The notes under the pieces were generated by a model. That model ran no database searches. It had not been told where the DNA came from and saw nothing but the letters and a program-made list of their open reading frames with translations. A stretch of DNA of 64,000 bases from Escherichia coli (GTDB lineage Bacteria > Pseudomonadota > Gammaproteobacteria > Enterobacterales > Enterobacteriaceae), in NCBI RefSeq assembly GCF_030384885.1, contig NZ_CP128613.1; one strand, given 5' to 3'. Positions 1-64,000 of the stretch are shown here, one piece after another. The position numbers were made by a program, and so were the translations under genes. Positions within the stretch are counted from its first letter, which is position 1. Every line of letters begins with the position of its first letter.

Positions 1-401
1 AAAACGCGTTTCTGTCGCCACGCCCAGACGGACGGACTGACGTAATGAATGGTTTTGATACCCTGCTTTTTAAGATTACCTTCGAGGGTAATATTGAAGT
101 CAGGTGCATCAATGCCGACAAAAACATCTGGCTTCAGTTCGCCAAAACGCTTTGTCAGATCGGCACGAATATGCAGTAAGCGACGCAGACGCCCGAGCAC
201 TTCAACAATGCCCATCACCGCCAGCTCTTCCATTTCGTACCAGGCTTCGCAGCCTTCGGCCTGCATTCGTGGCCCGGCAACACCAACAAATCGGGCGTTG
301 GGCACACGTTCTTTCAGAGCACGGATTAAACCGGCCCCCAGGATATCGCCGGAGGTTTCTCCGGCGACCAGGGCAATCGTTAATGGACGCTGTTCAGTCA
401 T
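1..401 (-). CDS. lpxB: Lipid-A-disaccharide synthase LpxB, N-terminal part only (rest of gene lies beyond window start)
   Basis: Reverse complement of 1..401 reads [68 protein letters not shown]..., the LpxB N-terminus as I recall it; start overlaps lpxA stop; not in ORF track because truncated at window edge. Confidence 0.85.
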
Positions 402-1189
402 TAACGAATCAGACCGCGCGTTGAGCGTGCAAAGAAATCGGTAAACGCTTTCACTTCCGGATATGTTTCCGCCAGTTCGGCAATTTCCGGTTTCACTTCA
501 TCGAGCGTTTTACCGCTGCGATAAATCAGCTTATACGCATTGCGGATAGCGGTAATCGCCTCACGGCTGAATCCGCGGCGCTTCAGCCCTTCGATGTTGA
601 CACCGAACGGCGTTGCGTGGTTACCCTGCGCAATGACATAAGGAGGGACGTCCTGCGCCACACCGGAACAGCCGCCAACCATCACGTGCGCACCAATGAT
701 GCAGAACTGATGGACTGCGGTCATGCCGCCGATGATCGCGAAGTCGTCTACCGATACATGACCCGCCAGCGTTGCGTTGTTGGCGAGGATGCAGCGGTTA
801 CCTACCGTACAATCGTGCGCAATGTGCGCGTTGATCATCAGTAAGTTGTCGCTGCCCACCTTCGTCAATCCACCGCCCTGGACTGTGCCACGATGAATGG
901 TGACGCTTTCGCGAATGCGGTTACGATCGCCGATTTCCACACGGGTCGGTTCGCCAGCATATTTAAGATCCTGGTTGACTTCGCCGATGGAGGCGAACTG
1001 ATAAATCTCATTGTCGCGGCCAATTTTAGTATGACCATTCACGACAACGTGAGATTTCAGTACGGTACCCTCACCAATTTCGACATGGGGTCCAACGATA
1101 CAAAAAGGACCAATGTGAGCATTGGCGGCAATCGATGCGCCCTCTTCCACAATGGCGGTTGGATGCACAAAGGCGGATTTATCAATCAC
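401..1189 (-). CDS. lpxA: UDP-N-acetylglucosamine O-acyltransferase
   Basis: Track ORF 262 aa, [33 protein letters not shown] hexapeptide-repeat acyltransferase; position in lpxD-fabZ-lpxA-lpxB cluster. Confidence 0.95.
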
Positions 1190-1192
1190 GTA

Positions 1193-1648
1193 TCAGGCCT
1201 CCCGGCTACGAGCACACATCATCGTTGCTTCGCAAACTACTTTACCGTCGACCAGAGCAACCCCTTTAAAACGGGTCAGGCCGCGGCGCGTTTTTTCGAA
1301 AGTGACTTCCATGATCATTTGATCGCCTGGCACGACCGGGCGCTTGAAGCGCGCTTCGTCAATACCGGCGAAGTAGTACAGCTCGCCCGGTTCCAGTTTT
1401 CCTACGCTCTTAAACGCCAGAATACCTGTTGCCTGTGCCATTGCTTCAAGAATAAGCACACCCGGGAAAATCGGTTTTCCAGGAAAATGGCCCTGGAAGA
1501 ATGGCTCATTGACAGAGACATTTTTTACTGCGCGCAGAAAACGACCTTCTTCAAAATCCAGCACGCGATCCACCAGTAAGAACGGGAAACGGTGCGGCAG
1601 AAGTTCTAAAATCTCTTCAATCTGCAGAGTATGAGTGTTAGTAGTCAA
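1193..1648 (-). CDS. fabZ: 3-hydroxyacyl-ACP dehydratase FabZ; probable TTG start giving 151 aa
   Basis: Track ORF 1193..1741 contains ...[34 protein letters not shown]; the known protein begins MTTNTHTL so start placed at the in-frame TTG (residue 32 of track ORF); start coordinate from track arithmetic. Confidence 0.88.
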
Positions 1649-1752
1649 GATACTCTTCCTGTCAAAATATAAGAAACGACAATAATAACACGGCCTGCCG
1701 CAATCGTAAGAATGAGACAGGCCGTAAAGTTTGGCGAACAAAAGATGGAACG

Positions 1753-2778
1753 TTAGTCTTGTTGATTAACCTTGCGCTCAAGCGATTTTAAACGCTTGCT
1801 CATGTCATCAATGTTCATCACCAGTGCAGCGGTTTTGCGCCAGACTTTGTTGGGTTGCAGCGGAATGCCTGAGGAATAGACGCCTGGTTCAGTGATGGGA
1901 CGCATCACCATACCCATGCCCGTAACCGTCACTTTGTCGCATATTTCCATATGCCCATTGATTACGCTGGCTCCGCCGATCATGCAGTAACGACCAATTT
2001 TCAGGCTTCCCGCCATAATGACGCCACCGGCAACCGCCGTATTGTCGCCAATCACGACGTTATGTGCAATCTGGCACTGGTTATCAATGATCACGCCATT
2101 GCCAATAACGGTGTCATCCAGCGCACCGCGATCGATAGTAGTACAGGCACCGATCTCCACGCGATCGCCAATAATTACGCGACCAATCTGTGGGATCTTC
2201 ACCCAGTTACCCCGATCGTTGGCATAGCCAAAGCCGTCTGCGCCTACCACTGTTCCGGACTGGATCAGGCAATTCTGACCGATCTGGATCTCATGGTAAA
2301 TGGTTACGTTCGCCCAGAGACGCGAACCTGCACCGATTTTGCTGTTTTTACCTACGAAGCAACCGGCACCGATAATCACGTTATCGCCCAGTTCAACGCC
2401 GGACTCAATCACCGCGTTAGCGCCAATCGATACGTTGTTACCCAGCTTCGCCGTCGCGTCAATCACTGCACTGGGTGCAATGTTCTGCGCAGGCTGCGGC
2501 GTGGTATCTAAAATTTGCGCCATGCGCGCGTAAGTCAGGTAGGGGTTCTTCACTACCAGCGCGGCACTTTTCGCGAAAGGAAGATCGTCCTGGGTCATGA
2601 CAACCGCGGACGCCTGGCACAAGCCTAAATGCTCACGGTATTTTGGGTTAACCATGAACGTGATGTGACCTGTTTGTGCAGATTGCATGGACGCAACGCC
2701 GGTGATGACGATATCGCCATCACCGTGTAGTTCTGCATCCAACTGCTGCGCTAAATCAGCCAGTCGAATTGAAGGCAT
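1753..2778 (-). CDS. lpxD: UDP-3-O-(3-hydroxymyristoyl)glucosamine N-acyltransferase
   Basis: Track ORF 341 aa, [34 protein letters not shown]..., hexapeptide repeats; synteny skp-lpxD-fabZ. Confidence 0.95.
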
Positions 2779-2781
2779 TAC

Positions 2782-3267
2782 TTATTTAACCTGTTTCAGT
2801 ACGTCAGCAGTGATGTCTTTTACATCGCTGCTGTTGTAAGCAACGGCGTTTGCATCAACAACCAGATCGATATCCTGGCTGTTGGCAACGGATTTCACAG
2901 CAGTCTGGATACGAGTAACCAGTTTGCCACGTTCTTCGTTGGAACGACGAGCGCGATCCTGCTCAAAAGCCTGCGCTTTCTGAGCAAAAGTCTGGCGCTG
3001 AGCCATCACGTCTTTTTCCAGTTTGGTACGATCGCTGCCCGCTTTCATGGACTGCAGCTTTTTCATTTTAGCCTGCAGATCGGTTTCCATACGCTGCAGT
3101 TCGCTGGCACGACCTTTGAACTCATTTTCCAGCGTGTTAGAAACACCGGTTTTCTGCGCTACCTGCTGGAACAGGCTGCCCATATTGACGATTGCAATTT
3201 TGTCAGCCGCCTGAGCAGAAGTTGCCAGTGCTAAACCGAGACCTGCAGCTAATAACCACTTTTTCAC
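2782..3267 (-). CDS. skp: Periplasmic chaperone Skp (OmpH)
   Basis: Track ORF 161 aa with signal peptide [20 protein letters not shown] and coiled-coil-like K/Q-rich body; downstream of bamA. Confidence 0.95.
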
Positions 3268-3388
3268 AATAAACTCCTTACCATCCCATTTGCACCGGAG
3301 GGTGCAGTTCTTTGCGTGGCCCGGCGATCTTATATTGATCGCCTAAAGTCATCGCTACACTACCACTACATTCCTTTGTGGAGAACAC

Positions 3389-5839
<2,451 letters not shown>

Positions 5840-5850
5840 CTAACTAACTC

Positions 5851-7203
5851 TCATAACCGAGAGAAATCATTGAAAAGTGCAAGCCCCATTAACAGCACCA
5901 GCAAAATCGAGCCAATGCGATAACAAAAGTCTTGAACCCGCTCGGATACCGGTCCGCCCTTGATCTTTTCGATCGCAAGGAACAGCAGATGCCCCCCGTC
6001 AAGTACGGGCAACGGAAACAGGTTAATTATCCCTAAGTTCACGCTAATGAGCGCAAGAAACGGCAGGTAATAAACAACCCCGAGTTCCGCTGTCATCCCA
6101 GCCCCCTTGGCGATAGAGATCGGCCCACTGAGGTTGTTCAGTTTCACATCACCGGTGATCAATTTTCCCAGCATACTGACCGTCAGCTTCATCAGCTGCC
6201 ACGTTTTGTCCGTGGCTTCGACGATAGCGTTGAACGGCCCATACTGGCGTACAACTTTATACTCATCTGGCAAAGGAATGACTTTCGGCTCAATACCGAC
6301 AAAACCAATCGCTTTACCATTACCCGGTTTACTCTCCGGGATTAATGTCAAAGACAAGGGACTCCCCTGTCTTTCGATTTCTAACGCTAAGGATTTACCC
6401 GGGTTATCCCGGACAAGCATCACAAAGGTCACCCACTGCGTTAAGGGCTGACCATCGACTTTAACGATCCTGTCGCCTGCTTGCAAACCTGCCTTACTTG
6501 CGGCCGAGTTTGGCTGCACATTTTCCAGTACAGGTTCAATTTGCGGGCCACGAGGACGAATCCCCAGCGAAGATACCGGATCTTCTTTATCAGGCTCAAA
6601 CGCCCAGTGACGTAAATCGAGCTTTACATCCCGTCGTTGGTCGCTGCCAAATGGCGCTACCGTAATGGTGGTGCTTTCATCGCCAATTTTATCGACCAAC
6701 TGCAAACGCACGGCATCCCAATCAGGCGTTTCGATACCATCTACGGCTTTTAGTTCCGTACCTGGTGCAATTTGTGCTTCCGCAGCTATCGAATTGGCTG
6801 CTATTTCGCCAACCACCGGACGTACGCCAGGTACACCAATAATAAAAACCAGCCAGTAGGCAAAGATAGCAAAAATGAAGTTTGCAACCGGACCTGCGGC
6901 AATAATCGCCGCACGTTGGCCGACAGATTTATTATTGAAGGCATGGTGGCGGAGTTCCGGAACAACCGGTTCTGCGCGCTCATCCAGCATTTTGACATAA
7001 CCGCCCAACGGGATCAGGGCGATGACATATTCGGTGCCTAGCTTATCAGTTCGGCGCCAGAGCGCCTTGCCAAAACCTATTGAGAAACGCTCAACGCGAA
7101 CACCACAACGCCGGGCAACCCAGAAATGACCAAATTCATGCACGGTGATAAGTACACCCAGTGCAACGATGAACGAAGCCAAATCCCAGAGAAAACTCAG
7201 CAT
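5851..7203 (-). CDS. rseP: Regulator of sigma-E protease RseP (site-2 protease)
   Basis: Track ORF 5851..7248; HEFGHF zinc-metalloprotease motif, PDZ regions; start moved to internal Met ([26 protein letters not shown]) to give the 450-aa protein I recall. Confidence 0.9.
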
Positions 7204-7214
7204 AATACCTTCCG

Positions 7215-8072
7215 TTAAAGCGTCCTGAATACCAGTAACAACAAGCAAGCAAAGACCGGTACCGCAGCCGTCAGACTATCAATACGATCTAAAATACCAC
7301 CGTGTCCTGGAATTAAATGACCGCTGTCCTTAATTCCTGCTTCACGCTTAAACATACTCTCGGTCAGATCGCCGAGTACTGAGGCTAACGCTGCGACAAT
7401 AGAGCAAATGAGTAAGGTGACGGGAGCGACGTCGAGATTCGCCCACATGCCATAACCCCATGAGATTACCGCTGCAGTCGCGAGTCCACCGATAAAGCCT
7501 TGCCAGGTTTTACCCGGAGAAACCTTCGGTGCCAGCTTATGTTTACCAAACAATTTGCCAAACATATATGCGCCAGAGTCAGCGCCCCATACCAGGATCA
7601 TGACATAGAGCAGCCATATTGCGCCACTGTAATGATTCTCGTCGTAGTGCCAGGCCCGTAACGCCAGCATGCCCCAGAAGAAGGGAACAATGGTTAGCAC
7701 GCCAAAAATAATGCGCAATGTTTTAGAGTTACGCCAGATTGCTGCGGAACCTGGGTAAAACAGCACCAGCAATAGCGCGACAATCCACCAACCCAGCGAA
7801 GCCCAAAGTGAGATTTCAACCAGCGGTTGATGAATATTTCGGTGATATTCCGGCAACAGAAAAAGCATCAGCGCCAACAATAACCCACATAACACCGCCA
7901 ACCATACTCGCTGCGAGCGAGTGGTAAAACCGCTAAGCTGTCCCCATTCCCACGCTGCCAGCATGCAGACCACCAGCGTTACAATGGCGAACCCCACCGG
8001 CGGCAACAGAAACAATGCCGCGATGACGACGGGTATTAACACAAAAGCAGATATCAGGCGATACTTCAGCAA
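7215..8072 (-). CDS. cdsA: CDP-diglyceride synthase (phosphatidate cytidylyltransferase)
   Basis: Track ORF 285 aa, polytopic membrane protein [23 protein letters not shown]...; synteny uppS-cdsA-rseP. Confidence 0.9.
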
Positions 8073-8084
8073 AAGCGACCCCCA

Positions 8085-8846
8085 TCAGGCTGTTTCATCA
8101 CCGGGCTCGGTGCCGCCGAAACGACGCTCTCGATTAGCAAAGGCATTTAACGCCCCTTCAAAGTCTTGTTCATCGAAATCGGGCCAGAGAACATCTGTAA
8201 AGTAAAGTTCGGCATAGGCAATTTGCCAAAGCAAAAAGTTACTAATGCGATGCTCCCCCCCAGTCCTAATTACTAAATCTACAGGGGCCAGTTCATGCAT
8301 ACAGACATGCTGGTTTAGCATCTCTTCATCTATCTGATCTGGTTGCAGGTTTCCTTGCTGCACCTTTTCAGCCAGTTGCCTGACTCCCTGGACTATATCC
8401 CAACGTCCACCGTAGTTCGCCGCAATATTCAGCGTTAGACCGGTATTTCCGGCTGTTAGCGCTTCCGATTTACGAATACGTTCTTGCAAACGCGAGTTAA
8501 AGCGACTGGTATCGCCAATAATACGCAGACGTACGTTATGTCGGTGCAGACTCTTTACTTCGCTATCAAGCGCCCACACAAACAGTTCCATTAACGCACT
8601 GACTTCCTGCGCTGGTCGGTTCCAGTTTTCACTACTAAAGGCATACAGAGTTAACGCCTCAATACCGTTGTTGGCCGCAAAAGAGACAGCCCGGCGGACG
8701 GATTTTGCCCCGGCTTTATGCCCAAAGGCACGAATCTTCCCTTGCTTTTTTGCCCAGCGACCATTGCCGTCCATAATGATCGCAACATGACGACAGCCAT
8801 GCGCTGGCAATTTTTCGCTAAGTGGTTGAGTAGCAGACAACATCAC
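8085..8846 (-). CDS. uppS: Undecaprenyl pyrophosphate synthase
   Basis: Track ORF 253 aa, HVAIIMDGNGRWAKKQGK cis-prenyltransferase signature; synteny. Confidence 0.95.
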   Translation of the reverse strand: MMLSATQPLSEKLPAHGCRHVAIIMDGNGRWAKKQGKIRAFGHKAGAKSVRRAVSFAANNGIEALTLYAFSSENWNRPAQEVSALMELFVWALDSEVKSLHRHNVRLRIIGDTSRFNSRLQERIRKSEALTAGNTGLTLNIAANYGGRWDIVQGVRQLAEKVQQGNLQPDQIDEEMLNQHVCMHELAPVDLVIRTGGEHRISNFLLWQIAYAELYFTDVLWPDFDEQDFEGALNAFANRERRFGGTEPGDETA

Positions 8847-9031
8847 GCGTTTCTTATTCCCTGACAGGGTTTACGGTACTCAGGAATACTGAAGCCTATA
8901 CAAAAAAAAGCCGTGTAAAACCACGGCATACCTGACCTTATAAAGCCAACTACTTATGGTCAGATGGCGCAGACTATATCACTGAAGCCCTACGCTAACA
9001 AATAGCACGACTCTCTGTAGCCGGATTATCC

Positions 9032-10228
9032 TCAGCTTGCGAGACGCATCACCTCTTTTCTGGCGACTTCACGCGCGTTCGCATCAACAGATAACACATC
9101 GTCCACACATTGTGGTTCGCGCATATCCATTTTTTCCAGTACGGATAAATTCAACGCGGCGATATCCGTAAAGCGGATTTGTTGCGCAAGAAAAGCAGCA
9201 ACGGTGATTTCGTTTGCGGCATTCAATGCTGTCGTCGCTGCCTGGCCTTGTTCGAACGCCTCCATCGCCAGTTTCAGGCATGGATAACGATCATAATCCG
9301 GTGCGGCAAATGTCAACGCACTGAGTTTGCAAAAATCGAGCGGCTTCACACCAGAGTTCACGCGATTCGGCCAGGCCATGGTGTGGGCAATTGGCGTACG
9401 CATATCCGGTTCACCCAACTGCGCCAGAACACTGCCGTCCTGATAACGCACCATTGAGTGAATCACTGACTGCGGATGAATCAGCACTTCCATCTGGCTG
9501 GCACTGGCGTTAAACAACCAACGCGCTTCAATGTATTCCAGACCTTTGTTCATCATGGTAGCCGAATCGACAGAAATTTTACGCCCCATCGACCAGTTCG
9601 GATGACGGCAGGCTTGATCCGGCGTCATTGTTGCCAAATCGCGCAATGGCGTCTCACGGAAAGGGCCACCAGACCCGGTAAGCAAAATGGACACCACGCC
9701 ATTTTGCTCAAGGTCAGCGTATCCCAGATTATGCTGGATAGGTTGCGGTAAACTCTGAAAAATGGCGTTATGTTCGCTATCGACTGGTAACAATTGCGCT
9801 TTACTCTGCTTTACGGCGTCCATAAACAGACGTCCGCAAGTGACCAGTGATTCTTTATTGGCCAGCAAAATGGTTTTACCCGCGCGGATCGCAGCAAGCG
9901 TAGGCAACAGGCCAGCTGCGCCAACAATAGCTGCCATCACCTGATCAACATCTTCAAGTGCTGCCATATCACAAGCTGCCTGCTGACCACTTAAGACTTC
10001 GGTGCGGCTACCCTGTTGCTGTAGCATCGTTTTAAGAAGTTTCGCACTCGCTTCATCGTCCATTACGGCATAGCGGGGAGAGAATTCCAGGCACTGCTCT
10101 ACCATGCGAGTGACATTTTTGCCTGCCACCAGCGCAACTACGCGGAAGTGTTCGGGATTATGGCGCACCACGTCCAGCGTGCTGCAACCAATCGAGCCGG
10201 TCGAGCCCAGAATGGTGAGTTGCTTCAT
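9032..10228 (-). CDS. dxr: 1-deoxy-D-xylulose 5-phosphate reductoisomerase
   Basis: Track ORF 398 aa, [39 protein letters not shown]; synteny frr-dxr-uppS. Confidence 0.95.
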
Positions 10229-10261
10229 GAAACATCCAGAGTTGAGACAGAATAAAAAGCA

Positions 10262-10306
10262 AAACGCCGCCAGCCGATCCGCAAGGATCTACTGAGCGGC
10301 GTTTTT
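10262..10306 (-). terminator. Terminator-like structure after frr (nested hairpins, U-tracts on both strands)
   Basis: AACGCCGC ... GCGGCGTT outer stem enclosing GATCC-gcaa-GGATC; TTTTT on + side and TTGCTTTTT on - side. Confidence 0.45.
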
Positions 10307-10319
10307 GTCGTTCAAGAAA

Positions 10320-10877
10320 TCAGAACTGCATCAGTTCTGCTTCTTTGTCTGCCAGCGCCGCTTCAATTTTCTTGATTGCAGCATCAGTCAGTTTCTGTAC
10401 ATCGTCCTGAGAACGGCGATCGTCGTCTTCGCTGATCTCTTTATCTTTCAACAGTGCTTTCACTTTGTCGTTCGCGTCACGACGCACGTTACGTACTGCA
10501 ACACGCGCTTGTTCTGCTTCACCACGAACAATTTTGGTCAGATCTTTACGACGTTCTTCCGTCAGCGGCGGCAGCGGAACACGGATGTCGCTACCCGCAG
10601 AGTTCGGGTTCAGGCCAAGATCGGACGCCATAATCGCTTTTTCAACGGCCGGAGACATTGAACGATCAAACACGTTGATTTTCAGAGTACGGGAATCTTC
10701 TACCGTTACGCTTGCCAGCTGACGCAGCGGCGTCGGCGTGCCGTAATATTCCACGACAATGCCATCCAGCAGGCTGGGAGAAGCACGACCCGTGCGTATT
10801 TTGCTGATTTGGGTTTTGAACGCTTCTACGCATTTGTCCATGCGTACTTCAGCATCTTTTCTGATATCGCTAATCAC
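10320..10877 (-). CDS. frr: Ribosome recycling factor
   Basis: Track ORF 185 aa, [40 protein letters not shown]; synteny pyrH-frr. Confidence 0.95.
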
Positions 10878-11168
10878 GTTACGAATCCTTGAAAACTTGT
10901 CTCAGTCAGACCAGACAGTCACACACAGTGGAAGTGTGCTAAGTATAGCCCTGATTAAACATATTACGGGTAATCGTCTGGATTATTAGGCTATTTTATT
11001 TGCCATTTTGGCCCCGGGCAGTGCTCGCCATCCTCACGTACTTGTGTACGCTCCGGTTGCTGCGCGCTGGCCGTGACCAAACTGCCTGCAACAATAACGC
11101 CTTATAACCAGACTTACGCCCCCGCGATACTTACGCGGAATCTTACCCTTATTTATCCATCACGGGAA

Positions 11169-11894
11169 TTATTCCGTGATTAAAGTCCCTTCTTTTTCAC
11201 CCATTACCACACGGCGCAGCGCACCCGGTTTGTTCATGTTGAAAACACGAATCGGTAATTTATGGTCACGAGCCAGCGTGAAGGCCGCCAGGTCCATGAC
11301 TTTCAGCTCTTTTTCCAGCACTTCGCTGTAAGTCAGTTGCTCGTACATGGTTGCGGTTGGATCTTTCGCCGGATCAGCGGTAAACACGCCGTCAACTTTG
11401 GTTGCTTTCAGCACCACATCAGCTTCAATTTCGATACCACGCAGGCAAGCTGCTGAGTCGGTGGTAAAGAACGGGTTACCTGTACCGGCGGAGAAGATCA
11501 CCACACGGTTGTTGCGCAACAGGCTGATAGCTTCTGCCCAGCTGTAGCTGTCGCACACGCCATTCAATGGAATAGCGGACATCAGACGAGCGTTCACATA
11601 GGCGCGGTGCAGTGCATCACGCATTGCCAGGCCGTTCATTACGGTCGCCAGCATCCCCATGTGGTCGCCCACAACGCGGTTCATACCCGCTTTCGCCAGA
11701 CCAGCGCCACGGAACAGGTTACCCCCACCAATCACCACACCAACCTGAATACCCAGTTCAACCAGTTCTTTGATTTCCTGAGCCATGCGATCCAGTATGC
11801 TTGCATCAATACCGAAGCCTTCCGTGCCCTGCAGAGCTTCGCCACTCAACTTAAGCAGAATGCGTTTATAGACGGGTTTTGCATTGGTAGCCAT
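11169..11894 (-). CDS. pyrH: Uridylate (UMP) kinase
   Basis: Track ORF 241 aa, [23 protein letters not shown]...; synteny tsf-pyrH. Confidence 0.95.
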
Positions 11895-12002
11895 GTTTCT
11901 TTCCTGAGACTGTCAACGATTGAAATGAATTAATACCGGCGACATTGTACGTCGCTTTTCAGCGCAGCCCCATAAGGGTTAGCTGAATTTACAAGATGGG
12001 CG

Positions 12003-12028
12003 CAAAAAGAAGCCGCCCTCAGGCGGCT
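12003..12028 (-). terminator. Intrinsic terminator after tsf
   Basis: AGCCGCC-ctca-GGCGGCT hairpin with T-run on the minus strand just downstream of the tsf stop. Confidence 0.55.
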
Positions 12029-12040
12029 CCTTTTCGATAA

Positions 12041-12892
12041 TTAAGACTGCTTGGACATCGCAGCAACTTCTGCTGCAAAGTCAGTCTCAACTTTCTCGAT
12101 GCCTTCACCCACTTCGAAGCGGATGAAGCCAGTCACTTCAGCGTTATGCTCTTTCAGCAGCTGACCAACAGTTTTGCTTGGTTCCATAACGAACGGCTGA
12201 CCGGTCAGAGAAACTTCGCCGGTGAATTTCTTCATGCGGCCTTCAACCATTTTCTCTGCGATTTCTTTCGGCTTACCAGACTGCATCGCGATATCCAGCT
12301 GTACCTGGTATTCTTTTTCTACCACTTCAGCGGATACATCTTCTGGTTTGATGAATTCTGGTTTGCTTGCAGCAACGTGCATAGCGATGTGTTTAACCAG
12401 CTCTTCGTCAGCGCCTTTAGCAGCAACCAGAACGCCGATACGCGCACCGTGCTGATAAGAACCCAGAACGTCGCCTTCCAGCGCAGCAACGCGGCGAATG
12501 TTGATGTTTTCACCAATTTTCGCTACCAGCGCAACACGTTCTTCTTCGAACTGTGCTTTCAGAACTTCAACGTCAGTGATTTTGCCAGCAACAGCTGCGT
12601 CCAGAACTTTGTCTGCGAACGCCTGGAAACCAGCGTCTTTTGCAACGAAGTCAGTCTGGCAGTTAACTTCCAGAATGATGCCGTAGTTGCCGTCGATTTT
12701 GGTTTTGATCACGCCGTCAGCAGCAACGTTGCCTGCTTTTTTCGCTGCTTTAATAGCACCGGACTTACGCATGTTTTCGATTGCCAGCTCGATGTCGCCG
12801 TTAGCTTCAGTCAGTGCTTTTTTGCAATCCATCATGCCTGCGCCAGTACGCTCACGCAGCTCTTTTACCAGGGATGCGGTAATTTCAGCCAT
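12041..12892 (-). CDS. tsf: Elongation factor Ts
   Basis: Track ORF 283 aa, [45 protein letters not shown]; downstream of rpsB. Confidence 0.95.
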
Positions 12893-13149
12893 TCTAAAAT
12901 CCTCGGAGATGTGATCTGCCCGGCATTAAACCGCACAGATATAAAAGTGAAAAAGGGGGCCATATGCAGGCCCCCTAACCAAACGTGTACTACCTGGTCT
13001 ATAAGGGCTCTCCCCCTTCATATTTCGCGCCGCAGATGCGTTGTCTTCGCTCGCTCATCCCGGTCACTTACTGATGTAAGTTCCCGGGAATTCTCGAGCT
13101 TGCCGCCTTTCTGCAACTCGAACTATTTTGGGGGAGTTATCAAGCCTTA

Positions 13150-14097
<948 letters not shown>

Positions 14098-14242
14098 TCA
14101 GACGATGAATTTTCTATTATAGAAAACGTTCAGTGGCACGTTTGGCGAAATTCAGAATGATTCTCAATTTGCCCGGGTGTGATACCATTGACGACACTTA
14201 CATATATATTGTCGGTATCACCGACGCTGATGGACAGAATTA

Positions 14243-15037
14243 ATGGCTATCTCAATCAAGACCCCTGAAGATATCGAAAAAATGCGCGTCGCTGGCCGAC
14301 TGGCTGCCGAAGTGCTGGAAATGATCGAACCGTATGTTAAACCGGGCGTCAGCACCGGCGAGCTGGATCGCATCTGTAATGATTACATTGTTAATGAACA
14401 ACACGCGGTTTCTGCCTGCCTCGGCTATCACGGCTATCCGAAATCCGTGTGTATCTCTATTAATGAAGTGGTATGCCACGGTATCCCGGACGACGCCAAG
14501 CTGCTGAAAGATGGCGATATCGTTAACATCGACGTCACTGTAATCAAAGATGGTTTCCACGGCGATACCTCAAAAATGTTTATCGTCGGTAAGCCAACCA
14601 TCATGGGCGAACGTCTGTGCCGCGTAACGCAAGAGAGCCTTTACCTGGCGCTGCGCATGGTAAAACCGGGCATTAATCTGCGCGAAATCGGTGCGGCGAT
14701 TCAGAAATTTGTCGAAGCAGAAGGCTTCTCCGTCGTTCGTGAATATTGCGGACACGGTATTGGTCGCGGCTTCCACGAAGAACCGCAGGTGCTGCACTAT
14801 GACTCCCGTGAAACCAACGTCGTGCTGAAACCGGGGATGACCTTCACCATCGAGCCAATGGTCAACGCGGGCAAAAAAGAGATCCGCACCATGAAAGATG
14901 GCTGGACGGTAAAAACCAAAGATCGCAGCTTGTCTGCACAATATGAGCATACTATTGTGGTGACCGATAACGGCTGCGAAATTCTGACGCTACGCAAGGA
15001 TGACACCATCCCAGCGATAATCTCGCACGAAGAATAA
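14243..15037 (+). CDS. map: Methionine aminopeptidase
   Basis: Track ORF 264 aa, MAISIKTPEDIEKMRVAGRLAAEVLEMIEPYVKPGVSTGELDRICNDYIV. Confidence 0.95.
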   Translation: MAISIKTPEDIEKMRVAGRLAAEVLEMIEPYVKPGVSTGELDRICNDYIVNEQHAVSACLGYHGYPKSVCISINEVVCHGIPDDAKLLKDGDIVNIDVTVIKDGFHGDTSKMFIVGKPTIMGERLCRVTQESLYLALRMVKPGINLREIGAAIQKFVEAEGFSVVREYCGHGIGRGFHEEPQVLHYDSRETNVVLKPGMTFTIEPMVNAGKKEIRTMKDGWTVKTKDRSLSAQYEHTIVVTDNGCEILTLRKDDTIPAIISHEE

Positions 15038-15042
15038 GATGA

Positions 15043-15067
15043 AGCCGGCGAATGCCGGCTTTTTTAA
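15043..15067 (+). terminator. Intrinsic terminator after map
   Basis: AGCCGGC-gaat-GCCGGCT hairpin followed by TTTTTTAAT, read directly. Confidence 0.6.
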
Positions 15068-15080
15068 TACGATAATTTAA

Positions 15081-17771
<2,691 letters not shown>

Positions 17772-17801
17772 TGTGTTTACTGATATGAAAAGAGTTTAAC
17801 A

Positions 17802-18626
17802 ATGCAGCAGTTACAGAACATTATTGAAACCGCTTTTGAACGCCGTGCCGAGATCACGCCAGCCAATGCAGACACCGTTACCCGCGAAGCGGTAAATCAG
17901 GTGATCGCCCTGCTGGATTCCGGCGCACTGCGTGTAGCGGAAAAAATTGACGGTCAGTGGGTGACGCATCAGTGGTTGAAAAAAGCGGTGCTGCTCTCTT
18001 TCCGTATTAATGATAATCAGGTGATCGAAGGGGCAGAAAGCCGCTACTTCGACAAAGTGCCAATGAAATTCGCTAACTACGATGAAGCACGTTTCCAGAA
18101 AGAAGGCTTCCGCGTCGTGCCACCAGCGGCAGTGCGTCAGGGCGCGTTCATTGCCCGTAACACCGTGCTGATGCCGTCTTACGTCAACATCGGCGCATAT
18201 GTTGATGAAGGCACCATGGTTGATACCTGGGCGACCGTCGGTTCCTGTGCGCAGATTGGTAAAAATGTCCACCTTTCCGGTGGCGTAGGTATCGGCGGCG
18301 TGCTGGAGCCGCTGCAGGCTAATCCGACCATCATTGAAGATAACTGCTTCATCGGCGCGCGCTCTGAAGTGGTTGAAGGCGTAATTGTCGAAGAAGGTTC
18401 CGTCATCTCTATGGGCGTATACATTGGTCAAAGCACCCGTATTTACGACCGTGAAACCGGCGAAATCCACTACGGTCGCGTTCCGGCGGGGTCTGTGGTT
18501 GTTTCAGGTAATCTGCCGTCGAAAGATGGCAAATACAGCCTCTACTGTGCGGTGATCGTTAAGAAAGTTGACGCGAAAACTCGCGGCAAAGTTGGCATTA
18601 ACGAACTGCTACGCACCATCGACTAA
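17802..18626 (+). CDS. dapD: Tetrahydrodipicolinate N-succinyltransferase
   Basis: Track ORF 274 aa, [41 protein letters not shown], hexapeptide repeats. Confidence 0.95.
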
Positions 18627-18636
18627 AAGTAAGTAC

Positions 18637-18667
18637 ACGGGCAGCATGAAGCTGCCCGTTTTTTTAC
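18637..18667 (+). terminator. Intrinsic terminator after dapD
   Basis: ACGGGCAGC-atgaa-GCTGCCCGT hairpin followed by TTTTTTT, read directly. Confidence 0.65.
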
Positions 18668-18675
18668 AGGGATGA

Positions 18676-19491
18676 ATGATGATCACACGCAGGCGTTTTT
18701 TACAGGCTGCCGCCGCGACGTTAACGGTGAGTTCAGGTTTCGGTTATATGCATTACCTGGAACCCGGCTGGCTTGAATTAAGCCATCACCGCTTCGCCTT
18801 TTTTGAAGAAAAAGCCGCACCATTCAAAATTCTGTTTCTGGCCGATCTCCATTACTCTCGTTTTGTTCCTTTAAGCCTGATTTCTGACGCGATTGCTCTT
18901 GGCATAGAACAAAAGCCCGATTTGATATTACTGGGCGGCGATTACGTATTATTTGATATGCCGCTGAATTTTTCGGCGTTTAGTGACGTACTCTCCCCCC
19001 TTGCCGAATGTGCGCCGACGTTTGCCTGCTTCGGCAACCACGATCGCCCTGTTGGTACAGAAAAAAATCACTTAATTGGCGAGACGTTGAAATCAGTGGG
19101 CATCACGGTGTTGTTTAACCAGGCTACGGTGATCGCCACGCCGAACAGGCAATTCGAACTGGTAGGCACCGGTGACTTATGGGCCGGACAATGCAAACCG
19201 CCTCCCGCCAGCGAAGCCAATCTGCCAAGACTGGTGCTGGCGCATAATCCCGACAGCAAAGAAGTCATGCGTGATGATCCCTGGGATCTGATGCTGTGCG
19301 GCCATACTCACGGCGGGCAACTGCGCGTACCGTTGGTTGGTGAACCTTTTGCCCCTGTCGAAGATAAACGTTACGTCGCCGGATTAAATGCCTTTGGCGA
19401 ACGACACATCTACACAACCCGCGGCGTGGGCAGTTTATATGGTTTGCGTCTGAACAGCCGCCCGGAAGTAACGATGCTGGAACTGGTGTAG
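18676..19491 (+). CDS. yaeI: Metallophosphoesterase YaeI with twin-arginine-like signal (RRRFLQAAAA)
   Basis: Track ORF 271 aa; GNHD and GHTH calcineurin-like phosphoesterase motifs; exact start (first or second ATG) uncertain. Confidence 0.85.
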   Translation: MMITRRRFLQAAAATLTVSSGFGYMHYLEPGWLELSHHRFAFFEEKAAPFKILFLADLHYSRFVPLSLISDAIALGIEQKPDLILLGGDYVLFDMPLNFSAFSDVLSPLAECAPTFACFGNHDRPVGTEKNHLIGETLKSVGITVLFNQATVIATPNRQFELVGTGDLWAGQCKPPPASEANLPRLVLAHNPDSKEVMRDDPWDLMLCGHTHGGQLRVPLVGEPFAPVEDKRYVAGLNAFGERHIYTTRGVGSLYGLRLNSRPEVTMLELV

Positions 19492-19652
19492 AACGTGAAT
19501 TTTATCGCCAGAATAAAGCAGGTAATTTTTTGATTTTTACGCCATGATAGAAGTCTGGAAGAAAAAGGCTTTCTGCGATCACAGTCGAGCCGGGCGGGCC
19601 AGGCCAAATGCTAAAATAAGCACAATTTACTGACTCATTTTGAGGTAACGCT

Positions 19653-20039
19653 ATGTACGACAATCTGAAAAGTCTGGGTATTACCAATCCTGAAGAAATT
19701 GATCGTTACAGCCTCCGGCAGGAAGCCAACAACGATATTCTGAAAATCTATTTCCAGAAAGACAAAGGCGAGTTTTTCGCCAAGAGCGTGAAATTTAAAT
19801 ATCCACGTCAGCGCAAAACGGTCGTCGCTGATGGTGTGGGTCAAGGTTATAAAGAAGTGCAGGAAATCAGCCCGAACCTGCGGTATATCATTGATGAACT
19901 TGATCAAATCTGCCAGCGTGACCGCAGCGAGGTCGATCTTAAGCGTAAGATCCTCGACGATTTACGTCACCTGGAATCAGTCGTCACTAACAAAATCAGC
20001 GAGATTGAAGCCGATCTGGAAAAACTGACGCGTAAATAA
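19653..20039 (+). CDS. yaeH: Conserved protein YaeH (DUF3461 family)
   Basis: Track ORF 128 aa [35 protein letters not shown]; position between yaeI and cdaR. Confidence 0.85.
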
Positions 20040-20092
20040 TGTCATTCTGTGGGCCGGGTAAAGTCTCACCCGGCTGTAATTTTGTAATCGAC

Positions 20093-21250
20093 CTACCGCT
20101 CTTCATCTAGTTGCAGCGCCACATACAGCAGCAACCTGTCATCAAAATTGCCCAAATCAAGCCCGGTCAGTTCCGATATACGATTAAGCCGATATTCCAG
20201 GGTATTACGATGGATAAACAGCGCCTTTGACGTTGCCAGCGGTTGCACATTGTGACGAAACCACGCCGCCAGCGTTCGCCGCAGTAAACCGTTATTGTCC
20301 ATCGCTTTCAGCCGCGCCAGCGGTCGCGCCAGTTCGTTGGCCTGCCAATCGCCACGCAAACTGTCGAGCAACACAGGCAACATCAAATCCTGATAAAAAT
20401 AGCAGCGACTTTCTGGCATCCGCTGTTTACCCACCACCATCGTCGTTTTCGCCGTACGATAAGAGCGGGCAATACTGCCTGGTCCGGTAAAATAGTTACC
20501 CAGCGAAACGCGAAAACGTAGCTGACCATACTCTTTCATGCGGGCAATCAGTTGTTCAACTCGCTTACGATGATCTTCTGCATCCCAGCGCCCAAACGAA
20601 TTCAACGCCGGTTTCAACACCACCATTTCGGTCAGTGAAACAATCGCCACCAGATTATTACGCTCGGGTGTAGTCAGCGCGTTTTGCAGTTGCTGTAACT
20701 CCGCCATTGCGCTATCCACGCCAAGTTGACCGCTATCGACCTCAACAATAGCCACCACTCGCGGTTGATTGAGATCGATCCCCAACCGTTGCGCCCATTC
20801 AGTGAGTGCGGGAGTATTCTCCTCCGCCTGAATCAGGTTCATCACCAGTTCTTCCCGCAAACGGCTATCCTGCGCCAACAGATGCATCAACCGCGACTGT
20901 TCCAGCATCATTTCAGCCGTCATGCAGACCAGTTCGCCATATTTACGCAGATTCTCTGGTTCACCAGTCAGGCCGATTACGCCGACAATTTCACCTTCCA
21001 GCCGTAATGGTAGATTAATCCCCTGCCGCACACCGTGCAGATGACGTGCCACCGCGTCATCGATATCGACGACTCGTCCCTGTGAAAGTACCAGCAATGC
21101 ACCTTCGTGCAATTCACCAATACGCTCACGATCGCCGCTGCCGATAATACGCCCGCGGGCATCCATTACGTTAATATTGGTATCAATGATGCGCATGGTG
21201 CGCGCCACGATATCCTGCGCCATTTTGGTATCAAGATGCCAGCCAGCCAT
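20093..21250 (-). CDS. cdaR: Carbohydrate diacid regulon transcriptional regulator CdaR
   Basis: Track ORF 20093..21268; start moved to internal MAGWHLDTKMAQDIVARTMRII (385 aa as I recall); C-terminal HTH (HRNTLEYRLNRISELTGLD). Confidence 0.88.
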   Translation of the reverse strand: MAGWHLDTKMAQDIVARTMRIIDTNINVMDARGRIIGSGDRERIGELHEGALLVLSQGRVVDIDDAVARHLHGVRQGINLPLRLEGEIVGVIGLTGEPENLRKYGELVCMTAEMMLEQSRLMHLLAQDSRLREELVMNLIQAEENTPALTEWAQRLGIDLNQPRVVAIVEVDSGQLGVDSAMAELQQLQNALTTPERNNLVAIVSLTEMVVLKPALNSFGRWDAEDHRKRVEQLIARMKEYGQLRFRVSLGNYFTGPGSIARSYRTAKTTMVVGKQRMPESRCYFYQDLMLPVLLDSLRGDWQANELARPLARLKAMDNNGLLRRTLAAWFRHNVQPLATSKALFIHRNTLEYRLNRISELTGLDLGNFDDRLLLYVALQLDEER

Positions 21251-21368
21251 AAGTCCTCCGTTATGCACGGCTTAGCATAAGGAAGTACGTAACGTACGGC
21301 ATTGTGCAAATGCCCAAAGGATGAGGAAGATGTATGGAGTTGTGGTGAAGTTCACAGATTGTAAGGAG

Positions 21369-21396
21369 AACCCCTTCCCGTTTTCAGGAAGGGGTT
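21369..21396 (-). terminator. Stem-loop just downstream of degP (putative terminator, no clear U-tract)
   Basis: AACCCCTTCC-cgttttca-GGAAGGGGTT 10-bp inverted repeat read directly. Confidence 0.4.
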
Positions 21397-21404
21397 GAGG
21401 AAGA

Positions 21405-22829
21405 TTACTGCATTAACAGATAGATGGTGCTGTCGCCGCGCTGAATATTCAGTGCCAGCACAGACGGTTTGCTGTCGAGAACTTTACGCAGTTCAGCGAT
21501 GTTTTTCACTGCCTGCTGGTTCGCACCAATAATCACATCACCTTTCTTCAGGCCGATCTGCGCAGCCGGAGTGCCCGTTTTCACGTTGTTCACCACCACG
21601 CCCTGATCTTTGCCTTTGTTGCTCATCTCAGCGCCTTCAATGCCGTTGAAGATGGTGCTGGAATCAACCTGATTCTGGCTGCTCTGCTGCAGTTCCAGGT
21701 TCACGTTAACCTGCTTCCCGTCGCGCAGTAAGCCCAGGGTCAGTTTGCTGCCTACCGGCATAGTGCCCACCTGAGCACGCAGTGCGGCAAAGCTGCTGAT
21801 TGGCTTACCGTTCAGTGAGGTGATCACATCACCCGCTTTAATGCCCGCTTTCGCGGCGGAAGAGTTCGGCAGAACCTGGCTTACAAAAGCACCGCGCTGG
21901 GCGTCAACTTTCATCGCTTTCGCCAGATCGGAGTTCAGCTCAGTGCCCATAATACCCAGCTCACCACGTTTCACCTGGCCGTATTCCACCATCTGCGAGG
22001 TCAGGTTTTTCACCATGTTGCTCGGGATAGCAAAACCGATACCGATGTTTCCGCCGTCCGGTGCGAGGATCGCGGTGTTGATACCAATCAGTTCGCCGTT
22101 CAGGTTAACCAGCGCGCCACCGGAGTTACCACGGTTGATCGCAGCATCGGTCTGGATGAAGTTTTCGTAGTTTTCAGCGTTCAGGCCGCTACGTCCCAGC
22201 GCAGAGACAATCCCGGAAGTTACCGTCTCGCCCAGACCAAACGGGTTACCAATTGCTACGGTGTAATCACCCACGCGCAGTGCATCAGAATCCGCCATCT
22301 TAATTGCGGTCAGGTTTTTCGGATTCTGGATCTGGATCAGCGCGATATCAGAGCGCGGATCTTTGCCAACCATCTTCGCCTCGAACTTACGACCATCGCT
22401 CAGCTGGACTTTAATCACCGTCGCGTTATCAACAACGTGGTTGTTGGTGACGACATAGCCTTTATCGGCATCAATGATGACGCCGGAACCCAGCGCCATG
22501 AATTTCTGTTGCTGGCCGCCGCCATTACCGCCCTGGCCCCCCTGGCAGAACGGAGAGCTCTGGAACGGAGAACCTTCCTGGCAGAACGGAGAATCATCAC
22601 CGAAGAACTGCTGGAAATTACGCGGCATACGCGGCGTATTAACGGTTGTGCTACCTTCTACGTTAATGCTGACCACTGAAGGCATCACCTTTTCGAGCAT
22701 CGGTGCAAGGCTTGGCATCTGCTGGGCTGTCGTTGCTGAAGAAGTCTCAGCCGCCGTTGCAGAGAGCGGAGATAACGCCAAACCTAAACTCAGAGCCAGT
22801 GCACTCAGTGCTAATGTGGTTTTTTTCAT
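21405..22829 (-). CDS. degP: Periplasmic serine endoprotease DegP (HtrA)
   Basis: Track ORF 474 aa; signal peptide, trypsin-like GNSGGAL active-site motif, two PDZ domains. Confidence 0.95.
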   Translation of the reverse strand: MKKTTLALSALALSLGLALSPLSATAAETSSATTAQQMPSLAPMLEKVMPSVVSINVEGSTTVNTPRMPRNFQQFFGDDSPFCQEGSPFQSSPFCQGGQGGNGGGQQQKFMALGSGVIIDADKGYVVTNNHVVDNATVIKVQLSDGRKFEAKMVGKDPRSDIALIQIQNPKNLTAIKMADSDALRVGDYTVAIGNPFGLGETVTSGIVSALGRSGLNAENYENFIQTDAAINRGNSGGALVNLNGELIGINTAILAPDGGNIGIGFAIPSNMVKNLTSQMVEYGQVKRGELGIMGTELNSDLAKAMKVDAQRGAFVSQVLPNSSAAKAGIKAGDVITSLNGKPISSFAALRAQVGTMPVGSKLTLGLLRDGKQVNVNLELQQSSQNQVDSSTIFNGIEGAEMSNKGKDQGVVVNNVKTGTPAAQIGLKKGDVIIGANQQAVKNIAELRKVLDSKPSVLALNIQRGDSTIYLLMQ

Positions 22830-22871
22830 GTATTTCAGTCTCGATTAACAGATAACGCAAAATTGCTGTGT

Positions 22872-22902
22872 TCTTCAGATTCGTTTTATAGCGCGAAGTT
22901 CC
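22872..22902 (-). promoter_or_regulatory. Candidate sigma-E (RpoE) promoter of degP
   Basis: On the minus strand GGAACTT (-35-like) then 16 nt then TCTGA (-10-like); degP is a classic sigma-E target; no experimental confirmation possible here. Confidence 0.45.
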
Positions 22903-22958
22903 GAACTAAAGTTTCTGCAAAAGGTAAAAATTTATTGTTCGTCTTTACAAAAGCCTGG

Positions 22959-24476
22959 TTATTGTTCTACGGCCATCAGACGTCGGTATTCATCCCACGC
23001 ATAGAGGTCGGTCATACCGCTGATATAATCCTGTAGCAGGCGGCAGCGGTAATAATATTCCCATAGCGGAAACTCAGGAGAATCTGACGGTAATTTACTG
23101 ACAGCCTCGACATAGGCCAGCCGATGGCGCGTCGAGAGTTTGTGGAATAAGCGCGATTCAATAGGGAAACGTTTCACCCGTTCTTTTTCTACCAGTTCAG
23201 TAAAGTCTGATAACGACAGGCTTAATAAAGGGCGATAAATCTCTAATAATCCGCTAATGACCCGATAGCCCTGCAATTCAAGCTGCTCGACATCTGGATG
23301 GCTAAACACATGTTTTACAGCGACATTTTTATATAGCTTTAGAAGATCGCTGCATTCGCTGGCATCTTCCAATAATGCATGATTAAACGTTCCGGCGAAA
23401 ATCGCAGGCAGATTATCAATAAATCGTTGTGCCGCGTAGGGTACCAGTTTATTTAGGGTGTTTACCCGTAAATACATAAAAAACTGATCTTCCGTACTGC
23501 GGCTTAAACTATTTGAGCGTGATTTTTCCCAGGCATTTTCAACCACCAGCGAAAAGAGCGAACCTTTCTCATGCTGGCCCCACGCTTCGTGCAAATGATG
23601 ATAAAGCTGCTCAACGCTGAATATTCTTTTCTCTACCGCATCTTCAAGATCTGCCACACAATAGGAGATGTCGTCGGCAGCTTCCATAATCCACGTTAAT
23701 GGAAAACGGCTGTAAAGCGCCAATTTAAGTTCTTTACGCAACCGGGCAATATAGGCTTCTTCAGAAAGATAATAACCTGGTTTTTTCATTAAATAGTGAT
23801 GCGTCTCAGGCGTTTCGCCACGCCACCACGCCGGACGGGTATATTTTAAAATACCGCCAACCTGTGCCCAGGTGAGATTCATCCGCATCAATGTATGCAC
23901 CAGACGAATACCTTGTGCATTCCCCTCAAAATGGCATAAGTCCTGACGAATTTTGCGCCGCAGTTCGTTAAGCGGTTCTTCCCCTTCCCGTAAACGTAAT
24001 GCCGCCACGCAGCAGCGATCATCGGTCAGAGGCTGGCTTTCGGCATCAGCCGGATACAAACGCTGGCGAAACCAGTCATTTATCGCCGCTTCACCAAAAT
24101 GGCCAAACGGCGGATTGCCGATATCGTGCATCAGGCATGACATCTCAACAATACTTTCAAAGGGGCCGGTCAGTTCATCCAGACCATAATCTTCCAGTAA
24201 TTTAAGCTCTTTCAGACGGCTTAAAATTTCTTTGGCGATGTAGCGCCCCACCTGCTGGACTTCCATCGAGTGGGTAAGACGCGTGCGCACGGCGGCATTG
24301 CGCTCCAGTGGAAAAACCTGGGTCTTTTGTTGCAGACGACGAATTGCCGGAGAGTTGATGATACGCCCGCGATCGCTCTCGAAGATTCGCAGGATCTCAT
24401 GTTCGGTTTTAACGCCCTGCGGTGAACGGTAACGACGATGCCAGTTTATTTTTTTTCGGAAATCAATCTGTGCCAT
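22959..24476 (-). CDS. dgt: dGTP triphosphohydrolase
   Basis: Track ORF 505 aa, HD-domain motifs ([14 protein letters not shown]). Confidence 0.95.
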
Positions 24477-24559
24477 GTCCTCTCCCGCGTGAGAAATACG
24501 CTTCCCCGTAAGCGCATGGTAAACTATGCCTTCAAATCGGGCTTATCGCGAGTAAATCT

Positions 24560-25258
24560 ATGAAAATCGGCATCATTGGTGCAATGGAAGAAGAAGTTAC
24601 GCTGCTGCGTGACAAAATCGAAAACCGTCAAACTATCAGTCTGGGCGGTTGCGAAATCTATACCGGCCAACTGAATGGAACCGAGGTTGCGCTTCTGAAA
24701 TCGGGCATCGGTAAAGTTGCTGCGGCACTGGGTGCAACTCTGCTGTTGGAACACTGCAAGCCAGATGTGATTATTAACACCGGTTCTGCCGGTGGCCTGG
24801 CGCCAACGCTGAAAGTGGGCGATATCGTTGTCTCGGACGAAGCACGTTATCACGACGCGGATGTCACGGCATTTGGTTACGAATACGGTCAGTTACCTGG
24901 CTGCCCGGCTGGCTTCAAAGCTGACGATAAACTGATCGCTGCCGCTGAGGCCTGCATTGCCGAACTGAATCTTAACGCTGTACGTGGCCTGATTGTCAGC
25001 GGCGACGCTTTCATCAACGGTTCTGTTGGCCTGGCGAAAATCCGCCACAACTTCCCGCAGGCCATTGCTGTAGAGATGGAAGCGACGGCAATCGCTCATG
25101 TCTGCCACAATTTCAACGTCCCGTTTGTTGTCGTACGCGCCATCTCCGACGTGGCCGATCAACAGTCTCATCTTAGCTTCGATGAGTTCCTGGCTGTTGC
25201 TGCTAAACAGTCCAGCCTGATGGTTGAGTCACTGGTGCAGAAACTGGCACATGGCTAA
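24560..25258 (+). CDS. mtnN: 5'-methylthioadenosine/S-adenosylhomocysteine nucleosidase
   Basis: Track ORF 232 aa, [36 protein letters not shown]. Confidence 0.95.
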
Positions 25259-26051
25259 GTCACTGTTCAGGGCGCTGGTCGCCCTGTCTTTTCTCGCGCC
25301 GCTGTGGCTCAACGCCGCACCGCGCGTCATCACGCTTTCACCCGCCAACACTGAACTTGCTTTTGCCGCCGGGATCACGCCGGTTGGGGTCAGCAGTTAT
25401 TCCGACTACCCTCCACAAGCGCAAAAGATTGAGCAGGTTTCAACCTGGCAGGGGATGAATCTCGAACGCATTGTGGCCCTTAAACCCGATCTGGTGATTG
25501 CCTGGCGTGGAGGTAATGCCGAGCGGCAGGTTGACCAGTTAGCTTCGCTGGGAATAAAAGTGATGTGGGTCGATGCGACAAGCATTGAACAAATTGCCAA
25601 TGCGTTACGTCAACTGGCCCCCTGGAGCCCACAACCGGACAAGGCTGAACAAGCCGCGCAATCTCTGCTGGACCAGTACGCACAATTGAAAGCGCAATAT
25701 GCTGATAAACCTAAAAAACGTGTTTTTCTGCAATTCGGCATTAATCCGCCATTTACCAGTGGAAAAGAATCGATTCAAAACCAGGTACTCGAAGTTTGTG
25801 GCGGAGAAAACATCTTTAAAGACAGCCGGGTTCCCTGGCCGCAAGTTAGCCGCGAACAGGTGTTAGCACGCGCGCCACAGGCAATTATCATTACCGGCGG
25901 ACCGGACCAAATTCCTAAAATCAAACAATACTGGGGCGAACAGCTCAAAATTCCCGTTATTCCTCTCACGAGTGACTGGTTTGAACGTGCAAGCCCACGT
26001 ATTATCCTCGCTGCACAACAGCTCTGTAATGCGCTTTCACAGGTAGATTAG
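25251..26051 (+). CDS. btuF: Vitamin B12 periplasmic binding protein BtuF
   Basis: Track ORF 25224..26051; start placed at [35 protein letters not shown] (266 aa), overlapping the mtnN 3' end. Confidence 0.9.
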
Positions 26052-26088
26052 CGCCTGATCTTTTCAGGTGCTCAGTGGGGATAGAACA

Positions 26089-26712
26089 ATGCTCGTCTAT
26101 TGGCTGGATATAGTCGGCACAGCGGTATTTGCCATCTCCGGCGTTTTGTTAGCCGGAAAATTGCGTATGGACCCTTTTGGTGTCCTGGTATTAGGCGTGG
26201 TTACCGCAGTAGGCGGCGGGACAATTCGCGACATGGCGCTGGATCACGGCCCGGTCTTTTGGGTGAAAGATCCCACCGATCTGGTTGTTGCAATGGTGAC
26301 CAGCATGCTGACGATCGTGCTGGTGCGCCAGCCAAGACGCTTACCGAAATGGATGTTGCCGGTGCTGGATGCCGTTGGTCTGGCGGTGTTTGTCGGCATT
26401 GGCGTGAATAAAGCCTTTAATGCGGAAGCCGGTCCGTTGATCGCGGTTTGTATGGGCGTCATTACTGGCGTTGGCGGCGGGATCATTCGTGATGTACTGG
26501 CCCGCGAAATCCCCATGATTTTACGCACAGAAATCTACGCAACGGCCTGTATTATCGGCGGTATTGTCCACGCTACGGCTTATTACACATTTTCCGTGCC
26601 CCTGGAAACAGCCAGTATGATGGGCATGGTCGTGACGCTATTGATTCGACTGGCGGCTATTCGTTGGCATCTTAAGCTACCGACGTTTGCGCTGGATGAG
26701 AATGGGCGTTGA
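26089..26712 (+). CDS. yadS: Inner membrane protein YadS (UPF0126 family)
   Basis: Track ORF 26068..26712; start placed at MLVYWLDIVGTAVFAISGVLLAGK; duplicated glycine-rich membrane repeat. Confidence 0.85.
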   Translation: MLVYWLDIVGTAVFAISGVLLAGKLRMDPFGVLVLGVVTAVGGGTIRDMALDHGPVFWVKDPTDLVVAMVTSMLTIVLVRQPRRLPKWMLPVLDAVGLAVFVGIGVNKAFNAEAGPLIAVCMGVITGVGGGIIRDVLAREIPMILRTEIYATACIIGGIVHATAYYTFSVPLETASMMGMVVTLLIRLAAIRWHLKLPTFALDENGR

Positions 26713-26721
26713 AGAGTGAAG

Positions 26722-26748
26722 ATGTGCCGGATAGTTTATCCGGCACAT
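26722..26748. terminator. Stem-loop between convergent yadS and erpA (possible bidirectional terminator or partial REP)
   Basis: GTGCCGGAT-agttt-ATCCGGCAC inverted repeat read directly. Confidence 0.4.
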
Positions 26749-26758
26749 GAACAACAGA

Positions 26759-27103
26759 TTAGATGCTGAAGGAAGAACCGCAACCGCAGGTGCTTTTCGC
26801 GTTCGGGTTGGTCACGATGAAACGAGAACCTTCCAGACCTTCGGTATAGTCAACAGAACCGCCGACCAGATATTGCAGGCTCATCGGGTCAACCACCAGG
26901 CCAACGCCCTGTTTTTCGATGGTCATATCGCCTTCGTTCACCTGATCATCAAAGGTGAAACCATACTGGAAGCCGCTACAACCGCCACCGGTGATATACA
27001 CGCGTAATTTCAGATTCGGGTTATCTTCGTCAGCGATCAGGCTTTTAACTTTGTTGGCTGCTGCGTCGGTAAACTCCAGCGGCAGTGCTACGTCATCACT
27101 CAT
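26759..27103 (-). CDS. erpA: Iron-sulfur cluster insertion protein ErpA (A-type carrier)
   Basis: Track ORF 26759..27136; start placed at [22 protein letters not shown] (114 aa); C-terminal CGCGSSF motif. Confidence 0.9.
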
Positions 27104-27184
27104 ATTTTGCTCCAAACGACATCGGCAATTGGGCAAATTCTAACCCAATAATAATCGCCATTATCTAATACCCTGGTATTTCGT

Positions 27185-28624
<1,440 letters not shown>

Positions 28625-28830
28625 TCATACAAATAAGATGACGGCATTTTACTCGCACGTTCCATGAAAATCCTTTGCAAAGCGTAATGTTTCAAATGCA
28701 CAAAACTTTTATACTCTAAGAAATCAGGATTGTACCAGTACAAGCAACCTGACGTTTGACGAGTATTTAACTTGTTATGAATAACATAGAATAGCAGCCA
28801 TTCACTTTTTCTACGAATCAGGAACCCTCC

Positions 28831-30111
28831 ATGAGTAAGTCTGAAAATCTATACAGCGCAGCGCGCGAGCTGATCCCTGGCGGTGTGAACTCCCCTGTTC
28901 GCGCCTTTACCGGCGTGGGCGGCACTCCACTGTTTATCGAAAAAGCGGACGGCGCTTATCTGTACGATGTTGATGGCAAAGCCTATATCGATTATGTCGG
29001 TTCCTGGGGGCCGATGGTGCTGGGCCATAACCATCCGGCGATCCGCAATGCCGTGATTGAAGCCGCCGAACGCGGTCTGAGCTTTGGCGCACCGACCGAA
29101 ATGGAAGTGAAAATGGCGCAACTGGTGACCGAACTGGTCCCGACCATGGATATGGTGCGCATGGTGAACTCCGGCACCGAAGCGACGATGAGCGCCATCC
29201 GCCTGGCCCGCGGTTTTACCGGTCGCGACAAAATCATTAAATTTGAAGGTTGTTACCACGGTCACGCTGACTGCCTGCTGGTAAAAGCCGGTTCTGGCGC
29301 ACTCACGTTAGGCCAGCCAAACTCGCCGGGCGTTCCGGCAGATTTCGCCAAACATACCTTAACCTGTACTTATAACGATCTGGCTTCTGTACGCGCCGCG
29401 TTTGAGCAATACCCGCAAGAGATTGCCTGTATTATCGTCGAGCCGGTGGCAGGCAATATGAACTGTGTTCCGCCGCTGCCAGAGTTCATGCCGGGTCTGC
29501 GTGCGCTGTGTGACGAATTTGGCGCGTTGCTGATCATCGATGAAGTGATGACCGGTTTCCGCGTAGCGCTGGCTGGCGCGCAGGATTATTACGACGTGGT
29601 GCCAGACCTCACCTGCCTGGGCAAAATCATCGGCGGTGGAATGCCAGTAGGCGCATTCGGTGGTCGTCGTGATGTGATGGATGCGCTGGCCCCAACCGGT
29701 CCGGTCTACCAGGCGGGTACGCTTTCCGGTAACCCGATTGCGATGGCAGCCGGTTTCGCCTGTCTGAATGAAGTCGCGCAGCCGGGCGTTCACGAGACGC
29801 TGGATGAGCTGACAACACGTCTGGCAGAAGGTCTGCTGGAAGCGGCAGAAGAAGCGGGAATTCCATTGGTCGTTAACCACGTTGGCGGCATGTTCGGTAT
29901 TTTCTTTACCGACGCCGAGTCCGTGACGTGCTATCAGGATGTGATGGCCTGCGACGTCGAGCGCTTTAAGCGTTTCTTCCATATGATGCTGGACGAAGGT
30001 GTTTACCTGGCACCGTCAGCGTTTGAAGCGGGCTTTATGTCTGTGGCGCACAGCATGGAAGATATCAATAACACCATCGATGCTGCACGTCGGGTATTTG
30101 CGAAGTTGTGA
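28831..30111 (+). CDS. hemL: Glutamate-1-semialdehyde 2,1-aminomutase
   Basis: Track ORF 426 aa, [26 protein letters not shown]...; PLP aminotransferase class III. Confidence 0.95.
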
Positions 30112-30121
30112 TCCAGCATGG

Positions 30122-30212
30122 TTTGTCGGATGCGGCGTAAACGCCTTATCCGACCTACAGATCAGGACCGTTTGTAGGCCCGATAAGACGCCACAGCGTC
30201 GCATCGGGCATC
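30122..30212. repeat. REP/BIME element (two inverted REP copies) downstream of hemL
   Basis: TGTCGGATGCGGCGTAAACGCCTTATCCGACCTACA and inverted copy TGTAGGCCCGATAAGACGCCACAGCGTCGCATCGGGCA match the REP consensus family. Confidence 0.7.
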
Positions 30213-30268
30213 CGTTGCCGCGTAAAAGCTTTATCCATCCAGGAGTTAAGGGCCGTTATATGGAAAAA

Positions 30269-32251
30269 TTAACGGCTCTGCTTTCTCAACAAATAGATAA
30301 AATACGGCGCGCCGATAAAGGTCGACAGCAGCCCCGCTGGGATCTGGAATGGAAACAGCACCATCCGCCCACACCAGTCAGCGAACACCAGCAACAATCC
30401 CCCTACCAGCGCCGAAATCACGATGTGCGGCATCGTCCGTCGAAAGCCCATCATCCGTGCGATATGCGGTGCCATCAGGCCAACAAAACTCAACGGCCCG
30501 ATGGTCATTGTCGCGGTCGCCGTCAGGCAAGCCGCCAGCAGCAGTAGCGCAATTCGCGTCGGCGTCAGCGCCATTCCCACGGCTCGTGCGGTATCACCTC
30601 CCAGCGGTAAAATGGTCAGCCAGCGGCGGCACAGCGGGGTAATCGCCAGCAAAATCACCATCACAATTCCGGTGCGCCAGACCTGCGCCTCGGTCGCGTT
30701 GTAGGTCGAACCGGAAATCCAGGTCAGAACTTGCGCCATTCGCGGGTCACCACTTGCCTGCAACATCATCAAAAGCATGGTGAACGCTGTACTTAACGCC
30801 ATCCCCGCCAGTAACATGCGGTGTGGAGAAAATCCACCGCGTCCGGCGGCGATCATAATGATCAACAGCGTCACCGCCGCGCCGAGACTGCCCGCGGGTA
30901 ACAGCCAGCCAAAGGCATTACCCGGCACCAAAAACAGCATCAATACCACACCAAACGCCGCGCCTGAACTAATCCCCAGCACTTCGGGGCTTGCCATCGG
31001 GTTTCCGGTCAGCCGCTGAATAATACAGCCCGCCACTGCCAGCATGATGCCCGCAAACAGTGCCGCCATAATTCGCGGCCAGCGCCAGGGCATTAAATCA
31101 TCGAGCAGCGCCCCGCTCGCCCACGTCCAGCCGTGCGCATCACGACCAAACGACAGCGCCACCACCACAGCCATCAACAGCAGCACGCCGCCCGCGAGGG
31201 CAAACGCCAGCACATGTTGGCGTTCAGCAGCGACACGATCGTTCACCTTCATATCCGGCGCGCTAATGCTGCGTAAACGCGGCAGCAGCCACAGTAACAG
31301 CGGCGCACCTATCAACGCCGTCACCGAACCGGTAGAAACTTCCATCCACACGCGAGTCAGCCAGAGGATGATTTGATCGGAAAGCCAGAGGATCAGCGCA
31401 CCAATCAGCGACGCCAGCAGCAGTCTTGGCAGCAGACGCCGCGCCCCCAACATTTTTGCCAGCAGTGGCGCGAACAACCCGATAAAGCCGATAATCCCCA
31501 CCGCGTTCACCAACAGAGCACTGATGACTATCGCCAGCGACAGCGCCGCCAGACGCGCGAGCGATAAGGCCAGCCCGAGATTACGCGCCACGCCATCATC
31601 AAGCCCCATCAGGGTTAATGGACGAAGTAGCAGTAACGTCAGCATCACGCCGCCCAGCAGCTGTGGCCATAAACGCTCAACGCCGCCCCAGTCGGTTTGC
31701 GTCAGCGTTCCGGTACTCCACAGGAACATGCTTTGCAGCTGGTCGTGATGGAAGATAACCAGTAGCTGATTAATTGCCCCACAATAAAGGCTCACCACCA
31801 GCCCCGCGAGGATCAGTGTTACCGGCGAAAGCCGTTTCCCCCACGCGACGCCAAAAACGATTAAGCCAACAACGCAAGCCCCCGCCAGCGCAGCAAACTG
31901 GCTCGCCATCGCACCAGGGATCGCCCAGAGTGTAGTGACAGTAATTCCCAGTTGCGCACCAGTTGCGACGCCCAACGTGGTCGGCTCCGCCAGCGGGTTA
32001 CGCAGCACTTGCTGAAATAGCACGCCCACCAGCCCCAGACCCGCGCCCACCAGCAGCGAAATCGCCAGACGCGGCAGCAAGCTGTAGTGAAAAATCATCT
32101 GCTCGATGACATCGATATCCGGCGACCAGGTGGCCTGCACCCACTGGCTACGCGGCAGCGCCTGCGAGAAGTTCATCCAGGTGAGCATCGCTGCGGCAAT
32201 CACCAGCAGCGCCAACAATAACGCCGGGAAAAGCGCAATACGTTTACTCAC
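30269..32251 (-). CDS. fhuB: Ferric hydroxamate ABC transporter permease (duplicated permease)
   Basis: Track ORF 660 aa, two homologous membrane halves; synteny fhuACDB. Confidence 0.95.
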   Translation of the reverse strand: MSKRIALFPALLLALLVIAAAMLTWMNFSQALPRSQWVQATWSPDIDVIEQMIFHYSLLPRLAISLLVGAGLGLVGVLFQQVLRNPLAEPTTLGVATGAQLGITVTTLWAIPGAMASQFAALAGACVVGLIVFGVAWGKRLSPVTLILAGLVVSLYCGAINQLLVIFHHDQLQSMFLWSTGTLTQTDWGGVERLWPQLLGGVMLTLLLLRPLTLMGLDDGVARNLGLALSLARLAALSLAIVISALLVNAVGIIGFIGLFAPLLAKMLGARRLLPRLLLASLIGALILWLSDQIILWLTRVWMEVSTGSVTALIGAPLLLWLLPRLRSISAPDMKVNDRVAAERQHVLAFALAGGVLLLMAVVVALSFGRDAHGWTWASGALLDDLMPWRWPRIMAALFAGIMLAVAGCIIQRLTGNPMASPEVLGISSGAAFGVVLMLFLVPGNAFGWLLPAGSLGAAVTLLIIMIAAGRGGFSPHRMLLAGMALSTAFTMLLMMLQASGDPRMAQVLTWISGSTYNATEAQVWRTGIVMVILLAITPLCRRWLTILPLGGDTARAVGMALTPTRIALLLLAACLTATATMTIGPLSFVGLMAPHIARMMGFRRTMPHIVISALVGGLLLVFADWCGRMVLFPFQIPAGLLSTFIGAPYFIYLLRKQSR

Positions 32252-33138
32252 GCTTTACCTCCAATGGCGTTATCCAGAATACGCACAAAATGCATTGCCG
32301 AGAGCGTCGCACCATAAAACCAGACTGCGGGGACGCGCTGAAAGCGTCCGGCACGGACAAACGGCATAGCCTGCCACAGCGGCGTCGCCATTAGGGTGTC
32401 CATATCTTTGCTGTTGTCGTGATCAAAACAGAGCACATCAACGTCTTTATACGCTGCCAGACGATCGATACTGACGGCGGTACTGCCCCAGAAGTTGGTT
32501 TCTCCCTGCCAGGCATTTGGGATGCCGTACTCATCGAGAATTTCCTGGAACAGGCTGTTCGGGCCAAAGACCAGCATATGGCGCGGATCGATAAGCGTCG
32601 TCAGTAATAATGGGCGCGCACCACGCTTCACAAAGCGGGGTTTCATGCTGCGGATAAAGTCTTCATAGTGCGCTAAATGCGTTTCTGCTGCGCTTTGCAG
32701 GTTAAGTAAATCTGCCATTTCCGTCAGTGACTTACGCGCCATCGCCAGCGGCTGTTTGCCGTCGCTGAAGTTAAATCCGCGCCCAGGCGCAATGCGTGCC
32801 AGCATTTCTGGTGAAGGGCCATACCCTGCCGACCAGACCATAAACGACGGCTTCATTTCGGTCAGCAGTTCAAGGCTAGGTTCTGTCCGCAAACCGACGT
32901 CAATCACCGATTCAGGTAATGGCGGTTCGCTGACCCACAGGCGATAGTTGATGGTATCCGCCACGCCGTAAGGTACGATGCCGAGCGCCAGCAGTAATTC
33001 CACCGGCAACCACTCCAGCGCCACAATACGATTGGGATCAATAGCCGCCGCGCGGGCGGTATTCATCTGCCATAACAACGGAGAAAGCGCCATCGCCGTT
33101 AACAGTCGACGGCGCGAAATAAGAGGTAAGCCGCTCAT
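32248..33138 (-). CDS. fhuD: Ferric hydroxamate periplasmic binding protein
   Basis: Track ORF 32248..33141 (MMSGLPLISRRRLLTAMALSPLLW...); start at second Met assumed (296 aa); overlaps fhuB start. Confidence 0.9.
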   Translation of the reverse strand: MSGLPLISRRRLLTAMALSPLLWQMNTARAAAIDPNRIVALEWLPVELLLALGIVPYGVADTINYRLWVSEPPLPESVIDVGLRTEPSLELLTEMKPSFMVWSAGYGPSPEMLARIAPGRGFNFSDGKQPLAMARKSLTEMADLLNLQSAAETHLAHYEDFIRSMKPRFVKRGARPLLLTTLIDPRHMLVFGPNSLFQEILDEYGIPNAWQGETNFWGSTAVSIDRLAAYKDVDVLCFDHDNSKDMDTLMATPLWQAMPFVRAGRFQRVPAVWFYGATLSAMHFVRILDNAIGGKA

Positions 33139-33935
33139 CAATAAACAAAACTCACAGGTGCAGCACCCGCCGGATGCGGCAAAATACCCATCGGGATGCC
33201 ATAAATCATTTCGAGGGTTTCGCCGCGCATAATTTCCGCAGGCGTTCCCTGAGCAATCATTTCACCGCCGCGCAGGGCGACCAGATAATCACAGTAACGC
33301 GCAGCCATATTGATATCGTGCAGCACGGCAATGACCGTCAGACCACGTTCCTGACTTAAACGGTGCACCAGCGCCAGCACATCAACCTGGTGGGCGATAT
33401 CCAGAGCCGAGGTCGGTTCGTCGAGCAACAGACAACGGCTATCCTGCGCCACCAGCATGGCGATCCACGCCCGCTGACGTTCACCGCCTGAGAGGCTATC
33501 GACCAGCCGATGCGCCAGCGGTTTTAAACCAACCAGCGCGATAGCTTCCTCGACCTTTTCGCGATCTGCCACGCCAAAGCGTCCCAGCGCGCCATGCCAC
33601 GGGTAACGACCAATCGCCACCAGTTCACGCACCGTCATCCCTTCAGCCGGGGGAAGTTGCTGCGGCAAATAAGCCACCTTGCGGGCAAACGCTTTGCTGC
33701 TCCAGCTTTCCAGCGGCTGGGCATCAAGAAGAATCTCCCCTTCCGACGGCGGTTGGTGACGGCCAAGCATTTTGAGCAGAGTGGATTTACCAGAACCGTT
33801 GTGACCAATCAGACCGGTCACTTTCCCGGCAGGAAAGGTTAACGACAGCGGATGCAAAAGCGTGCGCCCGGGCACACGAAAGGAGATATTACGCAGTGCA
33901 AAAGTGGTATCGGAATGATTCGTGTATTCCTGCAT
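33138..33935 (-). CDS. fhuC: Ferric hydroxamate ABC transporter ATPase
   Basis: Track ORF 33138..33977; start placed at MQEYTNHSDTTFALRNISF (265 aa); Walker A GHNGSGKST and LSGGERQR signature. Confidence 0.9.
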   Translation of the reverse strand: MQEYTNHSDTTFALRNISFRVPGRTLLHPLSLTFPAGKVTGLIGHNGSGKSTLLKMLGRHQPPSEGEILLDAQPLESWSSKAFARKVAYLPQQLPPAEGMTVRELVAIGRYPWHGALGRFGVADREKVEEAIALVGLKPLAHRLVDSLSGGERQRAWIAMLVAQDSRCLLLDEPTSALDIAHQVDVLALVHRLSQERGLTVIAVLHDINMAARYCDYLVALRGGEMIAQGTPAEIMRGETLEMIYGIPMGILPHPAGAAPVSFVY

Positions 33936-33985
33936 AACAGCCAACTTGTGAAACGGGCACGGAAATCCGTGCCCCAAAAGAGAAA

Positions 33986-36229
33986 TTAGAAACGGAAGGT
34001 TGCGGTTGCAACGACCTGACGTTCTGCGCCCCAGAAGCAGCCATAGGTGTTAAAGCAGCTGGCGACGTATTCACGATCGAACAGGTTGTTAACATGCAGC
34101 GCCACGTTGGAGCCCGCCATGCCGACTCGCGCCAGATCATAACGCACTAACGCATCCACGACCGTATAACTTCCCACTTTAAAGGAGTTAGCCGGATCAC
34201 CATAGCTGGAGCCAGTATAACGACCACCGGTGCCCAGCGTCAGACCTGAAAGCGGACCGTCAAAGAAGGTATAGTCAGCCCACAGCGAAGCCATGTGTTT
34301 TGGCAGCTGTGCAGGCGTATTGCCTTTATAGGTAGTGTCGGTGGTGTATTCCGCATCGGTGTAAGTATAAGAACCTACTACGTTAACACTCGCCGACAGC
34401 GCCGCTTTCGCTTCGATTTCTACGCCACGAGCGCGGATCTCGCCACCTTCAACCGAGAAGAAGGAACCCTCAGGGTCCGCCATCAGGTTGTTGGTTTTAG
34501 TGAGATTATACACAGCACCAGTAACCACAATTGGGCGATCTTCCGGTACATATTTCACGCCGACCTCATACTGCTTACCTTTAGACGGCGCAAAAATATT
34601 ACCATCCTTCCCAACTTGTGAAGAAGGTTCAAACGATTCGCTATAGCTGAAGTAAGGTGTTACACCATTATCAAACAGGTAGTTAACACCACCACGCCAG
34701 GTAAACTGTTTGTCATCACGTTTATCGGTCGTCCCTTCAACGCGGTTATGAGACTCTTGATCCGCCCAGTCATAACGACCGCCCAGGGTGACCAGCACTT
34801 TATCCCACTGCGCCTGATCCTGAACATAAACACCCGTTTGTTTCTGCTTATTCAAAATGCGGTAAGGACCGGAGTTTGCCGGATCTTTCGCATTGAAGTC
34901 GAAATCGGTATTCACCGGATTGTACAGATCGAGCAGCGGTACGGAGTCGTCGTAACCAAACCAGGCGTTGATGTCATTACGCATACGCATAAAGTCGACA
35001 CCGGTCAGCAGAGTGTGGTCGATATCGCCAGTGGCAAACTTGCTCTGCAACTGGGTATCAACGGAGAAGTTTTGCAGCTTCTCATCATCAACGACGTATT
35101 TACGTGCCAGGTAGTGACCTTTATCGGCTGGCGCTAAAGCGGCACACTGTTTGCTGTAAGCATTCGCCGGATCGGAGCAGACGCCGTAACCATAAACGCT
35201 GTTTTGCGAGGTTTTGTTTTCAGCAAAGCGCAGGTTCTGACGCACAGTAAAGGTGTCGTTAAATTCGTGATCGAAGCTGTAGCCCACCATCTTCTCATTA
35301 CGAGAATAGGTGTTGTTCTTCGCCCCTTCGTTAAAATCTGTCGGCAGACGCTTACCGTTCGGCAGCGGCTCAACGGTTCCCTCTTTCGGCAGCCAGCCGT
35401 AATAACCGGTTTCCGGCTCGTTCTGGAAGTAAGAAAGGAAGGTGAAATTGGTTTTATCATCCGGACGCCAGGTAAACGCTGGCGCAATGGCATAACGCTG
35501 CTCTTCCGCGCCCTTTTGCTGGGCATTGGCAGAGCGCGCCAGTCCGGTCAGACGATAAGAGTAAACGCCATCATCATCCAGCGCATCGCTAAAGTCGAAA
35601 CCGGTCTGGAACAGGCTGTCTGTGCCCGCTTTAAATTGGATTTCTTTCAGCGGTTCGGTGGTTGGGCGCTTGCTGACCATATTTAACAGGCCGCCAGGGC
35701 TACTTTTACCGTAAAGAACAGAAACAGGGCCACGCATAATTTCAGCGCGTTCCAGCATATACGGGTCAATAACTGCATCGTTATAGAAGTTGCCTTGCAA
35801 CTTCAGACCGTTGAGATAGTTATTCTGGCTTTGGCCTTCTGCTGCAAAACCACGAATAATCAAATGATCATAAGTGTTTGATGCACCACGCGTACCGACC
35901 GAAACGCCTGGCGTATAGCTAAGCGCTTCTTTTACTGACTTAGGCTGATGCAGCGCCATTTCTTCGGCGGTCACAACAGAAATTGACTGCGGCACTTTTT
36001 GAATCGGTGTATCGGTTTTGGTGCCGGTAGCGGACTGTCGCGCCGCAATAGTTGCAGCTGGCCCCCATGCGCTTTCTTGCGGCGCTGGTGCAGCGGTAAC
36101 GGTGATAGTGTCTTCTTTCGGTTCAACCGCTGCCTGTGCGTAAACAGACATGCCGCTAACCGCTGTGGCTACTACAACTGCAATTTTACGCAGTGAGTGT
36201 TTTGGCTGAGCAGTTTTGGAACGCGCCAT
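33986..36229 (-). CDS. fhuA: TonB-dependent ferrichrome outer membrane receptor FhuA
   Basis: Track ORF 33986..36355; start placed at MARSKTAQPKHSLRKIAVVVATAVSGMSVYAQA (747 aa); C-terminal ...ATATFRF beta-barrel terminus. Confidence 0.95.
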   Translation of the reverse strand: MARSKTAQPKHSLRKIAVVVATAVSGMSVYAQAAVEPKEDTITVTAAPAPQESAWGPAATIAARQSATGTKTDTPIQKVPQSISVVTAEEMALHQPKSVKEALSYTPGVSVGTRGASNTYDHLIIRGFAAEGQSQNNYLNGLKLQGNFYNDAVIDPYMLERAEIMRGPVSVLYGKSSPGGLLNMVSKRPTTEPLKEIQFKAGTDSLFQTGFDFSDALDDDGVYSYRLTGLARSANAQQKGAEEQRYAIAPAFTWRPDDKTNFTFLSYFQNEPETGYYGWLPKEGTVEPLPNGKRLPTDFNEGAKNNTYSRNEKMVGYSFDHEFNDTFTVRQNLRFAENKTSQNSVYGYGVCSDPANAYSKQCAALAPADKGHYLARKYVVDDEKLQNFSVDTQLQSKFATGDIDHTLLTGVDFMRMRNDINAWFGYDDSVPLLDLYNPVNTDFDFNAKDPANSGPYRILNKQKQTGVYVQDQAQWDKVLVTLGGRYDWADQESHNRVEGTTDKRDDKQFTWRGGVNYLFDNGVTPYFSYSESFEPSSQVGKDGNIFAPSKGKQYEVGVKYVPEDRPIVVTGAVYNLTKTNNLMADPEGSFFSVEGGEIRARGVEIEAKAALSASVNVVGSYTYTDAEYTTDTTYKGNTPAQLPKHMASLWADYTFFDGPLSGLTLGTGGRYTGSSYGDPANSFKVGSYTVVDALVRYDLARVGMAGSNVALHVNNLFDREYVASCFNTYGCFWGAERQVVATATFRF

Positions 36230-36249
36230 TGGTATATCTCTGATGTAAA

Positions 36250-36300
36250 GTGAATGATAACGTAAACGAGAATGATTATTATAAAGATGAGATAATATTC
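36250..36300 (-). promoter_or_regulatory. Fur box / fhuA promoter region
   Basis: GAATGATAACGTAAACGAGAATGATTATTAT and GATAATATTC resemble the GATAATGATAATCATTATC Fur consensus, immediately upstream of the fhuA start. Confidence 0.5.
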
Positions 36301-36371
36301 GAAACGCTACGGCGATAGCAAGTAGCATCCCCTTCAGTTCAATATAAAAGTTCAAGAATCAACCAGAGGAA

Positions 36372-36419
36372 TCAAAAAATGTTAATGATTGCACTGCAAA
36401 GTAAAACCACATTAACATT
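36372..36419 (-). terminator. Terminator-like hairpin between the accessory adhesin gene and fhuA
   Basis: AATGTTAATG ... CATTAACATT 10-bp inverted repeat (22-nt loop) followed on the minus strand by a TTTTTT run; AT-rich stem so predicted stability is modest. Confidence 0.45.
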
Positions 36420-36443
36420 TATGAAATAGGAGTCAGGGAAAGC

Positions 36444-37454
36444 TTATCGATAATACACTTCAAAGGTGGCGACAGAATTAACCAGACCACTTTTTACATT
36501 ACCCGTTTTGATATAACGCGCCTTTAATGGGATGTTAACATTTTGATTTAAAGTGGTTTTTTCGATAACAGTATACTCTGTATCAAATGCTATAACATTG
36601 TTATTACTGTCCAGGATCTGCAGGCCAACACCTTCCGCCATCCCCGATCCAGACTCAATATTGAGAATATTATTACTCGTTATCCCCGTGGATCCTGCGG
36701 AGGTGAAACGGTAATCAACCTTTACATCCTGGGAACAATTTTCAATATGAATTGAAAACCTATCATCAGAAACTACAGGTGACACATTGTTAACATCAAA
36801 ATCATCTGTTCCGATATCATCGAGTGGAACGGTAATATTCTTGTTAATAAGATCACATGTCCCTGGTATAATATTTACCGGCACAGAAATAAAACGAAGC
36901 TGTCCTATAACAAGATTGTCATACTTCCAGTCAGCAACTAATTTACTGGTGTCAATGACTCCATTACCGACAGGCCCTGTCACAACAAACTGAATAGCTG
37001 CATGTATTTTTATCGGATAAACATATCCTCTATTCACTATTGACGAGCCTTTATGCCATGGTGTTATTAAATAACCTGAGGTGAGTTGCGCATTAACGTT
37101 ATTCGCCCATGCAGCACGAAAACCAATCCCTGGAACATTCGTCTGAAACACATCATGAAGGGGGTTATCGGTACGCAAATCGCTATTTGTCAAGACGGTA
37201 AACCCTTGCCAAATGTCACCATTCGCCGAGCAGGAAACTGAAATTGAATTACTAGTAGCTTCGAGTGTGGTAATAATCGTTCCCGGCTCTGCATCGTTAT
37301 TAACATCTAACGCTGGAACTGAGAATTCTATTTTTGCCGGATTTCCCCCATTTCCCGAAATGCTGCAACCGGCGAAAGCCTCAGGAATGGCAACTAAGGC
37401 AAGAAATATTATAGTCAGTAATATTTTTACATAAGAGAAAAATCCTGGCTTCAT
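36444..37454 (-). CDS. Fimbrial tip adhesin (two-domain: N-terminal receptor-binding domain plus C-terminal pilin domain) of accessory chaperone-usher operon
   Basis: Track ORF 336 aa; signal peptide MKPGFFSYVKILLTIIFLALVAIPEAFA; C-terminal pilin-like region with Cys pair and terminal ...SVATFEVYYR beta-strand; last gene after the usher. Confidence 0.75.
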   Translation of the reverse strand: MKPGFFSYVKILLTIIFLALVAIPEAFAGCSISGNGGNPAKIEFSVPALDVNNDAEPGTIITTLEATSNSISVSCSANGDIWQGFTVLTNSDLRTDNPLHDVFQTNVPGIGFRAAWANNVNAQLTSGYLITPWHKGSSIVNRGYVYPIKIHAAIQFVVTGPVGNGVIDTSKLVADWKYDNLVIGQLRFISVPVNIIPGTCDLINKNITVPLDDIGTDDFDVNNVSPVVSDDRFSIHIENCSQDVKVDYRFTSAGSTGITSNNILNIESGSGMAEGVGLQILDSNNNVIAFDTEYTVIEKTTLNQNVNIPLKARYIKTGNVKSGLVNSVATFEVYYR

Positions 37455-37475
37455 TATTCATTCATGTCCTGTTTG

Positions 37476-39950
37476 TTATCGGCACTCTATTGTGGCCTTA
37501 TAGATACCTTTGGTATATGTTTCTGGCACAGCTATAATCCCTGTACATTGCTGATTGTTCTCTTTTCCCCACTGTACCGTAAATGACATGGCATTTTGCA
37601 CACCAGTAATATAAACCTCACCATCCTCACCGACAATTGATGTACTATCCCCTAATGTCAGCAATGATCCAAAGGGTACGTATTCTTTATCGTGGAGCAA
37701 TGTCAATAATGCTCTCATACCATTACGTGCTTTAAAATTGACACCAACGACGGCACCTTTCGAAGGAATAACATCTTGTGTTGCATCAACGATATCAAGA
37801 TTATCGTGCCCCTGAGTATTTACCGTAATGGTGTTATGTCGATAATTTGTCATATTAGGAATAATCGCGTTCCCCCAATAATCAGTATAAACTCCCTGCG
37901 CATTTTGTACTTTTACATTAGCACCATCATCAATATGCACAATCGCGAATGAATCCTGTACTGATTGCCCTAATGTTACTCCATGAGTATGCGCAACCAC
38001 CGCACCTTGTGCGCTATAATTCCATTGTCGACTATTTTTATCATAGTTATATCCCAGACCAAACTCGCCTACTGAACTACGATAACGTCCATTTATACTG
38101 GCACCATAACCCACGTTATTATCGGCATAAGTTTGTTGTAAATTATAGCTAAGGTTATTATCTTGCAGAGCAGTTCCAGCAATACCCATTTGATGAGAGG
38201 TATTACCTTTGTCTGAACGATTTGCATTATACGTCGCCCATGCCCCCGGCAACCAGCGAGACAGAGGAATATTGATTGACAATGAAAATTGCTGCTCACC
38301 AGCCATTCCAGGCATATCTGTCAGTGCGTAATTAACAGACCAGCTAATATCACTCCAGCTAGTACTATAACCCATTCCTATGCTGCGTTCGGATCCTTGC
38401 ATTCCCCAATAATCTTGTTGATAACCATTAAGATAGATCGATCCCCAACGACCTATATTTTGCGAAAGATTAATTTGCAAATGGTTACGTCTATTATTGG
38501 TCTGGCGATAACTATAAATACTCTTATCATCAGGAATATCACGTTGATCAAGTGCCTCCTGAAAAGTATAAAATTGCGATGTTGAATAACGATAGCTTGC
38601 CAGATTTAATGTCGTATCAGTATCTGGAAAATCTTTCGAATACATTGCACGCCATGACAGTCCAGTTGCATCATTGTGTTCTTCAAGTTTCGTATTTGCT
38701 GCTGTGATATCAATAGAAACCGATCCCAGGCGGCCTAAGTCAGCACCAATTCCGGTCACACCAGAACGGTACATGGAGGCTCCAAGTATGCCACCATAAA
38801 TCGTTATTCCATAAGGCAAACCATATATCGCTGTTGCAACCCCAAAAACAGGTTGCTCTGATTTATTATCACTGTCACGATATTTTCCAGCAGCAACACT
38901 ATATTTTAATGCGTTTTCTCGCTGTAGGATTGGAACCGCTGAACTAGCCTGAATAAAGCTGTGTTCTTGTCCATTTGTTTCCTTGATGGTAACGTCCAGA
39001 TCGGCCCCTGCCGTTACCTGGTTTAAGTCTTTAATTTCAAATGGCCCTGCTGATACCCATGTTTGGTAAATGACATAGCCATTCTGTTTAATCACAACTT
39101 GTGCGTCGCTATTTGCAATACCACGTACTACAGGCGCAAAGCCTTGTTCACTCTCAGGCAACATACTGGTATCAGTTTCAAGTTTTATACCTGTCATTTG
39201 CACACTATCAAAAAGTTCACCATTCGTGAAAGTTTGCCCGACTTCCATCTGGCTACGTAATATTTTGATATCACGTTGCAAACTGGTGCTAATCGAATCC
39301 CAATTGGAGCCACTATAAACAGTATTATTACGTAACCGCCATACACCTAAATTCACACCTGAGTTTAAATTCAACCAATTTGAGTTCAGGTTATCACCAT
39401 CACTATTTTGTTGAGAACCACTGACATAATAACTTAACCAGGCAGCACTATCGCCATCATTCCAGTATTTTGGTGAAATACTCCCTATGGCTCTTGAATT
39501 CTGATAAATTTGAGGAATTTGCAGCCGCAGTGTTTGACTATCTAGCTGGAAGTCATAACGTGCGCCATCAATAATCTGTGAAATATCGCCAACCTCAGCG
39601 TCATCATCCATTACTTGTAACGCAGGAATGGCACCCACGTTAAGTCCTAGCTCACCGAGATCTGCCTTTGTAAAACGAGGGATAAGTTTTTTTTTGTCTG
39701 AAGAAAGAATGAACGTAATGTTTCTCTTATCAAGATATTCTTGCCCCCACATTACAGAGGTAAGATAGACACCTGGCGTTAGATTGTTATTATTAATAAA
39801 CTCTTCCAGCACTTTTGTATTTTCAAGCGGACTATCCAACTCCAGGATACGTAAGTTAAATTCATCTCGTGCATAGCTCAATGAATACACTGTAGATAGC
39901 GCAAGCGCTACTCCAGTTAAAACAAATGTACAATGCAGTGGTAGCGGCAT
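37476..39950 (-). CDS. Fimbrial usher (outer membrane assembly platform) of accessory operon
   Basis: Track ORF 824 aa; size and composition typical of FimD/PapC-family ushers; positioned between chaperone and adhesin. Confidence 0.85.
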   Translation of the reverse strand: MPLPLHCTFVLTGVALALSTVYSLSYARDEFNLRILELDSPLENTKVLEEFINNNNLTPGVYLTSVMWGQEYLDKRNITFILSSDKKKLIPRFTKADLGELGLNVGAIPALQVMDDDAEVGDISQIIDGARYDFQLDSQTLRLQIPQIYQNSRAIGSISPKYWNDGDSAAWLSYYVSGSQQNSDGDNLNSNWLNLNSGVNLGVWRLRNNTVYSGSNWDSISTSLQRDIKILRSQMEVGQTFTNGELFDSVQMTGIKLETDTSMLPESEQGFAPVVRGIANSDAQVVIKQNGYVIYQTWVSAGPFEIKDLNQVTAGADLDVTIKETNGQEHSFIQASSAVPILQRENALKYSVAAGKYRDSDNKSEQPVFGVATAIYGLPYGITIYGGILGASMYRSGVTGIGADLGRLGSVSIDITAANTKLEEHNDATGLSWRAMYSKDFPDTDTTLNLASYRYSTSQFYTFQEALDQRDIPDDKSIYSYRQTNNRRNHLQINLSQNIGRWGSIYLNGYQQDYWGMQGSERSIGMGYSTSWSDISWSVNYALTDMPGMAGEQQFSLSINIPLSRWLPGAWATYNANRSDKGNTSHQMGIAGTALQDNNLSYNLQQTYADNNVGYGASINGRYRSSVGEFGLGYNYDKNSRQWNYSAQGAVVAHTHGVTLGQSVQDSFAIVHIDDGANVKVQNAQGVYTDYWGNAIIPNMTNYRHNTITVNTQGHDNLDIVDATQDVIPSKGAVVGVNFKARNGMRALLTLLHDKEYVPFGSLLTLGDSTSIVGEDGEVYITGVQNAMSFTVQWGKENNQQCTGIIAVPETYTKGIYKATIECR

Positions 39951-39991
39951 AAATTCCTTTTCGCCCTGGTATGAAAATACAATTAAGCGGT

Positions 39992-40708
39992 TTATAGTTT
40001 TTGTTGACGTTTCCCTGAACTTGAACCATAGTCAGTTATCACCGACCACTCAACAACACTACCTGCTCCAGCAGGAAGACTAAACCGATTCTCAGAAAAT
40101 GGACCAACCATCATCGACAATGCACCAGGTTCAGATTTCTCCTCGACAGCAGTAATGCTCTTACCTGATACTGTTAGCTCATTAAATGAAATATAAAAAG
40201 GCGTTGGATTTTTTACTATGAGCCTCCCTGATTCTTTATGAAATTTAAGTTTTTCCCATGCAGTTAAAGCGTCGCTATTACTCAAAGAATCTGGTCGCCA
40301 AAATAACTTAAGCCGTACTTTCATTGCAAATTGCAAGGTGTTTTTATCTTTTAGCTCCTCCGGCATAGCAGAAATAGATTTTATATTTGCTAAAAACAAA
40401 CTTTCTCTATCTTGAGGAAGGCTTTCTTTATTTCCTGTAAATACAACATGGAGTAGTGTTTGACGGTTTTCCTCAAGTTTATAAACGGGAGGCGTGATGA
40501 GAAAAGGGGCTTTAGAACCATCAATATTACTCACCCAACTTTGCACGAGATAACGAGCATGTGCGTCTTTATTCTTTAATGTAATTTGAACTTCATTTTG
40601 ATTTGAAGGATAGACAATGCGTGTACCACCAAGTACAACACCTGCTTGTGCTTGTATTGCAGTGAGAAGAAATGTAAATCCTAAAAAGAATCGATAAGAT
40701 ACTGACAT
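39992..40708 (-). CDS. Periplasmic fimbrial chaperone (PapD/FimC family) of accessory operon
   Basis: Track ORF 238 aa; signal peptide; GGTRIVYP... N-terminal motif typical of PapD-like chaperones. Confidence 0.85.
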   Translation of the reverse strand: MSVSYRFFLGFTFLLTAIQAQAGVVLGGTRIVYPSNQNEVQITLKNKDAHARYLVQSWVSNIDGSKAPFLITPPVYKLEENRQTLLHVVFTGNKESLPQDRESLFLANIKSISAMPEELKDKNTLQFAMKVRLKLFWRPDSLSNSDALTAWEKLKFHKESGRLIVKNPTPFYISFNELTVSGKSITAVEEKSEPGALSMMVGPFSENRFSLPAGAGSVVEWSVITDYGSSSGKRQQKL

Positions 40709-40753
40709 AAATAACCCTCCATGGTCAGATAGTCCTTCAATACACTATAAATA

Positions 40754-41320
40754 TTACCGATAGAAGACTTCAAACGTCGCAGATGAAGCATATTTCCCCG
40801 CAGTTGGCGGGTTATTACCAATCTGGATGACATTAGCAGTATAATTAAATATCGTGGGATTTACATCGCCAGCATTATCAACATCAGTGGATTCATCAGG
40901 GACAGAACCATCAAATTTTACACTACTTGTTCCGCCATTTTTATTTGTTACCGTAATACCCACATTTGTTGCACTACCCGCAGCAGTTTCGCTATTTTCA
41001 AGGCGAAGAGAACCAGTATCCGTTGTGGTTCCAGAAAATGTCAGGTTTAGTTTTGTAACCAATGGATCACACTTTAGCAACTCAATCTTAAAATCTTTTG
41101 AAGTCCCAATCGTACCATCCCCGGTATAGTCCGCAGGGTAAGTATCTGCAAAAGTCACCGTGCCTGTCGTACTACTAGAATCATTGACATTGATTTCGCA
41201 GGTATCAGCAACAATTTTACCATTGAAGTTAACAATCCCAGTATCTACAGCAAATACACTCGTACTTACTGCTGCCAGGAAAGTTCCTGACGCAAATAGA
41301 GAAAGCAATTTTTTATTCAT
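40754..41320 (-). CDS. Major fimbrial subunit (pilin) of accessory operon
   Basis: Track ORF 188 aa; signal peptide MNKKLLSLFASGTFLAAVSTSVFA; conserved Cys pair (DTCEIN ... LLKCDP); C-terminal SATFEVFYR; first gene of operon. Confidence 0.8.
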   Translation of the reverse strand: MNKKLLSLFASGTFLAAVSTSVFAVDTGIVNFNGKIVADTCEINVNDSSSTTGTVTFADTYPADYTGDGTIGTSKDFKIELLKCDPLVTKLNLTFSGTTTDTGSLRLENSETAAGSATNVGITVTNKNGGTSSVKFDGSVPDESTDVDNAGDVNPTIFNYTANVIQIGNNPPTAGKYASSATFEVFYR

Positions 41321-41653
41321 AAAAATCCCTTAATTATGAGTCAATAAAGCATGATTCCATTCCAGAGAGGCTGGGCAGGACTTGATAAATATTGATAATA
41401 TAAATATATGCAAATAATAAAATTATTTTAGATTAGAGCAAAAAACACATTACATGTCTATACGACATATAATAAAAAGGTTACAACCATCTGAAATTTA
41501 AAGATTTGTTCTTATTCTCAAAAATATAAAATCATAAATTAAAAATATAAATTCACCCCATTAGATTCATTAAATAAATACTTATTATATTTATCTATAT
41601 AACGTCATAGTAATCTATTACGCTCTCCGCATCAGCGGAGAGCTATTACGATA
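41321..41653 (-). promoter_or_regulatory. AT-rich control region upstream of accessory fimbrial operon (promoter expected here), including a perfect stem-loop next to the mrcB stop
   Basis: 333-bp strongly AT-rich non-coding stretch with many A/T tracts; 10-bp inverted repeat CGCTCTCCGC-atca-GCGGAGAGCG near 41623..41646; no promoter elements could be assigned with confidence. Confidence 0.4.
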
Positions 41654-44188
41654 TTAATTACTACCAAACATATCCTTGATCCAACCTGCTACGCCGTCAC
41701 TGTCTTTCTGCTCTTGCTGATCAGGTTGCTGTTGCGGCTGTTGCTGCGGCTGAGAAGACTGATCAAACGGATTGCCTGACGGTTGCTGCTGCATCTCACT
41801 CTGCTGGCACAGCGATTGCGGATCGCTGGTCCAGACCGGTAAGACACGCATGCCACCGCTGCAGACAAAGTTGCCGTCGTAGTCCACGCCCATATCAGCA
41901 ATGTCTTCTGGCGGAACAAGATTCAGCGGTGTTGGCGTCTGGTTAGCCAGATAACGCTGATAAATCGACATTGCCCCACTGGCACCATACAGTTTGGTCG
42001 GCTGGTTGTTATCACGGCCTACCCAGGTGATGGTCACCGTGCTGCCGTCAATGCCCGCAAACCAGGTATCCACGTTGTTGTTGGTAGTCCCGGTTTTGCC
42101 CGCCAGATGCAGGTTCGGGTATTTCGCCCCAAGCTGACGACCCGTACCGCGTTGTACCACCTGCTGCATGGTCCATAGTGTCAGATACGCCGCCTGCGCC
42201 GGAACCGCGCGTTCCGCCTGCGGGAAGCTCTGATACAGCACCTTGCCATCTTCCGCAATTACCGAACGCAGCGCAGAAAGTGGTGCACGGTTACCGCCGC
42301 TGGCGATGGTCTGGAAAGCCTGCGCCACTTCGATTGGCGTTAAGTTCAACGCCCCCAGCAGCATTGCCGGAACCGGATGCAGCTGATCTTTCGGTACGCC
42401 CAGTTTAATCCAGGTATCCGTAACCGCAGGCAGCCCCAGCGCCATCCCCAGATTTACCGTCGGCACGTTCATCGAACGAGTCAACGCATCCACCAGCATC
42501 ACTCTGCCACTTTCGCTATAACGACGATCATCGTTCTGCGGTGACCAGACCTGACCGTTCGGCTGACGCAGCGCGATTGGCGCATCGGCAATCCACGTGT
42601 TCAGGCGATAGATTCTCGGCTGGCTTAAGGCCGTCAGATAAGTCGCTGGTTTTGCAAGGGAACCAATCGAACGACGCGCCTGCATCGCACGGTTGTAACC
42701 TGCAAACTGCGGCTCAGAACCACCAACCATCGCGCGAACTTCACCGCTAAAGCGGTCGACAACCACGATTGCCGTTTCCAGATCGCTCAGCTTTCGCTGT
42801 TTCTTCAGCGCCGGAATACCCTCCACGGCGGCTTTTTCTGCCGCGTCCTGGGCCACCGAGTCAAAGGTAGTGAAGATCTTCACGCCGGAGAGATCTTTCA
42901 CTTTATCGCCCAGTTTCGCCTGTAGCTCCTGACGCACCAGTTGCATAAAGGCTGGCTGTGGAGAGATTACCCCACCACGCGGCTGAACCCCCAGCGGACG
43001 CGCGCTGAGCATTTCATACAGTTCGCCGTCGATAATCTGTTGCTGTTGCAGCAGACGCAGTACCAGATTACGTCGCTCCAGCGCCAGTTTCGGGTTACGC
43101 CACGGATTGTAGATGGACGCCCCTTTCACCATACCCACCAACAGCGCCTGCTGGTCGAGGCTCAATTCTTCTACCGGGCGACCAAAGTAATACAAGCTCG
43201 CCAGCGGGAAGCCGCGGATTTCGTTGTCGCCGCTCTGACCGAGATACACCTCGTTCATATACAGCTCAAGAATACGGTCTTTGCTGTAACGCGCGTCCAT
43301 GATCAGCGCCATGTAGGCTTCGTTCGCTTTACGCCAGTAAGAACGCTCGCTGGAGAGGAACAGGTTTTTCACCAGCTGTTGCGTCAGCGTACTCGCCCCC
43401 TGCACCGTGCGTCCGGCGGTCAGGTTTGCCAACACCGCACGTCCGATGGAGTAGAGACTGATCCCATCATGCTCGTAAAAATGACGGTCTTCTGTTGCCA
43501 GCAAAGTATCCACCAGCAGATCCGGGAAACCACTGCGCGGCACAAACAGACGTTGCTCACCGTTTGGCGAAGAGATCATGGTGATCAGACGCGGATCAAG
43601 ACGGAAGAAACCAAACTGACGGTTGTTCTCCATATTGACGATCGTCGCCAGATGATCGCCATCAAAGGTCAGACGCGCACGCACCTGTCCTTCTTTGCTG
43701 TCCGGGAAATCAAACGGACGACGGATCATCTCAATGCTGTTGGCCTGCACGGTAAATTCGCCAGGGCGCGTCATTTTCGACACCTGACGATACTGGGTCG
43801 CCTCCAGCAGCTTCACCATCTCGTTTTTGCTGATGGTCATGTCTGGCTCAAGGTTGACCATTCGGCCATAAACAGCCGCAGGCAATTGCCAAACTTTGCC
43901 ATCAATACGGCTACGAATTTTTTGATCGAGATAAACACCGTAAATGGCGATCAGCACGGCAAAAACGATAGCCAGTTTTAGCAGCAGCCATAGCCAGCCG
44001 CGTTTGCCACGAGGCTTACGCCCTTTGCCTTTGCCCTTACCTTTGCGCGGCATCGGTTCTTCATCCTCATAGTCATCATAATCGTCGTAATCATCGTCAT
44101 CTTCGTAACGACGACGGCTTACCTTTTGTTTGACCGGACGCGTCGGTTTCCCTTTGCGTCCAATTGGCTCGCGGTCATTCCCGGCCAT
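41654..44188 (-). CDS. mrcB: Penicillin-binding protein 1B (bifunctional glycosyltransferase/transpeptidase)
   Basis: Track ORF 41654..44203; start placed at [22 protein letters not shown] (844 aa); acidic [15 protein letters not shown] tract. Confidence 0.95.
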
Positions 44189-44281
44189 GCTTTTTCTCCG
44201 CAATATTCAGGCGCAAAAGCCCGATTTTCTGTTCTTCTGTAACAAGACAGAAGAAGATATCTCTCAAATTTACTTTGGTCT

Positions 44282-46711
44282 TCATGAATACTTTTTCGTC
44301 CGTCGCGTCGGTGCGGTATTTGCCGGATCATCCGGCCAGACGTGTTTGGGATAACGCCCTTTCATCTCTTTTTGCACCTCGCGATACGCTCCTTTCCAGA
44401 AGGCGCTCAAATCTCGTGTGATTTGCAGCGGCCTTTGGGCAGGAGAAAGCAACTCCAGCACCAGCGGCACGCGCCCCTGGGCGATCGTCGGATTGGTGGC
44501 CTCGCCAAACATCTCCTGCATTCTCACCGCCAGCGCGGGCGGGTTATCTTCATGGTAACGAATGGCGATCCGGCTTCCCGTCGGCACAGTGTAATGCGCA
44601 GGCAATTCACTATCCAGACGTTGCTGCATCCCCCAATCAAGTAATCCGCGTAGCGCCTGATAAATATCGAGTGATTTCAGGCCGCGTAGCGAATGTACGC
44701 CTGTCATATGCGGCAGGAGCCACGTTTCCAGCGTCGCCAACAAACTTTCATCATCAACCGCTGGCCAGTCATATTCCGGCAACCACTTTGCGGCGCATAA
44801 CAAACGCAAGCGTAGCTGTTCCGCTTCCGCCGTCCAGTTGAGCACGCTTAAACCTTTATCACGAATGCCGTTAAGCATCGCCTGATGCAACTCGTCTTCC
44901 GAGGGTTTCGCCAGCGGCTGCACTTTCACCGTCAAATGACCGATTTGCAGCCGACGCCACGCTTTCAGCGTACCTTGCGCGTCATCCCACTCCACAGTGT
45001 CAGACTGCTGTACCAACTGCGGACAGCGTTGTACTAATTCATCGATATCGACCGGTAGCGCCAGTAAAATCCGCGCATCCGGCGAGGCGCTGCCCTGCAA
45101 TAATAACGGTGCGATCAACCATTCGTGGCGGCTGAGCGCATCATCGGCATCGAGCATTGCCCCCATGCCGTTTGCCAGTTGATAGCGCCCCTCTTGCCCA
45201 CGGCGGCGAGCGATGCGATCGGCAAACGCTCCGGCAAGTAACGGTGCGATAAGCGAACTGTCTGCCTCACCGCCGCGTACGTTTAAGCGCTTTAACAGTT
45301 GCTGGCTACGTTGCTGCCAGGCAGGTTGATTGCGCGAAAACGCCACGCCCAGATCGATATTGCCCATCCGTGGTGGCTCTTCGAGAATAGCGGCAATTTT
45401 TGCAGCGGTAGCAGCTTCGTCGTCGCTCTTTGCGCTCACCAGCATTGCCGCTAAACGCGGATCGTTACCCAGCGTCGCCATTTTCTGCCCTTTCGTGCTT
45501 AGCCGTTCACCGTCCATCGCCCCCAGCATCCGCAACAGGCGTTTCGCGGCCTGTAAATTCACGGCTGGCGGTTGATCCAGCCAGCTCATCTGCGTCGGAT
45601 CGCTGCATCCCCATTGCAGTAATTCCATCAGCAAACCGGAGAGATCGCTTTGTAATATTTCTGGTTCACTTTGCGCGGAGGCGCGTTCTGCTTGTTCTTT
45701 GGCGATTAAATGTAAACAGATCCCCGGCTCCAGACGTCCGGCACGCCCGGCGCGTTGCGTCATTGATGCCTGGCTAATGCGTTGGGTAATCAGCCGCGTT
45801 AGCCCCGTGCGCGGATCAAAGCGCGCCACACGTTCCTGAGCACAATCCACCACCAGACGAATACCTTCGATGGTTAAACTGGTTTCAGCAATATTGGTTG
45901 CCAGCACCACTTTGCGCATCCCTTCTGGTGCCGGAAGGATCGCTTTTCGCTGATCGTTCAGCGACAACGCGCCATACAGCGGGCAGAGCAACACATCACT
46001 ACCGATGCGCGAAGCCAGTTGTTCCTGAACGCGCTGAATTTCTCCGACACCAGGTAAAAATAACAGTAATGAGCCGCTTTCCTGATGCAGCAATTCGGCG
46101 GTGGCAACCGCCACGGCTTCATCAAAACGCTGATGAGCGAGCAGCGGTAAATATCGGCGTTCAACCGGAAATGAGCGCCCTTCTGAGATGACGACGGGCG
46201 CTTCTGGCAGCATCTGCTGCAAGCGGTCATTGTCCAGCGTAGCCGACATAATCAGTAGTTTAAGGTCATCACGCAGACCTTGTTGCACATCGAGTAACAG
46301 CGCCAACGCCAGATCCGCCTGCAAGCTGCGCTCATGAAACTCATCGAGGATCACCAATCCAACGCCGCTCAGTTCAGGGTCACGCTGGATCATGCGCGTC
46401 AACACGCCTTCGGTAACTACTTCCAGGCGAGTATTTGCCCCGACACAGTTTTGCGCGCGCATCCGGTAGCCTACCGTATCACCTGTTTTTTCGTTAAGCA
46501 GTTCCGCCAGTCGTTGCGCAACGTTACGCGCCGCCAGGCGACGCGGCTCCAGCAGGATAATTTTTCCGTTAATGCCGGGATGCGCCAGCAGTTGCAGCGG
46601 CAGCCAGGTTGATTTCCCGGCCCCGGTCGGCGCACTTAATAACACCTGCGGTGCACCATCGAGGGCAGCAAGTAACTCAGGTAAGACGGCGGCAACGGGC
46701 AACGACGACAC
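44282..46711 (-). CDS. hrpB: ATP-dependent RNA helicase HrpB (DEAH-box); probable GTG start
   Basis: Track ORF 44282..46756; GAGKST Walker A and DEFH box; start placed at in-frame GTG giving MSSLPVAAVLPELL (809 aa as I recall). Confidence 0.88.
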   Translation of the reverse strand: MSSLPVAAVLPELLAALDGAPQVLLSAPTGAGKSTWLPLQLLAHPGINGKIILLEPRRLAARNVAQRLAELLNEKTGDTVGYRMRAQNCVGANTRLEVVTEGVLTRMIQRDPELSGVGLVILDEFHERSLQADLALALLLDVQQGLRDDLKLLIMSATLDNDRLQQMLPEAPVVISEGRSFPVERRYLPLLAHQRFDEAVAVATAELLHQESGSLLLFLPGVGEIQRVQEQLASRIGSDVLLCPLYGALSLNDQRKAILPAPEGMRKVVLATNIAETSLTIEGIRLVVDCAQERVARFDPRTGLTRLITQRISQASMTQRAGRAGRLEPGICLHLIAKEQAERASAQSEPEILQSDLSGLLMELLQWGCSDPTQMSWLDQPPAVNLQAAKRLLRMLGAMDGERLSTKGQKMATLGNDPRLAAMLVSAKSDDEAATAAKIAAILEEPPRMGNIDLGVAFSRNQPAWQQRSQQLLKRLNVRGGEADSSLIAPLLAGAFADRIARRRGQEGRYQLANGMGAMLDADDALSRHEWLIAPLLLQGSASPDARILLALPVDIDELVQRCPQLVQQSDTVEWDDAQGTLKAWRRLQIGHLTVKVQPLAKPSEDELHQAMLNGIRDKGLSVLNWTAEAEQLRLRLLCAAKWLPEYDWPAVDDESLLATLETWLLPHMTGVHSLRGLKSLDIYQALRGLLDWGMQQRLDSELPAHYTVPTGSRIAIRYHEDNPPALAVRMQEMFGEATNPTIAQGRVPLVLELLSPAQRPLQITRDLSAFWKGAYREVQKEMKGRYPKHVWPDDPANTAPTRRTKKYS

Positions 46712-46784
46712 AAAACGCTCCAGAGGGTTAACATTCTTCGCGCCACATTGTAGCATCGCGGTAATGCATAACCGAGTACCTCAC

Positions 46785-48034
<1,250 letters not shown>

Positions 48035-48211
48035 TAGAGTAAGTAACTGGTTAATTTACATTCTGGTCGCGTGCGCAAATACGCTTTTCCTCACACAGTT
48101 GTCAAGTGTTACGTTTAGATAATTGCTATCCGGAAAAGCTTCTGCTATTTATAGCGGCCTCATTTTTCCCCCGAACATGGGGATCGATAGTGCGTGTTAA
48201 GGAGAAGCAAC

Positions 48212-48667
48212 ATGCAAGAAGGGCAAAACCGTAAAACATCGTCCCTGAGTATTCTCGCCATCGCTGGGGTGGAGCCATATCAGGAGAAGCCGGGCGAAGA
48301 GTATATGAACGAAGCCCAGCTGGCGCACTTCCGTCGTATTCTGGAAGCATGGCGTAATCAACTCAGGGATGAAGTCGATCGCACCGTTACACATATGCAG
48401 GATGAAGCAGCCAACTTCCCGGATCCGGTAGACCGTGCAGCCCAGGAAGAAGAGTTCAGCCTCGAACTGCGTAACCGCGATCGCGAGCGTAAGCTGATCA
48501 AAAAGATCGAGAAAACGCTGAAAAAAGTGGAAGACGAAGATTTCGGCTACTGCGAATCTTGCGGCGTTGAAATTGGTATTCGTCGTCTGGAAGCGCGCCC
48601 GACAGCCGATCTGTGCATCGACTGCAAAACGCTGGCTGAAATTCGCGAAAAACAGATGGCTGGCTAA
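48212..48667 (+). CDS. dksA: RNA polymerase-binding transcription factor DksA
   Basis: Track ORF 48194..48667; start placed at ATG preceded by AAGGAGAAG, giving [26 protein letters not shown] (151 aa); C4 zinc finger [25 protein letters not shown]. Confidence 0.95.
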
Positions 48668-48695
48668 TTACAGCCGTTCCATCACGTTTACCACA

Positions 48696-48723
48696 GGCGG
48701 GAAATGCTCCCGCCTTATTTTTT
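48696..48723 (+). terminator. Intrinsic terminator downstream of dksA, overlapping the gluQ start
   Basis: GGCGGGA-aatgc-TCCCGCC perfect 7-bp stem followed by TTATTTTTTG, read directly. Confidence 0.65.
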
Positions 48724-49630
48724 GTTCAACGAGATGACAGACACACACTATATTGGTCGCTTCGCCCCCTCTCCTTCTGGCGAGCTTCATTTTGGCTCTC
48801 TGATTGCCGCGCTTGGAAGCTTTCTACAGGCTCGCGCCCGGCAAGGTCGCTGGCTTGTTCGCATTGAAGATATCGATCCGCCTCGTGAAGTTCCCGGTGC
48901 CGCAGAGACCATCCTGCGCCAGCTGGAACATTACGGTCTACACTGGGACGGCGATGTTCTCTGGCAATCGCAACGTCACGACGCCTATCGCGAAGCACTC
49001 GCATGGTTACATGAGCAAGGGTTAAGTTATTACTGCACCTGCACGCGCGCACGTATTCAAAGCATTGGCGGTATTTACGACGGTCATTGCCGGGAGTTGC
49101 ATCATGGGCCAGAAAACGCTGCTGTACGTATTCGCCAGCAGCATCCGGTCACCCAGTTTACTGACCAGCTGCGCGGCATTATTCATGCCGACCAAAAACT
49201 GGCGCGGGAAGATTTTATTATTCATCGCCGTGATGGTTTGTTTGCCTATAACCTGGCGGTGGTGGTGGATGATCACTTCCAGGGCGTGAGCGAAATTGTC
49301 CGCGGGGCAGATTTGATCGAACCCACGGTGCGCCAAATCTCGCTGTACCAGCTTTTTGGCTGGCAGGTGCCAGATTACATTCATTTGCCACTGGCACTTA
49401 ATCCACAAGGCGCTAAACTTTCCAAGCAGAATCATGCGCCTGCGTTGCCGAAAGGCGATCCACGCCCGGTACTAATCGCGGCACTTCAATTTCTGGGTCA
49501 ACAGGCAGAAGCACACTGGCAGGATTTCAGCGTCGAGCAAATTCTCCAGTCAGCCGTCACAAACTGGACGCTGACTACCATTCCTGAGTCGGCAATTGTA
49601 AATTCAACATTCTCAAATGCCTCATGCTGA
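48704..49630 (+). CDS. gluQ: Glutamyl-Q tRNA(Asp) synthetase (truncated GluRS paralogue)
   Basis: Track ORF 308 aa; [17 protein letters not shown] class-I aminoacyl-tRNA synthetase HIGH-type motif; start may instead be the ATG at 48734 (MTDTHYIGR). Confidence 0.85.
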
Positions 49631-49689
49631 GCTATGATTAGCCGCTATTTTTTTGTCCTGAATGATGTTTGACACTACCGAGGTGTATT

Positions 49690-51087
49690 ATTTTTACCCG
49701 AGTCGCTAATTTTTGCCGCAAGGTGCTAAGCCGCGAGGAGAGCGAAGCTGAACAGGCAGTCGCCCGTCCACAGGTGACGGTGATCCCGCGTGAGCAACAT
49801 GCTATCTCTCGCAAAGATATCAGTGAAAATGCCCTGAAGGTAATGTACAGGCTCAATAAAGCGGGATACGAAGCCTGGCTGGTTGGCGGCGGCGTGCGCG
49901 ACCTGTTACTTGGCAAAAAGCCGAAAGATTTTGACGTGACCACTAACGCCACGCCAGAGCAAGTGCGCAAACTGTTCCGTAACTGCCGCCTGGTAGGTCG
50001 CCGTTTCCGTCTTGCTCATGTCATGTTTGGCCCAGAGATTATCGAAGTCGCAACCTTCCGTGGACACCACGAAGGTAACGTCAGCGACCGTACGACCTCC
50101 CAACGCGGGCAAAACGGCATGTTGCTGCGCGACAACATTTTCGGTTCCATCGAAGAAGACGCCCAGCGCCGCGATTTCACCATCAATAGCCTGTATTACA
50201 GCGTGGCGGATTTTACGGTCCGCGATTACGTTGGTGGCATGAAGGATCTGAAAGACGGCGTTATCCGTCTGATTGGTAACCCGGAAACGCGCTACCGTGA
50301 AGATCCGGTACGTATGCTGCGCGCGGTTCGTTTTGCCGCCAAATTGGACATGCGCATCAGCCCGGAAACCGCAGAACCGATCCCACGCCTGGCAACCTTG
50401 CTAAACGATATTCCTCCGGCGCGTTTGTTTGAAGAATCTCTGAAACTGTTGCAAGCGGGCTACGGTTACGAAACTTATAAACTGCTGTGTGAATACCATC
50501 TGTTCCAGCCGCTGTTCCCGACCATTACCCGCTACTTTACGGAAAATGGTGACAGTCCAATGGAGCGGATCATTGAGCAGGTGCTGAAGAATACCGATAC
50601 GCGTATCCATAACGATATGCGCGTGAACCCGGCGTTCCTGTTTGCCGCCATGTTCTGGTACCCACTGCTGGAGACAGCACAGAAGATCGCCCAGGAAAGT
50701 GGCCTGACCTATCACGACGCTTTCGCGCTGGCAATGAACGATGTGTTAGACGAAGCCTGCCGTTCACTGGCGATCCCGAAACGTCTGACGACGTTAACCC
50801 GCGATATCTGGCAGTTGCAGTTGCGCATGTCCCGCCGTCAGGGTAAACGCGCATGGAAATTACTCGAACATCCGAAGTTCCGCGCCGCTTATGACCTGCT
50901 GGCACTGCGTGCTGAAGTAGAACGCAACGCCGAGCTACAACGTCTGGCGAAATGGTGGGGTGAGTTCCAGGTTTCTGCGCCGCCAGACCAAAAAGGGATG
51001 CTTAACGAACTGGATGAAGAACCGTCACCGCGTCGTCGTACTCGTCGCCCGCGCAGACGTGCGCCGCGCCGTGAGGGCACCGCATGA
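49690..51087 (+). CDS. pcnB: Poly(A) polymerase I; start assigned to an AUU codon
   Basis: Track ORF 49669..51087; E. coli pcnB is known to initiate at AUU, so start placed at the ATT codon preceding [12 protein letters not shown] (465 aa); [17 protein letters not shown] nucleotidyltransferase motif. Confidence 0.85.
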
Positions 51088-51563
51088 CAGTGGCGTATAT
51101 TGCCATCGGCAGCAATCTGGCCTCTCCGCTGGAGCAGGTCAATGCTGCCCTGAAGGCAATAGATGACATTCCTGAAAGCCGCATTCTTGCCGTTTCTTCG
51201 TTTTACCGCACCCCACCGCTGGGGCCGCAAGATCAACCCGATTACTTAAACGCAGCCGTGGCGCTGGAAACCTCTCTTACAGCAGAAGAGCTCCTCAACC
51301 ACACACAGCGTATTGAGCTGCAGCAAGGTCGCGTCCGCAAAGCTGAACGCTGGGGACCGCGCACGCTCGATCTTGATATCATGTTGTTTGGTAATGAAAC
51401 CATTAATACCGAACGACTCACCGTCCCGCATTACGATATGAAGAATCGCGGCTTTATGCTGTGGCCGCTGTTTGAAATCGCGCCGAAGCTGGTCTTTCCT
51501 GATGGGACAGGATTAGACAACTTATTACGAATAAATAAGTTCGCTGAATTAAATAAATGGTAA
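51084..51563 (+). CDS. folK: 6-hydroxymethyl-7,8-dihydropterin pyrophosphokinase
   Basis: Track ORF 159 aa [26 protein letters not shown]; overlaps pcnB stop. Confidence 0.95.
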
Positions 51564-51886
51564 GGCAATAGTTTTGCAAATATAAATAAATTCCGAAAAT
51601 AGCTTTCACGCAATTACAATAATCCCTCCTCTAAGTTATAACCGTAATAATATAATATTCACCCCACTCAACAGCCCCACCCATATACACCATTATCATC
51701 ACATTAGATATTTAGTTTTACTTAAAAATGAATTAAGTGGATATTTAATTTTAAATATGCACAATATCCCCCCTAATGATGAACAGATGTTACATTCGGT
51801 AAATCCAAGCATCCATCATTAACAAACCATTCACCTTTTCTTTATCGAGACTTCCTGCTTGAGGAGGTCTGATTAAAGTTAAACTC
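51564..51886 (+). promoter_or_regulatory. AT-rich upstream region of the yad fimbrial operon
   Basis: About 320 bp non-coding, very AT-rich with A/T tracts, immediately 5' of yadN; typical of silenced fimbrial promoters; no specific elements assigned. Confidence 0.35.
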
Positions 51887-51910
51887 ATGGAATATGATTC
51901 AAGGATTTTT

Positions 51911-52495
51911 ATGTCTAAAAAATTAGGTTTTGCGCTCTCTGGTCTTATGCTGGCAATGGTTGCAGGTTCCGCTTCTGCTGATATGGACGGTGGTCAGTTA
52001 AATATCAGTGGTCTGGTTGTTGATAATACCTGTGAAACCCGCGTAGACGGCGGTAACAAAGATGGCCTGATCCTGCTGCAAACTGCAACCGTTGGAGAAA
52101 TCTCTGAGGGTGTGCTGGACACTACCGTTGGTGCTAAAGCTAAACCATTCAGCATTACTGTTGACTGTAGTAAAGCTAATCCGGCACCAGGCAGCACAGC
52201 AAAAATGACTTTCGGTTCAGTCTTCTTTGGTAACAGTAAAGGAACGCTGAATAATGATATGTCAATTAATACGCCATCGGACGGTGTTAATATTGCTCTG
52301 CACAATATCGAAGGTTCTGCTATCAAACAGGTTAAAATCAACAACCCTGGCGATATCTATTCCAAAGCACTGGATGCAACTTCTAAATCCGCAACTTATG
52401 ACTTTAAAGCATCTTATGTTCGTGCAGATGCGAGCCAACCAGGCACTGCTGGTTATGTGAAAACTAACACTGCATATACCGTTACTTATCAGTAA
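51911..52495 (+). CDS. yadN: Fimbrial major subunit YadN
   Basis: Track ORF 51887..52495; start placed at [24 protein letters not shown]-terminal ...TAYTVTYQ. Confidence 0.85.
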
Positions 52496-52591
52496 GCATT
52501 TCCATCCATATTCATGAATTGAATACATACAGGGAATAATATTGATATTTCATACTACTCCCTGTTTTTTTAACTCTGCCAGGAATGGTTT

Positions 52592-53332
52592 ATGTTTTTC
52601 AACACTAAACATACAGCAGCATTATGCTTCGCAACCTGTGTAGCTTTTAGCTCATCAGCTATAGCAGATATCGTAATTTCCGGTACACGCGTAATCTATA
52701 AAAGCGACCAAAAAAGTGTCAGCGTTCGTCTGGAAAATAAAGGCAATAACCCATTACTTGTTCAAAGTTGGCTGGATACCGGCGATGACAATGCTGAGCC
52801 TGGCAGTATTACCGTCCCCTTTACTGCGACTCCGCCCGTATCACGCATTGATGCAAAACGCGGCCAAACTATCAAACTGATGTACACCGCCAGTAGCGTC
52901 CTGCCAAAAGATAGAGAAAGTGTGTTCTGGTTTAACGTACTGGAAGTTCCTCCAAAACCAGATGCCGCAACAGCTACAAATCAAAGCCTGCTGCAGTTGG
53001 CATTTCGTACCCGTATCAAATTGTTTTATCGCCCTGAAGGGTTAAAGGGCAATCCGTCTGACGCGCCGTTAGCACTTAAATGGTCATGGGCAACTGCGGG
53101 AGGCCAAACAGCTTTGCAAGTAACAAACCCTACGCCTTATTACGTCTCATTTAGCAGTGGTGATTTAGAAACCAGCAGCAAGCGCTATCCACTCGACGTA
53201 AAAATGATTGCGCCATTCAGTAACGATGTCATCAAAGTGAACGGTATGAGTGGCAAATCAAGCTCTGCAAAAGTTCATTTCTACGCCATTAATGATTTTG
53301 GCGGAGCCATAGAAGGCAATGCAACTCTGTAA
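52592..53332 (+). CDS. yadV: Fimbrial periplasmic chaperone (EcpD/YadV)
   Basis: Track ORF 246 aa; PapD-like (ISGTRVIYKSDQKSVSVRLEN). Confidence 0.85.
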   Translation: MFFNTKHTAALCFATCVAFSSSAIADIVISGTRVIYKSDQKSVSVRLENKGNNPLLVQSWLDTGDDNAEPGSITVPFTATPPVSRIDAKRGQTIKLMYTASSVLPKDRESVFWFNVLEVPPKPDAATATNQSLLQLAFRTRIKLFYRPEGLKGNPSDAPLALKWSWATAGGQTALQVTNPTPYYVSFSSGDLETSSKRYPLDVKMIAPFSNDVIKVNGMSGKSSSAKVHFYAINDFGGAIEGNATL

Positions 53333-53367
53333 TCAGGCAAGGGATATTACGCAGCAGGAAGCGAAAC

Positions 53368-55965
53368 GTGCAAAAAATAACAATAATTCATCCTCATAAC
53401 CTCACGCAGATCGCTACGCTTTGTGCGCTGCTTTATAGTTCCTTTAGCATAAGTGCTGAACACGTTGAATATGACCATACCTTCCTGATGGGGCGTGATG
53501 CTTCAAATATCGACCTTAGTCGGTACAGTGAAGGTAACCCTACGCTACCCGGTATTTACGACGTAAATGTTTATGTTAATGATCAACCCGTCATTAACCA
53601 AAGTATCCCTTTTGTCGTTATTGACGGGAAGAAAAATGCCCAGGCTTGTATCACCCAAAAGAATATATTGCAGTTTCACATTACCCAACCAGATATTGAT
53701 AGTGAAAATGCGGTACTACTCGAGCGAGATGAAGAGCTCGGTGATTGCCTCAATCTAACCGAAATTATCCCGCAATCATCTGTGCGTTATGATGTGAATG
53801 ATCAACGACTGGATATTGATGTCCCACAGGCATGGGTCATGAAAAATTACCAAAACTATGTTGATCCGTCATTATGGGAAAATGGTATTAATGCTGCCAT
53901 GCTTTCATATAACGTTAATGGTTATCACAGTGAAAGCCCTGGCAGAAAAAATGACAGTATTTATGCCTCATTTAATGGTGGTGTGAATTTAGGCGCATGG
54001 CGAATGCGCGCTTCAGGTAACTACAACTGGATGAACGATTCTGGTAGCGATTACAACTTTCAGAATCGGTATCTGCAGCGCGATATTGCATCACTACGTT
54101 CGCAATTAATTATTGGTGAATCCTATACCACCGGGGAAACTTTTGATTCCGTCAGCATTCGTGGCGTTCGCTTATACAGCGACAGTCGGATGCTTCCCCC
54201 TGCATTAGCCAGTTTTGCTCCGGTTATTCATGGTGTCGCCAACACTAACGCAAAAGTGACTATCACTCAGAGCGGTTATAAGATCTATGAAACAACAGTA
54301 CCACCAGGCGCATTTACTATTGATGATCTCAGTCCATCAGGCTATGGCAGCGACCTCATTGTCACAATTGAAGAGGCTGATGGCTCAAAGCGGACTTTCT
54401 CTCAGCCATTTTCATCGGTAGTGCAAATGCTACGACCTGGCGTTGGTCGCTGGGATATTAGTGGTGGTCAGGTATTAAAGGACGATATTCAGGATGAACC
54501 TAATTTATTTCAGGCCAGCTACTACTATGGCCTAAACAACTACCTGACCGCGTATACAGGTATTCAGCTCACCGATAATAACTATACTGCCGGATTACTG
54601 GGACTTGGTTTAAATACGTCCCTGGGTGCTTTTTCTTTCGATGTCACTCACTCCAATGTCCGCATCCCTGAAGATAAAACATACCAGGGGCAGAGCTATC
54701 GTTTATCGTGGAACAAATTATTCGAAGATACCAGTACGTCGCTAAATATCGCGGCCTACCGCTATTCAACGCAGAATTATCTTGGTCTTAATGACGCTTT
54801 AACACTCATTGATGAAGTGAAGCATCCAGAGCAAGAGCTTGAACCGCAATCCATGCGGAATTACTCGCGCATGAAAAATCAGGTTACGGTCAGTATTAAC
54901 CAACCGCTGAAATTTGAGAAAAAAGATTACGGCTCCTTTTATCTTTCAGGAAGCTGGTCCGACTATTGGGCTTCCGGCCAAAATCAAAGCAATTATTCCA
55001 TTGGCTACAGCAATAGTGCCTCCTGGGGCAGCTATAGCATTAGTGCTCAGCGTTCCTGGAATGAAGATGGTGAAACCGATGATAGTATCTATCTCAGTTT
55101 CACCATTCCAATTGAAAAACTCCTGGGGACAGAACACCGTGATTCAGGTTTCCAGAATATTGACACTCAGCTAAACAGCGATTTTAAAGGTAATAATCAA
55201 CTAAATATCAGTAGCAGTGGTTACAACGATAACAATCGCATCAGTTACAGCGTGAATACTGGCTATACGATGAATAAATCCACCGATGATTTAAGTTATA
55301 TCGGGGGTTATGCCAGTTATGAATCCCCATGGGGAACATTGGCCGGTTCGGTTTCCGCAAGTAGTGATAATAGCCGTCAGTTTTCGCTCAATACCGACGG
55401 GGGTTTTGTGCTACACAGTGGAGGCCTCACATTCAGTAACGACAGCTTTAGTGATTCCGACACTCTGGCAGTGGTTCAGGCCCCCGGAGCAAAAGGCGCC
55501 CGTATCAACTACGGTAATAGCACTGTAGATCGCTGGGGCTATGGCGTAACCAGCGCCCTGTCGCCATATCATGAAAACCGCATCGCTCTGGATATTAACG
55601 ATCTTGAGAACGATGTTGAATTGAAAAGTACCAGTACTGTTGCCGTACCGCGTCAGGGCTCTGTCATCTTCGCTGGTTTTGAAACGGTACAGGGGCAATC
55701 AGCGATTATGAATATTAAACGTAGCGACGGTCGTAACATTCCATTTGCTGCGGATATTTATGATGAGCAAGGCAATAATATTGGAAATGTCGGCCAGGGC
55801 GGGCAAGCTTTTGTACGTGGTATCAGTCAACAGGGTAATATCCAGATTAAATGGCTCGAAGCAGGTAAGCCCGTAAATTGCCTGGCCCATTATCAACAAA
55901 ACGCAGAAGCAGAAAAGATCGCACAAACGATTATCATCAATGGAATTAATTGTCAGATTCAGTAA
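53368..55965 (+). CDS. htrE: Fimbrial usher HtrE
   Basis: Track ORF 865 aa; usher-family size and composition; operon position. Confidence 0.9.
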   Translation: MQKITIIHPHNLTQIATLCALLYSSFSISAEHVEYDHTFLMGRDASNIDLSRYSEGNPTLPGIYDVNVYVNDQPVINQSIPFVVIDGKKNAQACITQKNILQFHITQPDIDSENAVLLERDEELGDCLNLTEIIPQSSVRYDVNDQRLDIDVPQAWVMKNYQNYVDPSLWENGINAAMLSYNVNGYHSESPGRKNDSIYASFNGGVNLGAWRMRASGNYNWMNDSGSDYNFQNRYLQRDIASLRSQLIIGESYTTGETFDSVSIRGVRLYSDSRMLPPALASFAPVIHGVANTNAKVTITQSGYKIYETTVPPGAFTIDDLSPSGYGSDLIVTIEEADGSKRTFSQPFSSVVQMLRPGVGRWDISGGQVLKDDIQDEPNLFQASYYYGLNNYLTAYTGIQLTDNNYTAGLLGLGLNTSLGAFSFDVTHSNVRIPEDKTYQGQSYRLSWNKLFEDTSTSLNIAAYRYSTQNYLGLNDALTLIDEVKHPEQELEPQSMRNYSRMKNQVTVSINQPLKFEKKDYGSFYLSGSWSDYWASGQNQSNYSIGYSNSASWGSYSISAQRSWNEDGETDDSIYLSFTIPIEKLLGTEHRDSGFQNIDTQLNSDFKGNNQLNISSSGYNDNNRISYSVNTGYTMNKSTDDLSYIGGYASYESPWGTLAGSVSASSDNSRQFSLNTDGGFVLHSGGLTFSNDSFSDSDTLAVVQAPGAKGARINYGNSTVDRWGYGVTSALSPYHENRIALDINDLENDVELKSTSTVAVPRQGSVIFAGFETVQGQSAIMNIKRSDGRNIPFAADIYDEQGNNIGNVGQGGQAFVRGISQQGNIQIKWLEAGKPVNCLAHYQQNAEAEKIAQTIIINGINCQIQ

Positions 55966-55980
55966 CCACAAGGGCTCCAC

Positions 55981-56556
55981 ATGATAAAAATGACACCATA
56001 TAAATTGACAATACTGATGGGTATATTATTTTCACCTTCAGTATTTGCTACAGATATTAATGTTGATTTCACCGCAACGGTGAAGGCGACAACCTGTAAT
56101 ATTACTCTCACTGCACTGAATGGCTCAAGTGTTACAGATGATGGTAACGATAATTACATACTACGTATACCTAATATGGGGTTGGATAAAATAGTTAATA
56201 AAACAGCCGAAGCCCAGGCAGACTTTAAACTGATCGCCAGTGGTTGTAGCGGTGGCATCAGCTGGATTGATACAACGCTGTCAGGGAATAAGTCTGGCAG
56301 CTCCCCAAAATTGATAGCGCCATTATCATCAGACACATCCTCAACAACCAGCTATATTGGTATGGGAATTAAAAAAATAAATACTGATGATTCTACATTT
56401 CTGACCCCTAACAGCGCAGAGAAAATTCGCTGGAGCCTGACAGAAATCAATACAGACGGTCTCTCAATGACCGTTGCATTGCGTGAAACAGGTACAGGTC
56501 AAGGCATACCAGGTAATTTTCGTGCTAAGGCAACTTTTAATTTCACCTATCAATAA
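55981..56556 (+). CDS. yadM: Fimbrial minor subunit YadM
   Basis: Track ORF 191 aa, signal peptide, C-terminal ...ATFNFTYQ; exact start uncertain. Confidence 0.8.
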   Translation: MIKMTPYKLTILMGILFSPSVFATDINVDFTATVKATTCNITLTALNGSSVTDDGNDNYILRIPNMGLDKIVNKTAEAQADFKLIASGCSGGISWIDTTLSGNKSGSSPKLIAPLSSDTSSTTSYIGMGIKKINTDDSTFLTPNSAEKIRWSLTEINTDGLSMTVALRETGTGQGIPGNFRAKATFNFTYQ

Positions 56557-56570
56557 CAAGGATGACAATA

Positions 56571-57176
56571 ATGATGTATAAAAAATTACGTTATGGATTA
56601 TCCGTAAGTATGATTCTTGCTGCATCCCAGTTAGTCGCGCCATCCTATGCGGCTACCGACAGTATCGGTCTGACAGTCGTTACCACTGTTGAGACTGGGA
56701 CTTGCGATGCACAACTGGTTAATGATAGCAATCAACAAATTTCTGCGGTGGATTTTGGCGATGTTTATATTTCTGAAATCGATAAAAAATTAAAAATTAA
56801 GACTTTCAAATTACAGTTTAAAAACTGCGCGGGTATTCCCGGGAAAAAGGCTCTGATAAACCTGACCAAACGCGCAACTTGCGAAGGGACCAGTAATGAC
56901 GGAGCAGGTTTTGCAAATGGTTCTACAGGTACCGGCAAAGCAAGCGCCGTTGTGGTAGAAGTCTGGAACACCACTGTACCTGCAACGGGAAGTGCGGCTC
57001 CATTTAGCTGTGCAGCACCGGCAAATAAAGAGGTAATTATTGCCTCCGCCACAGGTAATAACGTAGTGGACTATCCGATGAGCGCCCGTCTGGTGGTTGA
57101 TAAAGATAAAACTGTCAGCGACGTTACCGCTGGCACATTTTCTGCACCAGCAACATTTACCGTGACTTACAACTAA
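56571..57176 (+). CDS. yadL: Fimbrial minor subunit YadL
   Basis: Track ORF 56562..57176; start at MMYKKLRYGLSV assumed; C-terminal ...ATFTVTYN. Confidence 0.78.
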   Translation: MMYKKLRYGLSVSMILAASQLVAPSYAATDSIGLTVVTTVETGTCDAQLVNDSNQQISAVDFGDVYISEIDKKLKIKTFKLQFKNCAGIPGKKALINLTKRATCEGTSNDGAGFANGSTGTGKASAVVVEVWNTTVPATGSAAPFSCAAPANKEVIIASATGNNVVDYPMSARLVVDKDKTVSDVTAGTFSAPATFTVTYN

Positions 57177-57201
57177 CTGGTCGCCATATCAGGTACTTAC
57201 T

Positions 57202-57798
57202 ATGCATCCCACCCAACGTAAAATGACGAAGAAAACAGGTTTATTTCTGTCGTTAATATTATCAATGATACACCCCGTCATGGCGGGAATGGATATTGAT
57301 ATGACGGCTAATGTCAAAAATAGCACCTGCAAAAGCGGAATTAGCAATCAAGGTAATATCGATCTTGGCGTCGTCGGTGTGGGATATTTTGCCGGTAATA
57401 CCTCTGCTGAAGACCATCAACCTAGCGGAAAAGAATTTACCATCACGGTGACAGACTGTGCATTTCAGGGAACAGGAGATGTACTCAATCAGTTGCATAT
57501 TGAATTCCGCCCTCTTAGCGGTGTAATGGCAACAGGCTCTAGGCAAATATTTAATAATGAGAACGTCTCGGGGGCCAGTAATGTTGGCGTCGTTATCTTT
57601 TCTATCCAGGACCCGGCAAACACCTTCAATGTTCTGAATACAGCTGGCATTTCTCGTTCAATTTATCCGGTGATGTCATCAGAGATGAATAACTCATCCT
57701 GGAAATTTTATACCCGAATGCAAAAAGTTAACCCAGCACTTAACATTACATCCGGTCAAGTCAAAAGTACTGTACTGGTCGACGTCTACTATGAGTAA
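57202..57798 (+). CDS. yadK: Fimbrial minor subunit YadK
   Basis: Track ORF 198 aa; C-terminal ...VLVDVYYE. Confidence 0.8.
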   Translation: MHPTQRKMTKKTGLFLSLILSMIHPVMAGMDIDMTANVKNSTCKSGISNQGNIDLGVVGVGYFAGNTSAEDHQPSGKEFTITVTDCAFQGTGDVLNQLHIEFRPLSGVMATGSRQIFNNENVSGASNVGVVIFSIQDPANTFNVLNTAGISRSIYPVMSSEMNNSSWKFYTRMQKVNPALNITSGQVKSTVLVDVYYE

Positions 57799-57822
57799 CC
57801 TCTAATATAAGAAGATAATAAT

Positions 57823-59103
57823 ATGTTAACGCTAAAAATCGTATATAAAACGCAAGCATTTTTAAAGTGCTGCATTCTGCTCTTATTATCTCTTTCTAGT
57901 ATTTCTTTCGCGGCTAACACTGGTTTTGTTGTAGGAAATCCCCCCCCATCGCCCACTAGTCTGGCTGGGCCCTCAGGTAATGGAAAAGCAACTTTCAGAT
58001 ACAACACTATCGCAAACAATTTAGTTTTTTATAAACCTACAGGTTCAGGCATTAACCAAACGGGAGTAAAACTATACTGGGCACAATTAGATAGTGCACT
58101 TGGTGGTGTAGGAAATGGAGTTATTTATTGTAACACCAGTAATAATGCCAGTGGTGGACCGATGACACTTACAAATGCAATGGTTGACTCTGGTTTCACT
58201 TACAATGGTCATAAATTATTTAAAACATCTGTTCCAGGTCTCTATTACACATTGTCAATTTTCAACGTGTGGTCAGCTTGGGTAAAATCTAATATCAGCG
58301 CAAATGGTCTTTATATTGGAGATGCTGCTAAGCAATACTTTTCATTCTATGTAGCTGACCCGGACCTTCAGAGAAACGGATGTAACAAGGCAAACTCAAT
58401 GAGTAAGTATTGGGCAATTGGTGGTGTAATGCAGAGCCTCACTGTCGAATTTTATACTGACTCCTCTTTCGATCCTGTACAAAACCAAAAGGTTCAATTG
58501 TTACGTACTAGCGACTATCTTTATGCTTTTCATGCTGAAGGCGCTGGCGTTGGCATTAATGAACATAGTCATTTTCTTTTTATAGATTTTGATCTAACTA
58601 ATATCACAATTACATTACCTACATGCTTCACCTCCGTTTTGAGTGGTTCGGCTGTCAGTGGCTCAACAGTAAAAATGGGTGAATATACTTCCCAACAAAT
58701 AAAAAATGGGGCAACCCCAGTTCCTTTTGATATTAACTTACAAAACTGCATCCGTGTTCGTAATATTGAAACAAAACTCGTCTCCACAAAAATCGGCACA
58801 GAAAACAAGAAACTTCTGGGTAATACGCTCACAGGTAATGATGCGGCAAAAGGAGTTGGTGTATTAATTGAAGGGTTAGCCACCAACAAAAGTGTAAAAA
58901 TGATACTGGAACCCAATGTTTCAACATCTGTTTATAAAGATTACGAAACGGAAAATGATACCACTGATGGGATTTACCCAAATCAGGGTAACGGTACTTC
59001 ACAACCTCTTCATTTCCAGGCGACCTTACAACAAGACGGAAATATTCCTATAGAGTCAGGGGAGTTAAAAGCCACCAGTACTTTTCAGGTGACCTATCCC
59101 TGA
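57823..59103 (+). CDS. yadC: Fimbrial tip adhesin YadC (two-domain)
   Basis: Track ORF 426 aa; last gene of the yad operon; C-terminal ...[11 protein letters not shown]-terminal segment appears to differ from the K-12 allele as I recall it. Confidence 0.78.
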
Positions 59104-59214
59104 TAGCAACGTTGCACCGCCTGATAATGGCGGTGCAACAATAGAGAAATCATTGCCCCCACAAATGTGACTGATAAAATGCAAACAGCACAACATCATT
59201 TATCAGGACACGTT

Positions 59215-60009
59215 ATGAAACCGACCACCATTGCTTCATTGCAGAAATGCAAACAGGACAAAAAACGCTTCGCGACAATAACCGCTTACGACTACAGCTT
59301 CGCTAAATTGTTTGCCGAAGAAGGACTTAACGTGATGTTGGTTGGCGATTCGCTGGGCATGACTGTTCAGGGGCACGACTCCACACTCCCGGTAACCGTT
59401 CAAGATATCGCCTACCACACTGCTGCCGTACGTCGTGGCGCACCAAATTGCCTGCTGCTGGCCGACCTGCCGTTTATGGCGTATTCCACCCCGGAACAGG
59501 CCTTTGAAAATGCCGCCACAGTAATGCGTGCCGGAGCCAATATGGTCAAAATTGAAGGCGGCGCATGGTTGGTTGAGACGGTACGAATGCTGACTGAACG
59601 CGCAGTTCCGGTGTGTGGTCATTTAGGTTTAACCCCACAGTCAGTGAATATATTTGGCGGCTACAAAGTACAAGGGCGTGGCGATGAAGCGGGCGATCAA
59701 CTGCTCAGCGATGCGTTAGCCTTAGAAGCCGCTGGTGCACAGTTGCTGGTGCTGGAATGCGTGCCGGTTGAACTGGCGAAACGCATTACCGAAGCGCTGG
59801 CGATTCCGGTAATCGGTATTGGCGCGGGCAACGTCACCGACGGGCAAATCCTCGTGATGCACGACGCGTTCGGTATTACCGGCGGCCATATCCCTAAATT
59901 TGCAAAAAATTTCCTTGCTGAAGCGGGCGACATCCGCGCAGCAGTGCGTCAGTATATAGCTGAAGTGGAGTCCGGTGTTTATCCGGGCGAAGAACACAGT
60001 TTCCATTAA
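59215..60009 (+). CDS. panB: 3-methyl-2-oxobutanoate hydroxymethyltransferase
   Basis: Track ORF 59167..60009; start placed at [27 protein letters not shown] (264 aa). Confidence 0.93.
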
Positions 60010-60020
60010 GGAGTCACGTT

Positions 60021-60872
60021 GTGTTAATTATCGAAACCCTGCCGTTGCTGCGTCAGCAAATTCGCCGCCTGCGAATGGAAGGCAAACGCGTGGCGCTGGT
60101 GCCTACTATGGGTAACCTGCACGATGGTCATATGAAGCTGGTCGACGAAGCCAAAGCCCGCGCCGATGTGGTCGTCGTCAGTATTTTCGTTAACCCGATG
60201 CAGTTTGACCGCCCGGAAGATCTGGCTCGTTATCCACGAACCTTGCAGGAAGACTGCGAGAAGCTAAACAAACGTAAAGTGGATCTGGTTTTCGCTCCCT
60301 CGGTAAAAGAGATCTATCCGAACGGTACAGAAACCCACACCTATGTCGATGTTCCAGGCCTTTCCACCATGCTGGAAGGTGCCAGCCGTCCAGGACATTT
60401 TCGCGGCGTATCGACCATCGTCAGCAAACTGTTCAACCTGGTCCAGCCGGACATCGCCTGCTTCGGTGAAAAGGATTTTCAGCAACTGGCACTGATCCGC
60501 AAAATGGTTGCCGATATGGGCTTTGATATTGAGATTGTCGGAGTGCCGATTATGCGCGCGAAAGACGGTCTGGCGCTCAGTTCCCGTAACGGCTATCTGA
60601 CGGCGGAACAACGTAAAATTGCGCCGGGTCTGTACAAGGTCTTAAGTTCAATTGCCGACAAATTGCAGGCTGGCGAACGGGATCTCGATGAAATTATTGC
60701 TATTGCCGGGCAAGAACTGAATGAAAAAGGTTTCCGTTCCGATGATATTCAGATTCGCGATGCCGACACCTTGCTGGAAATCGCTGAAAACAGCAAACGA
60801 GCGGTGATTCTGGTAGCCGCCTGGCTTGGCGATGCTCGCCTGATCGACAACAAAATCGTCGAACTGGCGTAA
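60021..60872 (+). CDS. panC: Pantothenate synthetase
   Basis: Track ORF 283 aa; [37 protein letters not shown]. Confidence 0.95.
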
Positions 60873-60891
60873 TACTTATACTCTAAATAAT

Positions 60892-61005
60892 TCAAGTTGC
60901 AGGAAGGCGGCAAGCGAGTGAATCCCCAGGAGCTTACATAAGTAAGTGACTGGGGTGAGCGAACGCAGACGCAGCACATGCAACTTGAAGTATGACGAGT
61001 ATAAC
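60892..61005. repeat. ERIC (IRU) enterobacterial repetitive intergenic consensus element
   Basis: GTGAATCCCCAGGAGCTTACATAAGTAAGTGACTGGGGTGAGCGAACGCAGACGCAGCACATGCAACTTGAAGTATGACGAG closely matches the ERIC consensus; intergenic between convergent panC and rpnC. Confidence 0.75.
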
Positions 61006-61092
61006 TGGCGCTACGGCTGATGGCGCCAATTATTAATTTGCCCCACATCATGGCGATGACGTCTGTAAGCGATTATTCATATCGCAGGCAAT

Positions 61093-62001
61093 TTAGTTAA
61101 TCAGCTTATCAAGCTCAGCAAGAGGTAAATTTGCCATCTCTGCAACGTCTTCCCGAGACATTCCTTTACTCAGAAGACGCAGGGCGAATTCTTGCCTTTC
61201 CTCCTGTCTTCCCAGCTGAATCCCCTTCTCAATCCCCTTCTCAATTCCCTTCTCTTCAAACCACTGCGCCAACGTCATCATAGACTCCCCTCCCGTTTCC
61301 CTGTCTCTCACCACACCATAAAACAAATCCGCTTGTTCAGTATGACCGCGTTGCAGCATATAGTTTTGCATGGCAACTAACTGACTTCCGCTAGTGTACC
61401 CTTCGTCAATCAGCGTGACCAGTTGCTCCAGCAATAACATTAAGTCGCGCTGGCGAATATGTTTTTGCAGCAGTTCGAGAATCGCAATCCGCCGATGTTG
61501 CATGATTTCGTCATCCGGTGTGATAGTGATATCCACCAGCGGGAAAGGACTGTTATAGACGCGTCGCGCCAGCTCCGGCGAGTAAAACATATCAAACCAG
61601 CACATTGAGAGTGGATAAGGCGTGGCCTCGCCCTGATAAAACAAAATCGGCACCACCAGCGGCAGCTTATCGTGGTCAGCCTCCAGATGCCGGTGCATGG
61701 CGGCAATAGAATAACGCATCATACGAAACGCCATTTTTTTGTCCGGCTTGCTTTGGTGTTCAATCACAACATGTAGATAGCCCGTATTACCCTGCATTTG
61801 CACGGAATAGAGCACGTCAGTGCTGTGCCCTTTCAGGCTTTCTTCAATAAAACTCCCCGACTCAAGATGCAGCGTGTCGAGATCACACAGTTCGCGTAGC
61901 TCCGCTGGCAAATGGATATCCAGAAAGTCGCGAGCCGTTTCCGCGTGCATTAAAAATTGTTTAAACACCGCATCATGCGGTGTGGTACTCGGTGCATCCA
62001 T
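61093..62001 (-). CDS. rpnC: Rpn-family recombination-promoting nuclease / transposase_31-like protein (YadD/RpnC)
   Basis: Track ORF 302 aa MDAPSTTPHDAVFKQFLMHAETARDFLDIHLPAELRELCDLDTLHLESGSFIEE; YhgA/Rpn family features; no flanking inverted repeats seen. Confidence 0.85.
   Translation of the reverse strand: MDAPSTTPHDAVFKQFLMHAETARDFLDIHLPAELRELCDLDTLHLESGSFIEESLKGHSTDVLYSVQMQGNTGYLHVVIEHQSKPDKKMAFRMMRYSIAAMHRHLEADHDKLPLVVPILFYQGEATPYPLSMCWFDMFYSPELARRVYNSPFPLVDITITPDDEIMQHRRIAILELLQKHIRQRDLMLLLEQLVTLIDEGYTSGSQLVAMQNYMLQRGHTEQADLFYGVVRDRETGGESMMTLAQWFEEKGIEKGIEKGIQLGRQEERQEFALRLLSKGMSREDVAEMANLPLAELDKLIN
61219..61254. repeat. In-frame 12-bp x3 tandem repeat inside rpnC (encodes EKGI-EKGI-EKGI)
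   Basis: AATCCCCTTCTC AATCCCCTTCTC AATTCCCTTCTC read directly on the + strand. Confidence 0.7.
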
Positions 62002-62274
62002 CTTCCCTGCCTTCCGTGTTGTCTTGCGTGAAGGCAGTATCCAGTCAAGGCGCGCCGTCGTCAGCCGCCTCTTTAGTGTTTACCGAGCAGCGTTCAGAGA
62101 AATTTCAATTGGTTACAGGTGTTACATGGCTCGCTTCGGCACGGTACGCAAACTGCTGATGCAAATGCCGTCAGATGAGTAGACACTAAACAAAAATCGG
62201 GCAATACTGCGTGAGAATTTCCTCAAAGCAGGCACCGCCTGCTTCGTTAACGACAGGGTAGAAAGGTAGAAGTT

Positions 62275-62655
62275 ATGATTCGCACGATGCTGCAGGGCAA
62301 ACTCCACCGCGTGAAAGTGACTCATGCGGACCTGCACTATGAAGGTTCTTGCGCCATTGACCAGGATTTTCTTGACGCAGCCGGTATTCTCGAAAACGAA
62401 GCCATTGATATCTGGAATGTCACCAACGGCAAGCGTTTCTCCACCTATGCCATCGCGGCAGAGCGCGGTTCGAGAATTATTTCTGTTAACGGTGCGGCGG
62501 CCCACTGCGCCAGCGTCGGCGATATTGTCATCATCGCCAGCTTCGTCACTATGCCGGATGAAGAAGCCCGTACATGGCGACCCAACGTTGCTTATTTTGA
62601 AGGCGACAATGAAATGAAACGTACCGCGAAAGCGATTCCAGTTCAGGTGGCCTGA
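62275..62655 (+). CDS. panD: Aspartate 1-decarboxylase (pyruvoyl-dependent)
   Basis: Track ORF 126 aa [38 protein letters not shown] (G-S self-cleavage site). Confidence 0.95.
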
Positions 62656-62658
62656 TAA

Positions 62659-63888
62659 TCACCCCTGCGGCTGGTTACTCACCAGCCGCGACATCGTCTC
62701 CAGCGAATCCGTTCTTAAGATATAAAGCCGTTTTAGTAACAACGGATTATCCCCCGGTTTTACTTTGCCTTTCATGGTGGTCACTGCCAGATGAAATCCG
62801 GCTTCACGTGCCGCCTTCACCGCTTTGTCATTAAAACCGCCAAACGGATAAGAAAGATACAAGACATGTGGATTAAACTGCGCCAGCGCCCGACGCGATC
62901 GCGCAAAATCAAACAGAATATTGTGCTCACTACGGCTCAGTAATATGGGGCGGCGATAGCCATCTATCCGATGCAAAAAATGAGTATGTGACTGGAAATC
63001 AAATACATCACGAATTTCGTTAAGCTCAGAAATGCTCATAAATTGCAGCGATTTTGGATCCCATTTCTGCGGGTGACGTTTGATGCGCGAGGTAACAATA
63101 AATGCCGTCGCCTTCATACCATAGTGTTTCAACACAGGATACGCATAGCGGCTAACCGACTTGAGACCATCATCAAAGGTAATCACCACGGCACGTGCCG
63201 GGAGATTAATGTTATTCTGCACGTAACCTTCCAACTGCGTCATGCTCAGTGTCGCGTATCCCCTGTCGCGCAGCCAGGCCATCTGGTTATTGAAGGCGCG
63301 TACCGAGGTGGTCGTCGAAGTATGGCGAAAACGGGTGTTTTCTTCGTCGCGCAGAATATGATGATAGGTTAGCACCGGCAGGCCATTGTCGGGTTGGGCA
63401 TCCAGCGCGCTGATAAAGGCCAGTCGATCGCCAATACGGACCTGATACCAGGTTTGGTTTAACCTGTCTTTCAGTTTATGCAAAATCGGATAACGCAAAT
63501 TGTCCGCCAGTACCCCAAATGGCGCACTGCCCACACTCGGCGCGTTATAAACCGGCGTATCTTTCCAGGTTATTAAGTTCTGATTACTCAGCGGCTTGTT
63601 GAGGTCACCCAAACCGTCTTCAACTTTTTGTCGCCCCTGAACCGGCTCGAGATGACCTTTATCGATAAACCCTTTGCCAAAGCCAAAATTAAATGCGTAA
63701 TAACTTGCGGCAGTGGGCTCCACGGCAATGATTTGTCCGGCCCGAATATTCCCTACCGTCACCATTTTGTCGCCAATTTGCGCCCAAACCGCGGCATTTT
63801 CGATAGTTTGCATATAACGGGCAGGTAATGCGGCACTGACGCTTGTGGTAAACAGCATCAGCAGGAGAATAACAGCTTGTTTATACAT
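62659..63888 (-). CDS. yadE: Polysaccharide deacetylase family protein YadE
   Basis: Track ORF 409 aa, signal peptide [19 protein letters not shown]; NodB-like region (LTYHHI..., VITFDDG); synteny. Confidence 0.85.
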
Positions 63889-64000
63889 GAAAAAATAACC
63901 AGGGATGAAACAACGCTTTTATTGTAGCAAAAGCGTCATCAGGATCGCGGGTTAATACTCATACAAATTATGTTTGAGGACGAAAGGCGGATTTTTTTGT

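Follow-up and report, generated by a model that had tools for sequence, protein, structure and literature searches.

The window, by which we mean the whole stretch of 64 kb of Escherichia coli DNA that was analysed, carries on its minus strand the gene order lpxB'-lpxA-fabZ-lpxD-skp-bamA. The 701 nt surrounding the junction of lpxD and fabZ (1150..1850) are 100% identical to E. coli strain 2013C-4282, and a query with this segment found a match in 5,423 of 5,426 complete E. coli genomes. The K-12 locus (fabZ b0180; NP_414722.1 / WP_000210739.1) has the same lpxD-fabZ-lpxA order and an identical spacer and start region; the differences between the strain studied here and K-12 are scattered and all lie outside the spacer, two of them, for instance, in the 3′ end of lpxD. 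The order lpxD–fabZ–lpxA is also found in Photorhabdus, Limnobaculum and Pectobacterium, and the adjacency of lpxD and fabZ is kept in Baumannia. The FabZ protein of the window is the K-12-type protein of 151 aa, which is recorded in the databases under the names of 93 Enterobacteriaceae. The features to which we refer below are the following, each with its basis in brackets.

401..1189, minus: lpxA (ORF list)
1193..1648, minus: fabZ coding sequence, 151 aa plus stop, 3-hydroxyacyl-ACP dehydratase (RefSeq WP_000210739.1, K-12 b0180)
1646..1648, minus: TTG taken as the authentic fabZ start (TTG conserved in all 81 Enterobacterales sequences; initiation peaks)
1653..1660, minus: Shine-Dalgarno sequence AGGAAGAG; its AGGA core occupies 1660..1657 and ends 8 nt from the TTG (anti-Shine-Dalgarno duplex, conservation)
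1649..1741, minus: 31-codon in-frame extension, considered spurious and read as non-coding spacer RNA (outside the FabZ models, unconserved as protein)
1739..1741, minus: upstream TTG opening the mechanical 182-aa ORF, not considered a real start (no Shine-Dalgarno sequence)
1680..1690, minus: conserved U-rich tail UGUUAUUAUUG, directly 3′ of the hairpin (published RNA 3′ ends at 1686/1685)
1691..1724, minus: conserved RNA hairpin CGGCCUG–(variable upper stem)–CAGGCCG, 13 bp, −19.7 kcal/mol (81 of 81 sequences)
1649..1752, minus: lpxD–fabZ intergenic spacer, 104 nt (base-for-base identical to K-12)
1753..2778, minus: lpxD coding sequence, 341 aa, stop TAA at 1755..1753 (ORF list and RefSeq annotation)

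The start codon of fabZ

The mechanical ORF that contains fabZ (1193..1741, minus strand) encodes 182 aa and opens not with ATG but with the TTG at 1741..1739. It consists of 31 extra codons followed by an in-frame TTG (1648..1646) and the FabZ N-terminus TTNTHTLQ; neither ATG nor GTG lies between the two TTG codons. A preliminary description of this DNA, made from the sequence, had reported an ORF running 31 codons upstream of TTNTHTLQ, and translation of the ORF confirms it: coordinates 1646..1741 comprise the 31 extra codons and the internal TTG. The same description characterized the extension as a Cys/Tyr-rich segment of low complexity overlapping the junction of lpxD and fabZ. With Tyr at 5, Cys at 3 and Phe at 3 of its 31 positions, the segment is indeed rich in Cys and Tyr, and also in Phe, but it is merely biased in composition rather than really of low complexity. 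Likewise, the extension does lie at the junction, where it starts 11 nt past the lpxD stop, but it is wholly contained in the 104-nt spacer, clear of the lpxD coding sequence. The Cys/Tyr bias results from translating the GC-rich 3′ arm of the hairpin described below together with the U-rich tail; the hairpin is followed by a U/A-rich tract (UGU UAU UAU UGU CGU UUC UUA UAU UUU).

Several independent lines of evidence indicate that fabZ is almost certainly translated from the TTG at 1648..1646 as a protein of 151 aa, and that the 31 codons upstream are untranslated spacer carrying a conserved hairpin. The RefSeq fabZ of the identical strain maps to 1193..1648, and K-12 b0180 gives the same 151 aa from TTG. 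Two equivalog models of FabZ match the ORF well above their cut-offs and over nearly their full length, NF000582 with 207.7 bits (cut-off 113, profile positions 1–136 of 137) and TIGR01750 with 199.7 bits (cut-off 155.15, profile positions 1–140 of 141). In both cases the match starts only at residue 39–40 of the 182-aa ORF; numbered along the 151-aa protein, this is residue 8–9. The hot-dog fold FabA-like domain PF07977 matches the FabZ ORF with an E-value of 4.9e-40, and a search of the 31-aa extension alone against Pfam returned no match. The structure of E. coli FabZ (PDB 6n3p) aligns to residues 31–182 of the ORF (E 6e-99), and the crystallized FabZ proteins of E. coli (6n3p) and Yersinia (5bux) both start at MTT… after tag residues. 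The translation contains the motifs …FFQGHFPG… and …LILEAMAQ…, which we take, from FabZ structures, to carry the catalytic His and Glu.

Signals for translation initiation also favour the internal codon. Upstream of TTG 1648 the sequence AGGAAGAG has an AGGA core ending 8 nt before the start and pairs with the anti-Shine-Dalgarno sequence at −4.3 kcal/mol, a duplex in the top 12% of those of the 2,239 TTG triplets in the window. Scoring of the region upstream of TTG 1741 revealed no Shine-Dalgarno sequence (+0.5/−0.7 kcal/mol). Scoring upstream of the internal TTG had been proposed in the preliminary description as a check on its claim that the in-frame TTG is the authentic start, and that claim is upheld by annotation, family models, structures, Shine-Dalgarno sequence, orthologues and initiation profiling alike. 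As for the latter, which was done in vitro as well as in vivo, the annotated start corresponds to K-12 position 202101, where INRI-seq peaks were detected in five of five replicates (26.7–56.1; Hör et al. 2022, PMC9825163 Table S2). A Ribo-RET peak of 239.6 from the data of Meydan et al. 2019 is tabulated at the same position (PMC9825163 Table S2), and both peaks are flagged there as identified. The INRI-seq template of fabZ included only 30 nt upstream of the TTG (PMC9825163); consequently, the upstream TTG was unneeded for initiation in that system.

No fabZ entry is present in the TRAINSPOTTER N-terminomics supplement, and a literature search on the TTG/UUG start, promoter, mRNA or transcript of E. 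coli fabZ found nothing on the start or the leader. The mature protein probably begins with TTNTHTLQ…, its initiator Met being cleaved off, as the general rule for methionine aminopeptidase would predict for a Met that precedes Thr. The position of the fabZ start is already settled by the current annotation and the published initiation-site data; it is ordinary.

The comparison with orthologues covered one genome per species for 80 loci of Enterobacterales, from Citrobacter to Yersinia, Serratia, Pantoea and Erwinia, which together with the window make 81 sequences. All 81 have TTG at the homologous codon and a FabZ of 151 aa, and all share an essentially invariant block of 13–14 nt directly upstream of it, ACAGGAAGAGTAT, or in general form (G/A)ACAGGA(A/C)GAGTAT(T/C). 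The invariance of the TTG and of ACAGGAAGAGTAT is to be set against the third codon positions of fabZ, of which only 9% are invariant in the same 81 sequences. The spacer itself is 99–278 nt long in the 80 other species, with its 3′ part of approximately 75 nt conserved and its 5′ part variable and sometimes carrying insertions. Its length modulo 3 is evenly spread (25/25/31), stops interrupt the fabZ frame in 62 of the 81 spacers (in 23 of them between the hairpin and the TTG), and an in-frame upstream ATG, GTG or TTG of any kind occurs in only 25. Among the sampled species an equivalent of TTG 1741 exists in Escherichia only. Moreover, over-extended calls read the conserved nucleotides in different frames, as AGRVV in Yersinia (…SAGRVVDSISFLDRKSIL) versus GRPCYY in E. 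coli. The stops, the mixed frames and the variable spacer length together mean that the extension is not conserved as a protein. Conservation of the 31 residues in orthologues was the observation that the preliminary description had named as speaking against the internal start, and it is not seen among the 81 sequences. The fabZ frame upstream of the TTG is open for 39 codons in the window and for 5 to 61 codons in the 80 other species, and an open frame of such length is what chance would produce.

In Pectobacterium and Limnobaculum the TTG is kept, and in the reduced genome of the endosymbiont Baumannia the TTG and the Shine-Dalgarno sequence are both kept. Photorhabdus has TAG at the position of the TTG and an ATG start one codon later. 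Judged from these comparisons, the position of the fabZ start is fixed to within one codon, and TTG is not absolutely universal. The retention of such a weak start codon suggests selection on the strength of initiation. Start codons that are not AUG and that set the level of expression are known, infC with its conserved AUU being an example. The fabZ start resembles it in having been retained, along with an invariant initiation region, across distantly related lineages. Unlike infC, fabZ has no known autoregulatory or discriminating mechanism, and the Photorhabdus lineage has switched to ATG one codon downstream.

Within the species, all 5,423 E. coli genomes match the 141 nt spanning the spacer (1630..1770) with an identity of at least 99%, whereas the surrounding 701 nt reach at least 99% identity in only 16 records. 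Within E. coli, the coding sequence on either side is thus more variable than the spacer.

Over-extended FabZ proteins in databases

The exact 182-aa sequence of the mechanical ORF has been deposited in GenBank for strains CFT073 (AAN78709.1) and UTI89 (ABE05705.1) and for Shigella (ABF02447.1, ADA72519.1). One could therefore ask whether it is a genuine, perhaps minor, N-terminally extended proteoform of FabZ initiated at TTG 1741. We find this hardly credible. Apart from the deposits, it has in its favour that the frame is open in Escherichia, E. albertii included. Against this, TTG 1741 is devoid of a Shine-Dalgarno sequence, most genera either lack the extension or have stops in it, the FabZ family models do not cover it, and the initiation peak is found at the annotated start instead. 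In addition, the region folds into a hairpin of −19.7 kcal/mol and RNA 3′ ends fall inside it. The deposits themselves are old automated longest-ORF calls, that is, artefacts; the 182-aa form is found on 19 contigs versus at least 1,000 for the 151-aa form. Their origin is easily explained: the absence, by chance, of a stop codon in Escherichia and the presence of a TTG without ribosome-binding site 11 nt after the lpxD stop are sufficient for the longest-ORF rule to yield a false protein of 182 aa.

The preliminary description had warned of an annotation trap for automated callers. This was true of the older entries and of other genera: about one-sixth of the best 120 database relatives are over-extended, by 6–57 residues, and they always read through …DRKSIL, which is the translated Shine-Dalgarno sequence. 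It is not true of the current PGAP annotation, which has the correct 151 aa. As a matter of annotation hygiene, an enzyme that is essential and a drug target acquires 31 false residues under the longest-ORF rule, and the false 182-aa protein, with its analogues in Yersinia and other genera, is still in public databases.

Other irregularities were noticed during this work. Protein clusters at 90% that contain FabZ also contain full-length LpxD proteins, and in a metagenomic protein of 208 aa the C-terminus of LpxD is joined through the spacer to FabZ; the mixed clusters, which were set aside, and the fusion are probably artefacts of clustering and sequencing. The mechanical ORF of rseP (5851..7248, minus strand) opens with TTG, is 465 aa long and shares nucleotides with the 3′ end of the cdsA ORF (7215..8072). 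Annotated RseP has about 450 aa, and the rseP ORF may be another longest-ORF over-extension of the fabZ kind. Starts other than ATG are dense across the cluster of envelope and translation genes at 401..10877 on the minus strand; in the mechanical ORF list, GTG opens lpxA, skp, uppS and frr, and TTG opens fabZ and cdsA. The use of multiple initiation codons has been reported for CdsA (2024 paper, PMC11448367).

A conserved hairpin and U-rich tail in the spacer

The conserved 3′ part of the spacer contains an RNA hairpin (1724..1691, minus strand) that none of the 81 sequences lacks. The 7 bp at its base never vary except for an A/G exchange, which makes a U•G pair and is tolerated only on the sense strand. 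The upper stem, by contrast with the base, is represented by 63 distinct sequences, all of which are still paired. An alignment-based approach, MAFFT followed by RNAalifold on 37 spacers, recovered only the invariant base of 7–8 bp with almost no covariation signal, since the upper stem is thrown out of register by indels. The RNAalifold output also contained a 5-bp helix between the Shine-Dalgarno sequence and the start (CAGGA/UYUUG), which is invariant, weak and not interpretable. We therefore replaced this approach by folding each sequence separately and by a test in which the 5′ and 3′ halves of hairpins were re-paired. In the 81 individual foldings the median stability was −22.6 kcal/mol, and shuffling the inner segment of a hairpin always yielded a less stable fold. 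Native hairpins had a mean of −22.5 kcal/mol compared with −19.1 kcal/mol for re-paired halves, and the native mean was reached in 0 of 1000 permutations, with kinship between species uncorrected. The two halves of the hairpin are thus matched within species, and the upper stem co-varies.

The hairpin is directly followed by the tail UGUUAUUAUUG, with 7 U in 11 nt, broken by G and A; its consensus across the order is GUGUU[AG]UU[AG][AU]UG. An A/U-rich stretch, the Shine-Dalgarno sequence and the TTG complete the conserved block, and the distance from the hairpin to the TTG is 40–42 nt in 76 of the 81 sequences. Four of the spacers carry insertions of 100–170 nt in their 5′ part that resemble intergenic repeats of the ERIC/IRU type. 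Such insertions are always upstream of the hairpin, and the block from hairpin to TTG is intact.

A scan of the spacer for consensus terminators found only a 5-bp sub-stem with tail, in the wrong register. An Rfam scan of 1100..3400 on both strands (E ≤ 1) gave no match, and the K-12 record has no feature annotated at the hairpin. The hairpin occurs once in the 64-kb window, and as a single-copy sequence it was rejected as a REP or other repeated element. Prompted by the SELEX peaks described below, we also inspected the conserved part of the spacer for a σE or σ70 promoter, but no acceptable −35/−10 pair emerged.

RNA 3′ ends and the possible role of the element

Published Term-seq data place RNA 3′ ends at this hairpin. 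The dominant end at K-12 position 202063 is supported by 2,986 reads in LB at OD 0.4 and by 1,511 reads in M63, and an end at 202064 by 1,217 reads in LB at OD 2.0 (Adams et al. 2021, PMC7815308 Supplementary file 1). All were classed as ‘orphan’ by these authors, and neither gene name, lpxD or fabZ, is listed in their table of Rho-termination regions (PMC7815308). The end at the hairpin is of moderate height, and ends of similar height are also found inside lpxD and fabZ (PMC7815308). Transferred to the window, the RNA ends in …CAGGCCGUGUUA/U at 1686/1685, that is, 5–6 nt after the last G of the stem.

The reading that we slightly favour is that hairpin and tail form a leaky intrinsic terminator, or attenuator, between lpxD and fabZ, which would be a weak one given the interrupted U-tract. 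It is founded on the invariant GC-rich base of the stem, the variable but paired apex, the conserved U-rich tail and the 3′ end after the stem. Such a terminator would have to be leaky, since fabZ, lpxA, lpxB, rnhB and dnaE lie downstream. According to this scenario, transcription of lpxD would meet the hairpin and tail, where part of the polymerases would stop, and those reading through would continue into fabZ-lpxA-lpxB. The A/U-rich stretch, the invariant Shine-Dalgarno sequence and the invariant weak TTG would then set the translation of FabZ, and the element may in this way tune the ratio of FabZ to LpxD. The 3′ end would presumably arise by termination, but a stop of exonucleases at the stable hairpin could equally account for it.

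Leaky intrinsic terminators inside operons are well known, for instance the intercistronic terminators of rplL–rpoB and rpsU–dnaG–rpoD. The lpxD–fabZ element is similar to these in several respects: a GC-rich hairpin with a U-rich tract lies between co-oriented genes of an operon, the RNA 3′ end is located just past the stem, and essential genes downstream need read-through. It differs from them by its interrupted U-tract and by a sequence that is unusually invariant across a whole order, and its role as a terminator is putative.

Plausible alternatives include a function of the hairpin in RNA stability or processing, or as a protein-binding site. It could keep exonucleases from attacking the upstream bamA-skp-lpxD message at its 3′ end, or serve as a 5′ stabilizer or recognition site for the fabZ message. 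We consider this a serious contender, though clearly a less probable one than a leaky terminator. The sequences of the stem base and of the tail are invariant throughout the order, beyond what the structure would need, the distance between hairpin and TTG is tightly kept and the U-tract is imperfect; furthermore, trimming by exonucleases would also leave a 3′ end 5–6 nt from a stable stem. However, an invariant stem base, a free apical stem and a U-rich tail are the anatomy expected of an intrinsic terminator, and neither a binding protein nor a cleavage site is known. An improbable alternative is that fabZ-lpxA-lpxB have a promoter of their own in the spacer and are transcribed independently of lpxD. 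It draws on genomic SELEX, in which holoenzyme peaks were centred at K-12 position 202068, about position 1681 of the window, for RpoE (30.9), RpoF (7.1) and RpoH (4.0), and on the prediction by the same group of an RpoD promoter, TCGCCA-15-TCTCAT, in the spacer. Nevertheless, SELEX reports binding in vitro at the resolution of the probes and demonstrates no transcription start, no σ70-like site turned up on the coding strand when the spacer was scanned for promoter consensus sequences, and the proposed hexamers are poor matches located in the unconserved part of the spacer or in the variable stem. The room available between hairpin and TTG is, moreover, only about 42 nt. Binding within the spacer is also reported by genomic SELEX for the RpoD holoenzyme, and in the SELEX table the RpoE intensity of 30.9 at 202068 stands far above most entries.

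Beyond a leaky terminator, the block of approximately 75 nt formed by hairpin, tail, Shine-Dalgarno sequence and TTG might be a dedicated cis-regulatory RNA, either an attenuator or a switch responsive to a protein or a small RNA, that sets FabZ against LpxD and LpxA and so balances phospholipid and lipid A synthesis. This proposal is tentative and, in our opinion, rather doubtful. A separate post-transcriptional input into fabZ is RyhB: on the basis of RIL-seq, fabZ has been treated as a target of this RNA, with the binding site inside the coding sequence (2026 paper, PMC13085923).

The hairpin and its tail are unnamed and unstudied, and they are the only part of the locus that might repay experimental work. 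The surrounding operon encodes three enzymes that compete for one substrate, R-3-hydroxymyristoyl-ACP. If the element does tune the output of FabZ, it would constitute an unrecognized control point in envelope lipid homeostasis.

Follow-up and report, generated by a model that had tools for sequence, protein, structure and literature searches.

The hairpin between frr and dxr of Escherichia coli is very probably a leaky intrinsic terminator of frr

The spacer that separates frr, the gene for ribosome-recycling factor, from dxr in Escherichia coli contains a sequence able to fold into a long hairpin, which raises the question of what such a structure does at the boundary between the two genes. 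The first-pass annotation of the window (the whole 64,000-nt stretch of DNA analysed here) had described it as a nested hairpin that could terminate frr transcripts, and might also act as an attenuator, an RNase target or a protein-binding site ahead of dxr. The product of dxr catalyses the first committed step of the MEP isoprenoid pathway. Our analysis indicates that the hairpin is very probably a Rho-independent (i.e., intrinsic) and leaky terminator of frr. This terminator is already known, being on record with its 3' ends mapped and its read-through published, and it is ordinary in kind.

As for the setting, dxr is indeed co-directional with frr and immediately downstream of it, as had been proposed. 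As the two genes lie on the window's minus strand, the RNA that matters biologically is the reverse complement of the plus-strand letters. All the motifs previously described at 10262-10306 in the spacer were found on the plus strand where they had been placed (Table 1). The spacer shows 100% identity, base for base, to that of E. coli K-12 MG1655, and transcript experiments performed in K-12 therefore apply to the window, positions being converted as K-12 = 193429 + (10320 - window). The 801 bp around the hairpin have matches in 5424 of 5426 complete E. coli genomes, with strain 2013C-4282 being 100% identical, while the hairpin element occurs in one place per genome, at 99% identity or more in 5345 of these 5424. 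Over 4.5 kb, the window and K-12 differ at 57 positions, none of which is in the spacer, but this is uninformative about any excess conservation because only ~1 difference would be expected in 91 nt. Counted by gene, there are 27 differences in dxr (2.3%), five in pyrH (0.69%) and two in frr (0.36%). Divergence from K-12 is locally higher in dxr and in the spacer between dxr and ispU, which might be due to recombination, and the segment 9900-10700 is at least 99% identical to the window in only 9 of the 5424 genomes.

Table 1. Genes of the region and parts of the frr-dxr hairpin, in window coordinates
Feature	Position	Strand	Description
tsf	12892..12041	minus	ORF; name from K-12 annotation
pyrH	11894..11169	minus	ORF; name from K-12 annotation
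frr CDS	10877..10320	minus	ORF; named as in identical or near-identical E. coli records
frr-dxr spacer	10229..10319		91 nt
A-tract AAAAA	10302..10306	minus	just 5' of the G+C stem; adds A-U pairs to the stem
T-run TTTTT	10302-10306	plus
Terminator hairpin	10261..10305	minus	~19 bp interrupted by one bulge and one 1x1 mismatch; loop of 4 nt at 10284..10281
Outer stem arms	10263-10270 and 10296-10303	plus (letters)	AACGCCGC pairs with GCGGCGTT
Inner stem	10276-10280, 10281-10284, 10285-10289	plus (letters)	GATCC, gcaa, GGATC
A-runs	10261-10264 and 10254-10258	plus (letters)	U-runs on the minus strand
U-tract UUUUGCUUUUUAUU	10251..10264	minus	adjoins the stem base; 11 U in 14 nt
dxr (ispC) CDS	10228..9032	minus	ORF; name from K-12 annotation
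ispU	8846..8085	minus	ORF; name from K-12 annotation
cdsA	8072..7215	minus	ORF; name from K-12 annotation

From the frr stop codon to the dxr start codon, the spacer mRNA reads UGA-uuucuugaacgac-AAAAACGCCGC-U-CAGU-A-GAUCC-uugc-GGAUC-G-GCUG-GCGGCGUUUU-GCUUUUUAUUcugucucaacucuggauguuuc-AUG, in which the hairpin corresponds to AAAACGCCGC-U-CAGU-A-GAUCC-uugc-GGAUC-G-GCUG-GCGGCGUUUU. The hairpin shares the strand of frr; its 5' side begins 14 nt past the stop codon of that gene, and its 3' end is 32 nt ahead of the dxr ATG. The earlier view of a nested hairpin is correct in that an outer and an inner stem both exist, but they do not form two hairpins. The CAGU and GCUG segments between the two stems pair as well, which makes the whole a single extended hairpin, irregular only at a 1-nt bulged U and one A/G 1x1 mismatch. 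The apex of the E. coli structure, GAUCC-uugc-GGAUC, which had been singled out as an inner hairpin, is a lineage-specific stem top. At the opposite end, the stem base beside the U-tract consists of six pairs, all of which are G-C, while the first four U of the tract are able to pair with the upstream A-run. T-runs flank the hairpin on both strands as described, UUUUGCUUUUUAUU on the sense strand and UUUUUGUCGUU after the hairpin on the plus strand, the source of the latter being the A-tract. A-tracts are a standard although optional part of intrinsic terminators, in which they are common and raise the efficiency of termination in the sense direction (PMC4824070; bioRxiv 10.64898/2026.07.06.736697). 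The U-tract on the opposite strand is a by-product of this stem-extending A-tract, and an antisense role is only putative here.

The sense strand folds in ViennaRNA with an energy of -28.7 to -30.4 kcal/mol (z -6.1 to -6.6), which none of 200 dinucleotide shuffles could equal. Owing to its interrupted stem, the element escaped a simple terminator scan, but it was recovered with a custom hairpin-plus-T-tract finder. When scored in this way, as a hairpin abutting a T-tract, it reached -26.6 kcal/mol, against -19.4 for the best of 200 shuffles made from the 110 nt downstream of the frr stop codon. The hairpin is confirmed as a feature beyond chance. A second hairpin was seen at 10313-10347 on the minus strand, spanning the last frr codons and the stop codon, and ending 7 nt before the terminator hairpin. 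Its arms CAAAGAAGCAGAACUG and CAGUUCUGAUUUCUUG, 16 nt each, are 81% complementary. The core of this second structure (GAACUG/CAGUUC) derives from the E-L-M-Q-F codons and is lost in species where Frr ends in ELMDF or ELMEF, while its extension into the spacer is found only in E. coli.

Far from running through the structure without a 3' end, frr transcripts of K-12 do have ends mapped there. The evidence comes from SMRT-Cappable-seq, in which full-length primary transcripts are sequenced, and which lists frr ends in its Supplementary Data 1 (PMC6131387). The 3' ends of frr transcripts are at K-12 193490/193491, corresponding to positions 10259/10258 of the window, within the U-tract and 6-7 nt past the last G-C pair. 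In M9 medium, 475 reads start at the frr start site 192616, of which 284 end at 193491, 17 end in the next 50 bp and 72 pass through, with a median extension of 930 nt (PMC6131387). In rich medium, 556 reads share this start site, with 222 ending at 193490, 254 ending in the next 50 bp and 30 passing through, with a median extension of 1306 nt (PMC6131387). Both rows carry the label "terminator," assigned to b0172 with a centre at 193470 (PMC6131387, Supplementary Data 1), which is position 10279 of the window, beside the hairpin loop. This label means that the authors of that study recognised in the site a terminator recorded earlier. The claim that the hairpin terminates frr transcripts is thus borne out, both by the K-12 3' ends in the U-tract and by the cataloguing of the site as the frr terminator. 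Calculated from the published counts, read-through from frr towards dxr is 19.3% in M9 versus 5.9% in rich medium (Fisher p about 1e-9), the two values being derived from two separate size-selected long-read libraries. The frr terminator (19349x) is absent from the thresholded Term-seq tables of eLife 62438, an absence that the cut-offs may explain, and it was not found in the TERMITe supplements. The Term-seq ends listed in eLife 62438 are 192871 (position 10878 of the window, just ahead of the frr start codon), 192996 (position 10753, ~124 nt inside frr) and 194843.

These observations are consistent with the following mechanism. RNA polymerase would transcribe frr on the minus strand of the window, and the nascent RNA would fold into a G+C-rich hairpin of ~19 bp, the base of which abuts the U-tract. 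Because the rU:dA hybrid is weak, most complexes would release the transcript 6-7 nt past the last G-C pair, in a process that we take to be independent of Rho. Termination would be incomplete, at ~81% in M9 and 94% in rich medium, and the polymerases escaping it would proceed into dxr, ispU and cdsA. The locus has what characterizes intrinsic terminators: a stable G+C stem, a U-tract 3' of it, a position at the end of a unit on the sense strand, and in vivo ends in the U-tract. In addition, the structure is kept in relatives despite sequence change.

Conservation was assessed on 80 gammaproteobacterial loci, obtained by a Frr protein scan with one genome per species. A hairpin with a T-tract (at -12 kcal/mol or lower, no more than 110 nt from the end of the frr coding sequence) is present 3' of frr in 76% of these loci, versus 8.5% of 480 dinucleotide shuffles, and several of the loci in the remaining 24% carry one slightly farther downstream. 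The terminator after frr is conserved whichever gene comes next, be it dxr (as in Enterobacterales) or another. Among the 80 loci, Enterobacterales are the only ones in which dxr is the gene directly 3' of frr, the spacers measuring 90-442 nt. Vibrionales, Alteromonadales and others have dxr ~1.7 kb downstream of frr, and the terminator stays with frr. When 20 Enterobacterales species (mostly Enterobacteriaceae and Erwiniaceae) were aligned, the arms ACGCCG/CGGCGUUUU were invariant in all 20. The seventh pair is never broken, being C-G in 3 species, U-G in 12 and U-A in 5. The interior of the hairpin varies in both sequence and length, with 25-37 nt between the arms, and bulge positions differ between genera. 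Since MAFFT/RNAalifold aligned the apex in a register that does not match the real E. coli pairs, each sequence was folded on its own, and the diverged interiors beat their own shuffles in 18 of 20 species (mean z -3.2). A covariation count for the outer stem in these 20 species gave no statistical signal. Five pairs never vary, two deviate solely where a cell is unpaired, and in one the changes are confined to a single side; the outer stem being invariant in the aligned group, a formal covariation test is without power. More distant orders have different complementary arms, e.g., AGCGUCGC/GCGGCGCU and GCGCUGUGC/GCACAGCGC.

A distinct feature was noticed in Alteromonadales. The frr terminator carries a TATACT motif in its loop and 3' arm in all of 17 sequences, which come from this order (Shewanella, Pseudoalteromonas, Aliidiomarina and Psychrobium) and one unclassified gammaproteobacterial MAG, 20-200 nt past the frr stop codon (loci L043, L046-L050, L052-L055, L057, L060, L062, L069, L071, L075 and L081 of alignment A3). 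It is preceded, 16-18 nt upstream, by TAGAGT, TTAGTT or TTGGAG. Judged from these motifs, the arrangement looks like a candidate promoter of the next gene embedded in the frr terminator. A promoter scan calls TGGAGA-16-TATACT in Aliidiomarina, but makes no such call in Shewanella. This terminator-embedded TATACT has no equivalent in E. coli.

Could the mapped 3' ends have another origin, and could the hairpin have another role? If it were mainly a 3' stabiliser or processing stop, the RNA would end farther downstream and nucleases would trim it back to the hairpin. A hairpin of -29 kcal/mol would block 3'-to-5' exonucleases, 254 reads from rich medium end in the 50 bp past the called site, and the long-read method does not select for 3'-end chemistry, its capture of 5' ends being no proof of termination. 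However, the mapped ends are where an intrinsic site is expected, in a canonical U-tract shortly past the last G-C pair, which makes termination far more likely than processing. Moreover, the read-through RNAs extend by a median of 930-1306 nt, into dxr, without a second cluster of ends just downstream, and it is the combination of hairpin and U-tract, not the hairpin alone, that is conserved after frr. We therefore infer that the ends result from termination rather than trimming, and consider it very unlikely that the hairpin is chiefly a processing stop, although terminating and stabilising roles are not mutually exclusive. As an RNase target, another possibility raised at the outset, a stem of ~19 bp with a bulge and a mismatch is borderline for RNase III, which needs about two turns of near-perfect dsRNA. 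The symmetry of the element also invites the idea that it works in both directions, stopping antisense transcripts that come through dxr towards frr. The plus-strand hairpin folds at -26.9 to -29.2 kcal/mol (z -5.4 to -6.5, with 0 of 200 dinucleotide shuffles as good) and is followed by UUUUUGUCGUU, and terminators with an A-tract can work both ways (PMC4824070). A U-tract is thus present on each strand, but transcript ends on both strands are not: the SMRT-Cappable-seq tables contain no reverse-strand site at K-12 19342x-19347x, although a single data set is weak evidence. The plus strand is without a promoter-like site over 8861-11239, the flanking genes are co-directional rather than convergent, and the A-tract is accounted for by its effect on the sense terminator, all of which makes a functional bidirectional terminator distinctly unlikely.

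A regulated attenuator, in which ribosome position, an antiterminator, a ligand or a protein would tune formation of the hairpin and hence dxr, would offer an explanation for the threefold difference in read-through between media. The proximity of the stop codon is compatible with this, as in a reporter system a trailing ribosome made termination less efficient over distances reaching about 27 nt (PMC4824070); with the hairpin at 14 nt, ribosome proximity may add to the leak. There is also a GCGGCG in Ala-Ala-Leu codons of frr that could pair with the 5' arm CGCCGC. This candidate antiterminator was rejected. Folding the last 80 nt of frr together with the spacer gave MFE and centroid structures that retain the terminator and lack this pairing, and in species with the ACGCCG arm its synonymous positions vary (GCA GCA, GCT GCA or GCC GCA). 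A scan of 8800-11200 against Rfam at permissive E-values returned chance-level matches only, the best for the hairpin being 20 bits to rnk_pseudo against a gathering score of 55. As for the difference between media, it comes from separate libraries and its direction is opposite to that expected from a simple ribosome-proximity model. With neither a conserved alternative structure nor an Rfam match, the attenuator proposed ahead of dxr found no support, and we regard it as unlikely. A protein-binding site fared no better, since apex sequence and arm spacing vary between genera. More generally, the inverted repeat might act as DNA, either as an operator palindrome for a dxr regulator, as a Dam/SeqA pair of GATC sites (10276-10279 and 10286-10289) or as a REP/BIME. 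The last was rejected, because many copies per genome are required and one was found in each of the 5424 E. coli genomes, which means no repeat family. GATC occurs in the hairpin interior in only 1 of the 19 other aligned species, and the variable distance between the invariant arms among genera is incompatible with a fixed dimer-binding site; this lack of conservation in GATC pair and spacing argues against an operator or SeqA site. Furthermore, a palindrome with GATC in one arm automatically has GATC in the other. A DNA-level element is accordingly hardly credible, and the reading that we retain is that of a leaky intrinsic terminator.

How does this terminator compare with known systems? 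The frr terminator on record in K-12 is the same element in another E. coli strain, with an identical spacer and the same centre. Like canonical Rho-independent terminators (e.g., lambda tR2, PMC4824070), it has a G+C stem leading onto a U-tract, with an optional A-tract, lies within a few tens of nt of a stop codon and has its 3' ends in the U-tract. In contrast to these, its stem exceeds the usual length and carries a bulge as well as a mismatch, and its U-tract is broken by GC after four U. Leaky termination between co-directional genes, giving rise to operon variants, has been described for prs-dauA and dapA-bamC (PMC6131387), where, as at frr, partial read-through brings downstream genes into the transcript, to an extent that is not the same in M9 as in rich medium. 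Read-through is modest at the frr terminator (6-19%) compared with prs-dauA (46-91%, PMC6131387). In the case of dapA-bamC, deletion of a predicted attenuator structure showed that it matters (PMC6131387), whereas none was found at frr. The bidirectional can/hpt terminator (PMC6131387, Fig. 2d) resembles the frr element in being a symmetric hairpin flanked by an A-tract and a U-tract, but it is located between convergent genes, while frr and dxr are co-directional with no antisense 3' end recorded. The long, conserved three-part stem, together with the apparent dependence of dxr on the leak, makes the frr terminator mildly notable.

Other signals are present in the same gene string. Just upstream of tsf, at 12954-12976 on the minus strand, there is a strong hairpin, AGGGGGCC-ugcauau-GGCCCCCU followed by UUUUUCACUUU, which corresponds to the K-12 3' end 190800, where 906 of 1340 M9 transcripts read through. 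It is another leaky terminator in the string to which frr belongs. The dxr-ispU spacer (8905-9001, minus strand) harbours the annotated small RNA IspZ (K-12 194784-194844). On the same strand, TTGTTA-17-TGnTATAGT at 9001..8973 resembles a promoter, and GCCGTGG-uuuuac-CACGGC with a T8 run after it, at 8927..8910, forms a strong terminator. A strong Term-seq 3' end has been reported in the IspZ region at 194843 (eLife 62438), and ispU-cdsA operons from 194783 (PMC6131387).

An important implication of the leak concerns dxr. The frr gene, a showcase of transcriptional contexts in PMC6131387, is represented there by the transcripts frr, frr-dxr-ispU, frr-dxr-ispU-cdsA, pyrH-frr-dxr and tsf-pyrH-frr-dxr (Fig. 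3b). Among the rows listed in Supplementary Data 2 of that study, b0173 (dxr) is mentioned at least 14 times in at least seven operon rows, all of which start upstream of frr, at 190794, 191734, 191811, 192616 or 192813. The next independent start after those is 194783, ahead of ispU (PMC6131387). It follows that, within the sensitivity of these data, dxr transcripts have passed the hairpin, and the suggestion that termination efficiency here sets dxr transcription is upheld by a K-12 read-through of 6-19% together with operons that all start upstream of frr. A literature search for a dxr promoter, and for ProQ or Hfq bound to the 3' end of frr, yielded nothing specific. In E. coli, dxr thus appears to have no promoter of its own, although a weak one could escape long-read data. 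With no transcription start seen from the frr promoters to dxr, the terminator would act as a fixed step-down valve, keeping frr mRNA abundant and dxr mRNA scarce. A bolder version, which we think improbable, is that the terminator is a growth-responsive valve and the sole transcriptional entry to dxr, set by how closely ribosomes finishing frr trail the polymerase. If true, the supply of isoprenoids and undecaprenyl phosphate would be tied, via dxr, to translational status.

Since dxr appears to be transcribed only by polymerases that escape the terminator, edits of the frr-dxr spacer or insertions of promoters ahead of dxr, an essential gene that is the target of fosmidomycin and a common target of metabolic engineering, should take the hairpin into account. 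Beyond E. coli, a terminator after frr has been kept from Enterobacterales to Vibrionales and Alteromonadales, which suggests that a step-down in expression between frr and the lipid/isoprenoid genes that follow is an old and maintained feature.

Follow-up and report, generated by a model that had tools for sequence, protein, structure and literature searches.

A sigma-E promoter, a conserved CpxR block and an HtrA thermometer-family leader in the dgt–degP intergenic region of Escherichia coli

The product of degP (htrA) is the main periplasmic protease-chaperone, and the degP promoter is a classic reporter of envelope stress, through sigma-E as well as through Cpx. Sigma-E promoters follow rules (Rhodius 2006, PMC1312014) that call for a -35 element GGAACTT, a -10 element TCAAA, a strongly preferred 16-nt spacer, a discriminator of 5 or 6 nt, and 26 or 27 nt from the -35 element to +1; spacers are in general weakly conserved, and DegP is placed in the core sigma-E regulon. 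In K-12 MG1655 the degP start has been mapped to 180844, giving a 40-nt 5' UTR (Kim 2012, PMC3415461; Cho 2014, PMC3923258), and ChIP-chip in the same strain background found the degP region occupied by sigma-24 and also by sigma-38 (Cho 2014, PMC3923258). As to Cpx control, a compilation of 41 known CpxR sites includes two at degP, both credited to De Wulf 2002 (PMC9600279 Table S1), and degP is induced 26.6-fold in cpxA24 and 32.4-fold with pNlpE, whereas deleting cpxR brings the induction down to 6.4-fold (PMC9600279 Table 1). Finally, the Salmonella htrA leader is a fourU thermometer, in which UUUU and the Shine-Dalgarno sequence pair in a hairpin that has a 5-nt loop and a single bulged C. 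SHAPE, backed by reporters, found this hairpin closed at 30 °C but opened at 42 °C, and its melting between these temperatures raises translation (PMC5602114). In the papers and reviews consulted, thermometer function is credited to Salmonella only.

How does a degP upstream region that was first read from its letters alone compare with these systems? The window analyzed here is a 64,000-nt stretch of an E. coli genome (contig NZ_CP128613.1). Its minus-strand ORF 21405..22829 encodes the DegP serine endoprotease (NCBIfam equivalog NF008189, 934 bits), the regulated gene, with the ATG at 22829..22827, and the minus-strand ORF 22959..24476 encodes the dGTPase Dgt (NCBIfam equivalog, 893 bits). 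Positions 22830..22958 are therefore exactly the dgt–degP intergenic gap. A 231-nt query around the region matched 5424 of 5426 complete E. coli genomes, 5385 of them at an identity of at least 99%, and the annotation beneath the match was dgt and degP in every case. A scan for intrinsic terminators over 22600..23200 found none between dgt and degP, so that read-through out of dgt is possible. We hold with high confidence that the region is the native E. coli degP control region, comprising a sigma-E promoter, CpxR input and a thermometer-family leader. All of these elements are already known, either from textbooks (the sigma-E promoter and Cpx control) or from curated resources (RF02700, start sites and site lists). 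The region thus offers no new biology and serves as a positive control, in which a sequence-only reading located a mapped promoter to the base. That reading, the first-pass annotation, was right but incomplete: it lacked the thermometer-family leader, a second start at 22876 and a CpxR site inside dgt. The points that are left are narrow and for specialists, namely the holoenzyme that CpxR assists and temperature sensing by the E. coli leader.

The first-pass annotation had described GGAACTT-16 nt-TCTGA about 45 nt before degP on the minus strand, and the coordinates agree with this in every detail. The -35 element GGAACTT (-33..-27) lies at 22896..22902 and matches the Rhodius consensus at 7/7 positions; it is followed, likewise on the minus strand, by the 16-nt spacer CGCGCTATAAAACGAA at 22880..22895 and the -10 element TCTGA (-10..-6) at 22875..22879, and the gap from TCTGA to the degP ATG is 45 nt (22874..22830). 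TCTGA agrees with TCAAA at three of five bases, the T, the C and the final A being kept, and the spacing is exactly 16 nt. Might these be chance matches in A/T-rich intergenic DNA, with no regulatory function? Short motifs of this sort do come up by chance: simple arithmetic gives about 125 expected copies of GTAAA alone for the window, and the sigma-E pattern with one mismatch has 0.29 expected matches. The exact GGAACTT-N16-TCTGA, however, was found once in the 64-kb window against an expectation of 0.01 from dinucleotide shuffles; when one mismatch was allowed, the sole match in the window was still the exact one at degP. This is also the sole place in the window where a 7/7 GGAACTT has TCnnA 15–17 nt downstream.

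Alignment to K-12 puts MG1655 start 180844 (Kim 2012 and Cho 2014) at 22869 on the minus strand, an A. The Kim 2012 supplement gives the degP upstream 51-mer, which ends ...GGAACTTCAGGCTATAAAACGAATCTGAAGAACA (PMC3415461). This +1 is the sixth nucleotide past TCTGA, so that the discriminator measures 5 nt, and 26 nt separate the start from GGAACTT. The base at +1 is the same in all 80 Enterobacteriaceae compared. The first-pass annotation had proposed comparison with mapped degP starts and had named an inconsistent start as what would refute it; the K-12 start fits sigma-E spacing and agrees with the elements, and the interpretation therefore survives its own refutation test. The sigma-E architecture that it had assigned to degP is thus borne out by the mapped K-12 start, the sigma-E geometry and the sigma-24 ChIP-chip signal, with the -35 element, a -10 element inside the allowed 15–19 nt and an A/G start (from K-12 data) placed 5–6 nt past the -10 and 25–28 nt past the -35 element all present. 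The start-site and ChIP data all come from K-12, which has two spacer bases unlike those of the window: just past the -35 element the window has CGCG and K-12 has CAGG (22894 and 22893). The window carries the majority allele, its 60-nt core promoter being identical in 4024 of 5424 E. coli genomes; the remaining 1400, the K-12 form among them, match at 95–99%. On this account the sigma-E holoenzyme recognizes GGAACTT-N16-TCTGA and initiates at the A at 22869, and this input couples degP to outer-membrane-protein misfolding stress.

Conservation was measured as a footprint over degP loci of 80 Enterobacteriaceae with 83–99% protein identity, motifs and spacings being counted in 77. Identity across species is 0.97 for the -35 element and 0.94 for the -10 element, against a baseline of 0.51–0.53 in the discriminator, the stretch after the dgt stop and the dgt third-codon positions. 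The -35 element is GGAACTT in 59 of the 77 species, GGAACTA in 13 and TGAACTT in five; the -10 element is TCTGA in 67, TCTTA in seven and TCTCA in three; and spacer length is kept at 16 in 74. Near-invariance over 80 species, where a neutral-like baseline would be about 0.5, joins the mapped start at the predicted distance, the sigma-24 ChIP signal and the expectation of 0.01 for the exact motif in arguing against a chance origin, which we accordingly reject and to which we give practically no weight.

In three Buttiauxella species GGAACTT and the upstream CpxR block are kept and there is no TCnnA at 15–17 nt. Here, some 110 nt before degP, the sequence reads GGAACTTAGCGCCTCAATTGTCACTCTATATT, so that this genus has a rearranged -10 region. 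Intestinirhabdus alba has some 80 nt extra right after the dgt stop, ending directly before the conserved TTTTGTAAAG, and this insertion shows where the conserved control region stops on its upstream side.

A second start, the G within TCTGA at 22876 (minus strand), corresponds to MG1655 180837, which Cho 2014 (supplement 6) reports in stationary phase (condition S). The read counts are 28 for 180837, in stationary phase, and 20 for 180844, in the exponential and glutamine conditions, and both starts are assigned to sigma-24 (PMC3923258). Salmonella htrA also has UTRs of 47 and 40 nt, an offset of 7 nt (PMC5602114). In Klebsiella, where the starts are 207608 and 207617, the upstream one (207608) falls on the G of its TCTGA, 9 nt before the sigma-E-type start. 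What produces the upstream start? Probably another holoenzyme, sigma-70 or sigma-S, initiates at 22876 in the same DNA by way of GCTATAAA, which lies within the sigma-E spacer at 22892..22885. The identity of GCTATAAA over the 80 species is 0.90, on a par with the -35 and -10 elements, even though the spacers of sigma-E promoters usually show little conservation. This would be accounted for if the -10 of another holoenzyme overlapped the spacer, and GCTATAAA is possibly the -10 region for start 22876.

This opens a variant in which CpxR activates not the sigma-E holoenzyme but a nested sigma-70 or sigma-S promoter (start 22876, -10 GCTATAAA/TAAAAC), so that the two envelope-stress pathways would act on two interdigitated, mutually exclusive promoters in the same DNA. 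The K-12 start 7 nt upstream in stationary phase, the sigma-38 ChIP signal, the corresponding upstream starts in Salmonella and Klebsiella and the conservation of GCTATAAA all speak for it, and the 6.4-fold induction of degP without CpxR is consistent with separable inputs. On the other side, a sigma-70 consensus scan of 22600..23200 (a generic scan, uninformative about a sigma-E promoter) returned no promoter, including none for start 22876, and nothing resembling TTGACA-N16-18-TATAAT serves that start. As read from the sequence, neither TATAAA nor TAAAAC has the final T, and there is no evident -35-like hexamer. TAAAAC is the E. coli hexamer in the best register; at its last base, where the key T would stand, the species divide about evenly between C and T. 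Moreover, Cho 2014 gives both starts to sigma-24. The fixed distance from the CpxR block to GGAACTT cannot discriminate between the two promoters because they overlap. We regard the nested promoter as a doubtful, though not negligible, proposal; it would refine the sigma-E account and not contradict it.

Upstream of the promoter the first-pass annotation had pointed to a stretch with GTAAA at about 22925..22950, where CpxR sites would be expected. The GTAAA is at 22948..22944 and proves to be the first half of a listed CpxR site, 'degP1' (GTAAAGACGAACAAT, 22934..22948, minus strand; PMC9600279 Table S1, credited there to De Wulf 2002). A second GTAAA follows in inverted orientation at 22928..22924, where the degP strand reads TTTAC. 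The block as a whole, GTAAA-GACGA-ACAAT-AAATT-TTTAC (22924..22948, minus strand; -79..-55), has inverted half-sites that share the central ACAAT, and GTAAA-N15-TTTAC occurs once in the window against 0.08 expected. A second listed site, the distal 'degP2' (GTAAATTACCGTCAG), lies inside dgt at 23084..23098 on the minus strand (-229..-215; PMC9600279 Table S1).

A position-weight-matrix scan for CpxR had also been suggested at first reading. Our matrix was built from 39 published sites, with both degP sites left out; its training sites score 2.3–19.3 bits (median 13.5). The intergenic site did score, but weakly: degP1 reached 5.9 bits, rank 207 of 127,972 window positions, and degP2 reached 12.0 bits, rank 8 in the window. 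Given the low score and rank of degP1, the matrix scan alone is thus unconvincing for the intergenic site. Conservation reverses the matrix ranking. Over 80 Enterobacteriaceae the block has a mean identity of 0.92, with GTAAA and TTTAC each at 1.00, whereas degP2 stands at 0.55, which is lower than the average for dgt as a whole and about the level of its third-codon positions (0.53). Of 77 species, 71 have TTTAC offset from GTAAA by 20 nt and 76 have GGAACTT at 46 or 45 nt from GTAAA, so the half-sites are both conserved and fixed in position relative to the promoter. The sequence is not a tandem GTAAA-N5-GTAAA direct repeat: it runs GTAAA-GACGA-ACAAT, with a degenerate second half-site, and either strand reads GTAAA-N5-(ACAAT/ATTGT), the two reads sharing the central pentamer. 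Because invariant pentamers stand inverted at a fixed spacing, we read the site as a quasi-palindrome and not as a canonical direct repeat.

Could the block instead act mainly as a UP-like element rich in A/T, or be bound by some other protein, with Cpx control exerted chiefly through the dgt-internal site at 23098..23084? The distal site does outscore the proximal one (12.0 versus 5.9 bits), the center of the block, AATAAATTTTT, is A/T-rich, and A/T-rich UP-like sequence precedes sigma-E -35 elements (Rhodius 2006, PMC1312014). Yet the invariant bases are those of the two GTAAA pentamers and exclude the A/T tract, the distal site is kept no better than dgt third-codon positions, and the proximal site is in the published CpxR list (PMC9600279). 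In addition, in one natural E. coli strain an IS1 lies between the distal site and a control region that is intact in other respects. We consider this explanation very unlikely. The preferred reading is that phosphorylated CpxR, bound to GTAAA-N15-TTTAC, would raise transcription under Cpx-sensed envelope stress. The 45/46 nt that separate the block from the -35 element are fixed, which suggests that CpxR touches RNA polymerase on one face of the helix. Both the occupancy of the block by CpxR in this strain and the identity of the holoenzyme that it helps are matters that we infer; literature searches on the CpxR/sigma-E mechanism at degP and on htrAp1-3 returned nothing useful.

The strain with the insertion is E. 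coli 2017-19-1CC (NZ_AP027854.1; positions 1748..2445 of the extracted locus), one genome among 5424. The element sits past the dgt stop codon and ahead of the CpxR block of degP, and the control region is intact from the stop codon onward.

Several other motifs in the window deserve mention. The first reading had remarked that rseP, bamA and skp share the window with degP, and all three were located there on the same strand, at 5851..7248, 3389..5821 and 2782..3267, respectively. A sigma-E-like GGAACTA-N16-TCGAA lies at 6730..6757 (minus strand), within the rseP coding sequence and upstream of bamA; it is probably the known sigma-E promoter of bamA (yaeT). The top match to the CpxR matrix in the window, at 17.7 bits, is a perfect GTAAA-N5-GTAAA, GTAAAGCAGAGTAAA, at 9800..9814 (minus strand). 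It falls upstream of uppS-cdsA-rseP-bamA, inside the 398-aa ORF 9032..10228 (taken from its place and length to be dxr), and is absent from the list of 41 known CpxR sites. Second in rank, at 15.9 bits, is a CpxR-like box, GTAAATCTATGAAAA, at 24552..24566 (plus strand) in the divergent dgt/mtn intergenic region; its sequence is the predicted candidate 'dgt -76' of a genome screen (PMC9600279).

Downstream of +1, the 40-nt leader matches the Rfam HtrA thermometer family RF02700 (cmscan 77 bits, gathering threshold 52, E about 1e-16). The match spans the full model (1-46), starts exactly on the mapped +1 and covers the 5' UTR and the first two codons (22824..22869, minus strand). The only other Rfam hit, to a snoRNA, was discarded as noise (21.9 bits against a gathering threshold of 70, E = 1.8). 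The predicted hairpin, at 22839..22862 on the minus strand, consists of UUUUG[C]GUUA, a loop UCUGU and UAAUCGAGA, and has the Salmonella architecture, with 22862..22859 as the fourU, 22857 as the bulged C and GAGA at 22842..22839 as the Shine-Dalgarno sequence. This fourU–Shine-Dalgarno hairpin is the minimum-free-energy structure at 30–37 °C, with a z-score against shuffles of +1.05. Its predicted stability at 37 °C is -3.0 kcal/mol versus -5.8 for Salmonella, and the predicted probability that the Shine-Dalgarno sequence is paired is 0.3–0.5 versus 0.96. Among 44 distinct leader sequences there was no covariation in the hairpin, 78.4% of cells being paired versus 78.3% in shuffles, and RNAalifold predicted no consensus structure for the leaders; the hairpin register (78.4%) does exceed slid controls (62% and 55%) in the same 44 leaders. 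Membership of the E. coli leader in RF02700 is established at the level of sequence. Thermometer function in E. coli, and in this strain, we infer: the leader could form a short fourU hairpin on GAGA that would modulate ribosome access with temperature.

Taken one step further, the nested promoter and the leader can be combined. There would then be two interdigitated promoters, one for sigma-E with start 22869 and one dependent on CpxR, of the sigma-70 or sigma-S type, with start 22876 and -10 GCTATAAA, together with an E. coli thermometer partly disabled by a U-to-C change at 22838. We think this composite unlikely. Were the promoters indeed interdigitated, Cpx and sigma-E would be rivals for a single stretch of 30 bp.

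How closely, then, does the region resemble its described relatives? The nearest is K-12 degPp, which has the same locus, -35 element, -10 element, +1, CpxR sites and leader and is under joint sigma-E (RpoE) and CpxAR control; between the stop codon of dgt and the ATG of degP, the two differ at the two adjacent spacer bases and nowhere else. Relative to the canonical CpxR box GTAAA-N5-GTAAA of cpxP, ppiA and psd, degP likewise has a GTAAA pentamer upstream of its promoter and is a listed target, but its second pentamer is ACAAT and its second perfect GTAAA is on the opposite strand, 20 nt off.

Among the Salmonella Typhimurium starts htrAp1/p2/p3 (Lewis 2009, via PMC5602114), a pair 7 nt apart matches K-12 180844/180837. 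Salmonella has, in addition, a far-upstream htrA start inside dgt (215- or 449-nt UTR; PMC5602114), and none of the Cho 2014 entries listed, from 179338 to 180837, is a K-12 degP start inside dgt. As to the leader, E. coli shares with the Salmonella enterica htrA thermometer that RF02700 describes (Klinkert 2012, Choi 2017) the 40-nt UTR and, in its predicted fold, the fourU–Shine-Dalgarno pairing, the bulged C and the 5-nt loop. At the base of its stem an A·C stands in place of the Salmonella A-U, its loop has a U for the Salmonella C, and the E. coli hairpin has about half the predicted stability, with its Shine-Dalgarno sequence predicted to be only partly sequestered.

Follow-up and report, generated by a model that had tools for sequence, protein, structure and literature searches.

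In the Escherichia coli DNA analyzed here (a stretch of 64,000 nucleotides, hereafter the window), the genes hemL and fhuB converge on a 157-bp spacer that is occupied by two intact copies of the repetitive extragenic palindromic (REP) sequence, the commonest small repeat of E. coli, in inverse orientation, together forming a bacterial interspersed mosaic element (BIME), and by the remains of a third (Table 1). Both the convergent gene order and the inverted REP pair had been proposed in a first-pass annotation of the sequence. The gene order is confirmed by the open reading frame list and by the RefSeq annotation of E. coli 2013C-4282 (NZ_CP027579.1), whose genome is 100% identical, while sequence, repeat search and alignment agree on the REP pair. 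Two further open reading frames, at 30016-30204 on the minus strand and 29999-30547 on the plus strand, were set aside as mechanical; they overlap hemL, fhuB and the repeats. REP1 is sense in the hemL transcript, and REP2, which starts 59 nt downstream of the fhuB stop codon, is sense in the fhuB transcript. The last 9 nt of the short segment between the hemL stop codon and REP1 resemble the end of a z2 REP followed by the head-to-head linker of the Escherichia whittamii array, GCATTGTTT.

Table 1. Features of the hemL-fhuB spacer and its flanking genes (window positions).
Feature	Positions	Strand	Sequence or detail	Basis
hemL CDS, glutamate-1-semialdehyde 2,1-aminomutase	28831-30111	+	stop TGA 30109-30111	ORF list, RefSeq annotation of 100%-identical genome
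Equivalent of putative hemL 3'-UTR RNA 'AC0173'	30089-30164	+		K-12 coordinate mapping, ungapped window/K-12 alignment
13-nt spacer, hemL stop to first paired REP1 base	30112-30124	+	TCCAGCATGGTTT	
REP1, y class	30125-30158	+	GTCGGATGCGGCGTAAACGCCTTATCCGACCTAC	sequence, alignment, fold
Tail-to-tail linker, 15 nt, S-type (short)	30159-30173	.	AGATCAGGACCGTTT	
REP2, long-Z (z2) class	30174-30209	-	GTAGGCCCGATAAGACGCCACAGCGTCGCATCGGGC; reverse complement GCCCGATGCGACGCTGTGGCGTCTTATCGGGCCTAC	alignment, pair counts, fold
Decayed third unit	30210-30258	+		direct repeat D1, alignment, fold
Right junction, BIME block to fhuB stop	30259-30268	.	TATGGAAAAA; ATATGG where next GTAGG would start	
fhuB CDS, Fe3+-hydroxamate ABC permease	30269-32251	-	stop TAA 30271-30269	ORF list, RefSeq annotation of 100%-identical genome

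Alignment to three published REP sequences (quoted in PMC11208160) revealed that REP1 is identical to the y sequence at 32 of 34 positions and that REP2 is identical to the long-Z sequence at 32 of 36 positions, versus 26 of 36 for short Z; the first-pass annotation had named such an alignment as the one that could overturn its proposal, and the proposal withstood it. The two copies face each other tail to tail (CTAC...GTAG) across 15 nt, and both end in CTAC, the conserved GTAG/CTAC foot tetranucleotide of REPs, which are imperfect palindromes of 20 to 40 nt. When a degenerate REP consensus with a variable gap, GCCKGATG-N(5-20)-CTTATCMGGCCTAC, was searched, REP1 and REP2 each matched with two substitutions and no other such match occurred in the 64-kb window, while 100 dinucleotide-preserving shuffles gave no match at ≤2 substitutions and, at ≤3, 0.01 matches on average. 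The repeat search recovered the internal palindrome of each REP (14-nt arms, 86% complementary) and an inverted repeat between the two (18-nt arms, 83% complementary). The extragenic, high-copy character of REPs is also evident, with the pair lying in a spacer, the REP pattern matching 39 times in 300 kb of K-12, and a 401-nt query from the locus matching a median of six places per E. coli genome at megablast stringency. At the level of single pairs, the outer stem of REP1 carries T:A versus C:G in the consensus, and its sequence recurs unchanged among the y copies of the K-12 tldD-yhdP BIME-2. Stem position 4 of REP2 is C:G versus T:A in the family; both sides have changed with pairing kept, and this variant is common to all Escherichia copies at the hemL-fhuB locus.

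The earlier span for the element, 30122-30212, brackets both intact REPs but misses the third copy. The latter consists of a y-type REP remnant at 30210-30243 (22/34 identical to y) and an S-linker remnant at 30244-30258 (11/15 identical to 30159-30173), and was also picked up as a direct repeat, D1, with 72% identity over 47 nt at a spacing of 85. It no longer forms a hairpin (fold z-score of -0.15), and its orthologue in E. coli SCPM-O-B-8794 is closer to y (28/34 identical). The window thus holds a single intact pair followed by the decayed REP, or about 1.5 units of a y-S-z2 array. Two or more intact units were found at hemL-fhuB in none of the E. coli genomes, where the full-length matches belonged to other BIME-2 loci at 81 to 86% identity.

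According to the published definitions, a BIME combines inversely oriented REPs, BIME-1 consisting of y, z1 and the L linker and BIME-2 of y, z2 and the S linker (PMC3333891). BIME-2 elements recur in tandem, with s/l/r motifs joining them head to head. The window element pairs REP1 on the plus strand with REP2 on the minus strand, and its y and z2 composition is that of BIME-2; its 15-nt linker is of the short S type and can be aligned, with no gap, to that of tldD-yhdP, which also has 15 nt. The elements at sucB-sucC and tldD-yhdP have been published as BIME-2 made of y and z2 (PMC6379681), and our sequence scan found long Z at both K-12 loci. A reading of REP2 as z1, which would make the element an 'atypical' y-plus-z1 BIME, was rejected on that presence of long Z at published BIME-2 loci; the ~97-bp length of BIME-1 entries and the short Z in one listed BIME-1 also rule out this label. 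The first-pass annotation had further held that such elements bind IHF, implying a BIME-1 or RIB (RIP) element, and a single intact pair of inverted REPs, placed where two transcription units have their 3' ends, is indeed typical of BIME-1 (PMC3333891). However, REP2 is nearer to long Z than to the short z1, the linker is GC-rich and 15 nt long versus ~35 nt and AT-rich, and the IHF consensus WATCARNNNNTTR has no match at ≤1 mismatch in the 157-bp spacer of either the window or K-12. A control BIME-1 of K-12 at 138700-138797 shows what is expected of that class, namely, short Z followed by 35 nt of linker that contains a perfect IHF consensus, and then y, and the published table places the K-12 copy of the hemL-fhuB element under BIMEs2 rather than BIMEs1. 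A BIME-1 identity is therefore highly improbable, and the IHF claim, which describes a property of BIME-1, does not carry over to an element with z2 and a 15-nt linker lacking a consensus match. Judged from its sequence, the element is BIME-2-like in architecture and not of the IHF-binding BIME-1/RIB type. 'BIME' does not name a single functional class: IHF binding is confined to BIME-1, and only some BIME-2 elements are cleaved by gyrase.

The element is an ordinary, already known and cataloged BIME. Its K-12 (MG1655/W3110) copy, at 173505-173589, is listed under 'BIMEs2' in Table DS3 of Sutormin et al. 2019 (PMC6379681). A check of the RefSeq K-12 annotation for REP features found none carried there, and a literature search joining hemL, fhuB and REP returned nothing relevant. 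The K-12 copy occupies the orthologous site in a spacer of the same 157 bp, with the same order of y, 15-nt linker, z2 and decayed y, and all 48 stem positions are identical to those of the window; the two differ at 9 of 85 positions, all unpaired (one in the REP1 loop, two in the REP2 loop and six in the linker), in flanking genes that are only 95 to 96% identical. Gyrase binding, also claimed in the first-pass annotation, suits the BIME-2 class as a type of target, but Topo-seq placed no gyrase cleavage site inside the K-12 copy in any of the four conditions and a single oxolinic-acid site at 173599, 10 bp outside it (PMC6379681). Gyrase cleaves only a subset of BIME-2 elements (PMC6379681), and the window element may act as a weak gyrase site in DNA.

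Both intact REPs are predicted to fold into stable RNA hairpins, with REP1 at -21.1 kcal/mol (z of -5.4) and REP2 at -22.1 kcal/mol (z of -4.9), or -22.5 kcal/mol (z of -4.6) on the minus strand; none of 200 shuffles was as stable as either. Of the cells counted, 99% were paired, versus 28 to 39% when the 3' partners were slid. Across six orthologues with 4 to 9% flanking divergence, none of the 48 stem positions varied versus 13 of 29 unpaired positions (Fisher p = 1e-6), and the linker was the most variable part, with changes at 9 of its 15 positions. On this substitution pattern, the REP hairpins are constrained. Such invariance in the stems of both intact REPs requires either selection or ongoing homogenization, and the conservation could have come about through gene conversion or RayT-linked homogenization rather than through selection on an RNA function.

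A survey of the same spacer in 5,426 complete E. coli genomes revealed two main alleles. The 157-bp BIME allele was present in 1,701 genomes, whereas 3,714 carried a 34-bp spacer with a canonical intrinsic terminator for hemL, made up of a 10-bp stem followed by TTTTATT; the BIME is missing from ~68% of the genomes. Outside E. coli, two Citrobacter species share the short spacer and the same GCCTCGCC...GGCGAGGC hairpin, and BIME alleles with the same right-hand boundary as that of the window occur in E. whittamii, Escherichia sp. E1V33 and one divergent E. coli. In E. whittamii, nine REPs with a 7-nt head-to-head linker lie at hemL-fhuB, and that array is closed by the boundary seen in the window. 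In Leclercia and Superficieibacter, other palindromic repeats fill the same spacer. Because the terminator hairpin is common to Citrobacter, the 34-bp allele is, on sequence comparison, probably ancestral and the BIME allele derived, a polarity that rests mainly on the two Citrobacter species since the degenerate hemL C-terminus scan of species genomes gave only nine loci, with E. albertii, E. fergusonii, E. marmotae and Salmonella not among them. The comparison of copy number across strains that the first-pass annotation had suggested thus yields 0, 3 or 9 REPs within Escherichia; the BIME label given there is correct, while the absence of the element from about two-thirds of strains and the intrinsic terminator that it replaced had been overlooked.

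We infer from the literature that a RayT/TnpA-REP tyrosine transposase laid down the block at the cost of the terminator hairpin, and that array length would have changed later, to nine REPs in E. whittamii and three in E. coli, the last of them decaying. The rayT gene is present in K-12 and in 3,569 of the 5,426 complete E. coli genomes (66%). At the DNA level, the block is also a target for REP-specific mobile elements: in strain N96, IS621 (a bridge-RNA recombinase for which REPs are a known target) is inserted in the z2 REP of this locus, after GTAG, making this REP a natural IS621 landing site. Such mobility could be the whole story, the element being a selfish or neutral REPIN-like doublet, dispersed by RayT and without function for its host, that landed in and destroyed the hemL terminator and has been tolerated, Rho termination together with the hairpins being enough. 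The presence/absence polymorphism (missing in 68% of genomes), the REP numbers of 0, 3 and 9 across Escherichia, the third copy that has decayed and lost its hairpin, the frequency of rayT in E. coli, and the palindromic repeats in the Leclercia and Superficieibacter spacers all agree with this explanation. It nevertheless seems on balance unlikely, though a serious contender, given that the stems of the intact REPs are invariant across 4 to 9% flanking divergence while linker and loops vary freely, and that the allele has been kept across species boundaries. Moreover, it is compatible with our preferred reading, since a selfish origin does not prevent an element from shaping an mRNA 3' end.

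That preferred reading concerns how transcripts end at the locus. Both convergent transcripts would enter the block, each meeting its own 'sense' REP first. Hairpins of about -21 kcal/mol would not terminate RNA polymerase alone because they lack a U-tract, and Rho would end hemL transcription farther along, in sequence antisense to fhuB. The transcript would then be shortened by 3'-to-5' exonucleases as far as the REP1 hairpin, leaving a defined and protected mRNA 3' end. For K-12, a region of Rho termination has been mapped to the hemL strand at 173016 (Rho score of 8.6, p = 1.7e-22; PMC7815308), and since such regions were called in 800-nt windows, it locates termination only roughly. In a published general model, Rho terminates transcription first and the RNA is then trimmed back to a protective stem-loop, which is a REP in 24% of cases (PMC6061677). 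Moreover, a putative 76-nt RNA named AC0173 was called from RNA-seq at K-12 NC_000913:173,549-173,624 on the minus strand (PMC12306157, Table S1), and its 3' end, transferred from K-12 by coordinate mapping, falls 6 nt past REP1; the published tables searched list no curated Term-seq 3' end for hemL. The stabilization of upstream mRNA asserted in the first-pass annotation is, by analogy with this K-12 RNA, plausible, and the K-12 data fit a picture in which REP hairpins guard mRNA 3' ends and Rho terminates transcription at a point farther downstream. Every piece of functional evidence for the window element comes from K-12, and the two copies differ at 9 of 85 positions, none of them paired. 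In addition, REP1 lies 13 nt past the hemL stop codon and may slow ribosomes at the termination stage and so lower HemL output, a suggestion made because of a published rule that sets a REP-to-stop distance of ≤15 nt (quoted second-hand in PMC12306157).

The paired hairpins might instead form a bidirectional intrinsic terminator serving both hemL and fhuB in place of the one that was lost, as two stable GC-rich hairpins between convergent genes, at the very position of the true terminator in the other allele, would suggest. However, no U-tract follows either hairpin, whichever strand is read, and a terminator scan of 29900-30500 on both strands found no terminator-like site in the BIME allele. 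The bicyclomycin-sensitive read-through of K-12 on the hemL strand lies downstream of the element, and in the literature REPs are described as barriers to exonucleases or, at the most, as attenuators linked to Rho. We consider an intrinsic-terminator role quite improbable.

Equally small is the chance that the locus encodes a functional small RNA, either a hemL 3'-UTR sRNA (AC0173) or a trans-acting, nucleoid-associated REP RNA like naRNA4. The prediction criteria for the putative 76-nt RNA at the K-12 locus included Hfq binding, and Rfam matches to naRNA4 (RF02564) were obtained at 39.9, 35.5 and 31.4 bits; all of these, however, fall well short of the gathering score, 59.5, and the REP sequence common to both accounts for them. 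AC0173 is itself labeled putative and could equally be a REP-stabilized decay intermediate, the unpaired linker, which would have to carry a seed, is the least conserved part of the element, and most strains have no element at all.

Taken jointly, membership in BIME-2, a derived allele, RayT origin, and Rho termination with a REP-protected hemL 3' end form the explanation in which we have good confidence. Any benefit would be small or conditional, given that ~68% of strains do without the element and that its third copy is decaying. A bolder proposal is that the two alleles are an old cross-species Escherichia polymorphism that switches how hemL transcripts end and is kept by selection rather than drift; we regard it as doubtful, and if true, the alleles would measurably alter the output of HemL (haem precursor), of Fhu (iron-siderophore uptake) or of both. 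The hemL-fhuB locus offers a clean natural case of a REP block in place of an intrinsic terminator, and since both alleles are common in E. coli, old questions on REPs, such as mRNA stabilization, its dependence on Rho termination, and the damping of translation near a stop codon, can be tested in isogenic strains.

Compared with known systems, the element shares with BIME-1 (RIB/RIP; K-12 138700-138797) a single inverted REP pair with one y at gene 3' ends, but its Z is 36 nt rather than 29 nt, and a 15-nt linker stands where BIME-1 has 35 AT-rich nucleotides with the perfect IHF consensus. naRNA4 is an RNA from the REP325 BIME cluster with six repeats; REP sequence and hairpins are common to both (match E-values of 1.7e-5 to 1.3e-3), while the window element lies at another locus and has one pair versus six repeats, and its 31 to 40 bits, 39.9 at best, stay below the 59.5 bits of membership. 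The REPINs of Bertels and Rainey are reportedly REP doublets that form hairpins and are mobilized by RAYTs, and the element resembles them in that two REPs stand inverted across a short spacer, in a RAYT-encoding lineage, with presence/absence and copy-number dynamics; its arms, however, belong to two REP classes (y and z2), so that folding predicts a hairpin for each instead of a single long one. Also among the closest systems, besides the K-12 orthologue, are the BIME-2 elements of tldD-yhdP and sucB-sucC. These comprise 4 to 8 REPs versus one intact pair in the window, their z2 copies carry T:A where that of the window has its locus-specific C:G pair, and sucB-sucC contains 4 to 6 gyrase cleavage sites versus none inside the K-12 hemL-fhuB copy. 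The REP classes, the tail-to-tail layout, the 15-nt linker and the ...CCGTTT end are all the same, and the window unit aligns along its full length to the tldD-yhdP unit, with REP1 identical to one of the y copies of that array.

The 157-bp spacer on which hemL and fhuB converge was found to carry two REP sequences in tail-to-tail orientation (CTAC ... GTAG, 15-nt gap) and the remnant of a third. The genes were called from the ORF list and the RefSeq annotation of Escherichia coli 2013C-4282, a genome whose sequence matches the 401 bases around the element at 100%. A variable-gap scan of the 64 kb with the classical REP consensus returned exactly REP1 and REP2, with two substitutions each, while 100 dinucleotide-preserving shuffles gave none when ≤2 substitutions were allowed and 0.01 on average when ≤3 were. 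Moreover, a repeat search recovered both REP-internal palindromes as well as the REP1/REP2 inverted repeat, and the folding energies of the RNA hairpins are −21.1 kcal/mol for REP1 in the hemL sense and −22.5 kcal/mol for REP2 in the fhuB sense, each with z about −5. The inverted REP pair that the first-pass annotation had placed at 30122-30212 was thus confirmed by sequence, repeat search, consensus scan, and folds. It is a catalogued, already known member of the REP/BIME family, which has been described since the 1980s. The RefSeq annotation of K-12 contains no REP or repeat_region features in NC_000913.3 150001-200000 (comparison locus L008) and five other 50-kb stretches; because a REP pattern scan of those 300 kb gave 39 matches, all unannotated, missing repeat annotation there is uninformative.

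Features of the hemL-fhuB spacer and of the fhuA-mrcB interval (window positions unless stated otherwise), with REP identities to the reference classes
Feature	Position	Strand	Sequence or basis	y	Short Z	Long Z
hemL	28831-30111	+	ORF list and RefSeq annotation of 2013C-4282			
REP1	30125-30158	+	GTCGGATGCGGCGTAAACGCCTTATCCGACCTAC	32/34	25/34	25/36
REP2	30174-30209	-	reverse complement GCCCGATGCGACGCTGTGGCGTCTTATCGGGCCTAC	27/36	26/36	32/36
Third y-type REP remnant	30210-30243			22/34		
Inverted repeat across fhuB stop codon	30249-30279		AGGGCCGTTA / TAACGGCTCT			
fhuB	30269-32251	-	ORF list and RefSeq annotation of 2013C-4282			
Short allele	O157:H7 locus L004, 413-446; replaces 30112-30268		TGATTTTGCCTCGCCCACCGGGCGAGGCATTTTA (34-bp spacer)			
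Fimbrial operon	36444-41320 (flanks 36230-36443, 41321-41653)					

The third copy, overlooked in the first-pass annotation, was revealed by a 72% identical repeat of 30126-30172 at 30211-30257 (spacing 85). It no longer forms a hairpin (fold z = −0.15) and is followed by a linker remnant, which makes up one half of the 10-nt inverted repeat spanning the fhuB stop codon (90% complementary, 11-nt gap). Considering that its orthologue in the divergent E. coli SCPM-O-B-8794 is still 28/34 identical to y, the element amounts to ∼1.5 y-linker-Z units, of which the last half-unit is decaying. Elsewhere in the window, a four-gene chaperone-usher fimbrial operon (two fimbrial proteins, one usher, and one chaperone; about 5.3 kb, AT-rich) lies between fhuA and mrcB, where K-12 has only a 220-bp spacer; the island takes the place of about 130 bp of this K-12 sequence, including a small hairpin (ACCGGATGGCGAGTTGCCATCCGGT) after mrcB.

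Copy number at this site, which the first-pass annotation had proposed comparing across strains, is variable, and BIME variability of this kind between strains has been reported (PMC3333891). The whole 401-nt query was covered in only 1,701 of 5,426 complete E. coli genomes, the remainder lacking 123 bp, and a short-form query revealed that 3,714 carry a 34-bp spacer, so that about 11 genomes fall outside the two alleles. K-12 has the BIME allele, and the O157:H7, O25b:H4-ST131, and 042 genomes examined have the short one. The latter scores as a canonical hemL terminator, with a 10-bp stem (8 G:C pairs) that begins only ∼6 nt past the hemL stop codon and is followed by TTTTATT (−20.6 kcal/mol), and it has a second in-frame TGA directly after the hemL stop (TGATGA). 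The alleles are thus replacements of each other rather than products of a simple insertion. A functional difference between the terminator and BIME alleles, with both of them being maintained, is possible but improbable. In strain N96 (NZ_CM169999.1; locus L023, 2551-3988), IS621 has inserted inside the z2 REP, between the equivalents of window positions 30177 and 30178, directly after GTAG; each junction shows AG (CT on the opposite strand). IS621 belongs to the IS110 family and is the bridge-RNA recombinase. REPs are the known natural target of IS621 (PMC11208160), and the N96 insertion is a natural example of such targeting at hemL-fhuB.

A search for expanded arrays found at least two intact units at hemL-fhuB in no E. 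coli genome; Escherichia whittamii Sa2BVA5 (locus L018, 3683-4124) has nine REPs (y-S-z2 four times and then y-S, period 92), and a three-REP form occurs in Escherichia sp. E1V33 and E. coli SCPM-O-B-8794. Outgroups were sought with a degenerate hemL C-terminus scan, one genome per species, which returned nine loci. In two Citrobacter species, the spacer is short and contains the GCCTCGCC...GGCGAGGC hairpin seen in the E. coli short allele, and Kosakonia has a short hairpin spacer too; thus, the terminator allele is most likely ancestral. All BIME alleles have in common the z2 variant and the right boundary (...CCGTT followed by ATATGG), and the hemL/fhuB flanks of the other BIME lineages are 91 to 95% identical to the window, so the BIME allele looks old, or moved by recombination, within an unusually diverse region. 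Judging from the identities of the 3' kilobase of hemL and fhuB (29111-31269) to K-12 (95 to 96%) and to O157:H7 and O25b:H4 (94 to 97%), this divergence is unusually deep for E. coli core genes, and at the hemL end the window resembles a terminator-allele strain more closely than it does K-12, a pattern suggestive of mosaic recombination in the fhu-hemL region. In Superficieibacter and Leclercia (loci L014, L020, and L022), the spacer holds unrelated palindromic repeats, such as CCCTCTCCC...GGGAGAGGG boxes and a GTAG-tagged REP-like hairpin (GTAGGCCGGGTAAGGCG...CCACCCGGC); this spacer thus seems to have been colonised repeatedly.

Among six orthologous copies, variation affected 0/48 stem positions, 1/8 GTAG/CTAC positions, 4/14 loop or bulge positions, and 9/15 linker positions (paired versus unpaired, Fisher p = 1e-6), and in a wider alignment 99% of cells were paired versus 28 to 39% in slid controls. 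This shows that the hairpins are under constraint, in which selection on RNA or DNA structure is not separable from homogenisation by the REP system. RayT, whose gene is present in K-12 and 66% of genomes, may have laid the REP block over the terminator hairpin. Purely selfish DNA would be compatible with both the polymorphism and the decay, and such an origin does not exclude a role of the REP hairpins in defining and protecting the 3' ends of both convergent mRNAs, as we propose.

The first-pass annotation had also claimed stabilisation of upstream mRNA, and three published K-12 observations fit together in this respect. A putative 76-nt 3'-UTR RNA on the hemL strand (AC0173; 173,549-173,624) (PMC12306157 Table S1) maps to window 30089-30164, ending 6 nt past REP1. 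The hemL strand also has a Rho termination region, antisense to fhuB, at 173016 (Rho score 8.6, p = 1.7e-22) (PMC7815308). After Rho-dependent termination, PNPase and RNase II generally trim the transcript as far as a protective stem-loop, and 24% of these stem-loops are REPs (PMC6061677). An intrinsic bidirectional terminator would require U-tracts, but none follows the REP1 or REP2 hairpin, a terminator scan found 0 terminator-like sites in the BIME allele, and Rho-inhibitor sensitivity also argues against it. A trans-acting small RNA, or an RNA resembling naRNA4, was likewise considered, but Rfam scores were 31 to 40 bits against a threshold of 59.5. REP1 starts 13 nt past the hemL stop, within the ≤15-nt range at which REPs are reported to stall terminating ribosomes (cited in PMC12306157), and it may therefore damp HemL translation; the REP nearest to the fhuB stop is 59 nt away.

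Gyrase and IHF binding had been claimed as well. Regarding gyrase, the element class is right, but Topo-seq detected no cleavage site within the K-12 copy (173505-173589) under ciprofloxacin, rifampicin plus ciprofloxacin, microcin B17, or oxolinic acid (PMC6379681). One oxolinic-acid site (3/3 replicates) at 173599, 10 bp outside this copy (PMC6379681) and in the stretch that separates the y REP from the hemL stop codon, could equally reflect convergent-transcription supercoiling. This lack of internal cleavage, the Rho-dependent read-through, and the short RNA ending past REP1 are shown for K-12 only, by others' data. IHF binding does not apply: WATCARNNNNTTR had no match at ≤1 mismatch across the 157-bp spacer, in the window and K-12 alike, whereas a BIME-1 control linker (K-12 138700-138797) has a perfect one (AAATCAATGGATTG, reverse strand).

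Alignment to the reference classes quoted in PMC11208160, a check proposed in the first-pass annotation, assigned REP1 to y and REP2 to long Z. The two differences of REP1 from y represent a single compensated base-pair change (C:G to T:A), also present in K-12 y copies at tldD-yhdP and gltP-yjcO, and REP2 has T:A to C:G at stem position 4, common to every Escherichia copy at hemL-fhuB. BIME-1 combines y and z1 with a long L linker, often with an IHF site, BIME-2 occurs in tandem copies that combine y and z2 with a short S linker, and chimeras are termed "atypical" (PMC3333891). Our scan found long Z at K-12 sucB-sucC and tldD-yhdP, both BIME-2 of y and z2 (PMC6379681), and short Z, a 35-nt linker, and y, in this order, at 138700-138797, listed as BIME-1 (PMC6379681). 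Long Z therefore equals z2, and the hemL-fhuB pair, of y and z2 classes, has BIME-2 architecture. Its K-12 orthologue appears as "BIMEs2 173505-173589" in Table DS3 (PMC6379681), a category that also includes single REPs and is thus effectively "not BIME-1." A BIME-1/RIB element was considered, but two of its defining features fail: the listed BIME-1 has short Z and 35 nt, while the hemL-fhuB element has long Z and 15 nt. With the tldD-yhdP BIME-2, in contrast, it shares the y and z2 classes and the 15-nt linker length, and the two units align ungapped over their whole length, linker included.

Follow-up and report, generated by a model that had tools for sequence, protein, structure and literature searches.

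The analyzed window is a stretch of 64,000 nucleotides of Escherichia coli DNA (contig NZ_CP128613.1), in which mrcB, four fimbrial genes and fhuA are all encoded on the minus strand according to direct reading and the open reading frame list. The same sources place the spacer between the stop codon of the ushD-like fimbrial gene and the ATG of fhuA at 36443..36230, with a length of 214 nt. The order of genes begins with hrpB (46756-44282, minus strand) and mrcB (41654..44203, minus strand), which encodes PBP1b and is the conserved left neighbour of the fimbrial cassette in the ORF list and in the RefSeq annotation of strain 2013C-4282. The first fimbrial gene (40754..41320) encodes a ushA-like major subunit of 188 aa with a Pfam Fimbrial match (PF00419, E = 3.8e-20), annotated as 'fimbrial protein' in 2013C-4282. 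It is followed by a ushB-like periplasmic chaperone gene (39992..40708, 238 aa; PapD_N 2.3e-33 and PapD_C 2.4e-15 in Pfam), a ushC-like outer-membrane usher gene (37476..39950, 824 aa; PapC_N, Usher 3.5e-179 and PapC_C) and a ushD-like two-domain tip adhesin gene (36444..37454, 336 aa; Pfam Fimbrial) with a TAA stop codon at 36446-36444. The gene for the ferrichrome outer-membrane receptor, fhuA, is the first gene of fhuACDB and extends over 33986..36229, with its ATG at 36229-36227 and a protein starting with MARSKTAQP, as in the RefSeq annotation of the identical genome. On its 3' side lie fhuC, fhuD and fhuB, with hemL convergent. Across the region around the fimbrial operon, the window matches E. 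coli 2013C-4282 with 100% identity, and the RefSeq order in that strain is hrpB-mrcB-(four fimbrial genes)-fhuA-fhuC-fhuD-fhuB. The coordinates, the ORF list and this order agree with the original prediction that an accessory fimbrial operon lies upstream of, and co-directional with, fhuACDB. The label accessory is also justified, as about 569 of the 5426 complete E. coli genomes (about 10%) carry the operon, in one copy each, on the chromosome, and at the mrcB-fhuA site every time.

The four fimbrial ORFs are intact, co-directional and of expected length, and Pfam matches for all of them identify subunit, chaperone, usher and adhesin. The pilin domain of the adhesin spans residues 194-335 at the C-terminus (Pfam Fimbrial, 2.3e-15), the N-terminal half shows a sub-threshold match to an MrkD-like receptor-binding domain, and among solved structures the resemblance to FimA and FimF is limited to the pilin half. 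A sporadic chromosomal chaperone-usher type, ECSF_0165, is listed in the relevant part of the survey by Wurpel et al. 2013 (PMC3559732). Its usher is named UshC in the section of a 2017 Open Biol paper that assigns it to the gamma* clade, with the operon written ushA-ushB-ushC-ushD and reported in ST131 and EPEC E2348/69 (PMC5717340). ECSF_0165 is a locus tag of strain SE15, and since the RefSeq table gives new-style tags only, strain, position and operon structure were used to assign the tag to its gene. The operon lies between mrcB and fhuA in both SE15 and E2348/69, and the SE15 usher at this locus shares 86% protein identity with that of the window. With that link, the operon is of the published ush/ECSF_0165 type and not new. 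The portions of the two papers that cover usher phylogeny and assembly make no mention of the 3' hairpin or of the fhuA junction. The window shares with the ushABCD operons of SE15, ST131 and E2348/69 the four-gene order, the mrcB-fhuA site and the sporadic spread, and differs from them in its rare allele.

Three ush alleles were distinguished in E. coli: the common allele (564 genomes), that of E2348/69, and that of the window. The last is complete in only two of the 5426 complete genomes, 2013C-4282 and 2017-02-2CC, and shows about 84% DNA identity to the common allele; for the E2348/69 junction, the identity to the common allele is 83.6%. The operon has a G+C content of 39.9%, compared with 50% for the window. 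Such low-G+C DNA is usually kept quiet by xenogeneic silencers, and from its composition the ush operon is probably poorly transcribed. The same general point on silencing is made in the corresponding passage of the Open Biol paper (PMC5717340). A Fur-box-like match of 14/19 at 41595-41577 was considered as a sign of iron co-regulation of the fimbrial promoter; it lies in DNA of 26% G+C, five sites of the window reach this score, and the match was attributed to chance.

Homologues of the adhesin with 41-100% identity are distributed in Escherichia, Kluyvera, Citrobacter, Salmonella and Enterobacter. We compared ten contexts of homologues ranging from 69% down to 41% identity, which come from Kluyvera ascorbata, Salmonella enterica, three Citrobacter, two Enterobacter lineages (including E. 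asburiae) and metagenome contigs. The cassette was located between mrcB and fhuACDB and co-directional with both in all ten, and the spacer before fhuA measures 204-222 nt across twelve ush-carrying junctions, composed of the ten contexts and the E. coli alleles. Because this placement is the same in all ten contexts, the junction is, judged by gene order, ancient: a fixed locus where the fimbrial cassette diversifies or is lost, and no recent island beside fhuA. A simple recent insertion at 36308, where the homology to K-12 ends in megablast, was rejected, as sensitive alignments reach 36386 and the locus is also present in other genera. An adhesin cassette diversifying in place over at least five genera, with adhesins down to 41% identity, would be unsurprising to specialists.

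An alignment of ten spacer sequences, including that of the ush-less K-12, displays a bipartite organization. The first 60-85 nt or so are lineage-specific, and the last 155 nt or so (..ATTAAC..CATCTGG.. to ATG) are conserved in every lineage aligned. This conserved part is the fhuA control region (36230..36386, minus strand), which is present behind either ushD or mrcB. Its identity to K-12 ranges from 74 to 95%, compared with 74-92% for the first 900 nt of the fhuA coding DNA. The -10 hexamer TATAAT (36283-36278, minus strand) is covered by a Fur box, CTTTATAATAATCATTCTC (36268..36286, minus strand), which agrees with the Fur consensus GATAATGATAATCATTATC at 14 of 19 positions and does not differ from the K-12 box, so that the Fur-regulated fhuA promoter expected downstream of the operon can be recognized by its Fur box. 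The fhuA leader of about 42 nt is identical to K-12 as well. Two footprints of Salmonella HypT, which is of the LysR type, have been published on the fhuA promoter, TTACGTTATCATTCA at +7..+21 and AACCCTTCCTTTTCA at -111..-97, with the start site and the -10/-35 boxes taken from E. coli (PNAS 2019, PMC6397515). The proximal sequence is matched exactly at 36251..36265 of the window, and a degenerate homologue of the distal one, AACATTTTTTGATTCC, is found at 36368..36383. From the footprint numbering of that paper (PMC6397515) we infer a transcription start near 36271, about 100 nt downstream of the T-run described below.

The cassette-specific part of the spacer contains an AU-rich stem-loop at 36372..36424 on the minus strand, whose stem begins 20 nt past the ushD stop on the same strand and which, from folding and conservation, is the probable intrinsic terminator hairpin of the fimbrial operon. 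Two perfect arms of 10 nt, AAATGTTAAT (36420-36411) and ATTAACATTT (36386-36377), form its core, and with three more pairs on the outside the stem spans 36424-36372. Direct reading gives a T6 run at 36374..36379 (minus strand) as U-tract, the first three bases of which also pair with AAA at the foot of the 5' arm. The original prediction had placed a weak, AT-rich hairpin with a T-run at 36372..36419. The structure is real, AT-rich and has a weak stem with 3-4 G-C pairs, and only its extent needs correction to the slightly larger 36424-36372. The G-C pairs stand among 17-21 pairs in total, and A-U pairs occupy the stem base beside the U-tract. Within the cassette-specific part, the single hairpin that scores best has 21 pairs, of which 4 are G-C, and a folding energy of -11.8 kcal/mol. 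In a 60-nt context the energy is -12.6 kcal/mol (z = -2.9, 1 of 200 shuffles as good), and for exactly 36372-36419 (48 nt) it is -9.5 kcal/mol (z = -1.5, 19 of 200 shuffles). A consensus terminator scan, which needs at least three G-C pairs, a simple stem and a loop of 3-8 nt, did not list the hairpin. When the 52 T6 runs found on the two strands of the window are ordered by the folding energy of the sequence upstream, that of the hairpin comes 17th. By energy alone the hairpin is unexceptional; it is lifted above chance by its position and by conservation in three alleles with compensatory changes. An Rfam scan of 35900-36800 with permissive thresholds returned only a chance snoRNA match (E = 0.15) and no known RNA family. 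An ORF of 19 codons within the hairpin (ATG at 36417, MLMWFYFAVQSLTFFDSSG) remains open in the common allele but ends after codon 11 in E2348/69, and it lacks a ribosome-binding site; it was rejected as coding sequence.

The outer helix of 13 pairs is kept in four distinct E. coli sequences, with 98% of cells paired, and the pairing falls to 34-52% when the partner is slid by one to three columns. Two pairs are switched from A-U to G-C on both sides, both of them in E2348/69, and one pair is G-U. The covariation sample is small, with four sequences and 31 of 500 shuffles equal to the observed counts, and the covariation is supportive of a maintained hairpin in these alleles, not proof of one. 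The alleles diverge by about 16% in DNA and their loops differ by a 13-nt indel, with inter-arm distances of 24 nt in the window allele and 37 nt in the other two. The predicted hairpin reaches -17 kcal/mol in the common allele (z = -2.7) and -22.4 kcal/mol in E2348/69 (z = -3.5). An A-run precedes the stem in all three alleles, and the U-run after it reads T6 in the window, T5 in the common allele and T4-C in E2348/69. Maintained in three diverged alleles with compensatory changes, the hairpin resembles a barrier kept by selection more than one that arose by accident, and in these comparisons it appears to be maintained by selection. A palindromic protein-binding site was disfavoured, as the arm spacing varies by 13 nt between alleles, and a folded strand fits better.

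Stable stem-loops in the lineage-specific first 60-85 nt of the spacer were found in 11 of the 12 junctions scored. Salmonella possesses a textbook terminator, GCCTG..CAGGC followed by T4CT4, as does one Enterobacter, GCCTGC..GCAGGC followed by T6, and a G+C-rich stem followed by TTTCTT is present at a further junction, L013. The Salmonella enterica (L008) and Enterobacter (L012) junctions resemble that of E. coli in the order mrcB-(four fimbrial genes)-fhuACDB, a spacer of 210-217 nt and a terminator-like element after the adhesin stop. They differ in that their canonical short G+C-rich stems and U-runs lie wholly in cassette-specific DNA, leaving the fhuA upstream region untouched. G+C-rich stems without a U-run occur in Kluyvera, two Citrobacter lineages and E. 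asburiae, and also after mrcB in K-12; the stem-loop after mrcB in the window is likewise stable and has no U-run. The ush-less mrcB-fhuA junction of K-12 likewise has a co-directional upstream gene, a spacer of similar length (219 vs 214 nt), a stem-loop just past the stop, and the same control region of about 155 nt with identical -10, Fur box and leader. Its stem-loop is unlike that of the window in being G+C-rich, ACCGGATGGC..GCCATCCGGT, at about -20 kcal/mol and without a U-run, and its distal HypT-site sequence AACCCTTTCTTTTCA is intact.

We consider it fairly likely that the stem-loop and U-run provide the ush operon with a factor-independent terminator that also stabilises the 3' end, with fhuACDB under its own Fur-controlled promoter. 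The first 70 nt or so of the spacer (36443-36372) would then be the 3' end of the ushABCD-type cassette, ending in the AU-rich stem-loop closed by the U-run, which would stop and stabilise ush transcripts with weak to moderate efficiency. Most fimbrial transcripts would stop about 100 nt short of the fhuA start site. The remaining 155 nt or so (36386-36230) would contain the distal HypT-site homologue, the -35/-10 boxes, the Fur box, the start, the proximal HypT site and the leader, and fhuACDB would be transcribed mainly from its own Fur-controlled promoter. The U-tract directly follows the stem, the structure lies downstream of the last gene on the transcribed strand, and it is kept in the small sample of sequences; a compact G+C-rich stem, notably at the base, is not seen. 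In intrinsic terminators, an AU-rich stem with an AU base predicts poor efficiency. The element resembles Rho-independent terminators in its A-run, stem-loop and U-run just past the last stop of the operon. It departs from them in a stem that is unusually long, interrupted and AU-rich, with a low predicted efficiency, and in failing a simple consensus filter. Three diverged alleles have retained the hairpin, with two compensatory changes from AU to GC, and it is therefore probably a real intrinsic terminator of weak-to-moderate predicted strength. The arrangement as a whole is ordinary, a known sporadic fimbrial operon at a fixed site beside a well-studied iron-regulated promoter, with a plausible terminator between them.

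As the original prediction proposed, a hairpin of such composition may be too weak to stop read-through, in which case a sizeable share of ush transcripts would cross the fhuA promoter. Expression of the fimbriae could then increase that of fhuACDB without regard to Fur, or polymerases passing through could displace Fur or run into others at the promoter. The AU-rich stem missed by the consensus scan is in line with this, and the same scan found no second terminator-like site in 36372-36230. There is also no obvious Rho loading site, as the first 80 nt of the spacer, with 16 C vs 11 G, are neither markedly C-rich nor G-poor. Read-through of any consequence nevertheless seems unlikely to us, given that compensatory changes accompany the conservation of the hairpin, that the two other alleles form a stronger one, and that the operon is probably poorly transcribed, as judged from its 39.9% G+C. 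Since the arrangement is kept in 10/10 contexts from at least five genera, any read-through would be either tolerated or small. Furthermore, ush-less strains have the constitutive housekeeping gene mrcB 219 nt upstream of fhuA, behind a hairpin without a U-run. Because this layout is equally co-directional, the cassette adds no new kind of exposure of the promoter; it separates mrcB from fhuA by 5.4 kb and extra hairpins. The literature search found no report of read-through from mrcB or ushD into fhuA, nor of a terminator there; a paper on an expression vector with the 'fhuA promoter' concerns Vibrio cholerae and is irrelevant.

The stem-loop could also be mainly a protective 3' end that sets mRNA stability, reached by exonuclease trimming after Rho-dependent or chance termination further on. 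A stable stem-loop without a U-run is the usual look of stabiliser hairpins, and this is the form of the equivalent structures in Kluyvera, two Citrobacter, E. asburiae and after mrcB. Since the hairpins of about half of the other genera lack a U-run, they may equally well act as stabilisers or in a Rho-linked role. For E. coli we hold a purely protective role to be quite improbable, as all three ush alleles carry the U-run (T6, T5, T4) after the stem and the A-run before it. These two runs around a stem are the signature of intrinsic terminators. The untranslated stretch before the fhuA promoter is, moreover, short for Rho action. A reading at the level of DNA would explain the 3' arm and T-run as a remodelled distal HypT operator, with an altered repression of fhuA under hypochlorite, and not read-through, as the main consequence of the E. 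coli ush cassette. The published distal footprint aligns exactly with 36383-36368, and its spacing of 102 nt to the proximal site is retained in the window. The site AACCCTTTCTTTTCA is kept in K-12, Salmonella, Kluyvera and Citrobacter, with matches of 9-11/15 in the three E. coli ush alleles. We give this reading very little credence, as the published footprint is that of Salmonella HypT bound to Salmonella DNA and the E. coli site is putative, other genera vary too (11-12/15 in L012 and L013), and the effect of HypT on fhuA is reported as only about twofold (PMC6397515). It would also leave the compensatory changes in the 5' arm unexplained.

We further found that the E. coli hairpin straddles the boundary between the two parts of the spacer. 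Its 5' arm is cassette-specific, and the 3' arm (ATTAAC), its loop-proximal 3' part and the T-run align with the conserved backbone, which reads ..ATTAACCCTTTCTTTTCATCTGG.. in K-12, Salmonella and Kluyvera in the ten-sequence alignment. The distal HypT homologue of the window overlaps the 3' arm and the T-run and matches the footprinted sequence in 9/15 positions with a 1-nt insertion; the match is 10/15 in the common allele and 11/15 in E2348/69. At the aligned columns, AACCCTTTCTTTTCA is present in K-12 and in the ush-carrying Salmonella, Kluyvera and Citrobacter. The 3' arm and U-run of the putative terminator appear to overlie and degrade the distal HypT operator homologue in the E. coli strains that carry ush, a point for which we have seen no description so far. 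As a speculation to which we attach a small probability, the E. coli ush terminator may have been built from cassette-end sequence paired with the fhuA element ATTAACCCTTTCTTTTCA, so that the distal HypT operator was turned into arm and U-run, and repression by looping under hypochlorite was lost or weakened in carriers such as ST131 and E2348/69. If this is true, the cassette alters the regulation of the ferrichrome receptor through operator remodelling and not through read-through.

The operon and its location are already described in the literature, and the hairpin, although unannotated, is a terminator-like element of an ordinary kind. Several phages and colicins use the siderophore receptor FhuA as their receptor too, and the cassette is carried by clinically important lineages, for example ST131 and EPEC E2348/69. 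The junction would be of modest importance if fhuA expression were measurably affected by read-through or by the altered distal HypT site.

The part of the conserved fhuA control region that spans positions 36309-36360 of the window is unlike its counterparts in K-12, in the common allele of the ush cassette (the four-gene fimbrial operon ushABCD between mrcB and fhuA), and in the allele of E2348/69. It resembles those of Salmonella, Kluyvera and Citrobacter, reading for example TTGCTAT and not TTGCGAA. This resemblance suggests that about 130 nt of the fhuA upstream region was included in the import of the window's cassette, and that recombination ended near 36308, a short way before the -35 region.

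Two further elements were found in this region. The non-E. coli lineages (aligned columns of L004, L006, L008 and L011-L014) share a short stem upstream of the -35 region, CCCCT and AGGGG separated by 10 nt, which is absent from K-12, the common allele and E2348/69; its form in the window (36330-36350) is CTTTT..AAGGG, with two G-U pairs. A promoter-like element, TTGCTA-18 nt-TATTAT (36292-36321, minus strand), lies upstream of the accepted fhuA promoter and overlaps it. Both CTTGC and TATTAT are near-invariant among ten aligned lineages, Kluyvera having TATCAT, and this conservation hints at a putative second promoter or binding site.

The allelic diversity of fhuA itself is considerable. Between E2348/69 and K-12, the coding DNA (5' 900 nt) is only 75% identical and the 157 nt upstream of the gene 95% identical, while fhuA of the window is 92% identical to that of K-12. 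For ST410, too, marked variation among E. coli fhuA alleles has been reported (PMC6715731).

At the other end of the cassette, strains carrying ush possess a G+C-rich hairpin, GCTCTCCGC-TGAT-GCGGAGAGC, without a T-run, directly 3' of the mrcB stop codon (41622-41643 in the window, minus strand). The hairpin that follows mrcB at the same position in K-12, which lacks the cassette, is a different one, ACCGGATGGC..GCCATCCGGT, and therefore the left boundary of the cassette coincides with the mrcB stop codon. The mrcB-ushA spacer has another hairpin on the minus strand (41443-41473), the AU-rich ATTATATGTC..GACATGTAAT with T6 directly after it, a folding energy of -12.5 kcal/mol, and the ushA start about 125 nt downstream. 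This hairpin, which is not obviously kept in the common ush allele, could be the real mrcB terminator or else part of ush regulation. The spacer also contains a 14/19 Fur-box-like match, GATAAATATAATAAGTATT (41577-41595), which is probably due to chance because the local G+C is only 26%.

Outside E. coli the make-up of the cassette differs between lineages. Between mrcB and the subunit gene, the loci L004 (at 1399-1839) and L005 have an ORF of 146 aa that runs in the opposite direction, and one Salmonella locus (L008, 711-1636) has an IS4-type fragment. The cassette of L013 encodes an additional, second adhesin-like gene (6106-7170).

Follow-up and report, generated by a model that had tools for sequence, protein, structure and literature searches.

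Organization of the mrcB-fhuA locus

The window, a stretch of 64,000 nucleotides of Escherichia coli DNA, is 100% identical to the genome of E. coli 2013C-4282 (NZ_CP027579.1). Its mrcB-fhuA interval holds four intact genes, ushA, ushB, ushC and ushD, all on the minus strand, as are mrcB and fhuA (Table 1). Open reading frames and domain assignments agree on a complete chaperone-usher operon of pilin, chaperone, usher and two-domain adhesin, as an earlier note made from the sequence had proposed. The distance from the fhuA ATG to the mrcB stop codon is 5,424 nt, matching the ~5.4 kb estimated in that note. The operon is missing in K-12, where mrcB and fhuA are separated by 219 bp with no gene between them. 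The block is ~5.26 kb long and, as the earlier note had seen, AT-rich, with a GC content of 0.39 compared with 0.55 in both flanks. Homology places its limits at ~36387..41650, which agrees to ~15 nt with the 36372..41653 given in the earlier note.

Table 1 Features of the mrcB-fhuA interval and its flanking genes
Feature	Position	Strand	Basis
fhuA	33986-36229	minus	
Conserved fhuA upstream region, core DNA outside the ush block	36230..36386	minus	nine-sequence alignment
AT-rich hairpin and T-run 3' of ushD, putative weak operon terminator	36372..36420	minus	fold, SE15 comparison
ushD, two-domain tip adhesin, 336 aa	36444..37454	minus	Pfam Fimbrial at 194-335; structure model
ushC, outer-membrane usher, 824 aa	37476..39950	minus	Pfam PapC_N, Usher, PapC_C
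ushB, periplasmic PapD-type chaperone, 238 aa	39992..40708	minus	Pfam PapD_N, PapD_C
ushA, major pilin, 188 aa	40754..41320	minus	ORF; annotated fimbrial protein WP_001035602.1
ushA leader, AT-rich, presumed promoter/regulatory region	41321..41621	minus	GC, sequence
mrcB terminator-like hairpin, GCUCUCCGC-UGAU-GCGGAGAGC	41622..41643	minus	fold vs shuffles
mrcB	41654-44188	minus	

On the mrcB side, the junction lies ~4-10 nt from the mrcB stop codon. The earlier note had placed an insertion immediately at the mrcB 3' end, and this position is right, but its argument from spacer length fails: the likeness between the 214-bp ushD-fhuA spacer and the 219-bp K-12 spacer is a coincidence, as homology between the window and the K-12 spacer is limited to the fhuA-proximal ~157 nt. 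Where the ush block sits, K-12 carries ~62 nt of unrelated sequence, including its own mrcB terminator, so that the two forms of this old locus differ by sequence replacement rather than by a clean insertion. The window has a different terminator-like hairpin after mrcB, with a folding energy of -21.5 kcal/mol (z -4.3; 0/200 shuffles as stable). This hairpin is kept in E. coli SE15, absent from K-12 and unrelated to the K-12 mrcB terminator; by these alignments, the putative terminator is carried on ush-linked DNA.

Two elements on the fhuA side are invariant in 9/9 sequences, the ush-less K-12 among them: the ~60 nt proximal to the promoter and a TTAAC at 36381-36385. The junction falls at this TTAAC in all ush-bearing genera aligned. 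Sequence conservation thus indicates that the conserved fhuA upstream region defines the fhuA-side junction of the block. The promoter region of fhuA is intact, as the earlier note had judged, with one mismatch to K-12 in the 79 nt before the ATG and a Fur-box-like site (36268-36286, 14/19) in a stretch invariant across genera. The hairpin reported at this end also exists. Its arms, at 36420-36411 and 36386-36377, are followed by a T-run ending at ~36372; it is AT-rich, and its fold is no better than that of shuffled sequence (-14.1 kcal/mol, z -0.83). The arms are conserved in SE15, with an indel in the loop, and the 3' arm overlaps the conserved TTAAC. In the nine-sequence spacer alignment, the other genera have unrelated GC-rich ushD terminators located upstream of TTAAC. 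We also considered that a piece of the ushD terminator, its T-run with the 3' arm, might survive in K-12 as a deletion scar, and rejected this, the TTAAC and T-rich stretch being invariant in every taxon and part of the conserved fhuA upstream region.

The AT-rich region upstream of ushA is exactly 333 bp, as first described, with 25.8% GC. Within this mrcB-ushA spacer, the ~80 nt nearest ushA are conserved with SE15. There is a sigma-70-like match at 41551-41523, a class of match that is no commoner across the block than in shuffled sequence. The consensus scan of the block was uninformative, yielding 20 promoter-like matches (19.1 expected) and five terminator-like matches (3.6 expected).

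The Ush proteins

All four ush reading frames are full length and preceded by Shine-Dalgarno-like sequences. UshA contains a signal peptide, an N-terminal donor strand, a Cys41/Cys84 pair and the C-terminal motif FEVFYR; PF00419 is present in an orthologue 99.8% identical to it. UshB contains PapD_N (3.3e-33) and PapD_C (6.6e-15), and the motifs TRIVY and KLFWRP were recognized by eye in its translation. UshC matches PapC_N (7.5e-27), Usher (4.8e-179) and PapC_C (2.4e-13). Amino acid identity to the SE15 proteins is 86% for UshA and 87% for UshB.

UshD folds into two beta domains in the predicted model (mean pLDDT 91), a receptor-binding domain at ~29-200 and a pilin domain at ~201-336. Over its full length, the model matches CupB6, FimH, FocH, LpfD and PapG, and its N-terminal domain is predicted to have a MrkD/Abp-type fold. 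When solved structures were searched by sequence, the pilin domain alone was matched (FimA, FimF, FimI), and the receptor-binding domain had no sequence-detectable relative among them, so structure prediction was needed. The match of UshD to the Pfam family MrkDrd (PF22003) is sub-threshold (E 0.0028, 17.9 bits), and precomputed annotation assigns PF22003 to many more distant UshD homologues.

The block is a rare allele of the ushABCD operon

Wurpel 2013 described an ECSF_0165 fimbrial type and placed it in the gamma* usher clade together with Yra and Lpf (Table S2; PMC3559732). The operon was later named ushABCD by Stubenrauch 2017 (PMC5717340), and it is known from the ST131 strain EC958, SE15 and EPEC E2348/69 (PMC3559732, PMC5717340). 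We linked ECSF_0165 to the mrcB-fhuA locus by locus-tag arithmetic and the operon description. From Table S2, htrE of SE15 is ECSF_0152, which puts mrcB at 0162 and the usher at 0165; the same arithmetic from E2348C_0142 to 0155 gives an identical offset of 13. The SE15 operon also lies between mrcB and fhuA in the same order, ushA, ushB, ushC and ushD, with nearly identical gene lengths. UshC of the window is 86.5% identical to that of SE15, 59-71% to those of other genera and 38-40% to YraJ, and the window and SE15 proteins are sisters in a neighbor-joining tree of 9-10 taxa without support values.

The block is therefore very probably a deeply diverged and rare allele of the ushABCD operon (ECSF_0165 type, gamma* clade), and the operon would have long been present in the mrcB-fhuA interval. 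As a published type, it is not a new system, and the novelty that the earlier note had entertained does not hold (PMC3559732, PMC5717340). The likeness to Yeh, Sfm and Elf operons drawn there is loose, since Lpf-type profiles come closest and the clade assigned in the literature is that of Yra and Lpf. The main value of the analysis is thus a clean negative, as the block belongs to a named and catalogued fimbrial type. The ush and yra operons have been reported to be mutually exclusive, which is an association and not a definition. At the canonical yra site, which was the site checked, NZ_CP027579.1 has no yra operon and a rsmI-agaI gap of 49 bp, consistent with the reported exclusivity; SE15 is yra-less as well.

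Among 5,426 complete E. coli genomes, 2 have the window allele and 570 the common B2 version; the exact window adhesin is found on about 490 public contigs. Between the window operon and the B2 version (SE15), identity is 82-87% for the proteins and about 83.5% for the DNA. Both versions have the mrcB hairpin, and their ushD hairpins agree in the arms. The dS of the ush genes is 0.6-0.84, which is 2-10 times that of the flanking core genes (0.08-0.32), so at least one allele is non-clonal with its host. The window operon adjoins a K-12-like fhuA allele, whereas fhuA of SE15 is divergent. Against 2017-02-2CC, the ush genes have a dS of 0.01-0.03 and the flanks 0.05-0.17. Two records labeled "Escherichia sp." (L021, L023) were considered as a distinct donor species and rejected, as they are near-relatives of the window strain, with 99.9-100% identity on the fhu side and 97.1% in mrcB.

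An old locus or a recent island

A genome scan with single-protein patterns returned only 5 loci, and protein database and contig look-ups were then used. The arrangement mrcB-ushABCD-fhuA-fhuCDB was found in two Citrobacter species, a Citrobacter-like contig, an Enterobacter MAG, E. asburiae, Kluyvera ascorbata and Salmonella enterica. Site and gene order are the same in Citrobacter, Enterobacter, Kluyvera and Salmonella, while the proteins differ from those of the window (UshC 59-71% identical, UshD 39-69%, the adhesins forming at least two classes). The UshC of Kluyvera shares 81-83% identity with that of Citrobacter, and Kluyvera MrcB is among the most distant (neighbor-joining, 9-10 taxa, no support values). 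IS4 remnants adjoin mrcB in the Salmonella and Citrobacter-like loci. We found no named Salmonella fimbria at mrcB-fhuA in the literature. Published descriptions of ush do not mention the mrcB-fhuA synteny.

The main alternative is that the operon is a genomic island recently acquired in the window lineage and inserted at the mrcB 3' end, as the term "inserted" in the earlier note implied. Such an island would also show low GC and a patchy distribution, and the block has both: its composition differs from that of the flanks, and ush is present in just 572 of 5,426 complete E. coli genomes. The excess of ush dS over flanking dS between the two E. coli alleles points in the same direction, and lateral transfer is the inference published by Stubenrauch et al. 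(PMC5717340). What we found at the locus fits this reading poorly. The ORF list and record annotation contain only the four fimbrial reading frames between fhuA and mrcB, with no integrase, transposase or other IS element, or tRNA, and no bracketing direct or inverted repeats were found around the block. Among the marks of a mobile island, a base composition unlike the host is thus present, whereas mobility genes, an att site and direct repeats are not. One long repeat (D2) proved to reflect homology between ushD and ushA at their 3' ends and is not a flanking repeat. In five genera, the operon occupies the same site with the same fhuA-side junction, and the unrelated ~62 nt in K-12 leave no empty target site. 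The two E. coli alleles are mutual closest relatives in the neighbor-joining tree, which has no support values. All hosts examined have an AT-rich ush block, with an equal shift in Citrobacter and Enterobacter, and low GC is therefore a property of the operon rather than a sign of recent arrival. We consider a recent island unlikely; of the earlier claim of an inserted accessory block, absence from K-12 and AT-richness stand, and the insertion itself does not fit the lack of mobility genes and repeats or the junction shared across genera.

Whether the sporadic ECSF_0165 operon was acquired recently or is what remains of an ancient cluster is a question left open by Wurpel 2013 (PMC3559732). 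On comparative sequence grounds, the cross-genus synteny favors antiquity, with a locus long fixed at this site, from which the operon has been lost in places and at which alleles have been exchanged. In Enterobacteriaceae, the ush operon would be an old tenant of the mrcB-fhuA spacer that has probably disappeared from most E. coli, K-12 included, the direction of change in E. coli being taken as loss. The cassette would have been exchanged through homologous recombination between conserved flanking sequences, not by a mobile element. The comparisons with 2017-02-2CC and with L021 and L023, and the likeness of Kluyvera and Citrobacter UshC, speak for such exchange.

Combining these points gives a broader reading that we offer tentatively, its chances being somewhat below even. 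In this reading, ush, instead of being an island of sporadic transfer, is a cassette locus of ancient origin that stays fixed between mrcB and the conserved region upstream of fhuA in at least five enterobacterial genera. Repeated losses would have gone along with a swapping of alleles, in some cases of just the adhesin gene, by homologous recombination via the core flanks. The two E. coli haplotypes (dS about 0.6) would be well older than the divergence of the core genes, and the rarer one may be introgressed from, or typical of, a deep-branching Escherichia lineage. The 20%-diverged receptor-binding domain may differ in ligand specificity.

Signs of function and relation to other fimbriae

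Another reading is that the operon is a cryptic, decaying remnant whose fimbriae are no longer made. In the laboratory, many of the chaperone-usher operons of E. coli stay silent, and our scan found no convincing promoter in the block. Some B2 copies of ush are interrupted by IS1, ISEc13 or IS903B, and in further copies the chaperone or the adhesin is frameshifted or truncated (L004, P0082). The window strain itself gives a different picture, with its four full-length reading frames and their Shine-Dalgarno-like sequences. Compared with SE15, dN/dS of the ush genes is 0.10-0.16 over about 15% nucleotide divergence, which indicates long-term purifying selection, and signal peptides, disulfide cysteines and C-terminal motifs are kept. 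A decaying remnant is accordingly improbable, even more so than a recent island.

That the block is a variant of long polar fimbriae (Lpf, lpfABCDE) or Yra (yraHIJK of K-12) is the least probable reading and can practically be set aside: although the closest curated NCBIfam profiles are LpfC, LpfB and LpfA, LpfD is among the full-length fold matches of UshD, and ush shares the gamma* clade with both (Wurpel Table S2) and the minimal pilin-chaperone-usher-adhesin layout with yraHIJK, membership is ruled out by profile scores far under the curated cutoffs (681 of 1271 bits for LpfC, 161 of 360 for LpfB, 42 of 221 for LpfA, with FimA, the other top match of UshA, also under its cutoff), the absence of an lpfE-like fifth gene, identities to Yra of 38-40% for the usher, with UshC of the window at 38%, and 16-19% for the adhesin, and the different chromosomal site of yra (agaI-rsmI).

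Proposed assembly and adhesin specificity

Our analysis demonstrates the parts list of Ush fimbriae; the steps by which they would work are drawn from knowledge of the family. Sec would export UshA, UshB and UshD, and UshB would cap each subunit through donor-strand complementation. TAM would help UshC to fold into the outer membrane; TAM-assisted folding has been shown for EPEC UshC and for Yersinia and Enterobacter homologues (Stubenrauch et al., PMC5717340). UshC would first recruit the UshB-UshD adhesin complex, and UshA would then be polymerized beneath it by donor-strand exchange. Because no adaptor subunits are encoded, the fiber would be UshD-(UshA)n. Expression probably begins within the 26%-GC, 333-bp leader. 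H-NS likely silences ush under laboratory conditions, by analogy with the H-NS control mentioned for several chaperone-usher operons (PMC5717340). Published data on ush alleles concern usher folding, and a literature search for functional work on Ush since 2017 found none.

At the fiber tip, UshD would offer its N-terminal receptor-binding domain, for which an Abp1D/MrkD-like fold is predicted. Abp1D and Abp2D bind fibrinogen and collagen IV via an anterior-loop pocket common to MrkD (PMC9942807). The critical arginine of this pocket is R86 in Abp and R105 in MrkD. The receptor-binding domains of Abp1D/Abp2D (Acinetobacter) and MrkD (Klebsiella type 3) are 13-14% identical to that of UshD and belong to gamma4-clade systems, a usher lineage other than that of UshC. 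Against every solved receptor-binding domain, the identity of UshD is just 13-18%, so its fold says little about the ligand. Within these bounds, the modeled fold suggests that UshD may bind host or environmental glycoprotein or matrix-type ligands in a distal pocket. Binding to matrix or to glycoproteins would be a first ligand hypothesis open to testing for this fimbria, which the pandemic ST131 clone carries. The window contains a second, deeply diverged E. coli ush allele, whose UshD is 82% identical to that of SE15 overall and 80% in the receptor-binding domain. This domain is thus ~20% off the ST131/EPEC form, a divergence that is relevant if Ush fimbriae are considered for typing or as vaccine or anti-adhesion targets.

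The ush operon between mrcB and fhuA

The block between mrcB and fhuA is real and intact, and its fimbrial type has been named before. The window matches the chromosome of E. coli 2013C-4282 (NZ_CP027579.1; human stool, USA) with 100% identity. The fimbrial genes are separated by 45, 41 and 21 nt, and each of the four start codons is preceded by a Shine-Dalgarno-like purine-rich sequence. Both flanks have a GC content of ~0.55, the block has 0.39, and the 333-bp leader preceding the pilin gene has 0.258. In K-12 MG1655, mrcB and fhuA are 219 bp apart with no gene inside. The earlier note had described four genes, an AT-rich block, a 333-bp leader and K-12 without the operon, and its description was correct throughout.

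Genes of the ush block and its immediate neighbours (window coordinates)
Feature	Position	Strand	Product or length
fhuA	33986-36229	minus	ferrichrome receptor
ushD adhesin	36444-37454	minus	336 aa
ushC usher	37476-39950	minus	824 aa
ushB chaperone	39992-40708	minus	238 aa
ushA pilin	40754-41320	minus	188 aa
mrcB	41654-44188	minus	PBP1b

The usher UshC contains PapC_N, Usher and PapC_C domains, the chaperone UshB contains PapD_N and PapD_C, and the pilin UshA matches the LpfA and FimA profiles. In UshD, a Fimbrial domain lies at the C-terminus, and the N-terminal half matched no family significantly. Membership in the Lpf type was rejected, as the best curated profiles all scored far below their cutoffs (LpfC, 681 against 1271 bits; LpfB, 161 against 360; LpfA, 42 against 221). 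By megablast, the full block was found in 572 of 5,426 complete E. coli genomes. Two matches are at least 99% identical, the source strain and 2017-02-2CC (Viet Nam). The remaining 570, which include SE15 and O25:H4/ST131 strains, are ~83.5% identical and adjacent to mrcB every time.

A sporadic chromosomal chaperone-usher type, "ECSF_0165", was described in SE15, EC958 and E2348/69, with an usher of clade gamma*, shared with Lpf and Yra (Wurpel et al. 2013, PMC3559732). The Yad usher gene htrE is ECSF_0152, or b0139 in K-12, where mrcB is b0149. Tag arithmetic therefore gives ECSF_0162 for mrcB and ECSF_0165 for the usher; the E2348/69 locus tags show an offset of 13, equal to that of SE15. 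The operon was named ushA (subunit), ushB (chaperone), ushC (usher) and ushD (subunit) in a study that reported TAM-dependent folding of UshC, argued for lateral transfer of ush and found that UshC and YraJ never co-occur (Stubenrauch et al. 2017, PMC5717340). In 2013C-4282, rsmI and agaI lie 49 bp apart outside the window (NZ_CP027579.1 4206362-4208042; 26362-28042 of the extracted region L020), so yraHIJK is missing from its K-12 site. This empty site, the canonical one and the one examined, agrees with the reported mutual exclusion. A literature search found no functional work on Ush after the 2017 study, and the exact block sequence is present in RefSeq under generic annotation. Three points go beyond the literature searched: the depth of divergence of the second E. 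coli ush allele, the conservation of one site, mrcB-fhuA, in several genera, and the predicted Abp1D/MrkD-like fold of the UshD adhesin domain.

Divergence and recombination of the ush allele

The ush proteins differ from those of SE15, a carrier of the common version, much more than MrcB does.

Identity of window genes to their SE15 counterparts
Gene	Amino acid identity	Nucleotide identity
ushA	86%	
ushB	87%	
ushC	86.5%	
ushD	82% (receptor-binding domain 80%, pilin domain 87%)	
mrcB	99.2%	94.5%
fhuA	90%	86.7%

Nei-Gojobori estimates of dS against SE15 are 0.60-0.84 for the ush genes and 0.64 for fhuA, compared with 0.08-0.32 for twelve neighbouring core genes; the E. coli ush alleles coalesce deeper than the surrounding core. 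The dN/dS of the ush genes (0.10-0.16) indicates that both alleles are under purifying selection. Against 2017-02-2CC the pattern is reversed, with the ush block closer than the flanks (dS 0.01-0.03 for ush, 0.05-0.17 for the flanks). This reversal contradicts a faster synonymous rate in AT-rich genes as the sole cause of the dS excess. The exact UshD of the window occurs on ~490 public contigs under the labels E. coli and Escherichia sp., and the allele is rare among complete genomes, yet not unique. The E. coli UshD clusters found all belong to one of two groups, the window allele and the SE15/ST131 group. One member of the window allele's cluster (P0082) has a truncated UshD of 295 aa.

Two further ush carriers labelled Escherichia sp., near-relatives of the window strain (L021 and L023), match the window at 99.9-100% on the fhu side and at only 97.1% in mrcB. 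In L023 the high identity (99.9-100%) runs from fhuA through clcA, and hrpB is 98.9% identical. Together with the dS reversal, these values argue that the ush block has been shuffled between lineages by homologous recombination. The genealogy across window positions 30000-47000 is mosaic, which implies breakpoints within or near mrcB. The host strain itself appears to represent a rarely sequenced, deep-branching E. coli lineage, since a 20-kb core segment (10000-30000) matches only itself at 99% or more among the 5,426 complete genomes and its best match to another is 98.3%.

Other parts of the region vary as well. fhuA, too, has deeply diverged alleles, and they assort independently of ush: the window allele of ush is linked to a K-12-like fhuA (95% nucleotide identity), that of SE15 to a fhuA with no more than 87% identity to either K-12 or the window (dS 0.64), and strain SCPM-O-B-8794 has a third fhuA with 74% protein identity. 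The Yad operon (yadN-yadV-htrE-yadMLKC, 51500-58500) is 63-83% identical to those of K-12, SE15 and 2017-02-2CC, with unalignable parts, and for the hrpB-yad segment (44282-58000), 2020CK-00188 is the only other complete genome at 99.0% identity, the next best being ~88%. This "core-associated" fimbrial operon is thus also a very distinct allele here. Window positions 18000-20000 align only partially with SE15, from which yaeI, annotated in K-12 and 2017-02-2CC, is missing; this small presence/absence polymorphism has no relation to ush.

Junctions of the block

On the mrcB side, similarity to K-12 ends ~4-10 nt past the mrcB stop codon. On the fhuA side, the 79 nt that precede the fhuA ATG match K-12 near-perfectly, and the match weakens farther out. 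An alignment of the fhuA-side spacer in nine sequences (five genera and K-12) identified the DNA from an invariant TTAAC (36381-36385) to the fhuA ATG as conserved core DNA. It includes a block invariant in all nine sequences that contains a Fur-box-like site (36268-36286, 14/19 match). With the 79-nt K-12 match, this supports the earlier view that the fhuA promoter region and its Fur box are intact. The ush-linked DNA extends from ~36387 to ~41650, roughly 5.26 kb. In its place K-12 has an unrelated stretch of ~62 nt with its own mrcB terminator hairpin; in the ush haplotype another, strong hairpin lies at 41622-41643 (dG -21.5 kcal/mol, z -4.3). The difference between K-12 and the window is a replacement, with no clean insertion; that the spacers are alike in length (214 and 219 bp), earlier taken to indicate insertion, is a coincidence. 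An argument for a deletion scar in K-12 failed in the nine-sequence alignment, which shows the TTAAC to be part of the conserved core.

The hairpin proposed after the adhesin gene is real (36420-36377, followed by a T-run). It is AT-rich, however, and shuffled sequences fold as well (z -0.83).

In the K-12 spacer (3266-3345 of the K-12 locus), the K-12-specific stretch is a hairpin, CCGGATGGC-GAGT-TGCCATCCGG, between copies of an 8-bp direct repeat, CATCTAAG. It has TTAAC at either end, one overlapping the mrcB stop codon and one at the conserved junction. From the fhuA promoter to the TTAAC junction (36309-36386), the window differs from K-12 and SE15, which match each other, and in parts (CTTGCTATCGCC...) resembles the spacers of Citrobacter, Salmonella and Kluyvera, which suggests a divergent haplotype reaching slightly past the operon on the fhuA side.

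The same site in other genera

The order hrpB-mrcB-ushABCD-fhuA-fhuCDB-hemL was also found in Citrobacter sp. On2M, Citrobacter sp. FP75, a Citrobacter-like metagenome contig, an Enterobacter MAG, Enterobacter asburiae, Kluyvera ascorbata and Salmonella enterica. These loci are 59-68% identical to the window in UshC and 89-95% in MrcB. The invariant TTAAC forms the fhuA-side junction in all six aligned loci (the Enterobacter MAG was left out), and GC profiles, computed for Citrobacter and Enterobacter loci, show an AT shift in ush there too.

In neighbour-joining trees, the two E. coli alleles are sisters, as are the two Enterobacter copies, and one Citrobacter-like locus clusters with E. coli. 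Two Citrobacter proteins share 81-83% identity with the UshC of Kluyvera, although the Kluyvera MrcB is among the most distant. The ushers of FP75 and On2M are 83% identical and their adhesins only 43%, which indicates that the adhesin gene alone can be exchanged while the rest of the operon stays conserved; the FP75 adhesin clusters with those of Enterobacter (51-53%).

No bracketing repeats or mobility genes were found around or in the block. Of the earlier claim that the block was inserted, its absence from K-12 holds; the replacement at the junctions, the lack of mobility genes and repeats, and the same site and TTAAC junction in other genera speak against the rest. Wurpel et al. (2013, PMC3559732) did not decide whether ECSF_0165 had survived from an ancient cluster or been acquired recently. 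Our comparisons favour survival, probably with recombinational transfer superimposed. They likewise favour mrcB-fhuA as a fixed, ancient cassette site that may have undergone repeated loss and allele exchange via conserved flanks. Within E. coli, the change was probably loss and not gain.

Short opposite-strand ORFs between mrcB and ushA in Salmonella enterica (L014, 1711-2636) and the Citrobacter-like contig (L012, 3399-3839) resemble IS4-family transposase remnants, one with an Nterm_IS4 Pfam domain and the other with a ...YRHRWETELGYREIKQ... motif. They look like secondary insertions, as the loci of E. coli, Kluyvera and Enterobacter lack them. Damaged ush copies were also seen, with IS1, ISEc13 or IS903B insertions in four strains (megablast matches H3, H4, H11 and H12) and a truncated chaperone ORF in SCPM-O-B-8794 (L004, 749-1381).

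Proposed function of the Ush fibre

From knowledge of the family, UshB would chaperone UshA and UshD, and UshC would build a UshA fibre tipped by UshD via donor-strand exchange. The operon encodes no adaptor subunits. Signal peptides are predicted on all four proteins, UshA has a donor-strand-like N-terminus and a Cys41/Cys84 pair, and the C-terminal motifs are FEVFYR in UshA and FEVYYR in UshD. Among 55 UshD homologues, Cys30, Cys200 and Cys240 are invariant and Cys75 nearly so, from which we infer probable disulfide pairs Cys30/75 and Cys200/240. These features are consistent with the proposed fibre.

An AlphaFold2 model of UshD, built on the 55-homologue alignment, has a mean pLDDT of 91 and two beta-rich domains. 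Foldseek matched it to the full-length tip adhesins CupB6, FimH, FocH and LpfD, and the adhesin domain is predicted to have an Abp1D/MrkD-like fold. Abp1D and Abp2D bind fibrinogen and collagens by way of a distal pocket that an anterior loop frames, as in MrkD (PMC9942807). At 13-14% identity, the modelled likeness supports a binding architecture only and nothing firm on the ligand. The 26%-GC leader and the analogy with other E. coli chaperone-usher operons suggest that ush may be silenced by H-NS.

Follow-up and report, generated by a model that had tools for sequence, protein, structure and literature searches.

A 'sporadic' fimbrial type of the gamma* usher clade was described by Wurpel et al. 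in 2013 and was named for the SE15 usher ECSF_0165; the same type was recorded in EC958 (_0295) and E2348/69 (_0155) (PMC3559732). The operon was named ushABCD by Stubenrauch et al. in 2017, who studied the TAM-dependent folding of UshC and reported that ush occurred in ST131 and EPEC, was mutually exclusive with Yra and showed pseudogenisation (PMC5717340). Their description of the Ush-clade adhesins went no further than a Phyre2 resemblance to LpfD or CupB6 (PMC5717340). In transcriptome work on EPEC, Ler raised the expression of E2348C_0153 4-5-fold, and Hfq acted as a repressor of this gene. More is known about the adhesins Abp1D and Abp2D, in both of which a C2-C48 disulfide is present and a mobile anterior loop borders a large distal pocket (Tamadonfar et al., PMC9942807). 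R86 lies at the base of this pocket; binding was abolished by the exchange R86E and likewise by the analogous R105E in MrkD, and many glycoproteins were bound by the Abp adhesins via the large open pocket (PMC9942807). In the literature searched, which comprised cataloguing, usher-folding and transcriptome papers, no report of the receptor, adhesion phenotype or structure of UshD or of the assembly of Ush was found. To that extent the preliminary description of the present locus was right to call the binding specificity of its adhesin uncharacterised.

The locus analysed here lies in a window of 64,000 nucleotides (the whole stretch of DNA that was analysed), to which all coordinates refer. 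Four intact, co-oriented genes were found on the minus strand in the order pilin-chaperone-usher-adhesin. They were flanked on one side by the promoter region of fhuA and on the other by the mrcB stop codon with its terminator hairpin (visible in the sequence at 41622-41643). They were ushA for a major pilin of 188 aa (40754-41320; ORF and NCBIfam pilin matches), ushB for a periplasmic chaperone of 238 aa (39992-40708; NCBIfam chaperone matches), ushC for an outer-membrane usher of 824 aa (37476-39950; full-length NCBIfam usher matches) and, as the last gene, ushD, which is encoded together with its cognate chaperone and usher on the same strand. NCBIfam assigned an equivalog to none of the four proteins, every score lying under the curated cut-offs; the best match of UshC was LpfC-like (2.5e-204, under the equivalog cut-off).

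The mrcB-fhuA site and the gene order were the same as in SE15, ST131 and EPEC E2348/69. By gene count in SE15, 13 genes from the Yad usher ECSF_0152 lead to the mrcB-fhuA usher, which is ECSF_0165. UshC showed 86% amino acid identity to the SE15/ST131 usher versus 39% to YraJ, UshB was 87% identical to the ST131 allele, and UshD was 82% identical to UshD of ST131/SE15 (WP_001295784.1), both proteins having 336 aa and aligning without gaps. Among the top matches in AFDB was B7UIJ6 of E2348/69, with a TM of 0.98 and 79% identity in the receptor-binding domain (RBD); it was taken as the UshD of that strain because its accession adjoins that of UshC, B7UIJ5. The operon is the Ush fimbria (ECSF_0165-type, gamma*), which is already catalogued. 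Any novelty of the operon had to be given up, since it has been described as ECSF_0165/Ush in ST131, EPEC E2348/69 and SE15.

The GC content of the ush block was 0.35-0.42, versus 0.52-0.59 in the flanks, and because of this difference the block was regarded as a small horizontally acquired island. The low-GC island (window positions 36400-41650) had sharp borders and lay exactly in the space that separates the fhuA promoter from the mrcB terminator. On the basis of sequence and a GC content of 0.35-0.44, the AT-rich region upstream of the operon (41321-41653, minus strand) was presumed to contain the promoter and to be an H-NS target. A promoter scan of the operon gave 20 versus 19.9 in shuffles, i.e. 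not above chance, and did not find the promoter position; a terminator scan gave 4 versus 3.7 in shuffles, with only the mrcB hairpin visible. By gene numbering, E2348C_0153 is ushA. The results on Ler and Hfq were obtained for the EPEC operon, which is 82-86% identical, and not for that of this strain. Activation by Ler and repression by Hfq in EPEC fit an H-NS-silenced, AT-rich fimbrial operon. By analogy, H-NS probably keeps the ush operon silent until antagonists, Ler for instance, lift the repression.

The start of ushD was located just 21 nt past the stop of ushC. In this interval (37455-37475), two short out-of-frame ATGs were observed ahead of the ushD start and behind an AGGA that resembles a Shine-Dalgarno sequence. 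The out-of-frame ATGs and the 21-nt spacing in the DNA suggest a tight translational arrangement of the two genes. A complete Yad fimbrial operon of seven genes (yadN to a 426-aa YadC-like adhesin; 51887-59103) was observed on the opposite strand 10 kb off, so that the 64-kb window carries two chaperone-usher systems. The nearby core Yad operon was presumably the reason why the ush operon had been labelled 'accessory' before. In the same window, yadE (62659-63888) is a pseudogene with an internal stop according to the RefSeq source genome and appeared as a 409-aa ORF in the program-made list.

A single ORF on the minus strand, made up of 336 codons and the stop (36444-36446), filled the coordinates 36444-37454 exactly, which agreed with the bounds called before and supplied the strand, unstated until then. 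From the ORF, the RefSeq CDS and the AlphaFold2 (AF2) model, ushD was annotated as encoding the 336-aa precursor of a two-domain tip adhesin. The product was 100% identical to RefSeq WP_000802257.1, named 'fimbrial protein', from the human stool isolate E. coli 2013C-4282. Residues 1-28 (MKPGFFSYVKILLTIIFLALVAIPEAFA, followed by G; 37371-37454, minus strand) were assigned to the signal peptide by sequence inspection: the N-terminus looked Sec-like, with K2, K10, a hydrophobic core and A-F-A/G after residue 28, in keeping with the signal peptide claimed in the preliminary description. In the AF2 model these residues formed a low-confidence helix apart from both domains. There were four cysteines in total, one pair per domain, namely C30 and C75 in the N-terminal and C200 and C240 in the C-terminal domain. 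The strings GCSISGNGG, SVSCSANGD and ATFEVYYR, quoted before from the translation, were all located in the 336-aa product. The richness of the N-terminal domain in Asn, Ser, Thr and Gly, pointed out at the same time, was indeed present but was not specific to it, since these residues made up 35% of both domains.

The AF2 model of full-length UshD, computed from a 22-sequence alignment, had a mean pLDDT of 90.4 and showed two separate beta domains; the RBD modelled alone reached a pLDDT of 96 and a pTM of 0.88. The RBD comprised residues 29-199 (36858-37370, minus strand; MrkD-like, with Cys30-Cys75) and was joined directly to the pilin domain, residues 200-336 (36447-36857, minus strand; assigned by PF00419, phmmer and Foldseek), which contained Cys200-Cys240, ended in the strand ATFEVYYR and carried no N-terminal extension. 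Pfam Fimbrial (PF00419) matched residues 194-335 with an E value of 2.5e-15, which bore out the C-terminal pilin-like domain with a Cys pair that had been proposed. When the full-length model was compared with the PDB by Foldseek, the top matches were the two-domain tip adhesins CupB6, FimH, FocH, LpfD and PapG; Abp1D, Abp2D and MrkD1P were also retrieved, as isolated binding domains, and the pilin domain matched FimA with a TMt of 0.6-0.8. With phmmer, whole UshD against PDB sequences gave pilin-domain relatives (FimA, FimF and FimI chains) over residues about 183-336 and no match over residues 29-190; because of this blank, a family profile was required for the N-terminal domain. The AF2 model, the Foldseek matches and the operon order thus agreed with the earlier view of the product as a FimH/PapG-type two-domain tip adhesin encoded by the last gene of a chaperone-usher operon. 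Structure prediction had been checked for a single pilin fold and gave two beta domains instead; near-identity to a characterised adhesin was also looked for, and identity of the UshD RBD to any solved adhesin domain was just 15-16%.

An exhaustive HMMER search with UshD residues 29-200 against 1.84 billion cluster representatives returned 29 proteins at E<=1e-3, and a word-indexed homologue search with the same domain returned just 3. The resulting clade was small, with members in Escherichia, Enterobacter (E. mori, strain SA187) and Chimaeribacter/Nissabacter, all of them named merely 'fimbrial protein'. A profile of 21 N-terminal domains (A2) was built and compared with the PDB, where it matched the RBDs of MrkD1P (3U4K) at 1.7e-11, Abp1D (8DF0) at 3.7e-11 and Abp2D (8DEZ) at 2e-9. 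The Pfam family MrkDrd (PF22003) matched 18 of the 21 relatives at E<=1e-3, with 2.6e-12 as the best value. UshD by itself was matched weakly by this model (E of 5.7e-4 for the domain and 0.0028 for residues 51-122, with about half of the model covered), and therefore its membership in PF22003 is based on the profile of the family together with the predicted fold. Abp1D and MrkD1P were the nearest solved folds, and the predicted RBD agreed with the folds of the MrkD and Abp domains. Homology to the lectin domains of FimH (mannose) or PapG (Gal-Gal) was tested for the N-terminal domain and was not found.

The likeness extended to details of the scaffold. The disulfide between mature C2 and C47 (C30/C75 of the precursor) paralleled that of C2-C48 in Abp, and the core motif Y-x-T-N-x-P-G-I-G-x-R was common to UshD, Abp and MrkD in the HMM alignment. 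C30/C75, T105 and G109 were invariant or near-invariant among the relatives, and the scaffold Y/F-x-T-N-V-P-G-I-G-x-R, C47 and G132 were nearly invariant across all 21. Judged by profile and predicted fold, the N-terminal domain of UshD is a divergent MrkD-like RBD of PF22003 and not an orphan fold. The idea that this domain can be related to nothing known was therefore replaced by membership in the MrkD-like family.

The core motif of UshD (TNVPGIGFRAAW, residues 105-116; 37107-37142, minus strand) was defined from the translation, the HMM alignment and the column composition. Two HMM alignments set the register, one with Abp2D in its wild-type form (PGIGIRLYREAEN) and one with the sequence of the R86E crystal (PGIGIRLYEEAEN). 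UshD reads PGIGFRAAWANN here, and W116 (37107-37109) fell in the column of Abp R86 and MrkD R105, so that the arginine of the family at the pocket base is replaced by tryptophan. The pocket comparison is a sequence-profile alignment in which loop regions were aligned at low confidence; the Abp2D pocket residues Y100 and R102 aligned to non-identical UshD residues in such a low-confidence loop. Over the 21 relatives, the R86 column contained W in 12 and S in four, the rest having R, F, Y or D. One relative (P0019) was the sole one with Arg in the W116 column, reading R-V-V-R as in MrkD and Abp. As read from this alignment, the pocket-base residue switches repeatedly inside the small UshD family. 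Because the scaffold was near-invariant while the R86 column varied, the W116 column fits a specificity-determining position.

The Arg-to-Trp change concerns ligand specificity and leaves fold membership untouched. Because the essential pocket-base arginine is Trp in UshD, and this Trp is conserved in the UshD clade, the specificity of UshD probably differs from that of the collagen-binding MrkD and the fibrinogen/N-glycan-binding Abp adhesins. We infer that UshD uses the distal site equivalent to that of MrkD and Abp with another ligand preference. As a tentative extension, it is possible that the UshD clade forms a distinct specificity class of MrkD-like adhesins, in which the Trp in place of Arg, beside a clade-specific P-W-H motif, would point to aromatic stacking on carbohydrate in place of the acidic or glycoprotein recognition seen with MrkD and Abp; the receptor might be an unrecognised intestinal colonisation ligand, a suggestion made because pandemic ST131 carries Ush and so does EPEC, in which Ler activates it, and with the rare allele described below the range of hosts or tissues might be shifted.

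Of 5426 complete E. coli genomes, 2 contained the ushD allele of this window (>=99% identity), and in another 562 the same site was occupied by the ST131/EPEC-type allele, with 83% nucleotide and 82% amino acid identity to it. Divergence from the ST131 allele was operon-wide, with dS values of 0.60-0.84 and amino acid identities of 82-87%, and the flanking mrcB and fhuCD had dS values of 0.15-0.30. The dN/dS of ushD versus the ST131 allele was 0.19 in the RBD and 0.10 in the pilin domain, and that of ushA, ushB and ushC was 0.10-0.13. From dN/dS values of 0.10-0.19 it was concluded that the gene is maintained by purifying selection. In the RBD, 34 substitutions in 171 residues were scattered over other strands and loops, and the pocket strand (mature residues 82-90) was unchanged between the two alleles. 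The adjacent fhuA (33986-36229) was also observed to be divergent from ST131, with 90% amino acid identity, a dS of 0.64 and a length difference of 2 codons, and fhuC and fhuD beside it showed 99% amino acid identity and dS values of 0.15-0.25; fhuA and ush form a hyper-divergent block. One possibility for fhuA is receptor diversity driven by phages or colicins.

The mrcB-hrpB segment (42000-46700) was just 94-95% identical at the nucleotide level to 5113 of the 5426 complete genomes and >=99% identical to one, that of 2013C-4282. The 90% protein cluster of UshD included members from 'Escherichia sp.' isolates. Because of these two observations, the host was assigned to a divergent Escherichia lineage, and to judge by these identities the DNA of the window appears to stem from a divergent or cryptic Escherichia lineage that bears the label E. 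coli.

It is highly probable that UshD is the tip adhesin of the Ush fimbria, with an RBD of the MrkD/Abp type that is predicted to bind at the distal pocket of the family. According to general chaperone-usher biology, the precursor would be exported by Sec, its incomplete C-terminal pilin domain would be captured by the chaperone UshB, and UshD would reach the usher UshC before any other subunit. The first UshA would then supply its N-terminal extension to complete the UshD pilin domain, a donor-strand role that is assigned on the same general grounds, and UshD would end up at the distal tip of the UshA polymer. The N-terminal RBD is computed to be a 171-residue, disulfide-clamped beta-sandwich of the MrkD/Abp1D/Abp2D type. 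In this family the ligand site is a distal pocket made of the strand following PGIG and the mobile 'anterior' loop, and UshD would bind a glycoprotein or glycan of the host or the environment at the equivalent site.

A tip adhesin of this kind might retain the ligand class of its nearest relatives, i.e. collagen IV/V, fibrinogen and N-glycans, and serve mainly in biofilm formation on conditioned surfaces. MrkD1P and Abp1D/2D are both the nearest folds and the profile matches, they have the scaffold motif and the disulfide in common with UshD, and the Abp adhesins accept many glycoproteins in their large open pocket. We nevertheless hold this to be rather doubtful, because the identity is just 15-16%, the binding Arg of both MrkD and Abp is Trp in UshD, and the columns of Y100 and R102 are non-identical, albeit in a low-confidence loop. 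That UshD is an LpfD-type or F17G/GafD-type lectin appears improbable, although Phyre2 suggested LpfD for some Ush-clade adhesins (PMC5717340) and F17 has the identical four-gene A-chaperone-usher-G layout. With the F17-like UcaD and UclD, the A2 profile gave values of 0.004 to about 1. That UshD is an ordinary structural or minor pilin without a separate binding domain is scarcely credible. The database names 'major type 1 subunit fimbrin' and 'type 1 fimbrial protein' would agree with it, and the phmmer and NCBIfam matches are to FimA, FimF and FimI only, within residues about 183-336; but at 336 aa the protein is twice the length of a pilin, and AF2 gave a separate, confident N-terminal domain of 171 residues that resembles adhesin RBDs. 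With this length and this domain, the pilin reading was refuted computationally.

It could also be argued that the operon is a silent or decaying acquired relic, with a UshD that is intact yet seldom, if ever, produced and that plays no part in the tropism of this strain. The low-GC island is compatible with such a relic, and the type was termed 'sporadic' by Wurpel et al. (PMC3559732), with pseudogenisation noted later (PMC5717340). Insertions of IS1, IS4/ISEc13 and IS903/IS903B were observed in the orthologous ush operons of several strains, and truncations of UshD were common in other genomes, e.g. a 226-aa form on 66 contigs; because of both, ush was considered to be decaying in some lineages. 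For the present strain, however, this explanation is unlikely: all four genes are intact, dN/dS values of 0.10-0.19 over a dS of about 0.6 correspond to long-term purifying selection, and the EPEC orthologue responds transcriptionally to Ler and Hfq.

By its architecture, UshD is a genuine two-domain tip adhesin whose operon and domain family are already known, and what is new here is the rare allele. For this window, the annotation 'fimbrial protein' can be upgraded, as a matter of routine, to that of a UshD tip adhesin with a MrkD-like RBD, encoded by a rare allele. What goes beyond routine is solely the exchange of Arg for Trp at a key pocket position, which provides a specific hypothesis for experiments. 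The specificity of an adhesin determines where a strain can settle, and the common ush allele occurs in ST131 and in EPEC strains like E2348/69, two lineages of medical importance. Placement with MrkD and Abp gives a concrete predicted site, made up of the distal pocket, residue W116 and the loop after it, and templates are at hand in the Abp/MrkD RBD constructs, glycan arrays and charge-swap mutants.

Compared with known systems, UshD has the two-domain tip-adhesin architecture in common with FimH and PapG, and its N-terminal Cys pair is as in FimH. By its usher, the operon is closest in E. coli to the Yra fimbriae (K-12 yraHIJK), which belong to the gamma* clade and have a four-gene layout like ush. 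YraK was considered as a relative of UshD and rejected, as BLASTP gave no significant alignment despite the sister usher clade. The binding domain is nearest to other systems. The RBD of MrkD1P from Klebsiella type 3 fimbriae (3U4K) is 16% identical to that of UshD, binds collagen and has R105 where UshD has Trp; the mrk operon, unlike ush, contains the additional minor subunit MrkF and a gamma4 usher. The Acinetobacter baumannii RBDs of Abp1D and Abp2D (8DF0, 8DEZ) are about 15% identical to that of UshD, their ligands are fibrinogen, collagen IV and the NA2 N-glycan, and their systems have gamma4 ushers, versus gamma* for UshD. Because the Ush usher is gamma* and LpfC-like whereas those of the MrkD and Abp systems are gamma4, the adhesin and the usher of this operon differ in their nearest relatives.
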